A DNA stretch of 64,000 nt from Ginglymostoma cirratum (Eukaryota): contig JAHRHZ010000107.1 of assembly GCA_024137785.1 (NCBI GenBank), positions 124,001-188,000 of the forward strand, read 5' to 3'. This document shows positions 1-64,000 of the stretch, one piece after another. The position numbers were made by a program, and so were the translations under genes. The notes below the pieces were generated by a model, which made no database searches, was not told the origin of the DNA, and worked only from the letters and a program-made list of their open reading frames with translations. Numbering within the stretch: the stretch's first letter is position 1; each line of letters begins with the position of its first letter.

Positions 1-331
1 AGGGTGAATCCAATCAGTATTTTTCCCAAAATTGTGAATTCGACGAGAGGGCATCAGTTTAAGGTGAGAGGGGAAAGAATATATGGGAACGTGTGGAGCA
101 AATTTTTTTTCACAGATGGTGGTACGCGTATGGAATGAGCTACCAGTGGAAGTGGTTGAGGCAGGTTCGTTAACAAATAAAAAACTTTTTTGATTAATAC
201 ATGGATCGGAAAAGTTTAGAAGGATATGGGACTAGTGCAGCAAAATAGGCTTAGTGTGAATGGAAATTTTGGTCGGCACGGACCCGTTCGGGCCGAAGGG
301 CCTGTCTGTATGCTGTAGGACTCTATGATTC
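1..331 (+). mobile_element. CR1-type LINE 3' end fragment
   Basis: Typical CR1 3' sequence (tttaaggtgagagggg...ttcacaga...tggaatgagctaccagtggaagtggttgaggcagg) ending in gggccgaagggcctgt...gactctatgattc; boundaries approximate. Confidence 0.75.
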
Positions 332-1789
332 GATGGTGACCTCTGGAGTAACAGGGAGCATCCACTTTTTAGATTTCACGATACACCCATGGTTATAGCT
401 ATCTGCTTCTCCAGTCCATTTTGTCCACAAGAACTTTCCAAAACCAACATGGATGTGACAACAATTGTGCATTCAAATGTAGCTTCAGATTATCTTGTGG
501 CCTAACCACACACGTGAAAAGAGTTTGAATTCAGTTCTATGTAATGCCTTTGGTCTTGGACTGCAGGTTCAATAATGATCATTAATAATTTGGGCCCAGG
601 GGTCTAATATGGAGTGGTAGAGTCGTACAGCACGGAAACTGACCATTCTGTCCATCCAGTCCATTATGACCATGGGCTTATTCAAATGTCTTTTAAACAT
701 GTTAACTGTACCGCATCCATGTCTTCCATTGGAATCTCATTCGACACACGAACCACTTTCTGTGTGAAAAATAAAAGTATTCAAATCTTGAACGTGAGTG
801 GAACTACAGTTCTCTTTTCTCTGCGAGAGGGCTCGGTGTTGTACTGAACAACAATTGAACTCTCATCTTTGCGTACAATGATATATTTGAATCAAAAATC
901 AAATCTAATAATATATATTTCTGACACTTATCACCTTTTAACTCTTCAGTCGACACCTGGGCACATCTGGACATTATTTTCTTGTAAATCCTGACCACAT
1001 TCTCTGTCAATAAGCCTTCAGCAGAAATACAGAGTTTAACATATTTAAATATTCAGGTAGCAACATTTATAACAGACTGCACGCACATAAATGTATATCT
1101 GCTCTCTCTCCCATCAGTTCTTTATGCATAATCTTAGGTCCAGACACATCATGTAGCATGTGTTAGTACACGTAGTCCAGATTTCCGTAATGTCCCCGTG
1201 ACATTCAAATTTACTGTGTTCTCAACATGAAAGGCCAACAAACGTCAATTGACTCTGTTGCCCTATCCTTCAGTATTTAGATCACTTTTGGGTATTATTT
1301 AAAATCTACGCATTACTACGCCCAAAGTCGCATAAATCTCGCTCTCTATCTCTCTTTTTGTCATTCTTTCACGTGCAGGCTCTCTAAATCTCTACACTAA
1401 TTTATTTAACGGACTTATCTCTGTTTCAACTCTCTATATCGTTTGCTTTTTAAATATTTCTGCTGTTATGTTTCCTTCCAGCCTTGCGTGACTATACAAA
1501 TTAGATTCCATTTTCTACCTGAAAGGTAGGAAATTCATTTCATACACAAGAATCTATTGGTACTTATTTGTCAATTTCGATGAATAAGTATTCAACTCTG
1601 CAGCGTTTACACACACACAAACAACAGTTTAAACCTGGAATGTTGATAGTGAGGCATTTAGTGATGGCAATGTCTTTGAATGTCAAGGGGTGATGATGAC
1701 ATTATCTCTTGCTGGAGATGGCCATTGTCGGGCGTTTGTCGGGGGACTGTAACTTGTCGACTGTCAGCCCAAGCCTGGATACCACATTA

Positions 1790-2800
1790 GACTCATCACC
1801 CGCGCTTCTGCACTCAAGGTTTCTCTTCCCTCCTGCAAAAGTGATAGGGTTCCCCTTGTCCCTACCTACCATCCCACCAGCAACTAATATTCAGAAAATC
1901 ATCAGACGCCATTTCCAACACCTCCAGCGAGATGCCACCACCAACAATATATTGCCCTCCCTTCCCTTGTCCGCTTTCCACCGGGACTTCTCCATTCGGG
2001 ACACCCTGGTCCAATCTTCCTTCACTCTCAACTCCCCGCCCCCGCCCCGCACAGCCCCACGGCACCTTTCTCTGCAACCACCGAAGATGTGGCGCCTACC
2101 CATTTACCCCCTCCCTCTCCAATATCCAAGGGCCCAAATATACGACCAGGCAAACAAGCACTTGACGTGTACTTCACAGAATCGAGTCTACTGTATTCAT
2201 TGCTCACAATGTGGTGTCCTCTATATTGGAGAAATGAAGTATAGACTGGGTAACTGCTTCACAGAACATCTATGTTCATCTCGCAAAAAGACCCTGAGCT
2301 TGCAGTTGCCTGGCAATACCACCCTGTCCCCGGCAAATATCTCTGTCTCAGATTTGCTGCAGTGTTCCAGCGAAGCTGGAAAAACAACACATCATTTTCC
2401 ACTTGGGAACCCTGCGGGCCTCTGGACTGAATACTGAGGTTAGTAATTTTAGGGCCTAAACTCTCCCACGTTTTAGCCCCCTACCCCACACTCCAGGCCT
2501 TGTTATCATATCGTCGGCCATTACACAATACCTATTTTAGTCATTAACCGTCCCCATTAACAACTATTATCCCTATCAACTCCTTTGTCCATCCAACTGT
2601 ACTTCTCTCTGTTTTGGCTCTATCCCCGAATAAAGTTTAGTCCTTATTCCTCCTCCTCCCTATCTTCTGCATATAAACCAACATTTGCCTTACGACCATC
2701 AGTTCTGAGGAAGGGTTACCGGACACGAAATTTTATCTCTGATTTTTCTTCACAGGTGCTGCCAGACCTGTTGAGCTTTTCCAGCAACCTCTGTTTTGTC
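1790..2800 (+). mobile_element. Decayed Penelope-like retroelement (GIY-YIG endonuclease region plus 3' pseudo-LTR with hammerhead-like motif)
   Basis: ORF 1709..2437 contains TCTSQNRVYCIHCSQCGVLYIGE..RLGNCFTEH, the GIY-YIG signature of Penelope-like elements; downstream CTGAGGA(2705-2711)...GAAA(2727-2730). Confidence 0.75.
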
Positions 2801-4059
2801 CCAAGATACGATCCAGGTGTTGTTCCATTTTGGATGTGGATTGCTGATGTTGAACATCGTTCATTTTATTACTTTTTCAGAACCTTCCATCTCTGTCAAT
2901 ATGAGAGTTGGGGAATAGCACCCAACGAAACACAGCGGAAGTCAAAAAACGCACTAATCTTTATTTCTCTACTACCTTCATTAAAGACAATTGTTAAGAC
3001 ACTGAGTGTCAACAAACAAATCCAGACCACTCTAACCTCGCATCCCAACCTCCCGCCCGGTCCTCGCCACAACTGCCAAAGGCGGATCATTCTGTCCACC
3101 AACTGCATGCGTGCAATAAGGCCAGCAGGGGGAAGTAAAGTACAACTTGTGCTCACCAGCGAAAAGTTTTCCGTCATTCCAATCGATTAGTACGAGTTGG
3201 GGGAATCGTGTTGGTACCTGATTACAATCTTGGAAAGCAAGTTATGTACCAAAAAGCAAAGTTGCATACGTGGTGTTGGTCGGGGTAAAAGATCACGCTA
3301 TTATTGCCAGAAAAAAATAACATGCCACGTTGTTGCTTCATTTTGAGAATTTCTTTCACATTCTCCGAAAATCTTTTATCGTGGTTTCACCTGATGGTAA
3401 ACTAATGACAGAACTGTAATAGCACGAATTATTCTTAGTACTATCATTTCATTACTGGTGTTGCACTATTTAAGAACAAGCAAAGAAACGGAAAGACTTC
3501 GTGGCGAATTTTCTTTCAGGAAAGATTGGATGTATTTCAAGATTTTAGCTGTGTATACATTGGTATATCATTGGTGAAGTCTTATACCTGACAGCCCTGT
3601 AGTTCTTTTTGCACCAATTGCAATATTAGACGATTAATGTATGAAAAACAGAAGTACCGTTGTGACATTTCCAGAAATAAATAATGTATTGCACAAAGAA
3701 TTAGCTTGATGAATATTTCATCCTCCCGCTGTAGGGCCAAGTCATGTTGCATAAACACGGAGAAGTCAACTGGACAGCAATGATTTAGGAATGGACATGT
3801 TAAAACGTGAGGTGCAGCATGGTAATTTATTGTAGCTTGCCTGCCTCTGTAAAAAAGCGTGTGTCCGACACAAATGTCACACAAAAAGTCAATATGTATG
3901 CAATGTCATGCTCCTCAGATACGATCATCACGACAAGGCTTTGCACAGAATGATGAATACTTTCCCGTTTGTTCTGAGTTTTCAGGAAACCAGCGGGCTG
4001 CGCAGGAAAGCTGCCTGCTACTGATTGGAGCGTTGAATACTTAGATGTTCCTGAATGTT

Positions 4060-4255
4060 TGGAAGTTACTACCACAACCGGGGTTGGAAGCTGACTATTT
4101 GACGATATTTAAAGTAAATATTGATAGGTTTCTGATTGCCAGTGGTGTTAAAAGTTATGGGGATGTGTCGCATTGAGTATTTTATCAGGCACAACTGTAT
4201 TAAATAGCAGAGCAGGTTCGTCGGGCTGAATGACTTATTCTGTTCTTATGCTCCT
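4060..4255 (+). mobile_element. CR1 LINE 3' end fragment
   Basis: Degenerate CR1 3' UTR ending gggctgaatgacttattctgttcttatg. Confidence 0.55.
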
Positions 4256-4389
4256 AAATATTTCTCAATCTATGGATTGGTGGATCTACTTTTGGCTACA
4301 ACCAACTGGCCCATCTTGTTTGCACTTCCTCTGCGCTTTGTCTCCCCAAAGTAGAGGGGATCACATTATGAACAGGTGAACAGTGCACT

Positions 4390-4760
4390 AGATTGAGCGA
4401 AGTGCAAGTAATTCATTACTTCCTCCAGAAAATATATCTGGAATCTTCGATAATGAGGAGGATGGAGATAAATTGGTAAGTGTTGCAACTTCTGAGATTG
4501 CATAGGAAGATGCCATGGGATGTAGGGAGATGTTGGGATTAGAAGAGGAGTGGACCAGGATGTTCAGGAGAGAAAGGTCCCTGCAGAAGGCTGACAAGGG
4601 AAGGGAGAGGAATATGTGCCGGTTGGTAGTGTCCAGCTGGAGTTCATGGAAACGATGGGTTATGATCCCTCCAATGCGGATGCTGCTGGGTGGAGAGTGA
4701 GGACCAGTGAGACCTCATCGGTATTGTGTATTCTGAGAGCCGAAGTGTGGAAAATTGGGT
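4390..4760 (-). mobile_element. Penelope-like fragment
   Basis: Minus-strand translation SAFCRDLSLLNILVHSS is homologous to SAFHRDFSIRDTLVQSS in the 1709..2437 Penelope ORF. Confidence 0.6.
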
Positions 4761-5348
4761 CGACTATTAATACCTGCTCTGTATCAATATTTTGTCCCTT
4801 GTCTGCAATCATTATCATTCACTTTACCTTTCATTCTTTGTCACTATTGATCTGTAATCTGCTTCACACAATAACCATTCCTTGGCTTTCCGTTTTGTTC
4901 CGCTTGACCTTCACTGTTTCAGCATACATGCCATCATATTTTCACGTTCTTCTGGAAATATTCACTTCATTTCTGTCTCCCACAGTTACTAACAGACTTG
5001 TTGGGCTTCGCCAGCACGTTCTGAGCTTCTTTTTTTAGTTAACTACGGATCATTGTTTTCTGTTCTTTTAGTCAATTGTGTGGAAATGCTGGCACTGTCC
5101 TTTTTTAATAAAATTCAGACCTAAATTGATTGTCGGTGCAGTTTTTCACACATTCTGGGTGATCCAGAAAATGCTGGCAAATTGCAGAAAGACATCTGAT
5201 TTCGGGAAAAAAGAAATAATTTCAAGTTTCATAAGCACGGCTGGCTGTGTACAGTACAATGCTTATTCTAAACAACCGAAGGGAAATCTGGGAGTATGTA
5301 GAATTATGTTGACAATCAATTTAGGATTAGTTGGGCTTGCTGTCATGG

Positions 5349-5703
5349 AGGAGGCGATGGCTTAGTGGTATTATCGCTGGACTGTTAATCCAGAAAACTA
5401 GATAACGTTCTGGTGACCTGGGTTAGTCATCAAAACACGGCAGATGGTGATTCTGATGATGATTCAATAAATATCTCGAATTAAAAGTCTAATGATGACC
5501 GTGAATCCATTGTCGATTGTTGGAAAAACCCATCTGGTCCACTACTGTCCCTTTGGGAAGGAAACTGCCATCGTGACCTGGTCTGGACTCGAGACTCCAC
5601 AGCAATGTTGTTTACTCTGAACAGCCTTCTGGGCAATTAGGGATGGGCAATAAACGCTGATTAGCCACTGAAGCCCTCATCCTGTGAATGAATTTTTGAA
5701 AAA
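5349..5703 (+). mobile_element. tRNA-headed DeuSINE (SacSINE1-like)
   Basis: A-box-like tggcttagtgg head, Deu-like central domain (aaaaacccatctggtccactactgtccctttgggaaggaaactgcc), LINE-derived tail gggcaattagggatgggcaataaa...gaatgaat; family name recalled from consensus sequences. Confidence 0.65.
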
Positions 5704-6214
5704 CAGTCAGCAGCATCATGAGGATGACCTCCAAACCATCACGGTTGATAAACAGGAGCTGCGTGTCACAGTTGTGGTTACGCACCTGGTGGAAATCCCC
5801 TGATTATTTAAGTGTGTTTGGGTGTGAGGGAGAGTGTTCAGGATTCAGTAAAGACACAATGTGCAAGATAATTCTATTAAACATTTCCAAGGAAAAACAC
5901 CCCTGTGAATGAACAGCTCATGAACCAGCAAAGCTCGAAACAAGCAACACTTACATGGGAAAAGTGAAGAGGACTGAAGAGGTCAAATCAAAAAAAGATT
6001 TGGAGCGGGAAAAAAATGCAATGCACTCCCTCCTGTGCCAAACTCAACAGGGGTTTCATAAATTTTCAACTCAATCAGAACTACAAATTAAATAGGAAAT
6101 TAATGCTTGTCTTGCCAATGCTGCCTTTATCCCGTGAATAACTAACAAAAAAGCCATGATCATGCTTCCTGTGAAGAGGTGCAATAAAGATCAAAGTGCC
6201 ATTTTCCTTAATTA

Positions 6215-6470
6215 TTTGCTATTCATCTGTGGGATGTCGGCATCACTGGCTGTACACTATTTCTTGCTCATGCCTAGTTGCCCTTGAGAAGTTGGTGATG
6301 AACTGCCTTCTTGAACTGCTGGAGCCCTCTTGCTGTGGGCTGACCCACAGCGATATCAGGGAGGGAATTCAGAAGTTTTACACAGCGACAGTGAAGGAAC
6401 GCTGATATACTTCCATGTCTGGATGGTGAGTGACTTGGAGGGGAACTTGGAGGTGGTAGTGTTCCCATAT
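6215..6470 (-). mobile_element. LINE 3' end sharing its tail with the DeuSINE
   Basis: Reverse complement reads cagcagttcaagaaggcagttcatcaccaacttctcaagggcaactagg, the same tail family as 5349..5703. Confidence 0.5.
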
Positions 6471-8079
6471 GTCTTACAGGGTGCAGAGAGATCCGTGAGA
6501 AGTCGAAATGAGGGATGAGCTGTTCTATTTTCCGAAGTACAATAAAGACAATTAATGTTTTCATTTAGGTTTGCAAACTGGTGCTCAACAATTGAATGTA
6601 TTAATTCATTGTCTTCCCCGGTGAGAGACGAAGGCTGGGCTTTTGAATATTTATTAAATTAAACAGGAAATCAAGTGTTTTGGAGGGCAGTCGGAAATAT
6701 GGATTTAAGTTGGAATCAGATGAGCCATGATCTTTTCATGTGGCAGAACAGATTCAAGGGGCCAAATGGCCATCTCTGCATCCATTTCTTACAAACTTAC
6801 TTATGTTTGCACAAAGTCATTGAGTTTTATCGTGAGGTTAACGGCAGGGCGGCTGAATGAATTGCTATTAATGATGTGCACAATGGCAAAAAAGCAGGAA
6901 TCACTGACCAGGCTTCGCCACACAACTGAAGCCCTGGAAATACAATCGGCAGCAAGGAATGGTAATGATATTCCCTAAACTCACAGGAAACAGAAAGTTG
7001 TGTTCACTGATATTTTTCATAAGAGAGGGTTCTATGGAGAATTTTGTTTTGCATTTCCAGTGTGACTGCTGAATTTGATACGGATGCACTTATCTGGTTG
7101 TAACACGAGGCGGAGCAGTTCATACACATGCCCTGTTTCAGTCTCATTTTCGAGCTGCCAGCTGGCAGGAATAAAACGAACATTTTTTTACCTTCATTTG
7201 TTCCAGGAATGTGGGAGTCACTACCTAGTCAAACATTTTATTATGAATCCTGAATTAAGCTGCATTTTTTGCACCATTGCAGTTTCAGGACATGTACAGA
7301 CACGCAGCGTGCTGTTGGGAAGGTCGGTCAAGGACTTTAAGCTAAAAGAATGAACAACACTGAAGGAGCGACGATATGTGTCTAAATCAGGATGGTGAGA
7401 GGCTTGTGGGGAATTTGAAGACGGGGCATTCACATATAACTGCTGCCCCAATCCTCGACAGTAGAGATTACAAGTTTGAACTGGATACCACAACGTTCAA
7501 TTCACTTATTTGTACATATGTATAATCCTTAGTCAACTCACATAATTCTGATCTTTTAACTCGACCCTTTGGAAAGCATACTTCTACTAATTTAGCTCAA
7601 GGTTAAGATAAGCACTTTGAATAAATTATCTATAAAAATCATTACCGATTGTGGGACAGTACGAAATAAGATGATGCTTTGAAGCAAGCAAAGATAATGC
7701 AAGTTTTAATCCGAGTGCCATTTCTTTGAGTTATGGTTATGTTTTGACATGTTCTGACACCAATGGGCAGGCGGACTTGACCATGGATCTCCTGGCTGAA
7801 AGGTAAAGATAAAGGCATTGCCACTGCTCCACAAGAGCCCCTGCGACTACACTAGGCATGATAAATGACTATAACCCTACAGGACTGCTGGGTCATTAGA
7901 GAGCGATGACAGGTTGTGGTTTGACCTGAGTGTCATCACACTTTAGGCGAGAGGAAAAGTTGAGAAGGGAAGTATTCATGGTGGCCTCATCTTGTGTAGG
8001 AATAGTACTTTGAGTATGTGGCTCAGTTCTCTTAAACAACTGAATCAATCACATTCCCAAAACTGTAAGGCCAAAAGTG

Positions 8080-8890
8080 CAGTAGATCGTTGGGAATTGC
8101 ACAACATTTAGCACACTCGTGAGTTTCCAGCTACTCAGCCAAACTGTGCACATATGCACAGGACCTGGACAGAATTTAGGCTTGAGTTGATAAATGGCAC
8201 TTAACATTCACACCACGTAAGTATCAAGCAATGTTGTTCTCCAACAAAAAGGAAAGACACCATCTCCACATGACATCGCCCACCTCACACCCATGAACAT
8301 TGATGCCAGGTGTTTATCACTGACCAGAAACTGAAATGGACCAGCTATAGAAATATCTTGGACTCACGAAGAGATACGATGTTGGGATTTCTGCTTTGAG
8401 TAATTCGTCATGTGTCTTCCCAAAGCTTACCACCACCTACGAAGCGCAAGTCACCAGTGAGATGGACTAACCTCCAAATAATTGGATGGGTGTCGCACCA
8501 TCAACATGGAAAAGGCTCGACACCATCCAGCACTAAGTACAACACTTGATCAACACTCCATTCCCAACTTTAAGTGTTCGTTCTCTTTAACATTAGCACT
8601 TAATGATACAGCAGTGTTCCACCTATTTGGTATGCTTCAGTCACTCCGTCGTGCTACGGTCACTGCACCTTCCAGAGCCGCGACTCTACTCCCTAAAAAT
8701 CCAGAGGAGGAGACTTACGTTTGCGTTTCCATGTGAATTTAATCAGCGATTTCACTTCCAAGTGCATCACATCCTGAATTGGAACAATAGGGTCTATTCC
8801 GTTACTGTTGCTTGTTTAAAATTTCTGGACTTCCCTTCCTGAGAGCACTTTGGTGTGTACTGCAAATCAAGGACTGCAGCTGCTCCAGAA
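8080..8890 (+). mobile_element. Decayed LINE 3' portion, interrupted by the CR1 at about 8900
   Basis: Degenerate RT C-terminal sequence and tail (ggactgcagc...) of the same family as 6215..6470; appears to resume at about 9590. Confidence 0.45.
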
Positions 8891-8899
8891 ATTAAAAAA

Positions 8900-9587
8900 A
8901 AAACTGGAAAGACACAAGAAAGTTCAGAGGGAAAGAGGAATCTTGGGATTATTGTCCACAAATCCCAGAGGCAGCAGTATGTTCCAATAAGTTAGCTAAG
9001 CAGGCATTCGAGATACTTGCTTTTATCAGTTGCGGCATACAGTGTTAAAACAGGGAGGTAATATTGAAGCTGTGGAGGACTTCACTGACTGTACAGCGCA
9101 GTTACTGTGTGCAGTTCTGGTCACGGCACTATAGGCAGAACATGGCTGCACTGGAGGCGTTTCAGAAATTCACCAAGATGTTGCCTGGTTTGGGCCATTT
9201 AGCATGGAAGAGAGTGTGGATAGGCTCGGGTTGTTTTATTTAGAGCAGAAAAGCCCGCAAGGGGACATCGCTGAGTTGTTAAGATTATGAGGGACATGGA
9301 CACGGTGAATTGGAAGGAAAAGTTCTGATCGTTTGAAACGGCAATTATGTTGGGGGTATAATTTAAAAGTGAGGGACAGAATGTTAAAACGGGATTTGAG
9401 TGAAACATTTTTCAGCCAGACAACATAGAGGCTTCAAAGCATTGCCTGAGATTGTATCAGAGGTGGGAAACCTGATAACCTTTAACGGTTCATGGTTAAG
9501 CACTTGAAATATCATGACATTTGGCGCAGACTTGATAGATGAAGATCCTCTTATGTGTCATATGACTCAGTGACTGTCTGACTCTAA
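8900..9587 (+). mobile_element. CR1 LINE 3' fragment
   Basis: tactgtgtgcagttctggtcac (YCVQFWS motif), ttcaccaagatgttgcctgg, tail tatgactcagtgactgtctgactcta. Confidence 0.7.
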
Positions 9588-11482
9588 GTTCCCTCGACGA
9601 CTTCAACTGGAAATCAGCGGTAAACGCTGTCCCTGACCAGGACTCCAAAATCCTATGAAAGAATGTCAATAAAATTCATGGATCTCCCTCCCTAACAACA
9701 TTGTGGGTCTGTCCACGGCACATGACAGCAGCATTTCAAGAAGGCAACCCAGAACTTCCTTCTGACGTGCACTTGTAGAAGGATAACAGACGCTGACTTT
9801 TGCAATTACACCACAGTCTAATTATGATAAAGAAGGCCTTTTTTTTAATCAACGAATGATTTATCTAAGACGGAAAGAAGTTCAAGAACTTTTCATTGAG
9901 AAGCAATGTTCGGGCTTTTGGATTGTGAAAAGCGAGGATGTTAAAGAGCATGAAGAATCAAAGGAAACCAAGGGATTATTTCAATGCAGCTGGGCAGTGA
10001 AAGAGAGTATCATAAATGGATGTTCCTTTCAGGCTGTTGAAAGAGATTCTTTGCTGTAGACTGGTTTGTTTAACTTGACCGTGCTTTTTGGATTTCGGCA
10101 ACAAATGTACACTAATGTTCTAACAAGCAAATAAACCACTTTGCATTTCCACACTCTTGCAACACTCGAATGTCATCTCGGAGCACTAAGCACAATTATT
10201 ACAATGCAGCCACAAGCGAGTGATTAGAATAACTTCCTCAATTATGCTTTGATTGAAGAAGTTATTACTAATAAATTGCTAACGTCGTTGCTGAGGAGCA
10301 GGCAATAATCTGACATTTATCAGCAGAACATAAGAATATTGGTTCGATTTCCCGAAGAGCTTCTTCCTCTTACTTACGTCCAGGCAAACACAAAACAAAC
10401 AGTACTTTGCCGCATGTTTTCACTGGTTTCCATGACTTTCACGCCCGCTCCCCACACCCGCCACTCCCCACACCGCCCACTGTAACAAATTGAAGCACAA
10501 GGGCCATAAATCTACTTATATATCATACCTGAGGGTCGAAATCTCTTCCATATTGGTAATAAACGAATAGCTCAATGGACAACTATTTGGAATCCGGAAT
10601 TCTCAACATTCTTCGCGTCAACATATCTAGACTGAATTATTTGCTTCCAAGCTTGAACCTTCTTGCCAACAAAACAAGCGAATTAGTAATAATCCAATGG
10701 CACAATTTCACAACATGGCCAGTGTCATAACTGGTGAAGTGTTCCATTTCTCGCCTTTAATTCAAAGAGATGACTAGAAAGTGGAACAACTTGTAAACCT
10801 AACTATTGTAACATGACTCCATGAGAAGAAGGGACACATCAATATTGGAGTGTGGCAGGTGTTTGGTTATCTCGGTTGGCTGAAACTCAGGTTTCTGATA
10901 CAGACTGAACAGTGTGGGTTCAATTCCCTTGTTAACTTTGCATTTACAGTCAGGGAGTATTCAGTGAAGAAGTTAGAGGTCTTAAGTTAAAGTAAAAATG
11001 ACTGAAAGGAAAGACATTTGAGATAGAGAAGTTGCACAACCAAGACAGGATGTATTCTATTCGAGACCAAGAAAAGTGAGGGTGGGTTTTATGGAATTTT
11101 GGACACAGTGATCCAAGTCTGATCTGTTGAGAGAGTTCATGACAGGAATGGAGGATCGTAAATATGAAACCCTTACTTCAGAACGAGGATGGGGGTGCAG
11201 CAACCAACACCTGCCAGTAATATCAATTGGAACTGCGGTCACAGGAAAAGTTAATAACATTTAGACAAATATGGCTTTACAACCAGACCTTGTTGGTGAC
11301 TTCGTAATGGCTGGGACTCAGAATCTACAAAGTTATTCGACATCGTGTAAGGGATGGAAGCCAGAAAACTGGAATGGGATAGACCATTAACAGTAAATCA
11401 CATTTTTGTGTAACAAAACACGCTTTTTATATATACAAGGGTTTTTTATCCTATTTAGAACATGCAAGGCAACAATCATTTA

Positions 11483-13530
11483 GACTCATACAGTCATAGA
11501 GTCATAGATCACGGACAGACCCTGAGACCCAACTGGTCCAAGACAACCATGTTTTCCAAACTGAAATAATCTCATTTGCCTCTTCACCATCCAAGTACCT
11601 GTCAAAATATCATTTTAATTTTTGTATTGTACTCGCCTCCAACACTTCCTCTGGCAGCTGATTCCATATACACACCACCTTTCTTTGTGAAAATGTTGCC
11701 CCTCAAAACACTGTTAAATTCTTCCCGGATCACCTGAAACGTCTGCCTTCTGGTTTTGGTTTGAGAAACGTCCTTAGCTCTTCATACTTTCAATGCTCCT
11801 CATCATTTTATAAACCTTTATAAGGTCACGTTTCAGCCTCCTCCACTCCAGGGGAGAAAAATCCCAGCTGATCCAGACTCTCCATAAAACTCAAAACCTC
11901 CAGTCTCGGTTGCCTTTTTCTAAATCTTTCTTTTGGACCCTTTCCAGATTAATAACATACTTCCAATAACAGGACGAACAGATTTGTACGCAATACTCCA
12001 AATGTGGCATTGCCAATGTCTTGCACACTCGTAACATGTCGTCCCAAACTCTTATACTTCTATACTGTGACGAATGGAATGAAGGTCCTTTTGCCAAACG
12101 CCTTCTTCACCATCTTGTCTCTCCGTCACTTCACTTGCAAGTAACAATCTATCTGCTTCCCTGGTTCTCTTTGTCCAACAACTCTCCCAAAATTCCTACC
12201 ATTAACTCAATAAGTTCTGCAATCGTTTGTCATGCCAAAATGCAATGCCTCACATTTGCCTCACAACCCTCTCACATCAAACTCTATCTCCTACCTTCAA
12301 GCCAAATTTGTATCTGATTGGCTAGCTCTCCCTGCATCCCATGTGATCTAACCATATTATCCAGTCTACTATGCAGAACCTTGTAAAAGGCCTTTTATCC
12401 ACGCTGACAACGTCTCCTGTTCTGTCTTCATCTATCTTCTTGGTCACCTCTTCAAAGATGGCAATCAAATTAGTGACTCAAAATTTCCGACGCTCAAAGC
12501 CATGCCGAGTTTCCATAATCAATCCTTGCCTTTCCAAAGGCATGCAGGTCATGTCTCTCAAAACCCCCTCTGACAACTTACCCGCCACTGACGCCAGGCT
12601 CCCTGATTTTTAATTTCCTAGCTTTTCCTTGCAGCCTTTCTGAAATAATGGCCCAACATTAGCAACCCTCCAGTTCTAGCACCTCACCTGTAGTTGTCGA
12701 TGCAACAAATATCTCTGCCAGGGGCCCAACAGTTTCTTCTCTCGATTCCCACAATGTACTGGTGTACATCTGATCAGGTCCCAGGCATTTATCTAACTTT
12801 GTACGTTTTAAGGCCTTCAGCACCTCCTCTTCCATGATGTGGGCCCTTTTCAAGACATCACTAATGATTTTGCCAAATTCCCTCGCTTTCCTGTCTCCAT
12901 GTCTTTCTGATACGAAATATTTGGTTAGGATCACACCCATCTCCAATGGTTCCACACGTAGATGGGGCACTTTCTTTAGGGGTCCTCTTTTCTCCCTAAT
13001 TACTCTTTTGAACTCAATAGAATTATAAAATCTCTTTGGATTTTGCTTAATATTAACTGCCCTCCTGATTTCCCTCTTAAGGATGCTCCCACGCCCACTG
13101 TACTCTCAAGGGGTTTACTTGATCCCAGCTGTCTATATTTCTCTTTCTTTTTCTCGACCAGAGCCACAATAGCTCCAGTTATTCAGTATTCCCGAATCCT
13201 GCCACCTTTGCACTTCACACGAACAGGAATATGTTGTCCCTGAACTCTCATTATGTCACGTTTGAAAACCTTCCATTTGACAGACGCCCCTTTATCTGCG
13301 AACTGCCTCACCAAATTAACTTTTGAAAGTTATATGCCTCATACCATCAAAATTGGCCTTGCCCTGATGTCGAAGTTAAACTTGTGGATCAGGTCTACCT
13401 TTTCCATAACTACCTTACGACAAACAGAATTATTATCAACTGGTCCAAAAGTGCTCCTCCACTCACAGCTCAGTCACTTGCCCTGCCTTATTTCCCAAAG
13501 GGAGGTTGAATTTTTCCCCTTGTCTGGTAC
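11483..13530 (-). mobile_element. CR1 LINE, 5'-truncated and internally deleted
   Basis: Minus-strand ORFs with PHLEYCVQ (11891..12097) and EVLKALKRTKLDKCLGPDQMY (12659..12970); tail (agtcata)n at about 11485-11507. Confidence 0.75.
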
Positions 13531-14130
13531 TTCTACATACGCATTGATTGAGAGAAGATTTTTGCTTGGAAAGTAAGTATTGCTGCGCCCATACCAGTTA
13601 CATGAGAGGATAAACAGCAATCCATATGAATCACCCCATTGACACATTTGTGGTTGCACAGAATCACAGAACTATACAGTGCAGCGATAGACTCATCAGC
13701 CAATTGTGCACGCTTGCTGGCTACCTGAAAGAGACATTCAAGTAGTAGCCCTTTAGAATGCTTTCACTGTCATTGTTTTATTGGTAATCTGCCAATCCCA
13801 GTGCATTTTAAAAGTCATGAATGCATCTGTTTCCAACATTTTTAGGATAACATCTGCCACGCCTAAACAACTTGCTGTGTCAAACCAAACCTTGTCGCAT
13901 TTTTGTTGGCTAAAGTTTCAAGGTAATTGTCTTAAATTCATGCTTAGGTATTGGTAGAGTTTTCAGAGGAACTGCTTTATTCTTATAATCAATCTATAGT
14001 TTTGAACTTGTCAGTTCAAAATCCCCTGCAACTAGTTTTCTCAAGACAATGGAAAGTGGAGTCGCTGGTAGATCGGATAGTGAGGAAGGTATGCTTGCAT
14101 TTATTGGCCAGGGCATTGGATGTCGGAGTC

Positions 14131-15838
14131 ACAAAGAACAAAGAACAAAGAAAACTTACAGCCCAGGAACAGGCCCTTCGGCCCTCCAAGCCTGTGCCGA
14201 TCCAAATCCACTGTCTAAACCTATCGCCCAATTCCTAAGGATCTGTATCCCTCTGCTCCCCACCGACTCATGCATCTGTCCAGACGCACCTTAAATGAAT
14301 CTACCGTGCCTGCCTCTACTACCTCTGCTGGCAACGCGTTCCAGGCACCTACCACCCTCTGTGTAAAGTACTTTCCGCGTGTATCCACCTTAAACTTTTC
14401 TCCTCTCACTTGAACGCGTGACCCCTCGTTATGATTCCCTCACCCTGGGAAAAAGCTTATCTCTTCAACCCTGTCTATACCCTTCATGATTTTGAAGACC
14501 TCAATCAGGTCCCCCCTCAATCTCCTTTTTTCTAATGAAAACAATCCTAACCTACTCAACCTCTCTTCATAGCTAGCACCTTCCATACCAGGCAACATCC
14601 TCGTAAACCTTCCCTGTACCCTCTCCAAAGCTTCCACATCCTTTTGGTAATGTGGCGACCAGAACTGTACACAGTATTCTAAATGCGGCCGAACCAAAGT
14701 CTTGTACAATTTTAACATGACCTGCCAGCTCTTATACTCAATACCCCGTCCGATGAAGGCAAGTATACCATATGCCTTCTTGACCACTCTATCCACCTGT
14801 GCAGCCACCTTCAGGGTACAATGGACCTGAACTCCCAGATCTCTCTGCTCATCAACTTTTCCCAAGGCTCTTCCGTTTACAGTATAGTTCGCTCTAGAAT
14901 TAGACCTCCCAAAATGCATCACCTCACACTTGCCCGGATTGAACTCCATCTGCCACTTCTCCGCCCAACTCTCCAGTCTATCTATATTCTCCTGTATTCT
15001 TTGACAATCCCCTATGCTTTCTGCTACTCCCCCAATCTTCGTGTCATCCGCAAACGTACTGATCAGACCACTTATGCCCTCTTCCAGATCATTTATGTAT
15101 ATCACAAACAACAGTGGCCCCAGCACTGATCCCTGTGGAACACCACTGGTCACCTTTCTCCATTTCGAGAAACTCCCTTCAACTACTACTCTCTGTCTCC
15201 TGTTGCTCAACCAGTTCCTTATCCACCTAGCTAGAACACCCTGCACACCATGTGACTTCACCTTCTCCATTAGTCTACGATGGGGAACCTTATCAAACGC
15301 CTTACTAAAGTTCATGTAGATGACATCGACAGCCCTTCCTTCATCTATCAACTTGGTCACTTCCTCAAAGAACTCTATCAAATTAGTAAGGCATGATCTC
15401 CCCCGCACAAAACCATGCTGCCTATCACTGATAAGCCCATTCTTTTCCAAATATAAATAGATTCTATCCCTCAGTACCTTCTCCAGCAACTTTCCCACCA
15501 CTGACGTCAGGCTTACTGGTCTGTAGTTACCTGGAATATCCCTACTATCCTTCTGGTACAGGGGGACAACATTAGCAACTCTCCAGTCCTCTGGCACTTC
15601 ACCTGTGTTTAAGGATGCTACAAAGATATCTGTCAGGGCCCCAGCTATTTCCTCTCTTGCCTCCCTCAGCATCCTGGGATAGATCCCATCCGGTCCAGGG
15701 GATTTGTCCACCTTAATATCCTTTAGCCTACCCAACACATCTTCCCTCCTTATGTCAACGTGATCCAGAGTAAACAAACTTCTATCTCGAATCTCAACAT
15801 TCATCATGTCCCTCTCCTCAGTGAACACTGATGCAAAG
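14131..15838 (-). mobile_element. Young 5'-truncated CR1 LINE with near-intact ORF2 RT domain (pseudogene)
   Basis: 462-aa ORF 14440..15828 with KSPGPDGI, YRPVSLTS, QHGF, GVPQGSVLGPLLF and FADDTK; one frameshift into 14221..14409; (caaagaa)n tail at 14132-14152. Confidence 0.92.
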
Positions 15839-15839
15839 T

Positions 15840-16450
15840 GAGTTGTGAGGTCATTTTGTGGTTATAAGAGACATTGGTTAGAGCACATTTGGAATACTGG
15901 ATTCTGATTTGGATTCTGATCTCTCTGCTGAAGGATGGATGATGTGAAACTTGAAAGGGTTAAGAAAAACAATTGCAAGGATGTTGCCAGGGTTGAAGGA
16001 TTTGTGCTATAAGGAGAGGCTGAATAGGCTGGGTGTATTTTTCCTGGAGCTTCGGAGGCTAAGGGGTTTCCTTGTCGAGGTTTATAAAATCATGAGCGGC
16101 ATGGAGAGGGCCACGAGATAAGGTCTTTTTTTCCGGGGTGTGGGAGTCCAAAACCAGACGGCAGAGATTTAAGATGTGAGGGGAAAGATTTGACAGGAAC
16201 CTAAGGAACAACTTTTTCACACAGAGGCCTGTGTGTGTACGGAACGAGCTGCTAAAGGAAATGGTGGAAATGGGACAATAGCAATATTTAATAGGCATCT
16301 GGATGGTTTTCTGAATAGGAAGCGGTTAGAGGAAAATGGGCCAAATGCTGGCAAGTGGGAGTAGATTTATCTAGGATATCTGGTCCGCCAGGACGAGTTG
16401 GACAAAAGTGTCTGTTCGGATGCTGTGCATGCCTATCACTTTATGACTCT
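15840..16450 (+). mobile_element. Older CR1 LINE 3' fragment (host of the 14131..15838 insertion; left part about 14049-14130)
   Basis: cacatttggaatactgg, gatgttgccaggg and ttttcacacagagg motifs continue the CR1 sequence broken at about 14130. Confidence 0.7.
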
Positions 16451-16964
16451 AATAGGAGTACTGTACTGTTACAACAGTACTATTTTCTACACATTTACAA
16501 ATTTGAAACCTTTCATAACTGGCGAAATTCGAACAAACAGTGGCAACAGCAACGGCACCCTTTACAAGGTTAAAGCTGTGCACTGATAGAAAACACATCA
16601 CAGATTGATTCAATGATTTGTGACGAATGAGCATGTCTTCATGCTGTATTTTTCTCTGTTCGCCTTTTAGCCAGGCCAAAGTTCTTGCAAGTTTTAGCAG
16701 TAGGGTATTTAAAGGTCTCCCATCCCTTCTCATATTTGTGTTTGCGAAATCGTGAGGTTTATACTCTTTGAAGTCCACCCTCTACACATCAAACATTCGC
16801 AAAAGAAAAACACTTCCTTCATTCGCAGAGCAAATATGTGATTTCTTGAGTTTGCCCTCGTTACCCACGCACATCTTCCTGGAGATTTCAACCACGATGT
16901 CTTTAAGTTGCATCTTTTGACATCTCCTGTTCACTGTTCATCTCTTCAATGGCCTTCATCTTTA

Positions 16965-17560
16965 GAATGTAAAACTTAGGAGCAGAAATAGGCCATTCAG
17001 CCCATCAAATCTGCTCCGCTATTAAATAAGGCCAAGGCTAATCTAATTATCCTTAACTTCATTTTCCTTACTTTTCCTTATTGACATTGATTCTTTTACC
17101 GCGTAAAAATCTGTCCATCTTAGCCTTGAAAACACTTAATAACCAAATATCGACAGCCCTTTATAGCAAGAAATCCGACGGATTCACAAACTTCTGAGAG
17201 AAGAAGTTCTTCCTCATCTCTACCTTAAATAGGTAACCCATTACGCTGATGATGTCCAGTCGTCCTAGACTCTCCCACAAGGGGAAACAGCCTTTCCACA
17301 TTTATCCTGCCAAATTTCCAGAGAATCGCAATTGATTCGATAAGATCACCTCTCATTCTTCTAAACTTCAACTAGCATGTACCCAATATATTAATTAGAT
17401 ATGAAAATAATCCTTCCATATTGGAGAAAAACCTCATGAAACTTCTCTGGAATGTCTTCAATTTCAAAACAACGTTCTACAGATAAGGGGATCAAAAACT
17501 GGTGACGGTATTGCTGCTGTTCCTGATTATTGTCTTCGAGAGTTTTAGCAAGAACTCCTT
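16965..17560 (-). mobile_element. CR1 LINE 3' fragment
   Basis: ttaggagcagaaataggccattcagcccatc tail and gagaagaagttcttcctcatctc motif. Confidence 0.6.
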
Positions 17561-17732
17561 GCGCAGTTCATAAGAAAGATGACCAGATATGTGAGTTAAT
17601 TTTCAGGTGTTGATACTTTTCACATGTGACAGGGTTTGTCCCCAATTTGCATAATGACCTACTTATGGAAAGAAGAGTTGAGAAGTAAGTCATTCACCAC
17701 GCCTTGCTTAAAAATAACTACTTACTAATTAT

Positions 17733-17830
17733 GAGGTAACAAGGTGCAGAGCTGGATGAAAACAGCAGGCCAAGCAGCATCAGAGGAGCAGGAAGGCTGA
17801 CGTTTCAGGCCTTGGCCCTTCTTCAGAAAA
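17733..17830 (-). mobile_element. Penelope-derived pseudo-LTR fragment with hammerhead-like core
   Basis: Reverse complement CTGAAGA-A-GGGCCAAGGCCT-GAAA-CGTC-AGCCTTCCTGCTCCTCTGATGCTGCTTGGCCTGCTG; same family as 61507..61872. Confidence 0.65.
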
Positions 17831-18828
17831 TTTTCATCAAGATCGGCACTGATCAAATGCAGAATCAATGACATCGACCAAAACTGTAGTCAATGAGAGC
17901 CAGATGGAAAACTACCTGTTTGCTTGCATTATAGCTGGAAATTAAGGCAGTTTTGAGCAGTTGGAGATCAGTCATATCAGCTCCAGGACATCTCTGTTGA
18001 AGTTCGTCGGGGGAATGACCTTGGCTGAACTACCTTCATCTGCTTCATCAATGACCACCCCTTCCTCCCCCCCCCACCATCATAAGGTCAGAAGAAGGGA
18101 TATTCACTGATGATTGCACAACGTTCAACACCATTCACGACTCTTCAAATACTCAGGCAGTCCACGTCCAAAAGTAACAAGACGTGAATCCATAGCCAGC
18201 TTTGTGCTGACACGTGGTAAGGAACATTCCCACTGCACAACTGCCTGGCAATGGCTGTCTCCAACAAAAAATGTCTATCAATTGCCTCGAGACATTCAGT
18301 GATATTACCATTGCAGGATCCCCAATGTCGACAAACTGAGCGTTATCATTAGCCAGAAGCTGAACTTGTCTTACAATATAAATAGAGTAAAAATGCTAAC
18401 ACATCAGAGGCTAGAAATCTGGGCGAGGAACTACAGGATGATGCATTTTCTCTCGAAGTCAAAGATATCATGATGTGGCTGCAGAATTCCTTCTCAGGAA
18501 GCGAGTACAGACAGAAACCATTCTCCTCATTGGTACCAACAAATACAGGAAGAAGAATGAAGTCCAGAAGATAGATTTCAGCGAGTTAAAAAGGAAATTA
18601 AAAGGCAGATCCTCCAAGGTACTAATTTTAGGATTATTCTCTGCCGTGTGCTCGTGACTATAAGAATAGAAGAATTGATTAGTTACACATGTGTTTGGTT
18701 ATGGAGAGAGGAAAGTGGATTTTTGAGGATTTCGGAACAATTAAGCAGCAGGTTGTTCGGTGGAGTCTGAACGTCCTGTGTTTTCACTGGCCGAGCCAAA
18801 TCCTTGTTTCAAACAACAGTGATAAATT

Positions 18829-19029
18829 AGAGACAGTAAGGACTGCGGATTCTGGAAGCCAGAGTCAATATTTGTGGAGCTGGTAAAGCATAGCAGGTCA
18901 CGAAGCATTCGAGGAGATGGAAAGTCAATGTTTTGGCTCCTGAGAAAGGGTTTCGACTTAGAATGTTAATTTTCCTGCTCCTCAGAAGCTGTCTGACCTG
19001 CTGTGCTTTTCCAGCTCCAAATTAATTGG
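18829..19029. mobile_element. Palindromic Penelope-derived element with 12-bp TSD
   Basis: Inverted arms (ggagctggtaaagcatagcaggtca / tgacctgctgtgcttttccagctcc); flanking direct repeat CAGTGATAAATT at 18817-18828 and 19030-19041. Confidence 0.7.
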
Positions 19030-20407
19030 CAGTGATAAATTGCTCTGGGGTTTCTCATCGTGATATCAATGTTGCCTCCATCGAAACACCTTTTTCTAAT
19101 CTGTTTTAAAATGCTCAGTCGACCATCTATCGAAATTAGCTAGCAAACAACTGGCCGTGTCAGATGCAATATGGCAACACTGCATATTGTTCAAAGATGG
19201 ATATCTCAACTACATTAGTTTGTGGTATCAAGAAGTGGCTGAAAGCACTGAACACAGCAAAGCCTATTGATGTCGTCAATGTCCAAGATATGTTGTCCGA
19301 AACTGGCAACTTCCCTGCAAACGTTCTTCCAGTATAATTAAAATACTCTCGTCATACAGCAGCTGAGAAACCTACCAATATATATTCTGTCATGGATTAC
19401 AAGGCAAATGAGAAACAGAAGTTATCACCACAGTTGACTGTTGTCAGGTATTAAAATAATGAAGGACCATCTCGGCGACAGTGTGATTAACAATAACATG
19501 CCCTCCAGCTCTCAAGTTGTCACTTCATTACAAACGTATCCAAAGCGTACATTTATACGGATAGTCTATTTCAGTTTTTGGTTAATCGTAACTCGCAGGA
19601 TGTTGGTATTCAATGACTGTAATGCCATTGCATTTCAAATAGGGACAGCTAAATTCTTCCTTGTTGTCGACGGTCGTTGGCTGGATCTCAGTGCATTTGA
19701 AATCCACGAAAGTAAAAACAAAATCAGTGAAAACATCATCTGAAATCTGATTCTTTGTCTAATGAAAGGGACGTACAATCGAGATATGGATATGCACAGA
19801 CAATCTTTCTCTCTATATATATATAATACAGGCGCAAATGTGTGATATCTATGTATATACTTTTCTCGCTGTACGTATGTGCACACATACACACGTATAA
19901 ATATTCATTTCTGTCACATTTCTAACGTATTTGGTCGGTACCTTAACTCCATTGCCCTCTTTCTGCCAGATTCTTTAACGACCTGTGCTGACGTAGAATC
20001 ATGGAGGTCGACAGCACAGTAAAAGGCCAGTCCCACCATCTTGGGATAAGTATGGTGAACCTTCTTTGCGCTCCCTATATGGAAATAATATCTTTCAAGC
20101 GATAAGGAGTAAAAGATTCAAGCAATACTCCAGGTGAGGTCTAAAAATGCTCCTATACTAATGAGGCAACACTTCAAAACTCCTGTCATCAATTTCTGTT
20201 GTGATAAAGGCTGAAATTCCATAACTTGTCTAACAGCTTGCGGCAAATGCATGTTTCTGGGAAAGGACACCCAAAACCTTTTTTAATTCTTCATTCTTCA
20301 ACCTTTCATCGTTTAACAAATATTCTGCGCGTTGATTCTTTCCACAAGAGTGGATAACTGCTCATTTCCTCAGGGTTTTTTGCTTCCCCATCTGCCATGA
20401 TCAGTGA

Positions 20408-21935
20408 TAGAACAAAGAACACAGAACAGTACAGCGCAGTGCAGGCCCTTCAGCCCACGATGTTGTGCTGATCTATTCTCCTCCTCGAAGATCAAACTAT
20501 CCTGCATACCCTACAATTTACTATCATACACGAGCCTATTGAAGAGTCGCTTAAATGTCCCCAATGTATCTGACTCCACGACCACCGCTGACAGCTCATT
20601 CCGAGTACACACTACTCTCTGTGTAAAGAACCTACCGTTGACATCTCCCCTATGCCTTCCTCCAATTACCTTACCCCTCTTAATAATCAATTCCGCTCCG
20701 GGAAAAATTCTCTGGCTGTGCACTCTATCTATGCCCCTCATCATCTTGTACATCTCTATCAAATCACCTTTCATCCTTCTTTGCTCCAATGAGAAAATTC
20801 CCAGATCCCTCAACCTTTCCACATAAGACCTGCCCTCCAGGCCAGGCAACATTCTGGTAAATCTCTTCTGCACCCTTCCTAAAGCTTCCACATCCTTCCT
20901 AAAATGAGGCAACTAGCACTGCTCTCAATATTCCAAGTGGAGTCTAACCAGGGTTTTATAGAGCTGCAGCATAACCTCACGTCTCTTAAACTCAATTCCC
21001 CTGCCAATGAAAGCCAACACACCGTCCGCCTTCTTAATGATCCTGTCAACTTTGGCAGCAAATTTGAGGGATCTATGGATGCGGACCCCAAGATCCCTTT
21101 GTTCCTCCACACTGCTAAGAATCCTGCCATTAACCCTGTATTCTGCATTCAAATTAGACCTTCCAACATGAATCACTTCACATTTCTCTGGGTTGAATTC
21201 CATCTACCACTTCTTTCCCCAGCTCCACATCCTGCCAATGTCCCGTTGCAACCTACAACAGCCCTTCACGCTATCCACAGCTCCACCATCTTTCGTGTCA
21301 TCGACAAACTTACTAACCCACGCTTCCAATTCCTCATCCAAGTCATTTATAAAGGTCAAAGAGCAGAGGTCCCAGAACAGATCCCCGCGGAACACCGCTG
21401 GTCACTGAGATCCAGGCTGAATACTTTCCATCAACTACCGCCCTCTGTCTTCTACTCGACAGCCAATTCTGCATCCAGACAGCCATATTCCTCTGAATCC
21501 CATGCCTCCTTACTTTCTACATGACCCTATTCTGGGGAACCTTCTCAAATACCTTGCTAAAATCCATATGGACCACATCCACTACTCTGCCTTCATCAAT
21601 GTGTTTTGTCACATCCTCAAAGAATTCGATAAGATTTCTGAGGCATGACCTGCCCCTCGCAAAGCCATGGTGACTATTTCTTATCAAACTGCATTTTCAA
21701 ATAATCATAAATACTATCACTCAGAATCCTCTCCAATAATAAGCCCACCAACGAAGTAAGACTGACTGGTCTGTAATGACCAGGATCATCCCTTTTCCTT
21801 TTCTTGAAAAAGGGAATGACATTTGCCACCCTCCAAATATCTGGTCCTACTCCAGTGGACAGTGAGGAAGCAAAGATCATCGCCAAACACGCAGCAATCT
21901 CTTCACTAGTTCCAGTAGTAACATTGGGTATGTCC
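20408..21935 (-). mobile_element. CR1 LINE RT/3' region, frameshifted
   Basis: Minus-strand ORFs with YRPVSLTS, FVDDTK, MEFNPEKCEVIH and FFTQRVV; tail agaacaaagaacacagaac. Confidence 0.85.
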
Positions 21936-24224
21936 AATATTGATTTAGGATGAATTAGCTTAGGATCATTGGCGATTTTACTTCATGCCCCTAGTATCCA
22001 GATCAAAGATCTCTTGTGCGACTTGAACATTTTTTTCAGCTTCTCCAGCTACTTCAAAGCTTGTTCTCTGTGAAATTCTCGGTTTCATGTTCTTGAAGCC
22101 CTTAAAAAAGTCCTCGAACATTGTCAACTTGATTCAAAATGTTCCAGAGATTTTATGCAGGGGTATTGGTGTGGCCGGCCTTTTCTAAACATCTACATCT
22201 TCTTGGAGGTATCAGCCATGATATCAACAACTTGCACATTTCGTTATTTCCTGTTTGCTGTTTATCTCAGTTCACCAATTCCGATTTTATATGGTTGAGA
22301 GGAATCCTGACCAGAGACATTAATTTTAATCAAAAGTGTGGAATCTGTTTCTCGTGGATGGGTTCGCCCTAATTTTCAACTTTTTGTATCCTGAAGAGAT
22401 AATATTTAATAAGTATTGACGTTCCTGAAAAATGTGATCGCTGAACACAAGTGTGTACTATCAATGCAGATCTTAATCCATGGATTAAATTGTGTGTCTT
22501 TAAAGACTAACGATTATTTACGGTAATTGGTTCAGTTGGAACAGGATAGAGCGAGATAATTTTCATCATTGCTGGGTAGGTGCAAATGTTGTGGCTGTAC
22601 TGGAACAACTTGTTTCGTGGCATGGCAGATTTTGGAGCACAAGTGTTCAGTACAATTGTAGCAATGTTGTCAGGCCTCATAATCTTTGCAATATCCAGAG
22701 CCTCCAACCATGAGTCGAAACTGAACATTTACATCTTCGATTTCTGGGCGTCTGCAGAAGCAGAAATTTCAGAAGAAAGCTGACCACCTTCTCACGTGCA
22801 ACAAGGAAGGGGCACAATAGTTAGCTCAGCTGTGAGATCGACATCCCACGAATTAACATCAATTAGAAAAGAGGAGCACGCTAATTTTCAATCAACAGCA
22901 TCTTCAATGCGCATATTTCTTTTGACAGAAATAGACAGAAAGTACTTGAAATGACAAGAAGCACCAAGTTTACTTCTAAGCTTGCTATAATATCGCCACC
23001 CGTGTTCTCTCACTATTTTAAGAAGCTGTAATAGAATTTTCTGACAGAAATGTGGGATTTTCTCCTGATAGAATGAAGTACTTGAAGAAGATGTCATGCC
23101 AGTACTTTCTCAAGGCTAATTTTGGAACTGTAACATGACTTGCCAGTGTCGCTTATTTACAAAGATTCAAATAACAATGAATAAAAGCTTATTACTCTAT
23201 CTAAAAGAAGCCACTGTGTATTATGTGGCCAATATGCAACTTATGATAGCTAGCGTGCATTCTCTCCGTCAGGATCTGTTTGGTGACAAATTCTCAATCG
23301 TTATAATTTGAAAAGATTGTTCTGGACAGTAATCGATGTGAGGAAATACAGTTATTGATTGCAAGGGAGCGTGAAAGTAATGGCAATAAGAGACAAGAAA
23401 TGTGCTAGTTCCTTCTTTTAGTTCCCTTGTGATACAGAAACTTTGGGCTAAATGTGACTTTGGGGAGAACCCGACTGCTTATTGCGGTAAACACCGCAAA
23501 TATTGATTGGCTGAACTCCAGGTTGTATTTACTTGCAGAAAATTTAAACATTTGAAACTGTATGAATCCATTTCATGGATTGCTGTCGTTCAGCTTGTTT
23601 AATTGTGTTCTTTCATAAAATACAATGTATCAAGTCGTGTGCGTGAGGTCATGAGGGTCGTTATTACACAAAAGAACTTACATCTACATGGGAAGTTTAA
23701 CCGTCTCATGCCAACTGGAGAGCTTCACAAACAATGAATGTTTTTGTAGGGACTGCAGTGTCAGAAATATTCGTGGATACCCTGTTATAAACTCGGAGAC
23801 CAATTCTAAATATTATTTCCTTATCCATTTGGATATATATTTCTTGTTTAATATTCTTCCAGCAACATCCAGAATTGCTGACGCATTTTAGATTGCTCCC
23901 TGCAAGAAACTCTGTATTTGTTAAGAATTCTAAGCATTCCCGCGAAAGCCATGAAAACATTTTGGTTGGAATTGGTATCCAGGAATAATGAGTTGCCATA
24001 GATTCTGAATCGAGACAGATTTACGGGCGTTCTGGCGAAGATTTGAACTTTCCATGTAAACGTTTTTGTGGATTGACATAATGTTAGCTTTCTGTGTGCG
24101 CCTGACAAGTGGATGAATGGATTCTGATCGTAAATGCAGGAAAATTAGATCAGAATTATGAACCTGAAAAGCTGCCTATATTCACATACTTGAAATGAAC
24201 CTGCAAAATCTATCAATAAAAAAT

Positions 24225-26120
24225 CATAAGACCTTAAGATATAGGAGTAAGAATAAAGTCATTCAGCATATTCGAGTCTCCATTGTCATTTGATCATGGC
24301 TGATATGCTTGTCAACACCATTCTGCTGCCTTCTCCCGGTAACACTTGATGCTCTTATTAATTAAGACCCTCAGTCTCTCTTAAAACACTCAATGACTTG
24401 TGCCACATACTTCTGTGCTAATTCATTCCACAGATTCACCCCATTCTTACCGAAGAAGTTCCTCCTCATCTCAATACTAAAGGATTGTCCCTCCTTTCTG
24501 CGGCAATGCTTTCGGGTCGAAGTCTCTTCTCCAAGTGGAATTATCTTCTCCACGTCTACACTAAGCAAGCCTCTTAGTATTCTGTAAGAGTCAATGACAT
24601 CCCCCCTCATTCTTAAAATTGCATTGAGTCAGAGTAAAGGTCCTCAACTGCTCCTCATCTGATAAGCCACTCATCCCCTGGAATACTCTTATAAACCTCC
24701 TCTGAACCCCCTCCGATGCCAGCACGTCCTTCCTGAGGGACGGAACTCAAAACCGCTCACAATATTCCAAATGTGGTCTTTGTACACCCTCAGAGTTATA
24801 TCCCTGCTCTTGTATTCTCGTACTTTTGATTTGAATGCTAACCTTGCATTTACCTTCCTACTTGCCACCTGCATGTTCACCTTAAGAGGATCCAGAACTC
24901 GGATTCCCAAATTCCTTTGTGCTTCAGATTTCAGAAGTCTTTCTCCATTGAGTAATAGCCTCCGTCTCTATTCTTCCAGCCAAAATTCATAACCTCACAT
25001 TATATTCCATCTACCAGTTCTTTGCTATTCCCTCAGCCTGTCAAAGACCTACTGCAGCCTCCCTGCTTCCACATTACTTGCCCCTCGACTTATCTTTGTG
25101 TCATCTGCCAACTTTGTAAAAATGCCTTCAGATTCTTCATCTTGGTCGTTTATGAATAACGTGAATAGTTACGGTTCCAAAATTTATACCTGTGGAACTC
25201 CAATTAGCACTGGTTACCATCCTGAAATAGATACCTTTATCCCCACTCTTTGCCTTCTGCCAGTTAGCCAACCCTCTATTTATGGTCGTACATTCCCTCA
25301 AATACCAAGGCTCTTATCGTATTTCGCAGCCTCCTATTCTTGTCAAAACCCTTCTGGAAACCCAAATAGATCACATCCACTAGTTCTCCTTTGTCCAACT
25401 TACTGATTACCTCATCAAAGAATTCTAACAGATTTGTGAGACATGGCTTGCCAATGATGAAGCCGTGCTGACCCAGCCCTATTTTACCAAACACATACAA
25501 GTAGTCTGCAATCTCGCCTTGAATAATTGACTCTAAAATGTTACCAAAGACTGCGGTCAAACTTACTGGTCTACATTTTTCTGTTTTCCGACTTCCTCCT
25601 TTCTTAAACAGGTGTGTTACATTAAACAATTTCTAGCCCTCTGGTACCCTCCCAGACTACACTTATTCCTAAAAGATCATCACCAATGTCTCCATGATCT
25701 CCTCAGCTGTCTCCTTCAGAACTTTGGAGTTTGGCGCATCTGGTACGGGTGATTTATCCATCGTCTGACCAATCAGCTTCACCAGAACCTTCTCCTCAGT
25801 GATGGACTCTACACACACCCTTGTTCTTTGACTCTTTCGAAGTTTTGGTATATTACTGGAGTCTTCCACCGTGAGGGCTGTTGCAAAGCACCTATTCAGT
25901 TCCTGGGCATTTTTTTCGTCCTAATTACTGCTTCTCCAGCCTCGTTTCCCAGTGGTCACATGTTCATTCTTGCCTCTCTGTTACCTTCTATATATCTAAA
26001 AATATCTCTTGTCATCTTCTTTTGCATTACAAGTTAGATTAATCTCACATTTCATTTTCTTCCCCTTTTTGTTTGCTTTCCACTGCTGCTTTTAGAGATT
26101 TCCTTATCCTCTCGTTTCCC
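24225..26120 (-). mobile_element. Older CR1 LINE (continues at about 27730-28310 beyond the nested copy)
   Basis: Minus-strand ORFs with CRPVSLTA, QHGF..KPCLTNLLEFF and DKSPVPDA. Confidence 0.75.
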
Positions 26121-26123
26121 ACG

Positions 26124-27727
26124 TAAGACCATAAGACCATAGGACAGAGGAGTGGAAGTAAGGCCACTCGGCCCATCGAGCCCACTCAGCCATTTCATCA
26201 TGGCTGATGGGCATTTCAACTCCACTTACCCGCACTCTCCCTGTAGCCCTTGATTCCTTGCGAGATCAAGAATTTATCAATCTCTGCCTTGAAGACATTC
26301 AACGTCCCAGCCTCCACTGCGTTCCGTGGCAATGAATTCCACAGGCCCAACACTCTCTGGCTGAAGAAATGTCTCCTCATTTCCACTCTAAATTGACCCC
26401 CTCTAATTCCAAGGCTGTGCCCACTGGTCCTAGTATCCCCACCTAACGGAAACAACTTCCCAGCGTCCACCCTTTCTGAGCCATGCATTGTCTTGTAAGT
26501 TTCTGTTAGATCTCCCCTCAACCTTCTAAACTCTAATGAATACAATCCCAGGATCCTCAGCCATTCATTGGATGTTAGGCCTACCATTCCAGGGATCATC
26601 TGTGTGAATCTCCGCTGGACACGCTCCAGTGTCAGTATGTCCTTCCTGAGGTGTGGGGCCCAAAATTGGACACAGTATTCTAAATGGGGCCTAACTAGAG
26701 CTTTATAAAGTCTCAGAAGCACATCACTGCTTTTATATTCCAACCCTCTTGAGATAAATGACAACATTCCATTCGCTTTCTTAATCACAGACTCAACCTG
26801 CAAGTTAACCTTTAGAGAATCCTGGACTGGCACTCCCAGATCCCTTTGTACTTCGGCTTTATGAATTTTCTCACCGTTCAGAAAATAGTCCGCGCCTGTA
26901 TTCTTTTTTCCAAGGTGCAAGACCTCGCATTTGCTCACGTTGAATTTCAGCAGCCATTTCCTGGACCACTCTCCTGAACTGTCTAAATCATTCTGCAGCC
27001 TCCCCACCTCCTCCGTCCTACCTGCCTGTCCACCCAACTTCGTATCATCGGCAAACTTCGCCAGAATGCCCCCAATCGCTTCATCCAGATCATTAATATA
27101 TAAGGTGAACAGCTGCGGCCCCAACACTGAACCCTGCAGGACACCACTTGTCACCGGTTCCGAAAGACCATTCCAAAAAAGAGCCTTTTATCCCAACTCT
27201 CTGCCTTCTGTCCGACAGCCAATCCTCAATCCATGCCAGTAACTCACCTCGAACACCATGGGCCCTCACCTTACTCAGCAGCCTCACGTGAGGCACCTTG
27301 TCAAAGGCCTTTTGGAAGTCGAGACAGATACCATCCATTGGGTTTCCCTTTTCGTACCTACTTGTAACCTCCTCAAGGAATTCTAACAGGTTTGTCAGAC
27401 ACGACCTCCCCTTACTAAATCCATGCTGACTTGTTCTAATCCGACCCTGCACTTCTAAGAATTTAGAAATCTCATCCTTAACGATAGATTCTAGAATTTT
27501 ACCAACAACCGAGGTTAGGCTAATCGGCCTATAATTTTCCATATTTTGTCTTGATCCTTTCTTAAACAAGGGGGTTACAACAGCGATTTTCCAATCTTCT
27601 GGAACTTCCCCTGACTCCAGTGACTTTTGAAAGATCACAACCAACGCCTCTGCTACTTCCTCAGCCACCTCCCTCAGAACTCTAGGATGCAGCCCATCGG
27701 GGCCAGGAGGTTTATCAATTTTTAGAC
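26124..27727 (-). mobile_element. Young 5'-truncated CR1 LINE nested in an older CR1
   Basis: ORFs 27093..27668 and 26216..27154 (one frameshift) with YRPISLTS, CLDFQKAFDKV, GSVLGPQLF and FADDTK; (taagacca)n tail at 26124. Confidence 0.9.
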
Positions 27728-30700
27728 AGGTGCTTCATTTGTTGTAAGCTTTATGTTTTTCTTTTCTGCTGTCTCTGATTACCCTTGTCAGCCATGATAA
27801 CCTTGTCCTCCCCAGAGTATGTTTCTTCTTCCTTGGAATCAATTTCTGCTGTAACTCCTGAATTATCTCAGAAGCTCCAGCCATTGTTTCTCTAGTATCT
27901 TTATTCTATTCTTCCCATCCAGTACAGTCTGGTCAGCTCCTCCGTCATATCTTAATACCCCTCATATCAATTATAATGCCAAGACATCTGATTCAAGCTT
28001 CTCCCTCTCAAAATGTAGGCTGAATTACATCCTATTCTAGTTATTTACCTCGAGGAGTTCCTTTATTTGAGTTTCCAGTTCAGTCCTCCCCAACGGATAT
28101 CACCAAATCCAGAATTTCCTGCACTCTACTGGGCTGTACCACAAGCTGCACCAAAAAAAACCTCCTAGACATTGCATGAATTTCTTTCCTTGGGATTCGC
28201 TACCAACCTGATTTTCCCAGTCTGGCTGCATATTGAATTCCCCCAAGATTAGTGTAATTGTGCCTTTCTTACATCCCTTATGTGTTTCCTGATTTATTTT
28301 CTGCTCCAGACGTTATTGGCGTTATTGTTAGTGACAGCAACTTGAAGCCAATGAGGTGGATTTGAAACATAAGCAATAGAATTCTGTTCATTTAACTGGT
28401 CGATCCCAAGAGTAGCATAATCGTGTAGATACATCCTCCTCAGAAGTAAATCTGATGATTAGACAACCTATAATTATAAATCATGATCTGTGCCTCTTGT
28501 CATATTTCGCATACTGATCGTGGATCTGGAGCCAGGATTCAGACATTTCAATTTCACTAGTACACGACCTGTTACAAGGATCAACGAACCAAGATTTTTC
28601 TGATGTTCTCTCCTGCACGAGTTATTTGAAGAAAATGAGATTACCCTGATCCTTCCTTGTACTACTCCCTGCTTTCGAATGAGCTACCAGTCGCAAGAGA
28701 CTGAACATTAATAAATTGCCATTAATCTCGTTCTTAAACAAGCCTTTATTCTCTACCATATTTGCATGTTACACCTTCAGCACCTACGGGGATAGAATGA
28801 CTTGGGAGAGATCACGCTCGGGAATCATACACGAGATCAACACACCTTTGCAAGAAAATAGATGGGTTTCTTCAAATGCGTACAATTACTTGTACCAAAT
28901 ATTGCAATTTCTGCTGGAGAAAAACCATGTTCATCTGGAAAGGGCGCAATTGTACTCAAGACCAAATTATTCCAGGCTTTCCAGCGGCGGTGGAGCACGA
29001 ACACATTCGTGTTTCCTGCACTTTTCTTTCAATGTTATTCGATTAACTACACATCATGTTCGTGTTTTCTTATTCACATGAACATATCACTTAATTTATC
29101 CTGTAACAGTCAAGTTGTCAAATTAGGTTATCATTTTTTTTAAAATTATACCTAATTTTATCTGAACTTGGACGAGGGTCCATTTCTTTCCTCTTTGAAG
29201 AACACCTGTAACAAGCAGAAATCTGATGCCCATTCCTGGGGTGGCCCACTCACTTGTTAAACCCTGCAATAGACTTCTCAATGGTACTAGATTCTTAATA
29301 TTATACTTTATTTTAACTCCCACTTTCCAGCTTCCACGGATGACTCAGATGGGAAATACTTCAGGAATGTTGTCCTTGGGATAAACACATCTGCTGAAGA
29401 AGATAGATTGAAGTAGTTGCGCAATTCTGCTTAAGCAAGTTCAGTATTCATTGCTTGTCTTCTCACACTACCAACGGTTGGATAGAGTAGGCAAGGAGAA
29501 ACTGTTCCCTTTACTGAAGGGCCAAGAATCACAGGGTATAATTCAAGGTGATTGTGAAAATAATAATTCATGGCTTCAGGAAAAAGATGAGAATGATTAG
29601 ACCCTGGGACGCATGGTTTGAGAGTTTCATGGAAGCAGAACTATTCATGACTTTCAATGCAGAATTGATCATCATCAGAAGAGGCAAAATTTGCAGGGAG
29701 ATTTGAAGAATACAGCGTCGTGCAACGGGCTGAACCGCAGGGATAGAGAGCCTGCACGATTAAAACTGCGTTAAAGTGCTGCAAAGTTTTATGAAGAATG
29801 CTGCAATGGTTTATGAAATATGCCATGAGACAGGATTGTGTAGCTGCCTGTTGTGACTGCATGTATGATAGACTCCTTTAATCAAGGAATATTATTTCCT
29901 GAAAATTCTTTTGGTTTGTGATCAGATGCGAAAAATATCAATGTTTTTGATCAGATATGAAGACACTGAGTCTGTCTCTTTTGACTAGCTTTTTGATTTC
30001 AGAACTGTTGGAATAGATGTGACATCAAGTCTCATCATTTGGTTGATTCAACTGAAGTTGTGAGAAATTTGACAGAGTATTAATTAGTTCATAAATCTAA
30101 AAGAATCTTAGCGTACCGGCATGCCATGTCATTGAATTTACAAGATGCATTCCTCTGCAGATCCGGGAAAATGGACGAATTCTAGCACTATTCTTGATTC
30201 CTTTCGTGCCCCGACAACAATCAGTTTCAGTATTAGACATATTCAGTTGATTATACTGAGCTCTCTGAGTATCGAATTGCAATGATTAATCACTCCTGTT
30301 CGCTAAATATTTCCTCCCAGCACAGATGGAACTGATTGACATCTCAACATGACGAAATGAAGCCGTTTTAAGGCAGTTTAGACAGGTAAAATGCTCTAAA
30401 TATGTACACGACATTAATCTCTAAAATTTCTAGCCTTTTCAATTCGAACACCTCTCATTCTTCAAAACTGTGAAGAGTAAAGAATCAGTTTATTCTGTCT
30501 CACACAGTTCTACCTGTTAATGTATGAAACATTTCATCGAATATTTTTTGATTCCTTACTAAGGCATTGAGTTACCTGGCTTAATGCACCATGTAAAAGC
30601 CAAGTGTCCTATCAATGATCGTTCAAATGCCCTGTCATATGAGCTAAACTGGCAATGTCATGAAAAGATTAGGATTGGTCAAACACTTGCCCATGAAGCA

Positions 30701-30817
30701 ACATGAAAGGACACAGTTATCATGGCTCTAAATTTCTTGAATCGTTCCAAACTCGTTTCCTGAAACATTGGAAACAACAGATCAGACCAAATTCAATTGA
30801 ATGCTGGTTTCTGGCCC

Positions 30818-31140
30818 TGGGAAGCAATGTTAATATGGACTATTAATCCAGAGGCACAGGTAATATTCTGAGGATCCGTGGTCTAATCCTGCAAAGATAG
30901 ATGGTGGAATTTGAATTGAATAAGATATCTGTAATTAAAAATCAAATGCCCATTGTTGGAAATAAAAATTCCATCTGGTTCACCAATGCCCTTGAGGAAA
31001 GAAAGCTGCCTCTTTCCTTGGTCTGGCCTACAGATGGCTCCAGACCAATAGCAAAGTGATTGACTCTGAATTGCTCTCTGGGAAATTCGGAATGGGCAAT
31101 AAATGCTGTCTGGTCAGCGATGCCCTCATGAATGAATAAA
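30818..31140 (+). mobile_element. DeuSINE (SacSINE1-like), second copy
   Basis: Colinear with 5349..5703: ttaatccaga, gatggtggaatttgaatt, ccatctggttcaccaatgcccttgaggaaagaaa, tgggcaataaatgctg...gaatgaataaa. Confidence 0.65.
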
Positions 31141-31529
31141 GGAGAACAATGATCACTGTGGATCTCCTCTGCAAATAATGAGCTGAGACCATTCCGTGAG
31201 CCATTACTTTTCAGGACAATATTTAAGATGCATTTATGGATATTGAGTCATATTATCTGAGTGGTGCAAAGTTAGAGAGTTCTGACATGCAGCTAGATCC
31301 AGGCGTCGTAGCGCATAACCTGCAGAAAGTTGGTAGCCAGATACAAGCAGTAATCAGGAAAGTTAAAGGAATGTTATTTTTTATAGTGGCGGAGATTGAA
31401 TGCAAGAGTAGAGAGGCTATGCTTCAGTAATACAGAGCATTGGTAAGACCACATCTAATATGCAAAATACAGTACCGATCACTGTCGTTATGGAGGATGT
31501 TAACACGAAGGACGAGATTATCGAGCAGA

Positions 31530-32062
31530 GATAAGAGATAAAAGGTACTGCAGATGCTNNNNNNNNNNNNNNNNNNNNNNNNNNNNNNNNNNNNNNNNNN
31601 NNNNNNNNNNNNNNNNNNNNNNNNNNNNNNNNNNNNNNNNNNNNNNNNNNNNNNNNNNNNNNNNNNNNNNNNNNNNNNNNNNNNNNNNNNNNNNNNNNNN
31701 NNNNNNNNNNNNNNNNNNNNNNNNNNNNNNNNNNNNNNNNNNNNNNNNNNNNNNNNNNNNNNNNNNNNNNNNNNNNNNNNNNNNNNNNNNNNNNNNNNNN
31801 NNNNNNNNNNNNNNNNNNNNNNNNNNNNNNNNNNNNNNNNNNNNNNNNNNNNNNNNNNNNNNNNNNNNNNNNNNNNNNNNNNNNNNNNNNNNNNNNNNNN
31901 NNNNNNNNNNNNNNNNNNNNNNNNNNNNNNNNNNNNNNNNNNNNNNNNNNNNNNNNNNTTTCCCCGATGTAGAGGAAGCCACAACGGGTACAGCGGATGC
32001 AGTCCTGCTCCTATGATGCTGCTTGACCTGCTGTGTTCATCCAGCCCCATGCTTTTTATCTC
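31530..32062. mobile_element. Penelope-derived insertion with 15-bp TSD, containing a 400-N assembly gap
   Basis: Left end gagataaaaggtactgcagatgct and right end cctgctcctatgatgctgcttgacctgctgtg match the arms of 61507..61872; AGATTATCGAGCAGA at 31515-31529 and 32063-32077. Confidence 0.75.
31559..31958. other. Assembly gap (400 N)
   Basis: Run of exactly 400 N. Confidence 0.99.
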
Positions 32063-33244
32063 AGATTATCGAGCAGACCGCCTTTTAATAGACAATAGAC
32101 AGGCTTGGTCTGTATCCTCTGGAGTACAGGAGAATGACAGGTGACTTAATTGAAACATATAAAGTACTGAAGGGACTTGACTGAGAGAAGGTTGAATGAT
32201 GTTTCCTCTTGTGGAGAATCTAGAAAAAAGGGTCAAAGATTTTAAGACAGAGATGGGGGGTGGGGGAGTAATCACGAAGACATTTGTGTGTCGTTTGCCT
32301 TCTCTTCCACAAGGTCAGGGGATGCAGAATTTCAGAGCATTTGTAAGGAAAAGGCAGGTGGATTCTTGTTTTCAAGGGGATGAAAGATTATTGGGGGATG
32401 CAGGAATGTAGAGTTTTGGCAAAAATCAGATCAGCCATTATTTTGTTGAATTGTGTATCAGGGCTAGAAAGGGCCGACTGGCCTACACTTGGTCCTTGTT
32501 CACGTGAGCGCATGAACGGAATATGATCAGGAATAAGTTACATTTCGCTCAATTTCAACCAAGCAGCATCAAGATTTCCTGCGTCCCCTTCATTTCACCT
32601 CTGTTGTTTCCAATGTTCCACCGCAGGATTTTGATTCTAACTTTAAGCAGAAGGACAGATCCCAAATCACAATCTGCTGCAAACTGAGAATGGTAGAATG
32701 CGATATTGGAGACAGCTGACAGTAGTTGAAACTAAATCTGTAAGTGTGTTGATGGAGATGTTGGGCGGAGATGCAAGTCAGATGGGAATGTAAGCTAATT
32801 ATGAGTATTATTCGATGGAATAAGTCTCGAATGGGCTATACATAACACAGTGGAAGCTTGGGACAAAAGGCTGTTTGATGTATTCTTTGCCTTATACTTT
32901 TTGCAGTTCTGTTTAAAAAAAAGCAAACAAATTTTCAGCTGAAATCTGAGTGAATCACGGTCAGAAGATAATGACAAACTTGTTCAATAAACACTTTTGT
33001 ATTGTGCACACAAGAAGATGAGAAGAACACTGCAGTGTCTGAACAGACAGACAACAACTAACATTTTCAGATTAACACCAGCAATATAAAATTGTTATTG
33101 GAAAAATAATATGTTTCAAAGGTTATAATTCTCTTACTCTGAACGTTTTCGACTCCAATGCCTTGAAGTTAGTAGTTAAGAATCTCTTTATGATCTCACT
33201 GATTCTTCAAATTATTGACCTCATTCCATACTAGTTAAAATACA

Positions 33245-33850
33245 GAAGAGAGAGAAAGGGCTTGGTGAAGTGATGCAGTGAAAATAATTTGCCTCTCACC
33301 ATTGGCAAGACTAAAGAAATCATATTTGACTTCAGAAAGAAAGGAGGAGAACATGCCCCCATCTACATCAACAGAACTGAGGTTGCGAGAGTGAAGAGCA
33401 TCAAGTTCCTCAGGGTGACGATAACCGACGACCTGTCCTGGACTTCCCACGTAAATGTGACAGACAAGAAGGCAAAACAACGCCTCTTCTTGCGCAGGAG
33501 GCTCAGGAAATTTGGCAGGTCCATGAGATACCTCACAAACTCTACAGATGCACCATTGAAAGCATACTGTCCGTGTGCATAATGGCCTCGTTCAACAACT
33601 GCTCTGCCCAGGACCATAAGAAACCACAGAAGGCGAAGTGCACAGCTCAGGCCACCATGGAAACTAACCTTCCATTCATGGACTCTATGTAAATGGTTCG
33701 CTGCCCCAGAAAGGTGGCCAATATCATCAAAGACCCATCGCACCCTAGTAATGACCTCCAACAACCTCTTCCATCTGGCAGAAGATGCAGAAGCTTGAAC
33801 ACACGCAGAAGCCGGTTCAGGAACTGGTTCTTTCCGGCCTTTAGGAAGAA
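33245..33850 (+). mobile_element. Rex1/Babar-type LINE 3' region (tail resumes at about 35140-35310)
   Basis: KTKEIIFDFRKK..HAPIYIN..EVARVKSIKFL..ITDDLSW..KKAKQRLF..RRLRKF; (aatc)n tail at about 35296-35309. Confidence 0.7.
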
Positions 33851-33869
33851 ATAGCAAGGCATCCGGATA

Positions 33870-35139
33870 CAAATTCTACTGTTGGGAACACCCAGCATGG
33901 GTTCACGAAGGGTAGGTCATGTTTAACTAATTTGGTGAAATTGTTTGAGGACATTACTTGTGTGGTGGACAATGGGGAACCTGCGGATGTAGTGTATCTG
34001 AATTTCCAGAATGCATTTTACAAGGTGCCACACAAAAGTCTGCTACATAAGATAAAGTTGCACAGTATTACAGGTAATGTATTGATATGGATAGAGGACA
34101 TGGTTGACTTGTAGAAAGCAAAGAGTAAGGGCAAATGGATGTTTTTCTGTTTGGCCGTCAGTGGCTAGTGGTGTGCCTCAGAGATCAGTGTTTGGACGCA
34201 ACTGTTTACAATTTACATAGATGATTTGGAGTTGGCGACTAAGTGTGGTGCATATCTCTCTACAGAGAGATATAGGTAGTCTAAGTGAGTGGACAAAGGT
34301 CTGGCAGATGGAGTACAATGTTGATAAGTGTGAGGTCATCCATTTTGATTGGAATAACAACAAAATGGTCTATGTTTTAAATGGTAACAAATTGCAGCAC
34401 GCTGCTGTGCAGAGGGACTTGTGTGTCCTTGTGCATGAACTGCAAAAAGTGGGATTGCAGGTTCAGCATGTAATTAAAAATGCAAATGGAATTTGCCTGT
34501 CATTGCTAGCGGGATGGAATTTAAAAACAGGGAGGCTATGCTGCAGTTGTGTCTGGTCATGGTGAGGCCACGCCTGGAGTACTGTGTGCAGTTTTGGTCT
34601 CCTTACTTGAGAAGGGATACACTAGCACTGGAGGGGGTGTAGAGGAGATTCACTCGGTTGATTCCAGAGTTTAGAGCTTTGGATTATAAGGAGAGACTGA
34701 GTAGGCTGAAGTTATACTCATTGGAATTCATAAGAATGAGGGGAGATCTTATAGAAACATATAAGATTATGAAGTGAATAGATAGGTTGGAGGCAGGGAG
34801 GTTGTTTCCACTGGCAGGTGAAACTAGGACAAGGGGGAATATCCTCAAAATAAAGGAAGCAGATGTCGGACTGAGGTGAGGAGGAACTTCTTCGCCCAAA
34901 GGGTTGTGAATCTATGGAATTCCCTGCCCAGTGAAGCTGTTGAAGCTACCTCGCTGAATGTGTTTAAGGCAAGGCGAGATAAATTTTTGAACAGTAAAGG
35001 AATTAAGGGTTATGGTGTGAGGGCGGGCAAGTGGATCTGAGTCTCAAAAAGATCAGCCATGATCTTATTGAATGGTGGGGCAGTTTCGAGGGGCCAAATG
35101 GCCTACTCCTGCTCCTCATTCTTATGTTCTTCTGTTCTT
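33870..35139 (+). mobile_element. CR1 LINE RT/3' fragment nested in the Rex/Babar element
   Basis: DVVYLNFQNAFYKVPH, WQMEYNVDKCEVIHF, gagtactgtgtgcagttttggtctcc; tail ttcttatgttcttctgttctt. Confidence 0.8.
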
Positions 35140-35409
35140 ATATTATTAGACTGTTGAATGTACTCTGGAGCAAACAATGCAACCTGGATGTTTCGAAATC
35201 ATTTCGATCTGTACACCCTTTTCTTGCGATGACCTGTGTGCACCGCTGGTAAACAAAGGTTTTCACTGTATTTCTGTACACGTGAAAACAAAATTAATCA
35301 ATCAATCAACATTTTGTATCATAAAAAATCGATCAGGGAAATGAAATCAAGGAAGCCGCTTGCCTGTTAGTACATCGTCAGTATTTGGAAGCCACTGGAC
35401 TCACTAAGG

Positions 35410-35760
35410 TGGCACGGGGTGGTACAATGGTTAGCACTCGATCTCACGATACCACGGACCCGGGTTCAAACTCGGCGTCAGGCGACTGCCTTTGTGGAGT
35501 TTACATGTATCAACGTGGATTTCCTCTGGTTGCTCTAGTTTCCTCCCACAGTCCAATGATTTATGAGTTAGGCCGATTGACTATGCTGAATTGCCCAAAG
35601 TATCCAGAGACGTGCAGGCAAGGTGGATTAGCTGTGGGAAATGCAGGGTTACAGGGATGGAATGGGGCGGTGGATCTCCGTGGGATGCTCTTCAGACAGT
35701 CAGTATGGACTCTATGTTCTGAATGAAATGACCTGCTTCCACATTGTAGGGAATCTCTGA
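35410..35760 (+). mobile_element. V-SINE (HE1/MER6-like)
   Basis: tRNA head (ggtggtacaatggttagc ... gggttcaaact), V-domain tttcctcccacagtccaa...tatgctgaattgccc, CR1-like tail. Confidence 0.7.
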
Positions 35761-36569
35761 TTGAGTGACTGAAGGCCAAACATCAACAGAGCTGTGTTCA
35801 TGATTTGTCATGTCAGACCATCGAGTTTCCTTTTGAAGTAGGTGGCTCTGGATCAGAATGTCTATTGAAGTTACCTGTAATAACTTTCAAGAGGATTCGC
35901 CAAGGTTCCACAACTAAGATTATCACAATACTTAAGAATGCACAAGGTTGGAGTGAGTCTTTGAACAGAAGTTGGAATTTGTATCAGGTGCGTAAAAGAA
36001 TGTTTCGTTAATTGACAGGAAACGAATGATATGGAGCAAAGATTATAGAATTACGTCTCTATATCCTCAAATGACACTATAAGTCGAAATATGAAATGGG
36101 AAAGATGGGAACTTAAAGGTTGAAGGTACAGAAACAAGCTGTGAATGGGCAGAACCAAATTTTCAAATTGAGAAAACGTGAAGCTATTGAGTGTTGTTTT
36201 GTTCAAGGTGTCTGTTGTTGTTGTTATTCTAGATATTAGAAGTCACATGTTTTCAAGACCCTGGCGAACGAATCTTGAAGATTTAGTGCAGTGAATCTTG
36301 TCGATAAAAAATGCATTTGCCACAATGATTCGGTGGTCATGGAGTAAGTGTTATTGGAGGTTGAGCAATTATTGGTCAGATTTGTCTTGGATAGGATCGA
36401 ACCCCTCGAGTGGGTGGAGCTGCTTTCATTCAGTCAATTGATGCTTCTTGAAGTTTGCCTTGCAGAAAGTGGCTCGGATCTTGGTAACCTGGAGGAGTTA
36501 TTGATTGCAGAATTACGAGGAACCGATCTGTTCTTTTCGTCAGAGTATTCACATGGTTCACTAAATTAT

Positions 36570-37445
36570 GCAGAGGCACAGGGTTATCGAAGCATTCAGC
36601 GTGGAAACAGATCCTTCAGTCAAAGTTCTCTGCACCGACCAGGCATCCCAATCTGACTTAGCCCCATTTGTAAGCATTTGACCCATATCCCTCCAAACCA
36701 TTCCCATTCATATATCCAACCAGATGCGTTTTTCATTTTGTAATTGTACCAGCCTCCACGACTTTTCATAACAGCTCGTTCTATACGCACACCACCTTCT
36801 GTGTTAAGAAGTTACCCCTGAACTCCTTTATTTTAAATCTTTCCCCTCCAACCTTAAATCGATTCCCGCTAGTTTTGGACTCTCCCACCCGAGGAAAAGC
36901 ACCTGCGCTATTCACTATCCGTGCCCCTCATGATTTTATAAACCGCTCTAACGTTACCACCAAGCCTCCGATAGTCCAGGAAAAAAATAAGCCCCAGCCG
37001 ATTCCGCCTCTCTATATAACTCAAACCCTTCAGTTCCGGCAACATCTTTACAAATCTAATCTGCACGCTCTCTAGTTTAAGAAAAAGGCGAAAAGAATTT
37101 TACATGTTATTTTAAAAGCGGCTTAATGAACGTCCCATATAGCCGCAACATGACGCCCCAGCTCCTGTCCTCAATTTACTGACCAATGGAGGCAGTCGTG
37201 TCAAATGTCTTCTTCACCATTCTGTCTACCTGTGACTCCACTTTCAAAGAACTCTGCATCTGCACCCTTAGATCTTTTTGTTCAACAACACTCCCCACGC
37301 CCCTACCATTAAAGACCTGCCCTGATATGCCTTTCCAAAATTCATCACCTCACATTTGTCACTCCTTGACCCATTAGCTCATATGATCAAGATCCCGCTA
37401 GACTCTGAGATGATCTTCTACATTGCCCACGAGACCACCAATTTT
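36570..37445 (-). mobile_element. CR1 LINE 3' fragment
   Basis: ttgtaattgtaccagcctccacgact, tgtgttaagaagttacccct and ccgtgcccctcatgattttataaacc are CR1 motifs on the minus strand. Confidence 0.7.
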
Positions 37446-37673
37446 CAGAAGACTACAGCTGATTACATAAAGATGATATGACAATTTACGTTCCCAAAAT
37501 ATTCCCCAATCTAAAAATGTTTTACCAACCAATTTCATCTCCCAGTTCTAGACACAGTATTGCGTTCTTGTTCACTGAACTGGAAACAGGCTGATCAAAT
37601 GATTCTTGTACACAATTCAGTAAATCATCACCACGAACAGAACACGCAATGATACTCGAAATTTTGCATTAAA

Positions 37674-37860
37674 TTGCATCATATATTGTGCATCACTCAA
37701 TCAATATCCTGGAACATCTGGATGATTTTTGGCGATATTTGCAACAATGGATTTCTTGTGCTGGAGTGAAATAGTGTGCTGAGCTGGAGACACAGTGACA
37801 CAAGCCGCAGCATAAATCTTTCCCGCCGTTGTCTGTTTTACTTCTTGAACGTGATTTCAA
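37674..37860 (+). repeat. Perfect 187-bp copy of 40013..40199, containing an orphan IgNAR D segment (37779-37790) with both 12-RSSs
   Basis: No mismatch found by manual comparison at offset 2339; ATTTCTTGT-12-TAGTGTG [CTGAGCTGGAGA] CACAGTG-12-GCATAAATC. Confidence 0.93.
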
Positions 37861-38857
37861 ATAGATTAACCTTGAAATGGTCAACAGCCTTAGCCGCATC
37901 TCAGTAGACCAAAAGTAAGTTAAAACGTCATGTCATGAGTATTAACCGGAGCACTTCTGAGGAAGTATCACAGCATGAAACGATACCACTGGGAAATGTT
38001 TCCATCGCTTCACAACCCTGTCTACAAAGGCTTGTCTTCTGCCCCTCTGCTAAAGATTTTACATTTACACGTGTATAAACGGTTTCTGTTTTCCTCTTCT
38101 TCAACTTCTCTTTGCAAAGAGGTCCCACCTATTCAGAATTTCAAACAAGTTTATTACGTGAGCCAATTATGACAGTTCTTCGAACAAAGAACAGCTCAAA
38201 TTTAATATGCTCATCAAATCGCGATTTGTACATAGAAGTCGACATTCTCGTGAATCTCTGGTGCAAGCTCTGCAATCACAACCTTCAAACTCTTGCTTGG
38301 AATCGAATACTGAACTCTTGAAATATGTTATTTGGTCTTCAGGACCTCTTGTGATTTATAACTTGGACTGACATTTGTTGATTTAACAACAAGAAGAAGA
38401 ACTGGAGTTTCTTTTGATTCCTTTTAGAGTCGTATCAAGCTTAAAAGCTATTGTCAAAAGAATCCTTTCATATCAAAGCACCAAACCTCTGCCAATTCAA
38501 AGCATGACCATTGCCTTTTGTTTAAAAACTGCAACATTTCAACAATTAACAGTGACTTCCATGTGCTAATTGCTCCAATTTATCAGCTTTTAGATGTGTC
38601 CATGTCCATGATTTCGCTGTCTTAACATGATAAATGTTCCCAGAAATGAAATTAAAATATCACCAAGTTGAAACACAAGGAAATTAAGCAGATCTAATGA
38701 ACCCAGATTTGAAGAAATGCGGCATAGTTACATAGAAGTGTATTCTCCATTATACCAATAATCAGTTCATTCTAAATCGATGCAGATCCCCATAACGTGA
38801 CTAAGTTTAGAGGGCACAAAACTCAGCCCATCGCAACCCTGAGCTGTAATGAATGTG

Positions 38858-38911
38858 ATTGGTTTCTCGATCCATGGCATGCAAATAAACCCAGTCTCAC
38901 GAGGTTTATAA
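38858..38911 (+). promoter_or_regulatory. IgNAR V promoter: inverted CCAAT, octamer and TATA-like box
   Basis: ATTGG 38858-38862, ATGCAAAT 38879-38886, TTTATAA 38905-38911; about 90-140 bp upstream of the leader ATG, in Ig heavy-chain promoter order. Confidence 0.75.
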
Positions 38912-38999
38912 TGTCAGTGCTCCGAGACACAGAGTTCCACAGAGCAAGCGGTGTTGAAATCTGGATTTTGCTGTTTATAGTTCTATCGGTGCAGAAACA

Positions 39000-39042
39000 A
39001 TGAATATTTTCTTGCTTTCAGTCCTTTTAGCCTTATTACCAA
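39000..39042 (+). CDS. IgNAR: IgNAR leader exon (MNIFLLSVLLALLP)
   Basis: ATG at 39000, hydrophobic signal peptide, phase-1 donor A|GTAAGT at 39043. Confidence 0.93.
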
Positions 39043-39176
39043 GTAAGTGCTGTTTCATATCGATATTTATTTGTTTAAACTGTGCATCTGTGTTTACGTT
39101 ATTGTCATGCTCCTTTCTGAAAACTCTTCTATTGACAGATTAATGTCATGTATTAAATATGCCTTTCTCTGTCCAG

Positions 39177-39444
39177 ATGTCTTTCCTGCTCGAGTGGATC
39201 AAACACCGAAAACAATAACAAAGGAGACGGGCGAATCACTGACCATCAACTGTGTCCTAAGTGATACGAGCTGTGCATGGGACAGTACGTACTGGTATCG
39301 AAAAAAATTGGACTCAACGAACGAGGAGAGCACATCGAAAGGTGGACGATATGTTGAAACAGTTAACAGCGAATCAACGTCCTTTTCTTTGAGAATTAAT
39401 GATCTAACAGTTGAAGACAGTGGCACGTATCGATGCAGAGCATA
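39177..39444 (+). CDS. IgNAR: IgNAR V segment (VNAR), type III-like, unrearranged
   Basis: Acceptor ttctctgtccag; translation [43 protein letters not shown]...[20 protein letters not shown]; canonical Cys/Trp/Cys, no CDR2, extra Cys and Trp in CDR1. Confidence 0.97.
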
Positions 39445-39482
39445 CACAGTAATGAGCTTGATCCTTCGTCATGACAGAATAC
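39445..39482 (+). promoter_or_regulatory. V 3' RSS (22-bp spacer, 23 class)
   Basis: CACAGTA (39445-39451), 22 nt, ACAGAATAC (39474-39482). Confidence 0.9.
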
Positions 39483-39680
39483 CGTCAAATCTCCCATGAA
39501 ATAATTCGGACTTACTTTTCCTCTCAACGCTGAACATTGACTTTGATTACGTCAATTCTGATCTCTAACAGCAGGAGGCAGGTTATAAATGATTGCTACC
39601 AACATTCAGAAGGAAAATCCGGACAAGAGGCAATTGGATGTTCAGCGCTGCTGTTCAATTTACCGTCATGTACGACCATT

Positions 39681-39765
39681 TATTTTTGCACTGGGATGTA
39701 ACACTGTGATAACTTTACTGTGGATAGCACAGCAATGAATCTTTGATTCCCATAATACTGAAACC
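39681..39765 (+). CDS. IgNAR: IgNAR D segment 1 (coding 39709-39727, 19 nt) with 5' 12-RSS and 3' 22-RSS
   Basis: TATTTTTGC-12-CACTGTG [ATAACTTTACTGTGGATAG] CACAGCA-22-ACTGAAACC. Confidence 0.92.
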
Positions 39766-40089
39766 TCCCAACACCTTGGAGTCCACTATTGATGCAAATT
39801 ATTATTTCCATGCCAAAACACATCATGCTTAAATGCTCCTTGCAACTGTTAAAGACTGGCTGCTGCTGTGGAACGATATTCATACTCCTACAGTTGATTA
39901 TTATGTGAATGCCAAAATCATATTCACACTGCAATGTTGACAATTATCCAGCATTTGCTGAGTACCCAGAAAGTATAAACGTTGACTGGGAACACGATAT
40001 AAAGGGAATAATTTGCATCATATATTGTGCATCACTCAATCAATATCCTGGAACATCTGGATGATTTTTGGCGATATTTGCAACAATGG

Positions 40090-40157
40090 ATTTCTTGTGC
40101 TGGAGTGAAATAGTGTGCTGAGCTGGAGACACAGTGACACAAGCCGCAGCATAAATC
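40090..40157 (+). CDS. IgNAR: IgNAR last D segment (coding 40118-40129, 12 nt) with 12/12 RSSs
   Basis: ATTTCTTGT-12-TAGTGTG [CTGAGCTGGAGA] CACAGTG-12-GCATAAATC. Confidence 0.92.
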
Positions 40158-40470
40158 TTTCCCGCCGTTGTCTGTTTTACTTCTTGAACGTGATTTCAAT
40201 AATGAACTTTCTTGCTGATGGTTGCTGCTTCATCAAATTTAACATCAATTCTAGTTTGCCATTTTCTGGAATTCTCTACACATCCTCAGATGTAAACTCA
40301 GCATTGCTGTCTTTTCCAATGTTACTCACAGTCGCATTGGAGATGGGGGAAATGTGAATGAATTTATAACTGTCCATAAATGAGGATTAGTTCATGCTTT
40401 GAATGTATATGGGAGACATGAGAGAAGACGTGTCTTTAAATGTTTATAATATGACGGTTGCTTCACTGAC

Positions 40471-40509
40471 CTTTTTTAGGCAGCACTGATTGAGATCTGA
40501 TTGACTGTG
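40471..40509 (-). promoter_or_regulatory. J 5' RSS (22/23-bp spacer)
   Basis: GACTGTG heptamer 40503-40509; T-tract nonamer CTTTTTTAG(G) at 40471-40480. Confidence 0.8.
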
Positions 40510-40557
40510 ACAGCTTTGATGAATATGGAGGTGGCACGATCGTGACTGTAAATCCTG
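40510..40557 (+). CDS. IgNAR: IgNAR J segment (SFDEYGGGTIVTVNP)
   Basis: YGGGTxVTV J motif, phase-1 donor G|GTAAGT at 40558. Confidence 0.96.
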
Positions 40558-41559
40558 GTAAGTGACCTCCCTCGCTACAAATCGTTATGGTTTTGCTGAC
40601 AAATTACAAAAAGTCATAGTTCTCATTAAAACAGTTTGAACTGCATAACGTGATAACTGGAAGAATATTTTTTCATGGGCTCAGTTCGGTGTGCTGCCAA
40701 TTTATGTGCCTTAAATTTCAAGCTCATTTTCAGATTTCGTTGGAGCATGAGTATATTGCTAAATATATAATTCGGCTGGGAACAAGCCAATATTTCGACA
40801 TATAATCTTCTTGGCATGAAGAACCTGAGATGCTTACTTAAATAGATCATGGAGTTCAGCTGCTCCAAAGGAAACAGACAACGAAGTTATCCTGTACTTT
40901 GGCGTGCTAGTGTTTTACAGAAACACAGAGCTTTTCATTCGAACAGTTTAGGCAAGTCTGAATTGAGGAAAGCTTTATGCCAGCAGTAACGCTTTTTTGA
41001 ATTGCGTCTGAATGAAATGCAGAGGGGATGTCACATGCAATTAAAAATTGACAAGAGCTTCGACTGTAATATCGTTGATTTAATGGTAAATTCGCTGAAA
41101 ATAATTATAACTGTTTGAATGAGGTGGGGCCGAGTGTGTTTACACAATCTAATTTTAGTTAGTTTACCCGGTATCTTTAATAGCCATGAAAAGCTCGTTT
41201 TATTTTTGTGCAATGTCGTGTTTTGTAGTTACAAATGCAACTTTTTAAAAAATTTTTTACAAGCCTGCTTAAATGGATTTGACTTAAACATTGATAGGAT
41301 TATGTTTACCAGTACAGAGATGACTTGTTCAACTTGGAAAACTTTCTTGCAGACCAGTATCACAAGCGTCTGTCATTGGCTGCAAAGGGCTATAATTACT
41401 GCAAAGCAAAACTTCTGAAACATGACCCAATATCAAATATGAACTACTGCTTTCCACTTTGCCATAAAGATAATATGCAGCGAATTTCATTGAAGACTAG
41501 ATCAGTCCAGAAAGTGGCAAATAAAATTAACCCTGAGGAATAGTCTTCCATATAATACA

Positions 41560-41765
41560 CGGAAACATAGAAGTAGGAATAGCAGAAGAGCGTTTGATTC
41601 TTCGGGCCTGTTCCACAATTCAATATGATCATAACTGATAATTCAACTGAATAATCTGTACCCGTTTTCTCCCAGACTGTTTGATCAATTTCGCCCAAAG
41701 CACTATATCTGAATTCTTATCTAAAACATTCAACGTTTCGCCTCAGCCACTTTTTCTGGTAGCGA
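41560..41765 (-). mobile_element. CR1 3' end fragment
   Basis: aaacatagaagtaggaatagcagaag...attcaatatgatcataactgat tail region. Confidence 0.55.
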
Positions 41766-41769
41766 ATAT

Positions 41770-42790
41770 GGTCCGGACAGTACTTGTACTCTTAATGGTA
41801 AGGCCCTGGGCAATGTTGTAGAACCGAGCGACCGAAGGGGTCAGCCATATAATTCTTTGAAATTTCCATCACTGATAGACAGAATGGTTAAGTAGTCGTT
41901 TAGCATGCTTGCCTTCAAATTGAGACCTTTGAGTATCGGACTTGAGACATCATGTTGCGGTTGTACAGATGGCAAGGCCTCCTCTGGAGTACTGTGTGCA
42001 GTTCTGGTCTCCCTGTTTTCGGAAGGATGCCATTAAACAGGAAAGAGTTCAGAAAAGATTTCCCAAGATGTTGCTGCGAGTGGCGGGTTGAGGTATAAAA
42101 ATAGACTAAAAAGACGATGACTGTTTATACTGAAGGGTAGGAGGTTGAAGCATCTTCTAGAATCATGAGGTACAATGCGAAGGAGAATGACACGGGCATT
42201 TCATTTCGGGTAGGTGAGTTCAAAACTAGTGGACCTACTTTTAAGGTGATTGGAGAAAGATTTAAAAAGGACACGAGGGAACAATTTCTTTCCACAGAGA
42301 GTGGTTCCTGTGCTAAATGAACTGCCAGAGGAAGTGACGGATGGGGGCACAGTTACAATGTTTCCATGACATTTTATACGTCTCTGAATAGGGATGGTTT
42401 GGATGCATACAGCTGAAATGGGCGGCAGGGTGGCTCAGTGGTTAGCAGAGCAGCCTCACAGCGCCAGTGTGCTGGGTTCGATTCCAGCCCCAGGTGACTG
42501 TCTGTGCGTAGTTTGCACATTCTCCCCGGGGTGCTCAGGTTTGTGCCCACAGTCCAAAGATGTGCAGGCTAGGTGGATTGGCCATGCTAAATTGCCCATG
42601 GTGTTTAGGGGGGTGAGTCTGGGTGGGATGCTCCAAGGGTCTGTGTGGACTTGTTGGGACGAAGGGCCTGTTTCCACTCTGTAGGGATTCTAATGAAATA
42701 CAGGCAGGTGGGGCTAGTTTAGTTGGGAACATGGTCAGTGTGGACTGGTTGACTTCAAGGGGTCGTTTCCATGCTGCATGACTTTCTGAC
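41770..42790 (+). mobile_element. CR1 LINE 3' fragment in the J-C intron (hosts a V-SINE)
   Basis: cttaatggtaaggccctggg, ggagtactgtgtgcagttctggtctccc, tttaaggtgattggagaaagattt. Confidence 0.75.
42420..42693 (+). mobile_element. V-SINE (HE1/MER6-like) with 6-bp TSD
   Basis: A box ggtggctcagtggttagc, B box gggttcgattcc, V-domain cccacagtccaaagatgtgcaggctaggtggattggccatgctaaattgccc; TGAAAT at 42414-42419 and 42694-42699. Confidence 0.85.
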
Positions 42791-45700
42791 TCGGTCTCTT
42801 TTCAGTCATCAGTACTGTCATCCCAGAAATTAATCTGGTACCCAGGATTTCAGCGATGGTATTTGTCTGACAACACCGTCTCTGAAAGGAAACGTTAAAA
42901 TGCAAGATTGGGCTAAAAGAAATTTGGAGATACAGGACTTTTATCACAAAGATAAAATGGTCACTTTTAGTTTGGAAGCTTTCTCAACGCACACAGGGAT
43001 GGGGTGCAGTGGGACAATCGTTTGATTCCATTACAATGCTTCATGCAGTTTGTTCACTCATGAAATTCTCTCCCAGAAAAAAAATGCTTCCCCTTCGACT
43101 TTAAGAACGCTAAAACCGATCCCAAACCATTCCAATTTGACATGATAACATTCTTGTGCATGCGTGTTTCATTATTTTAATTAATATTTGTTTTGACATT
43201 TCATGGGATGGTGACTTGATGAAAACCTAGAGTCAAATGTCGTTCCCTGAAATAGACAACTGTGTTTTTTAAGGTTAATTTATTGCCTGTTTCCTCTCTC
43301 TGAAAACAGCGAATGGCTTTGCCATCTTTGTCAGTTTTATTCACAGGGACATTATATATGTATTTCATTTTCGAAATTGCCCAGCATTCTTACTTTAATA
43401 CACGCATTGATAGTTCTTTTCCAGCAATATATTTTCACTGTTTCCAACATGAATTTCTTTCCAACCCCCGTGAGTACTTAAACAGCCCTCTCATTTGAAT
43501 GAGTCCTCATACAATATTTATCTCTGTAATGTTTCACTTATTCTCTGAATTTTCCATTCTTTAATGGCAATTTCATTTTATTCTCCAAAGGAGAGAATGC
43601 TGTTTGTGTCATAAGTCTTGCATGTCTAAACTATATCTCTTACGTTGATTAAAAAAAAAGAAAAACACACATGAGATGTGGAAGTCGCTGACTGGGCCAA
43701 CATTTATTTTCAGTTTAGCAAATTTGGGGCACAATGTTCTCTGCGACATGAAACATGGAACAAATTTCAGAATAACATGGCACAGTTCAGAATAACTCAG
43801 AAGTTTTATTGTAGTTATTGGTAAAGTAGACCAGGATCTTTTTTTTTTCCAAACTGGCATGTGATTTATTGAAAACAGTTAAAACCTCCTACTCCTCCAC
43901 AGGAATTTACTCCGTGTTTCCTTAGATGTCTTTCATTTTACTGGGAAATGGTACACTGACTGCATCTGATTTATAGTACATTTATATTTTGTTATGGCCC
44001 TGATTGTGCAACATCCCATTATGAATGCAACATTTAAGTAGCAGTTCAGGCAGGCGGGCTGCAAAATCATTCCTCATAAGACAACATACTCATTCAAGGG
44101 ACTTCTCTGGTGACTCTTCTCTGAACAACCTGTAGCGCATTTACATCCTCCAGTAAATGAGGTGACCAATATCACACACTATCCTCCAGGAGGAACCTCT
44201 GATGTGCCTAGTCTTTCTGAAAAAAAGAAAATAACTCCGGTCCATTTGTGTTCAATTTCACATTTGATAAGTGATATCATTGTTTTTTTTAATGAATTAC
44301 TTTATGTCCGTGTGTACTAATCTCAAGCAATACATTCATCAGGCTTCCTCTGAACCTCAGAATTCTACAATTTGTAACTGTTTTGATTATACATTTTTTC
44401 TACTATTCTTCCGAATTGGTCTTTATTTTTTCAAATTCCCACAACCAATGCCTATCACCATATTTTTGTAATCCCTTGTGCCCACTGATGACTGACTTAA
44501 TGTCCTTTCTATTTTTGTGATTCAACAAATTTGACAAACAGAATTTATACATCCTCATAAAAGTGATAACTTGCAAACATTCACATTTCTGCATCGGTCC
44601 CTCTGGCATATCATTCTCGAATCTTAAAATGAGTCCTGTACACTTACTGTCAGCGTCCTACTACCCAGCTCATCTTCTGTCCATTCCAGTATCCTACACC
44701 CAGGTCTTTGATTTTCGGAATTTCAACGTTGACACAGCATTTTATCGAATGTTTTCAGATATTAAACAAACTGCAACCACCGATTCCCCTTTGTCTGGTA
44801 GATTTGGCAAATATGATCTCCCTTAACAAAGTCATTTTATTTTCACACTGAATCCCTTGAACTTATCGAGTGCCCTGCTGTGACATATTCTACGGTATAT
44901 CCTAACATTTTGTTACTACGGCTGTTAAACTAAATTCTCAATCATTTCTTGCTCACTGTCTCACACTATTTTTGATTGAAAGTTTTAATTTTTTTCTGTC
45001 AATCTAAAGGTCTTTTCCATCATCGAGGTTCCCACTCAAACGTAAGACAAAGGCATCAGTTGTTTCAACAGCACTTTTTCCTCAGACACGAGGATGATGC
45101 CATGAGAGAACTGGCAGGTGTTGGCTCGTAGCTGCAAATATTTAATCAATATTGTTCCTCTGGTGATTGTGATTTTCCTGCTTCTGCCCTCCCTTTCATT
45201 TGCCGATTCATTGTTGCTTCTTGGATGTTGCTTTTGTTTCCTGTCGTGTGAACTCATGCAAAATAAGTGTTCTATAAACTTTCCATCTCTCTTGTTTTAC
45301 AGCATGAATTCCCCACACTCATACTTTGCATGAACGATGTTCACTTTGTAAATCATTTACTTACATAACACCTGTCAGAAATCACACACCCTGTTTTTAA
45401 TCTATACTTTGCTTCCTATCGCACCATGATGTTCCAGTACTTATTAATTTTCAGATGATTCATTCCTGAAAATTCTGTTTAATTTTCTGACTTGACTTCT
45501 GTCTGTCTGCAATCAAATTCGTTTTGTTTAATGTCAATATTATCTTTAGCCACAGATGGCTGGTTCGTCCCTTGGATTTCTCCTTACAATTTTGTAATGT
45601 ATCTATTTTATGCGATCTGGAATGTCTCCTTAAATGTCTGCCATTGTATCATTGTTGACTTCTCTTCGAGCCTAATTTTCCAACTTATTTCAAGCAACTC

Positions 45701-47877
45701 TGTTTTCACGTCGCAATAATACTTTTTTTTAATTTTGGAGCTAATCCTCTCTTCCTCAAATTAAATGCAAAATGCAGTTGTATTATTGTCGCTGATATTT
45801 CGGTGGATTTTCAATACGAGATCATGAATTAATTAGATCACATTTCACCGTTACAAGTTGAGCAAAGTTCAAGGATATGCACTTTGAAGAAACAATTCCA
45901 AACCTTTGTACGAACTCCACACTAAAGTTAGCGTTGCACATGTGACTCTCCTAGCTATTATATAGATAAAATCTCCCATCATTACGGCTGCGATATTCTG
46001 ACAAACTCTCATTCTGTCTTCCTTTATACTCCCTCCACTGTGTAGTAACTGATGGGTTACCTGAACACAAACCCCACAAGTATCTTCCTGACTTGATCAT
46101 TTCTCAACTTCACTCAAACCCATTTCACGTGCAGCTTTCCTGAAATGGCGGTCACCTCTCTCTCTTTCATAAAATAGGAAGAGCAAATTCGGAAGAAGCT
46201 CAGCTGCAACTGCGAATAGAGAAACAGAATTTACGTTTCCAGTCTGACTCTGCTACACCTCTTTCTGTCATGCAAATTGCATTGCAAATGAACTGTGACA
46301 CTTGTACAGATTTCTGAGCTCTCTATCATTCCGACGCCACCTGTCCCAATCTGATCCATGTCATCCTGCAAGAAGGACAGCGGTGAAGATCATCAGCAGT
46401 TTTGTAAACTTTTGAACTTGGCATGTACTGAATATCAGCTTGGACACAGTTAATCTCAATTGGAACTCGTGCAGTCGTGATTCTTGTCGCAAAGTATCAG
46501 AACCCGCTGTTTCCACATTGCAGGTTTGGGACGACATAAACAGATGCACGTCAGCTTCAGTTGCAAGTGTACTCAGTTGATGTGCAGGTCTATGGTGCTA
46601 CAGAGAGTGAAATGAGGAGTCATTGCCATGGAATGCATTGCAGCATGTTGATTTCCTACTTTGGTAGAAAAAGGACATAGAGTCTGTCAAAAGTGTGCTT
46701 GCAGGAGATCGTGGAACAGTGTCCGTGTGTGAAAAGACCAGAGGACACAATTGTTCGTATGTTCAGAAATGGGGTTAATAAGGTTGCTGTATTGTTTCAT
46801 GATAAAATTTCACGTTCGATAAAGCCGGATTGGACGATTACAGAGAACCAGGACTGTGTTTATCTTTGGTGTTTTAGAAGTAAGAGTGTGGCTGTAGCTG
46901 GATTTGAAAAAGAAAACGGATGTGAAACGTAAATAGAACGTATTGCTTGACTTTGCGTAAATGCAGTGATGGGTGAACAAGCAGTGGTGTAATTTAGGAT
47001 TTGGCTGCAGAGTTCGAATTAGTTTTATTTTAATTAATTTGGAGGTGGAATTTCAGTGAGAGTATCGGAATAGTCGAGGGTACCCTTGAAGAACTTGAAG
47101 GGTATGGTAGAATCTTATCTGTGGCATTTCCGAGAGAGGAGAAGCATTGCAGGAATGAGGGAATGGTCTAACTGATAGCTCCAGTAAGAAGTCTGATGAT
47201 CAACACAGGGTCACGAGTGAGTCCACGGTTGGAAAAAGTCTGGTCAGATAACTGTTCAGGTGACAATAGGCTTCGTTTGGGGAACAAGGAAGTCTGGTTT
47301 CTTTCCTTGGTAAGAATAATTCAAATTTATGAAGTTCAATCAAAAAATGAATGGAAAGAAACACATCTGGGTTTATTGAGAATACGAGGCAATTAAAAAT
47401 ATCCAGATACATAAAAGAAGATATTAAGTGATGGGTTTTACGTTGGAGATATATATTTGTTTGAAGGAACTTTGTTGAAGAAGCAGCAATGCTCACAGTA
47501 CCGTTGTGTGCTCATTGTACAACAGCTTGGCGAGAACCATTTTGAAAAGTAACAATGGAACAAGCTTGAGGGTAGAGTACTTGGGAATAAGATTATCGCT
47601 CTGTTACAGTCACGAAATGTCCATTTATAGTGCCCAGTGATCCTGTGAAAACGGTGATACTGAATCGCAGTTCGAGGATTGGGAATTGATCTGTGTGTAC
47701 GATCAAACTCCAACACCTGTTAGTACAGTAGATTTTCGACTTAGAAAGGAACAGTCTTGCTCCCTCAACCACATGATCAAGCCCCCAAAATGTCTTTGCT
47801 CTGTGGTGTCAAAAACGTTTCCATTATCTTAAAGAAACCCAAATGACACCTTCTTCTCGAAAGGCAGATTCAAACTT

Positions 47878-47956
47878 TTAGGCCCGAAACGTCAAGTTTT
47901 CCTGCTCCTATGGTGCTGCTTGACCTGTTGTGTTCATCCAGCCCCATGCTTGTTAT
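47878..47956 (+). mobile_element. Truncated Penelope-derived pseudo-LTR with 9-bp TSD
   Basis: taggcccgaaacgtcaagttttcctgctcctatggtgctgcttgacctg matches the right arm of 61507..61872; TTCAAACTT at 47869-47877 and 47957-47965. Confidence 0.7.
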
Positions 47957-48569
47957 TTCAAACTTGTTTCCTGATAACTTTATGAGATGAAAATGTTCTG
48001 TGAGGAGGAAACTTAAAACAGGTTATCTGCAAAAATCATTAATATTTTGAGAAATGGCTGAAGCCTTCGACATAAAGGCATGCTTTCATACGTGCACAAG
48101 GAGTGTAAAGATGGGAGAGAAGAAAAAGGTTCATGGGGGAGTAATATTGAACCCCGAGTCTTGGAGGCGAGAAGCACAGTGATTAACTTTGGAACAGTTA
48201 AAATCAGGAATTCTCTGGAAGCCAGTAATAGATGAATAGATGTTTCTGAGATGACTTGGGCTGGAGGAAATCTTAGAGCTGGAGTAGAGTGAAGCCATTG
48301 GGAAGTTAAGGCTGAAAAAGGCAGTTTTGAGATTGAGGCGTGGTTTGACATGGCAAAATGTAAGTCACGAAGCACAGTGGGGATCTGGGATAGGTGCTTG
48401 GCCTGAGATTAAGACACCGGCAGCATAACTTTGGAAGCTACAAAGTTAGAAATTTGGAGGTTGCAGAGGAATTTCGAGACAGTACAAATTCATGACGTAA
48501 TGTTTCAACGATAGGTGAGTGGAAAATCAAAAATCAGTGAAGTCAGATGTAAAAATAGGTGGTCTTAGC

Positions 48570-48945
48570 AAGGACGTTGAAGGTGATCTTACAGAGGTTT
48601 ACGTAATCATGACAAGCAGTGACAAGATAAATATCAAAGGTCTATTCCCCGGGATAGGGGATTTCAAAGCTAGAAGGCATGGGTTTAAGGTGAGAGGAGA
48701 AAGATTTAAAAGGGATATGAGTGGCAACGTTTTCGCACAGAGGATAGTGGAATTAACTATGTGGAATTAACTACCAGAAGAAGTGGTAGAAAAACGTACT
48801 TTTATTACATTTAAAGGATATTTGGACAGTACATGAAGGGGACAAGTTTGGAAAGATGTGGGTTAATCATCGGCAAATGGGACTAGTTAAGTTTGGATGC
48901 GTTGGACTGAAAGATCTGTTTCCATTCTTGAGGAGTCTCTGGCTC
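48570..48945 (+). mobile_element. CR1 3' fragment
   Basis: aggtgatcttacagaggtttacg...tttaaggtgagaggagaaagatttaaaaggga...gcacagaggatagtgg. Confidence 0.65.
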
Positions 48946-49152
48946 GACATGGTTTGGAGCTCAAATCAAGGTTAAATATGACACCAATGTTGTGAACAGT
49001 GTCTTTCAGCATCATTGTATAATGATGTTATAATATGGCATAAACAGACGTTTTATGTAATACTTGAGAGCTATTGTTTCGACAGGACATCACAGAAGCA
49101 GTACAAGCGTCTATTCAGAAGGGAGTAAGTCTTTTCTTTGTTGTAATTCTAG

Positions 49153-49473
49153 GAGTACAACCGTCTCTACCAATAGTCAGACTCCTCTTCTCTGCAACTG
49201 AAGAACAGAGAGCAAACGGATTTGTGCAGCTGGTTTGTCTAATCAGCGGATACTACCCCGAAAACATTGCAGTGAGCTGGCAGAAGAACACAAATGCCAT
49301 AAGTTCTGGTTTTACAACTACATCCCCAGTGAAAACATCGAACAATGACTTCAGTTGTGCAAGTTTACTTAAAGTGCCCCTACAGGAATGGAGCAGCGGT
49401 TCTGTGTACAGTTGCCAAGTTTCTCATTCTGCAACCAACAGTAAACAGAGGAAAGAAATTAGATCAACATCCG
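49153..49473 (+). CDS. IgNAR: IgNAR constant exon C1
   Basis: Acceptor ttctag; GVQPSLPIVRLLFSATEEQRANGFVQLVCLISGYYPENIAVSW...EWSSGSVYSCQVSHSATNSKQRKEIRSTS; donor G|GTAAGA; 321 nt. Confidence 0.96.
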
Positions 49474-50384
49474 GTAAGAAAATTAAACAAACTCACAAGC
49501 CCAAATTAATAAAACATAAATACTTTCATTTTCAGTCTTGGGCCAGTTGAAATATTGTTATGGTGGCATGTTGCTGAGGATGAAACATTCTTGTACTGGG
49601 TACAGTGAGCGACACCAAGAGCACCTTAAGGTCGAGTGAAATGCCACGGTAAAAAATCAGTTGGAAATGATACAAGTATCCGCTCTTTCAAAAACATAGC
49701 GGAGCACAACATTCGAAACCATTTTCCTCTGCTCCCTGCAATTCTCGTTCTTAGTAGGAAAGAATTACTGGAATAAGGGAAGGCCTTGATGGAAGACAGA
49801 GGAAAAGAGACAGAAATATAGACATTATGAGGAAGTCGACAGAATGAAGGTGATTCTTTGGCAATCTTCTTATAATGACAGTTTAAAAAAAAAATTCTAG
49901 GCAGACTCGGTGTTAAGGACACTTTAAAAACCAAGCCAGCACTACGCATTGGCTAATTTACAAATTCAATCCAGGGCAGGAAAAATACCATTGCAATGCA
50001 TGCACTTCATCAGAAAGAATTCAACTTCAACAAGTCTGCTTCTCCTGCTGACACTAATATGAATTTACTGATTTCTATTGTTGTGTGATGCTACGCAATT
50101 GTAGAAAAGATGAATTGGGAGGACGATGTTCAGAGAAACTAAAGGGAGAGACAGAGGGTTCTGGTGGAAGAGAGACAGAAATTTGCTATTCGATGGGAAT
50201 CGACAGAGACAGCAAACATGCAGCAATATGCTGTGTTGAAGATATCTTTGCAGAAACCGTATTAAGGCTAAGACAAATAGGTTTTCTTGACCAGCAGGTT
50301 CAGTGACCTCACAGGGATAATGATTCTCAATAATCCACTGTGGTTAAAATTCATCGAACATCGTGGTGCGGTAGACTTTATCTG

Positions 50385-50900
50385 TTTCTCCTTGTCTATC
50401 TTGCTCTCTTGCTCTCTTTTTTTACTGTTAGTCTCTTTCTGCCTCTGTCCATCCATCTATCCGTCTCTATTTCTTCTGATCTCTCTTTTTCTATCAGTCA
50501 ATCTCTCTCTTTACTGACTATGTGTTTACATCTCGATTGTCTGTTTTTCACTTTCCATCTTGGAAGTATTTCTTCTTTTATTTTCCTATAACTGGAGATT
50601 TTAGTCACTGTTTGTGCATCATGCATTGTTGCTCCCAGCGCTCCTCTTACTGTGTGCACCTGTCAGTCTTCATGCCTCCATCCCTTGTCTTCATTCCAAC
50701 GGTATCTCTCTCCCTCTCACTCTGGCTGTGTTCTTCCATCTGTCATTCTCATGCTCTCATTCTCTCGTTTTATGCCTCTATATTTGAATCTCACTATCTG
50801 AGTTTACCTGTCTCTGCCCCTGTCTCCCTGTGTATCTGTATCTGGACAGATGTGTGCCTCTTTTCGGACCCATCTGCCTTTGTATTCCTGGAAATTGTTT
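50385..50900. repeat. Degenerate CT-rich low-complexity tract in the C1-C2 intron
   Basis: Runs of tctctc/ctgtct/tctatc. Confidence 0.6.
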
Positions 50901-51209
50901 CTTTGTTTATTTCTGTACTGCTCACTGCATGGGTCCATACCAACCCCCACACCCATCAAAAAATTTCCCTTGATTTTCTTTTTGTTTGTTCTTTTTCTCA
51001 ATTTTATTGGTTTATTCAAGTTATGGTGCAAATCAACAAACGTGCAAAGAAGAAATGTCGCTTCAAATTCGACATAGATCAGTGAGAGAGGTGGTCACAC
51101 TTTAATCATCACATCCCTTGTCACTGATTAAGACATGCTTGTTACATTTCCGGTTAGATCACTATTGAAACAAGGACCAGAATTTAAGTCTCGCATTTCT
51201 CACTGACAG

Positions 51210-51425
51210 ACATCGCTGTACTACTGAGGGATCCAACAGTTGAAGAAATCTGGATCAATAAAAGTGCCACTCTAGTTTGCGAAGTGCTCTCCACAGTTTC
51301 CGCTGAAGTAGTCGTCTTTTGGATGGTAAATGGAATAGTAAGGAATGAAGGCGTTCAAGTGGAAGCGGCTAAAATGAATGGAAACCAATATCTGACCATC
51401 AGCCGCTTGACCAGCAGCGTGGAAG
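51210..51425 (+). CDS. IgNAR: IgNAR constant exon C2 (5' part; cut by gap)
   Basis: Acceptor tttctcactgacag; DIAVLLRDPTVEEIWINKSATLVCEVLSTVSAEVVVFWMVNG...QYLTISRLTSSVE, then N. Confidence 0.93.
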
Positions 51426-51439
51426 NNNNNNNNNNAAAG
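51426..51439 (+). other. 10-N assembly gap followed by the last 4 exon bases AAAG and donor GTAAGG (probably the end of C3)
   Basis: N at 51426-51435; AAAG|GTAAGG at 51436-51445. Confidence 0.7.
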
Positions 51440-51485
51440 GTAAGGACAGTTTTTCAGCAAGCATTCTCAAAATCAATGCTTTGTG

Positions 51486-51581
51486 ATAAACATAAACACA
51501 ACATGAAACTGTGAGCAAATATTCTAAGGTTCCATAAACATAAACACAACATGAAACTGTGAGCAAATATACTAAGGTTCC
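51486..51581 (+). repeat. 48-bp tandem duplication (2 copies, 1 mismatch)
   Basis: ataaacataaacacaacatgaaactgtgagcaaatat(t/a)ctaaggttcc twice. Confidence 0.9.
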
Positions 51582-54428
51582 AGAAACTTTAAAATGGACA
51601 ACACTTCTTGGAATGAAACAACTTTAAAACACAGCACACGGGTAGTAGATAGACAGAAGAATCGATAATATCGAACAAGTATGCCGCCTCAAGCAGTGTC
51701 ATTAACGCTCATATAAAGAATGGAGGGGTTGGCCCTCTTGTGGTCGAGTGGTAATATCGTTACCCCTGGGCCAAGAAGCCCACATTTAATTCTAGCCTGT
51801 TGCCGAGTTGTGTAATGACTTATCGAAACAGGTTGAAAGAGAAAAATAGGTTAGCTGAAAAATTATATTGAAAAAAGAGCTTCATTGCACAATTAACTCT
51901 TGAGAGTGAGCTATCTTTAGACAACAATGAATGAATGTGTTCACAAAATTTTGAATCGTGTTTGCTCCAGCCAACTGCTTGATGCTTCTCTTTTCAGTCC
52001 AGCTTGAGTGGTTGCTGACAGTCAACTAACAGGTACACCGAAATGCAACCTCACCAGTTAAAGAGTGGAACTCATGTTTCTTTGAATTATCATGTAGATT
52101 TCAAGCATCCTATTATTCAGTATGATTCCCTGTGATGGCGCAAAAAATGACGAATAATTCTGCTGTTGACATAAATAATTCATACAAACTCCTGAATTAG
52201 GTTAAATTCCTATTATCTGCTTAGTTCATTGATCTGAACGGATTTTGTTGTGGACCGTGGAACCGCCAATTTATGTCCGAAAGAAATGAACAACAAGGCA
52301 TCAATTTTTCAACACTGATCTCTGGTACACGGGTCTGTGATCAAGGGAACAGATTACTGGGCTGCAAAAACCTTCTGTCATTCACTTACCGATAATCATT
52401 GAATAAATTTGCGTGAAACACTAGCTGAGGTCACAAAGGGATGCCAGCAAATCACATACAACAGTGAAAAAGAAGAAAGATGAATCTGAGCAAATTCTGC
52501 CCACAGATGCAGTCACAAACATTGATCAGGAAAAATTCCGTTTGTTGAGCACCCATGCACTGAAATAACAAACTACCAGAAGCCCACGCATTGATTTCGG
52601 ATTGTTGAAGATTCTTTGAAAGTTGAACTGGGATAGACTTATATGAGTTATATACAATCCCTCTGAGGGGTCTTGGTGGAAATGAACGTATAGTGCTCTT
52701 GCAAAGGTCAGGGCCGAATGGGAATCTTAGTCACTTGCTGTAGAATAGGCTACACATTTTTTTTTCCTTGTTGAATAACTAAGACTGTTCAGTCAAGACA
52801 AGATTCCTCAAAGACATTTTAACACCACCTTATATCAATATGAAATGTCACTTTCTTTTCTACAGTGATGGAAGAAATTCACTTGAAATTGTGCTAATTT
52901 TCAGTTTAGAATTTCGGGGTGGGGGAAGATTTCCCTATTAAAATCATATCGTCTGTACACAGAACATTTTGAAATTTAAAAAGCCATTGTTAAATCTTCG
53001 ATTTCGGTTTTTAACACGTGCACAAGATTCATTTCAACGCGATCAGTTTTCTCACAGCATCATTTCTCCGCCCCAAGTTCAGTTTTACTACTGAGAAGAT
53101 ACTACGTTTTGAACATGCAGTTATCATCAAGGCTCTTCAGATGGAACTGATCTTGTAACATAAAATATGTCCACATTATATAATCAAGAAATTATAACAT
53201 AGTCTGACTGTGCTCAGGTTGCCAACCCACAAATTCACGTTAACCGTCTGTCAGGTTGAATGGAAAGTCGGTGGAAGACATTAAATCAGGAAAGCCAGAG
53301 ATAATCAAGTATTCAGACTGAAAGTTTGGAATGCGAGCCAGTAGTATTTATCAACACAGGAGTAGTTTCTGCAATTTTTCTCCCCACCCATCAAACCTAG
53401 TATCACTGAAGAAATGCAAAAGTTTTACGAAATGCAAACAAAATAAAATGATTCGATTCGAAATGCATGACAGACACGGAGCATCCGTCCTCACAAGAGA
53501 TGTTAGAAATTGTAGAGTTCACAGTTTCTACAAATATGACAAAGGCTGTAACATTTAGAGTGACAATACAAGCAAAATATTCAAGAATCTTCTTTTCATT
53601 TGTTTTTTTTTCCATTATGCACAAAGAAAGTAAATGTAACTGTATTAAAAACGACCATTTTGCTTTAAAAACCTAGAAGCATGCTTTCCCACGTCTTATA
53701 CGTCCCTTCAACGTTGGCAAAATACCGACAGCTGTGAGTTTTGACTTTTCTCAGTATTAAAGTTGAGATGTCAGAGATACGAGCTGACAATATTTTAAAT
53801 TGCCTCACTTCACACTCTTAAAATAATAACTATTGCAACACCCATCATCAGAGAACGCCCTGACCTGACCTGAATTGTGCAGTCAGAATCTCTTTTTTAA
53901 AATAAAAGATTCTGCCGAGGAAATAGAACAACACAATCATGTCAAAGGGTGCAAACGATCAAAATACATAATAACATCAGGGGAATTTCTCCATTCGTTG
54001 GTCGGATGCGGTGAAAATAACTTTAGTTGTGGAATAGGGGATATTTATGACATGTTTTTCCTCATCTGCTATTGTATTCTGACAAATGCAGTCCAGGCTG
54101 CAGCAACTATCTTCTGGCATCAATAACTGCAAAACGTAAGCGTGTGCAACACCAGAGCAGAAACAATTAGGCCCCGGTATGCCCAAGTCAGAACAATTTC
54201 CAAATTGTGCAATAACATATTGCAAATATTACCAAAGGAGCATCCACAGCAGGCACAGCGAATGAAAACAACGTGAACAGGAGGACACAGCATCTAATTA
54301 ACTCAGCCGAAACAATCTGAGAAAGCAGATAACAGATTGCAGTAAGTAAACTTATTCCCACCTCTTGTAGTATTTTGTAATTTATTTCAAGATTGCAGCC
54401 TGAAAAATGTGTTCCTTATTCTTTCCAG

Positions 54429-54749
54429 TTGATTGCCGTCAGACAGACATTTCTGTCAGTATACTGAAGCCTCCGTTTGAAGAGATTTGGACACAACAGA
54501 CAGCGACCATTGTTTGCAAAATCGTTTACAGCGACTTAGAAAACATCAAAGTTTTCTGGCAAGTGAATGGGGTTGAGAGAAAGAAAGGAGTCGAGACGCA
54601 GAATCCCGAGTGGAGCGGAAGTAAATCCACCATTGTGAGCAAACTCAAAGTCATGGCGTCGGAGTGGGACAGTGGTACCGAATATGTTTGCTTGGTAGAA
54701 GACAGTGAATTGCCAACACCAGTGAAAGCCTCTATCAGGAAGGCAAACG
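54429..54749 (+). CDS. IgNAR: IgNAR constant exon C4
   Basis: Acceptor ctttccag; VDCRQTDISVSILKPPFEEIWTQQTATIVCKIVYSDLENIKVFW...EWDSGTEYVCLVEDSELPTPVKASIRKAN; donor G|GTAAGT; N-terminal extra Cys as in known IgNAR C4. Confidence 0.96.
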
Positions 54750-55294
54750 GTAAGTGGGGATAATACTGCAATAAGAACAAAAAGAATGGATGCCTGAAAT
54801 CTGAAATGAAAGAAGGTGCAGTAGAAATTGAGCCGGACTGGCTGAATCTGTGGAGATAGAAGGAGAATGAACCTTTCCAGTCCAGTATGTTTCCTTCCAG
54901 AAAAGGGTTGTGAATGTTACTGTTGAGATAAAACTGGCTCATTGTCTTATCCAATGTATAAATATTTTTGCAAATCAACGTTTTTTCTTTTGCATTAAAT
55001 GACCAGAAGACTAACAGTTCTGGCTCATGCCGTTCTGCAAAAGTATGACAACGAGCATGATGACCTATGAGTAGCTGAATCATTTGCACCCTTAGAGCGG
55101 CAGTCCTTTCAAAAATGTGATGCTCTGCAAGATCGAAACTACCACTGAAGTGACATAACGTTCTCGAGCATTCAGAGATATTTGTACAGTCTTACAGATC
55201 GGAAATATTTTATCAAGCACATGCATTACTCGCAAAGAAATTCTGATGCAGATATAAGACTGTCTGAGTTAAACAAATATCTTTCTCTTTGCAG

Positions 55295-55677
55295 TCAGCC
55301 AAATGCATCCTCCCAAGGTTTATCTCCTGCATCCATCGACGGACGAGATTGACACTGAGAATTCGGCTACCCTGATGTGTCTAGCCACCAACTTTTACCC
55401 AGCTGAGATTTATGTTGGTTGGATGGCAAATGACACTCTTTTGGATTCTGGGTACCGGACACAAGTAGACAGCGAGAAGGAGAATGGTTCCAGCTTCGTT
55501 ACCAGCAGTTTGACACTCACAGCGGCGGAATGGAACAGTGACACCACTTACTCCTGCTTAGTGGGACATCCGTCCCTAAAGCGGGATTTAATCAGAAGTA
55601 CAAATAAATCTCACGGTAAACCGTCGTTAGTTAACGTTTCAGTCGTACTAAGCGACACTGTTAAATCCTGCACATAA
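55295..55677 (+). CDS. IgNAR: IgNAR constant exon C5 plus secretory tailpiece
   Basis: Acceptor tctctttgcag; VSQMHPPKVYLLHPSTDEIDTENSATLMC...YSCLVGHPSL...; tail GKPSLVNVSVVLSDTVKSCT* with NVS sequon and penultimate Cys; internal donor G|GTAAA at 55616 for TM splicing. Confidence 0.96.
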
Positions 55678-55998
55678 CTTGCGGTGATTGATGATTTGAT
55701 TCCCACAAGATAGGTTAATGTTGTTGTTGCGAAAAAAAACACTGTTTAAGCAACTGAACCAAGGCATTTCAATTCATTGCACGCAATAATCACATTTCCG
55801 ATCAGTGAACATTTCTGGAAAAAGAAAATAGCCATTGTTTCAAATTCTATCTGTTGGTGAAAGATAATTATTGTTAGATACTGAAATGCAAGTGCAACAT
55901 TGCCAGTGTAATCGTTCTGAAGATAACTTGAAGCTTTCACTCCGGTACTGAAAGAACAGGAAGTTATGTTTCAGTCTGTATGTGCCTCTAATAATTGC

Positions 55999-56004
55999 AA
56001 TAAA
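55999..56004 (+). terminator. Candidate polyA signal of the secretory transcript
   Basis: First AATAAA I found after the tailpiece stop, followed by T/GT-rich sequence. Confidence 0.55.
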
Positions 56005-57159
56005 TGCAGAATGAAAACTTTTTGACTTACTTATTCTTGGTTTGCATATACTGCTGTAGTGACATTGAATTCTAGTCCACAGCTTTGGTGTTGCATCCCC
56101 ACAAGGATCTACACTTGAGCCCTCATCCAGCCTAGCCTCCAAGCAGGCCCCGATGAATATCATGTGAACTCAAACTCCATTTCGACACTGATATCACATA
56201 ATTCTCTCTCACAATAGCCTGTTTCTTCTCTCTGCGTATGGCCAGTACCTACTGAGATGTGACCACAAAATAAAATAGTGCAGAATCCAAAAACATTATC
56301 CTCAGTTCTGACTACAAACCCAGGTTGTGACTCATCCATACCAATGAGCTCTTCAGCCATTTCCTGTTGTAAGAGGTTTTCTTTACTGACTTGACATTCT
56401 ACTTAAATGTAATGAATGTCCAAGCCTATCGCTCAACCCGACAGATGGTTGCTGTTTCTTCTGGTTTATCTGCTTTCGACAAGCTTAACCAGTCCTATTG
56501 TGTCTTTCGACCTGACTGTTTAGCTTCTCATTGTCTGCTCTACAGCTTCCACTCTACACAGTCTTAAATTGACACAAAACTCAGTTACATAGCATACAAA
56601 TTCGCAGCAGTTCCCATTAATTCCTCACCACCATACTCACTCAACCACTCTCAACAATATCCGTGAATGTTTCCCTTACAAAAATATTCCTGACTCATCA
56701 AAATTCCTCCAATTTCTCTTCCATCACTATTGATGTGATCCCTTCCCACTTTGCTTGACCAATCCTTCTGAACACATGCTGTTCTAGACTGTAATGCATT
56801 CAGAATTTTACTGCCACCATCATGTCCATCCAAGGACACCCAGTTCTCCAAATTGGTGATTGTCCAGCCTTACCTTCACTTAACAAGTCTTGCTAAATAT
56901 TCAAACACAGTGATGTCTAATCCACTCGCACAGTATCACTACTGTATCCCCACAAGTCTTTGTGCTTCGAACCTCATCGATGTAAAACCTACATGCTGTC
57001 TCTGACTAATGATGCGAATTCGGAGTCCAACGACACAATGAAAATATAGACTTGCAGTATTAAAATGGATCCAAATCTATTATCAGTAAGCTGATCCATT
57101 AACTTCTGTAATGGCCTTATGGTATTTACAACCTGTGTACCAAGCAGACCATTTTAAAA

Positions 57160-57330
57160 GCATCAGCAGGTCTGACAGCATTTGTGGAGAACATTTCTGG
57201 TCGAGTGACCTTCTTCAGAACCTCTGAGGAAGGGTCACTGGAACAGAAACGTTAACCCTGATTTCTCTCCACAGATGCTGCCAGATGTGCTGAACTTTTC
57301 CAGCCAATTCTGATTTCGTTTCAGATTTAC
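57160..57330. mobile_element. Palindromic Penelope-derived element with back-to-back hammerhead-like cores
   Basis: Minus strand CTGAAGA-AGGTCACTCGACCA-GAAA; plus strand CTGAGGA(57224-57230)-AGGGTCACTGGAACA-GAAA-CGTT; right arm resembles 2705..2800. Confidence 0.65.
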
Positions 57331-59279
57331 ATCTTTCGCAGAATTTTTGAATTTTATTTAAATTATTATGCTGAACTTTCGCACACAACAAGGTGAAACC
57401 AATGGAGCAGTAGGGGTAATTAGTTGGCAGGATGGTGTCCAGGTTGTCGTGCACCTACTGCCCTTCTTCCCCGAGAAGACCGCTATTTTAAAATGGTGGA
57501 AGAAAATCTTTTGCAAAAATTCTGCCACATTCAGAATCGACAAGGCACAAATTTCGCATTGACTGTTCTGATCTCAGTTTATTGTGCAGCAGGTGTGCTG
57601 AATAGATTCCAAGGGAGGAATACAAAGGAATGTAGTTCTGAAATTTAGGCATGGTTACGAAACTCTACAGTCGTAATTAGGGACGAGATAGCACGCTCAG
57701 GTCATCTACTTTGGTGAACATACAGGTCTGACCCGCTGTTCGTGAAGGTGATGAAGCTTTGGACATTTAGCAGTTGTCGCTGTTCCATGACATGAGCTAT
57801 TTATTGCCAGAGGATTGTATTACCAAGGGAGAAAATTCGGTTTGCTCTTCTATTTGACATCTTTCCATGCTGTAGGGCATTTCTGTGAGAAGATAAGTCT
57901 GTTCAATGTTATTTTATAACGGTTTGTGCTGGATTGGTGATTGTAGAGTCGATCTTCTGTTGACTATTCTGTGTCTCCTTATGTCAGGCTGTCTCTGAAT
58001 GGGAAAATATCTATAATGTGGTATCAATCCATGTCGTGTCTGTTTCATTAAATTAGAGAAACACTGTGCTGTCGATCGTCCCACTAGCCCGTACTGGTGG
58101 ATGTGTCCGTGAGTAGAATGGATTCCTTAGGCCAAGTCATGAGTTATCTAAACATGTTAAGCAACGCCTGTCAATTGCAGAATGATGCTGCTGCTGGAAA
58201 TGGAATCTGTGCATGCACAGTCTTGTGTGATTCATGAACGAAACAAATTGCTAAACTATTGTGTGTGATATCTGATCATGGTCAAAAGTATCTCCTTTTT
58301 TGAAGGATCAGTGGCTTTACGTACTGGAGTTTGTTGGTGAACTGTATAATTCACCATGCTATGTGCGCTATTTGAAGCACAACTTGTGGATTAGGCAGAG
58401 CCATAAAAAAAAGTTTCTGGACTTGCCTTCTCTCTGCTTCGCAAGTACTCGATCAGGCTCCACAGTGCCAAAATATCTGCCTCTTGCCATCTGAACTCCA
58501 CTGTCTGTTCCTTACTAACTCGAAGCTAACTCACATAACTCACTGAAGTCCTGACATGAATTACACACAAATAAATTAAAATTCCATGCTTTTGTGTTGA
58601 GGTGGATGCCAGATGCAGCTGCTGTTGAGAATCTTTTGCAGATCAATTCAAACTGGAAAGGCAGTGATAGACTAAGACCCTGGATGTGAACAGCGAATTC
58701 ATATGTGAAATAGTTCAGTCAGTACGACACTTCTGCAATCATGATTGTATTGGATGAAAAAATTCAACTGCCCGAATACATCACGAGCACTGATTTCTCC
58801 GCATGAACTAGACTGATGTGAATTCCAAAATTCTTGATTGCGGATATTATACTGGCATTAATTAAGATTTAGTTAATTTGAAGAAAACACAATCAGTCTA
58901 AAAAGAATAAACAAAGTATCATTCTCTTGTTAGAGAATTGTTAAAAGTGAGATATCACAAGGAACAACACTTCCGCACGCGTTGTTCATAATCTATGTCA
59001 ATGACAATGATGACACAACGTGATATTTCCAGCATTATGAGTGGAACATATCTATGTTTGTTGTGATGAGAAAACGAGGAGGCTCCAAGCTTATATGGAC
59101 AACCTGATGTCTGGGCAAGAAGAGAGCAGATGCATTATTTTGTAGATTATGTGTGAGGTTATACACTGTGGTACGGCGATCTGAGAAAAGGAATATTTCT
59201 TAAAGGCCAAGAGATTGGGAATTGTTGGTTCTAAAAGGAACTTGTAAGTCCGAATAGATTAGTAATTGAAAGCTAACAC

Positions 59280-60072
59280 ATCCAAGAATGAGATAGAGTG
59301 CTTAACGACATGGAGTACAGACAACAATCTCTCCATCAATGTCAACAAAATGAAGGAGCCGACCATTGACTTGAGGAAGCAGAGTAAAGAGCGCGCCCCT
59401 GTCTGCATCAGAAGTGCTGCGGTGGAGAAGGTCGAAAGCGTCAAGGTTCTAGGAGCGATGATCACCAACAATCTATCCTGGTTCACTCACGTCGAATGAA
59501 TGTCCAAGAAATCACAACAATATCTCTACTTCCTGAGGACACTCAGAAAATTCGGCATGTCCACAAGGACTCAAATGAATTGTTACATATGCACCACAGA
59601 ACACATTACATCTGGATGCATCACAGCTCAGTTTGGAAACTCCTCTTCCCACAACAGCAAGAAACCAGAAGAGTCGTGAGCACATCCCAGCCTTCCATCC
59701 AATGACTTCATCTATACTTCCTTCCACCTTGGGAAAGCAACCAATGTAATCAAACACCACTCTCATATCTGTCATACTCTGTTCCACACTGTTCCATCGG
59801 TTAGAAAATATAAACATTTGCATACATGTACGAATAGATTCAAGAAAACATTCTTCCCCACTGCTCTAAGACTTCTGAAAGGAACTCTCAAAATTTTAAA
59901 TTAAATTTGGTCTCTCCCTATGTATCTTGTCTGCAGCCATAGCAATTTATTTTCGCTCCGTTTGATGACCCTATATTCTTTGTACAATACGATCTGCCTG
60001 TACTGCACGCAAAACAAAACAATTCACTGTACTTAGGTACAGGTGACAATAATGAAACTTATCAAATCAAAT
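59280..60072 (+). mobile_element. Rex1/Babar-type LINE 3' region
   Basis: W..DNNLSINVNKMKE..IDLRK..APVCI...VEKVESVKVLG..ITNNLSW; tail atcaaatcaaat. Confidence 0.7.
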
Positions 60073-61506
60073 TGAAGAGTAAGCAATGAAGAAAGTCGAT
60101 GTTTTAAGGATATTCATTGCAGGAAAAATTTGAATACATTCGTATATCTTGATTCAAATTTGCAGTTTTCGTAAAATTGCACCAAATATAGTACACAATC
60201 TTCCGTTCACTTAAATAAGTATACACTTTCCTTCAGATGAAATGCAACAGACATCTTGATCTCAAATATGTGACATTTTAGCTTTGTCTTATGACAAGAG
60301 TTTGAAGATGCTGGATCCTTAGGCTCAGCAAATGGAATAATGAGAGATATACCATTCATTAAACATGTTCAAGACAGTGTACGATTGATTTCCAGATGTT
60401 AATGACATTGGTAGAAATGTGGATATATAGCAAAATAGCACGAAGTAAATGATCAGCCACCATCCAGAATGTGAATCAGTCTCAAGAAGCTGAGTGGTCT
60501 GTTTCCGCTCCTATGTTTCTATGTTCCTCTGGTCACAACAGCAGAAAACATTAAAAAACAAGATAATATTAGCAAAAAGGAGATTAGAAAAGCAAAGGCA
60601 AGATGCAGGAAAAGAAAAGCTGGAAAAGTCAAAGAATACCTAAATATGTTTTCTTGGGTTTTTTTAATGTGTTGCAGTTAATAAAGAAAGTGTTGCGTCT
60701 TAGAGAAATGGGCATCGTAAGATTTTTACAGAATAGCTTGTCTTCACAAAGGAGAGAGTTGACACAGACAATGTAATTAAAAAGGAGTACAGTAAAATAT
60801 TAAACAAAATAATAATGTGAAAGAAAGCAATGGGGAGACTAACCTCCTTGAAAGCGTTTCAATGTCTCGGGGTAAAAGGAAACCAGTGAGGAAATAACAG
60901 CTGTTCAAAGAATAATTTATCACTTCTCACGAGATACATGTGAGGTGCCAGAGAATTGTAAGTCATCAAATATTGTTCCAGTATCGGAAGTGGTTTGACA
61001 GTGGACCAGATAGTCATAGGTCAGTTAGTTTGAACTCCACGGAGGGCAAGTTAAGAGAAACAATATTTAGAGATCAGATGTAATGCCTCGGAAAAAAGTC
61101 ATGGACGAATCAGAGAATATTTGCATGAATTTGTGAAGTGAATATTGTATCCTCCGAAGTTAACTGATTTTTTGGTGGGGTAGGAACAAGGTGATTCATG
61201 GAGATAGTTCTGTGGGTGATGTCTAAATAGACATAGTGAGGTGATGGACGAGGTCCAACGTGGAAGACTGTTCTGAAAAATTAAGCCCATGGGATACAGG
61301 CGAATGTGACCAGTTTGGATACAAAACTATGACATCGACAGGTAACAAAGGTTCATACTGGGGAATTTGTTTTTGTGTGAAAAATCCACATGTAAAGTAC
61401 ATCGATGAAATTTTTGTTATCCGCACATTTGATCGCATTTTCAAAAAAATTCAAAAAAAAGTTAGGTACGACGTCACTCTGACAAAGATGCGCTGACTAT
61501 TGTCTG

Positions 61507-61872
61507 GGATAAAAGGTACTGCAGATGCTGGAGGATACGAGAGAACAAGGTATGGGGCTGGATGAACACAGCAGGCCAAGCAGCATCAGAGGAGCAGGAA
61601 AGCTTGACGTTTTAGGCCTCGACCCTTCAGAAGAAAAAATTTTCAGATGGAGGGTCTAGGCCCGAAACGTCAAGCTTTCCTGCTCCTATGATGCTGCTTG
61701 GCCTGCTGTGTGCAATCAGCCCCACACCTTGTTATCTCGGATTCTCCAGCATCTGCAGTACCTTTTATCTCTGATCCAATTTTAACCCCACTGCGAAGCC
61801 TCTTCTAAGGATGCCTACCCTGAAGAAGTTACCCTCCTCCCTCTGGACAAACCTCACGGAATCTCTCTCCCA
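61507..61872 (+). mobile_element. Non-autonomous Penelope-derived element: inverted plus direct pseudo-LTR (about 260-bp hairpin) with 3' extension and 14-bp TSD
   Basis: 61508-61630 is the reverse complement of about 61643-61769; CTGACTATTGTCTG at 61493-61506 and 61873-61886. Confidence 0.8.
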
Positions 61873-62090
61873 CTGACTATTGTCTGCCCTCTTTTGCTTG
61901 TTCTCACAATTATGCCACTGTGTCATGAATGTCCCATGATGGAGCATTAATTCCATTTTCAAGTTCACTCAGTCGAAAAATAATGTGTTACATCTGTCAT
62001 AATTGCCAGTGCAATTGTATTCTAGAACCTTTGTTGAGATTGTTTTCTCAATGTGGCTAGTTTATAACAATATTCATCTTTTGATTGCAG

Positions 62091-62248
62091 ACACCCCTGA
62101 AATAATGGAAAGCCCGGAAGACTATGGCACAGAAGAAGATGAACTAGAAAATGTTAATGAAGATGCCAACAGTTCATTATCCATCGTGACTTTCGAGATC
62201 TTGTTTATTCTCAGTATGCTGTACAGCACATTTGTAACTGTGCTTAAG
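62091..62248 (+). CDS. IgNAR: IgNAR transmembrane exon TM1
   Basis: Acceptor ttttgattgcag; acidic spacer DTPEIMESPEDYGTEEDELENVNEDANSSLS, then TFEILFILSMLYSTFVTVLK (antigen-receptor TM motif TFxxLFxLSxxYSTxVT); phase-0 donor AAG|GTAATA. Confidence 0.92.
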
Positions 62249-62844
62249 GTAATAACACATTTCAATAGCAATGCTTTCGGAGCTGAGAAGTTGCTAATCT
62301 TCACCTCGTAATGCATACATTTTACTGAAGAATAGATGCTCCTATACAACAGAATGAAATTGGACTTGACTGATTAACTGTCTTCTTGAATATATCTCCT
62401 AGATAGAATGATTGCACGGAAGAATGAATGCAAACATAAAATACTGTGGTATTTAGAAACAAAAATATGTCAGTAATGGGATAATGCTTAATTGTGAGCC
62501 TCGGCTCATAGAAGGACATAATACAGGGTAAAAAAAGATTTGGTTCGTACTTATTGGTAATAAATCAGGCACAGTGAAATGTATTGAGACAAGAGGGTAT
62601 GAATGAAACAAATAGATTGAAAAGAGTTCACAAATAACTGTTTTGAAATGATTCAGCATCTCCGCAATGGAATGAGGAAAACATCAGTTAATGAAGGATC
62701 AGCGACAGATCAGTGTGAAGATACTGGGAAAGCATGGGTATGTTTGCATACAAAAATGACAGGCGAATTGATTTGTAACATGCAAGGTTTTTTTCCAGGA
62801 CTTGGCAGGATAAATGCAGAGAACTGTTTATCCTGGAGGGAGAG

Positions 62845-63320
62845 TCATAGGCTCATGAAACACGGAAGAGGAACTTCGACCCATCGAGTCTGCACCGACC
62901 TAAATACTCCAATCCCACCTTCCAGCATTTGCATTGAATGTTATGATAATTCAATTGCTCATCGACGTTCATATCAAAGGTCTACTCCCTTCCCAGGCTG
63001 TGTATTCCGGATTCCTATCACTGTCTGGATGAACAAATATTGCCTCAAATTTACTCTAACCCACCCGCCCTTCATTTTACAATTATGTCTCTCCCTCATT
63101 GACCATTCAACTCTGGGAAACAATAGTTTCTTACCTACCCTGTCCATGCCTCCCATAATCATATACAGCTCAACTACGTCCCCATTTGTTTTACCTTTTA
63201 AGGAAACGTACAGCCAATCTTCGTAACTAGAATGCTTCGGGTGTGGTGAATCTCTTAGACACTCCCTCTATTGCAACCACAACCTTCCTATTGTTTGGCG
63301 AGCAGAACTACACACAGTTA
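62845..63320 (-). mobile_element. CR1 3' fragment
   Basis: Minus-strand translation IMGGMDRVGKKLLFPRVE; accctgtccatgcctcccataat; gagcagaactacacacagt. Confidence 0.6.
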
Positions 63321-64000
63321 TCTGCTGTGGCCTAATCGAAGTTTTGTATAGCTCCAATATAACCGCCCTGGTCGTAACCCTAACCCTAACACGACACAAT
63401 ATATCCTGATAAAGTTGAGTGTCCAGACGCATTCATTAAAAAAAAGTGGCCAACGACATCCGCACAATGTTGAGAATGCGAATTCAATACCTCCAGCATC
63501 CTTTCTTTGAGGGAATGTTTCATCACATCTCTCCAAACAGGTTAGCGTTAAATATATTATTATCCCTCACAGTTGTGTAGTGTGTGATCAACAACATCAA
63601 TATCATCATCAGATAATGAGATGTAGTTACTACCTCAAAACATCATTTTCATCCATCTCAAGAATTGTCTTATTTCACTTAATTTCTCGAAGAGCTAATT
63701 TCAGCCACCTTGAATAATTGATCTTTGAATGAATTTCAGCCTAAACGCTGCAACCAACCCTCATGCGTTTCAGATGTTTAGGCATTGCATCGTTCTGGTG
63801 ACTCAGTGTAATGGACAATTTATGACAAATGCATCCACCTTGCAGTAAGGTCTGTCGAACCAAACACAAAATTAAGAGTTGTATGTAATTATAACAGAAT
63901 GTCTCGCTCTTTGCGTCTCATACACACACAGTCTTGAATTCGAAATCAGCGTTTTGTTCATGAAAAAGGAACAATACAGACGTTCTGCAGAAAGGTCACT

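Follow-up and report, generated by a model that had tools for sequence, protein, structure and literature searches.

The kappa-deleting element (KDE/RS) and deltaRec are lone RSSs that have been kept across species and whose joins are documented in lymphocytes. In the mammalian TCR alpha/delta locus, the deltaRec-psiJalpha join removes TCRD. Ig orphons, gene segments that have left their functional context, usually lie on other chromosomes and are decayed.

The element analysed here, an extra D segment with both of its RSSs located upstream of the promoter of a shark IgNAR cluster (the orphan D, carried by the orphan copy), can be compared with all of these. As in KDE/RS and deltaRec-psiJalpha, its signals lie outside the V-to-J order, and a join between the orphan 3' RSS and J would remove V. 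Unlike them, the orphan copy consists of a full D, two RSSs and incidental flank, is absent in a related species and has not diverged from its source. With the Ig orphons and the cryptic RSSs it has in common that a segment or signal outside its functional context can draw RAG into non-productive events; in contrast to the orphons, it is intact, identical to a working segment and placed within the same 3-kb recombination unit. In a literature search that covered mostly papers available outside subscription, neither a D located upstream of V nor a deleting element turned up for any shark cluster.

The cluster in question has the features of type III IgNAR, which is defined by an extra CDR1 Cys beside the conserved Trp and an extra CDR3 Cys. 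In nurse shark type III the D1 and D2 segments are germline-fused, and type III IgNAR has been reported as neonatal (PMC4622739).

A complete IgNAR cluster with type III features

The window (the whole 64-kb stretch of DNA analysed here) carries a complete IgNAR cluster with type III features, all of it on the + strand. A promoter octamer, ATGCAAAT (38879-38886), followed by a TATA-like TTTATAA, precedes the leader exon (39000-39042), which was recognised both from its sequence and from a spliced RNA contig that skips the 134 nt between leader and V, from about 39038-39042 to 39173-39177. The V exon (39177-39444), whose CDR1 reads ...SDTSCAW, had an IgNAR V, PDB 2i26, as its best PDB match (E 8e-43) and also matched Pfam V-set, and the open frame holding the C1 exon (49068-49547) matched PDB 4q97, 'Novel antigen receptor' (E 3.6e-57), and Pfam C1-set. 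Both the V domain and the C1 exon thus place the locus in IgNAR, and these matches bear out its identification as a V-D-D-J cluster of this family in the preliminary description.

The V RSS (39445-39482) reads CACAGTA, a 22-nt spacer and ACAGAATAC. It is followed by a germline-joined D1-D2 (39681-39765), in which a coding segment of 19 nt, ATAACTTTACTGTGGATAG (39709-39727), has a 12-RSS on its 5' side and a 22-spacer RSS on its 3' side, and then by the D3 region in its normal place (40013-40199), the donor copy, where a 12-nt D, CTGAGCTGGAGA (40118-40129), lies between two 12-RSSs (40090-40117 and 40130-40157). J has its 23-RSS at 40471-40509, its coding sequence at 40510-40557 and a splice donor GT at 40558. 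This arrangement agrees with the duplicated D with 12-RSSs on both sides that had been described before; V, the first D (on its 3' side) and J carry 22/23-RSSs. Neither a second V-like frame, in an Ig-motif scan of all window open frames of at least 75 aa, nor a second copy of the cluster, by self-comparison of the cluster, was found in the window.

In keeping with type III, CDR1 has a Cys next to the Trp, and the extra CDR3 Cys is present as well: D1D2 encodes TGT, and the rearranged RNA contig described below translates to CRAYLYCGAELDSFDEY. The single 19-nt D, with its 12- and 22-spacer RSSs, corresponds to the germline D1-D2 fusion. At this place, contigs of the related species contain 269 extra letters (at 39711|39715, inside D1D2), the size expected for two RSSs plus spacer, which directly shows that the D1-D2 germline fusion is present in the source lineage only. 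In this respect the cluster resembles the germline-joined shark Ig genes that are products of germ-cell RAG activity, and it matches the published type III arrangement (PMC4622739).

Several other features of the region were noted. A perfect octamer, ATGCAAAT, is present at 39792-39799, between D1D2 and D3, and another, ATTTGCAT, at 40011-40018, about 100 bp upstream of D3, where it coincides exactly with the left boundary of the duplication; at the corresponding edge, the orphan copy carries AATTGCAT. Both octamers may act as promoter elements associated with the Ds. With the 75-aa cut-off, the C1-set frames numbered only three (49068-49547, 54404-54760 and 55273-55674). The assembly has gaps of 400 N at 31559-31958 and of 10 N at 51426-51435, the latter among the C exons, and some C exons may fall below the 75-aa cut-off or be affected by the 51426-51435 gap. 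Two diverged inverted-repeat pairs (36831-37312 and 41792-42267), 71-76% complementary, bracket the V-D-D-J unit; their depths of thousands in every run and their LINE-tail-like ORFs identify them as interspersed repeats. Reverse-transcriptase-like open frames, with motifs read by eye, occupy a large part of the 37 kb that precede the cluster (12662-15861, 20514-21982, 24374-27734 and 33238-34562).

D3 is rearranged at its normal site

Contigs from the runs of organism A, which are small and RNA-like, were compared with the window. Two of them, each of 151 nt, matched non-coding spacers of the window perfectly, which points to organism A as most likely the source species. A rearranged RNA contig from run X2, with a depth of 277, runs from the V end, using position 39444 exactly, through 22 letters with D1D2 and D3 sequence and into J, and it reads in frame (CRAYLYCGAELDSFDEYGGGTIVTVNP in translation). 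A J-to-C1 splice is also seen in an RNA contig; its overhanging end, once translated, gives the beginning of the C1 frame in the window. Since this rearranged, in-frame transcript uses D3, the D3 RSSs are functional at their normal site.

Note that a single CDR3 sequence was seen at depth 277, as one contig and with the germline D1D2 fusion unchanged, in agreement with published accounts of a restricted, canonical type III CDR3. In its V part, the abundant spliced leader-V contig was about 2% different from the window, so the transcripts may derive from an allele or a sister cluster. Over 40028-40231, other organism A contigs differed from the window at 8/204 and 14/204 positions. We take these for alleles or sister clusters of organism A, and differences of this number show that the D3 stretch is without strong constraint.

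The D3 region has a second copy upstream of the promoter

Self-comparison of the 64-kb window revealed that positions 37674-37860 and 40013-40199 are identical at all 187 of 187 bases. Both copies read in the + direction, at a distance of 2339 bp from each other. This reproduces the 187-bp identity, same orientation and position about 1.1 kb 5' of the leader that had been noticed previously. When the comparison was extended outward, to 37670-37860 against 40009-40199, one mismatch was found in 191 positions (37673 a vs 40012 t). From the end of the orphan copy it is 1019 bp to the promoter octamer (38879) and 1140 bp to the leader ATG (39000).

Within the orphan copy, the 5' 12-RSS occupies 37751-37778 (nonamer ATTTCTTGT at 37751-37759, a 12-nt spacer and heptamer TAGTGTG at 37772-37778), the D coding segment of 12 nt, CTGAGCTGGAGA, occupies 37779-37790, and the 3' 12-RSS occupies 37791-37818 (heptamer CACAGTG at 37791-37797, a 12-nt spacer and nonamer GCATAAATC at 37810-37818), again on the + strand. 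Both RSSs flanking the 12-nt D are thus intact and of the 12-spacer type, and outside the nonamers the copy has another 77 nt on the 5' side and 42 nt on the 3' side. A search of the 64 kb for a third copy of the 187-bp stretch gave none, so that there are two copies in total.

The 400-bp flanks of both copies, on either side, align no better than shuffled sequence. The duplicated stretch is therefore an isolated patch and not the core of a larger and older duplication, a candidate that we rejected on these scores.

The upstream site is empty in a related shark

To compare the locus with that of a related shark (organism B), we used whole-genome contig sets from two samples. These are about 6-7% different from the window, a divergence that agrees with their 0.12 share of 31-mers, and a single locus in them is at least 90% similar to the window. 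In both samples the upstream site was empty, the contigs reading ...37673, AGG, 37858.... One contig is 1974 nt long and runs from 37329 to 39482 at a depth of 13.8, and the other is 906 nt long and runs from 37312 to 38365 at a depth of 15.5; both depths are those of single-copy sequence, and the breakpoints fall precisely at the repeat ends. Organism B does have the D3-side copy, in a contig that covers 39715-41000 unbroken. The empty upstream site, together with the presence of the D3-side copy, makes the upstream copy the derived one and fixes the direction of copying. As read from these sequences, the upstream copy is a derived insertion that replaced AGG, with a net length of 184 bp (37674-37857), since the CAA at 37858-37860 is common to the target site.

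Among the organism A contigs, several are 4-10% different from the window, and the differences are ones that organism B has as well. The organism B locus may accordingly correspond to the ortholog of a sister cluster and not of the window cluster. This possibility makes the absence in organism B weaker as a test of conservation; the insertion call is unaffected by it. Conservation is what would be expected of a locus-deleting RSS element, and here the site was empty in two organism B samples, at a locus possibly belonging to a sister cluster. Measured against the refuting condition of the preliminary description, in which absence from relatives marks a neutral duplication, the result leans toward a neutral duplication and away from the functional element that had been proposed.

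In the source species, the assembly is the only record of the insert and of both its junctions; the RNA-like contigs of organism A have no depth over 37670-37937. Another possibility could be that the germline has the empty site, and that the 184-bp copy is the product of a chimeric read, of polishing or of gap filling, or else of a somatic molecule that was rare in the sample. The perfect identity between the copies and the presence of gaps in the window (31559-31958 and 51426-51435) are compatible with such an artefact, and a low-depth source contig from run X1, identical to the window, stops within about 1 base of 37673, which could reflect an empty-site allele or chance. This contig spans about 37494-37674, with its end point taken from bin-depth arithmetic, and it matches the window at 37563 and 37575. 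However, an assembler would need reads bearing both new junctions, and the copy lies in unique sequence and not beside a gap. Moreover, the breakpoints agree to the base with the empty site of the related species, the AGG replacement resembles a biological repair scar, and no V(D)J pathway gives an intact RSS-D-RSS insert. We consider an artefact unlikely.

Age of the copy

The flanks of the insertion differ from organism B at 14/345, 113/1625 and 77/1286 positions (4-7%). If the two copies were as old as the split from organism B, about 12 differences would be expected between them at 6.5%, and 0/187 were observed. Zero divergence between the copies, against 4-7% in the flanks, indicates either that the copy is young or that its identity has been kept by conversion. 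The preliminary description had left recent origin, gene conversion and mis-assembly side by side as explanations of the perfect identity. The empty site and the 0/187 differences favour the first of these, and the other two survive as low-rated rivals.

Conversion is documented among shark immune-receptor exons, namely in the UrIg2 C domains (PMC12227049), and the two copies, in direct orientation and only 2.3 kb apart, could have been kept identical in this way since an older duplication, with their age and any function masked. Nevertheless, the site is empty in the related species, the identity breaks off abruptly at either end, without decayed homology further out, and an island of 187 bp is a poor substrate for long-term conversion. 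We regard this explanation as very unlikely. Altogether, we put at about 60% the probability that the orphan copy is a real, evolutionarily young, lineage-specific germline insertion that is probably neutral or mildly harmful and has not been selected.

How the copy probably arose

In the scheme that we propose, a stretch of 184-187 bp with the last D (the D3 equivalent) and both its 12-RSSs would have been copied from 2.3 kb downstream. The copied stretch would then have entered a break 1.1 kb upstream of the leader and replaced three bases (AGG), most likely through template-switch or synthesis-dependent break repair, a mechanism that we infer from the scar. What is seen at the locus is what a templated insertional duplication leaves: a donor in cis, 2339 bp downstream, an empty site with AGG, and, at the right junction, a 3-nt microhomology (CAA) common to the donor end and the target.

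The orphan copy resembles templated insertions of the SDSA, FoSTeS/MMBIR or polymerase-theta type in its short cis donor, its direct orientation and the lost target bases, as well as in having a 3-nt microhomology at one junction and no target-site duplication, none being visible at the insert by comparison with the empty site of organism B. It differs from them at the left junction, where inspection of both copies and of the empty site gave no clean microhomology, and the scar is all from which its mechanism can be read. The motif TTGCAT had been noticed twice at this junction (37664-37669 and 37674-37679) and suggested as a microhomology that templated the insertion. The motifs are indeed present, but they are split by TAAA, lie 4 nt apart and off the junction, and priming from TTTGCAT would give a different junction; the templating role was therefore rejected.

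Other origins were also tried. RAG transposition would produce a heptamer-bounded insert with a target-site duplication of about 5 bp. Here both RSSs are intact, the ends lie 77 and 42 nt outside the nonamers, no target-site duplication is present and AGG was lost, and RAG cutting or transposition was rejected on these grounds. Since the insert ends lie well outside the RSSs, RAG was not the copier; with such ends and with both RSSs intact, the orphan copy differs from the germline-joined shark Ig genes, being no RAG product. A transposable element was discarded on the finding of two copies only in the 64 kb and no target-site duplication, and a tandem duplication because the intervening 2152 bp are present once.

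Predicted joins of the orphan D

For the orphan D there are six 12/23 pairings, and we re-derived each of them from the types and orientations of the RSSs. The orphan 3' 12-RSS and the J 23-RSS are convergent signals, and their pairing deletes the promoter, the leader, V and both Ds. Pairing of the orphan 5' 12-RSS with the V RSS or with the D1D2 3' RSS keeps the signal joint on the chromosome and circularises out the promoter and V. In the three same-orientation pairings, the V region is inverted. The earlier claim that no single-step outcome is productive therefore holds, each of the six pairings deleting or inverting the promoter and V. The geometry is that of a locus-deleting element, in that a 12/23 join would remove an essential part of the cluster and the identical RSS is used at the donor site.

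To RAG, the orphan D would look just like the working D in its RSSs, in its coding flank and in the neighbouring sequence over about 60-100 bp. Given this identity, it should be a competent 12-RSS partner of the 23-type RSSs of J, V and D1D2 when the cluster is open. In mouse loci, linear RAG scanning uses only complementary RSSs in convergent orientation (PMC13190342). By analogy with this rule, the most favoured event would be the deletion that joins the orphan 3' RSS to J, with loss of the promoter, V and both Ds. The orphan D may serve as a decoy for RAG, at the cost of some futile rearrangement attempts; we put the odds that it is cut by RAG at all at about even. No orphan-D join, from about 37790 to about 40510, was seen in the RNA contigs of organism A, which have no depth over the orphan copy.

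Discussion

The geometry described above raises the question of whether the orphan D is an evolved cis-acting inactivator, comparable to the kappa-deleting element or deltaRec-psiJalpha, in which RAG would join the orphan D to the J or V RSS. The cluster would be shut down in this way, for instance once the neonatal period is over, or as part of exclusion among clusters. This proposal gains from the fact that promoter and V are either lost or inverted in every 12/23 pairing of the orphan, that RSSs of identical sequence are in use at the donor site, and that V has the features of type III, which is reported as neonatal (PMC4622739). However, the nearest homologous locus of the related species is without the copy, and at zero divergence selection has had no time to leave a trace. 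In addition, a complete D that brings along two RSSs and 140 bp of incidental flank resembles an accidental copy and not a trimmed signal, and shark clusters are generally thought to be silenced by staying unopened, not by deletion (PMC5192425). An evolved inactivator is extremely doubtful, and the role like that of the kappa-deleting element, put forward in the preliminary description, is not upheld: the site is empty in organism B, the divergence is zero and there is no sign of conservation or selection.

In a further reading, the orphan D could be a newly born self-destruct substrate that is joined at a rate comparable to that of D3-J, and that measurably limits or times out the expression of type III IgNAR. 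When a developing B cell opens the cluster, the orphan 3' 12-RSS would be joined to the J 23-RSS, or its 5' counterpart to the RSS of V, and the promoter and V would be lost. We attach little probability to this; if true, it would mean that we see a deleting element as it first arises, in a locus of the cluster type, for which no such element is known.

Our preferred reading remains the insertion. Most likely, a young templated insertion brought a D with both of its signals intact to the upstream side of the V promoter, where it is probably neutral or slightly costly. As such, the orphan copy is a structural curiosity that adds one more case to a known class of events; its main interest is as a test substrate provided by nature. 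The insertion and the D1-D2 germline fusion together indicate that this IgNAR locus has been recently remodelled. The orphan copy is also a warning for annotation, as a perfect D with its RSSs is not always part of the coding array.

Finally, if the copy is real, it provides a natural experiment, in which an RSS-flanked D that is base-identical to a working one lies outside the V-to-J interval and upstream of the promoter. The frequency with which the orphan D is joined would reveal how far the RAG-accessible zone extends in a shark mini-cluster, and would also test the preference for convergent signals there. Both the accessible zone and the convergent preference bear on how sharks exclude their many clusters.
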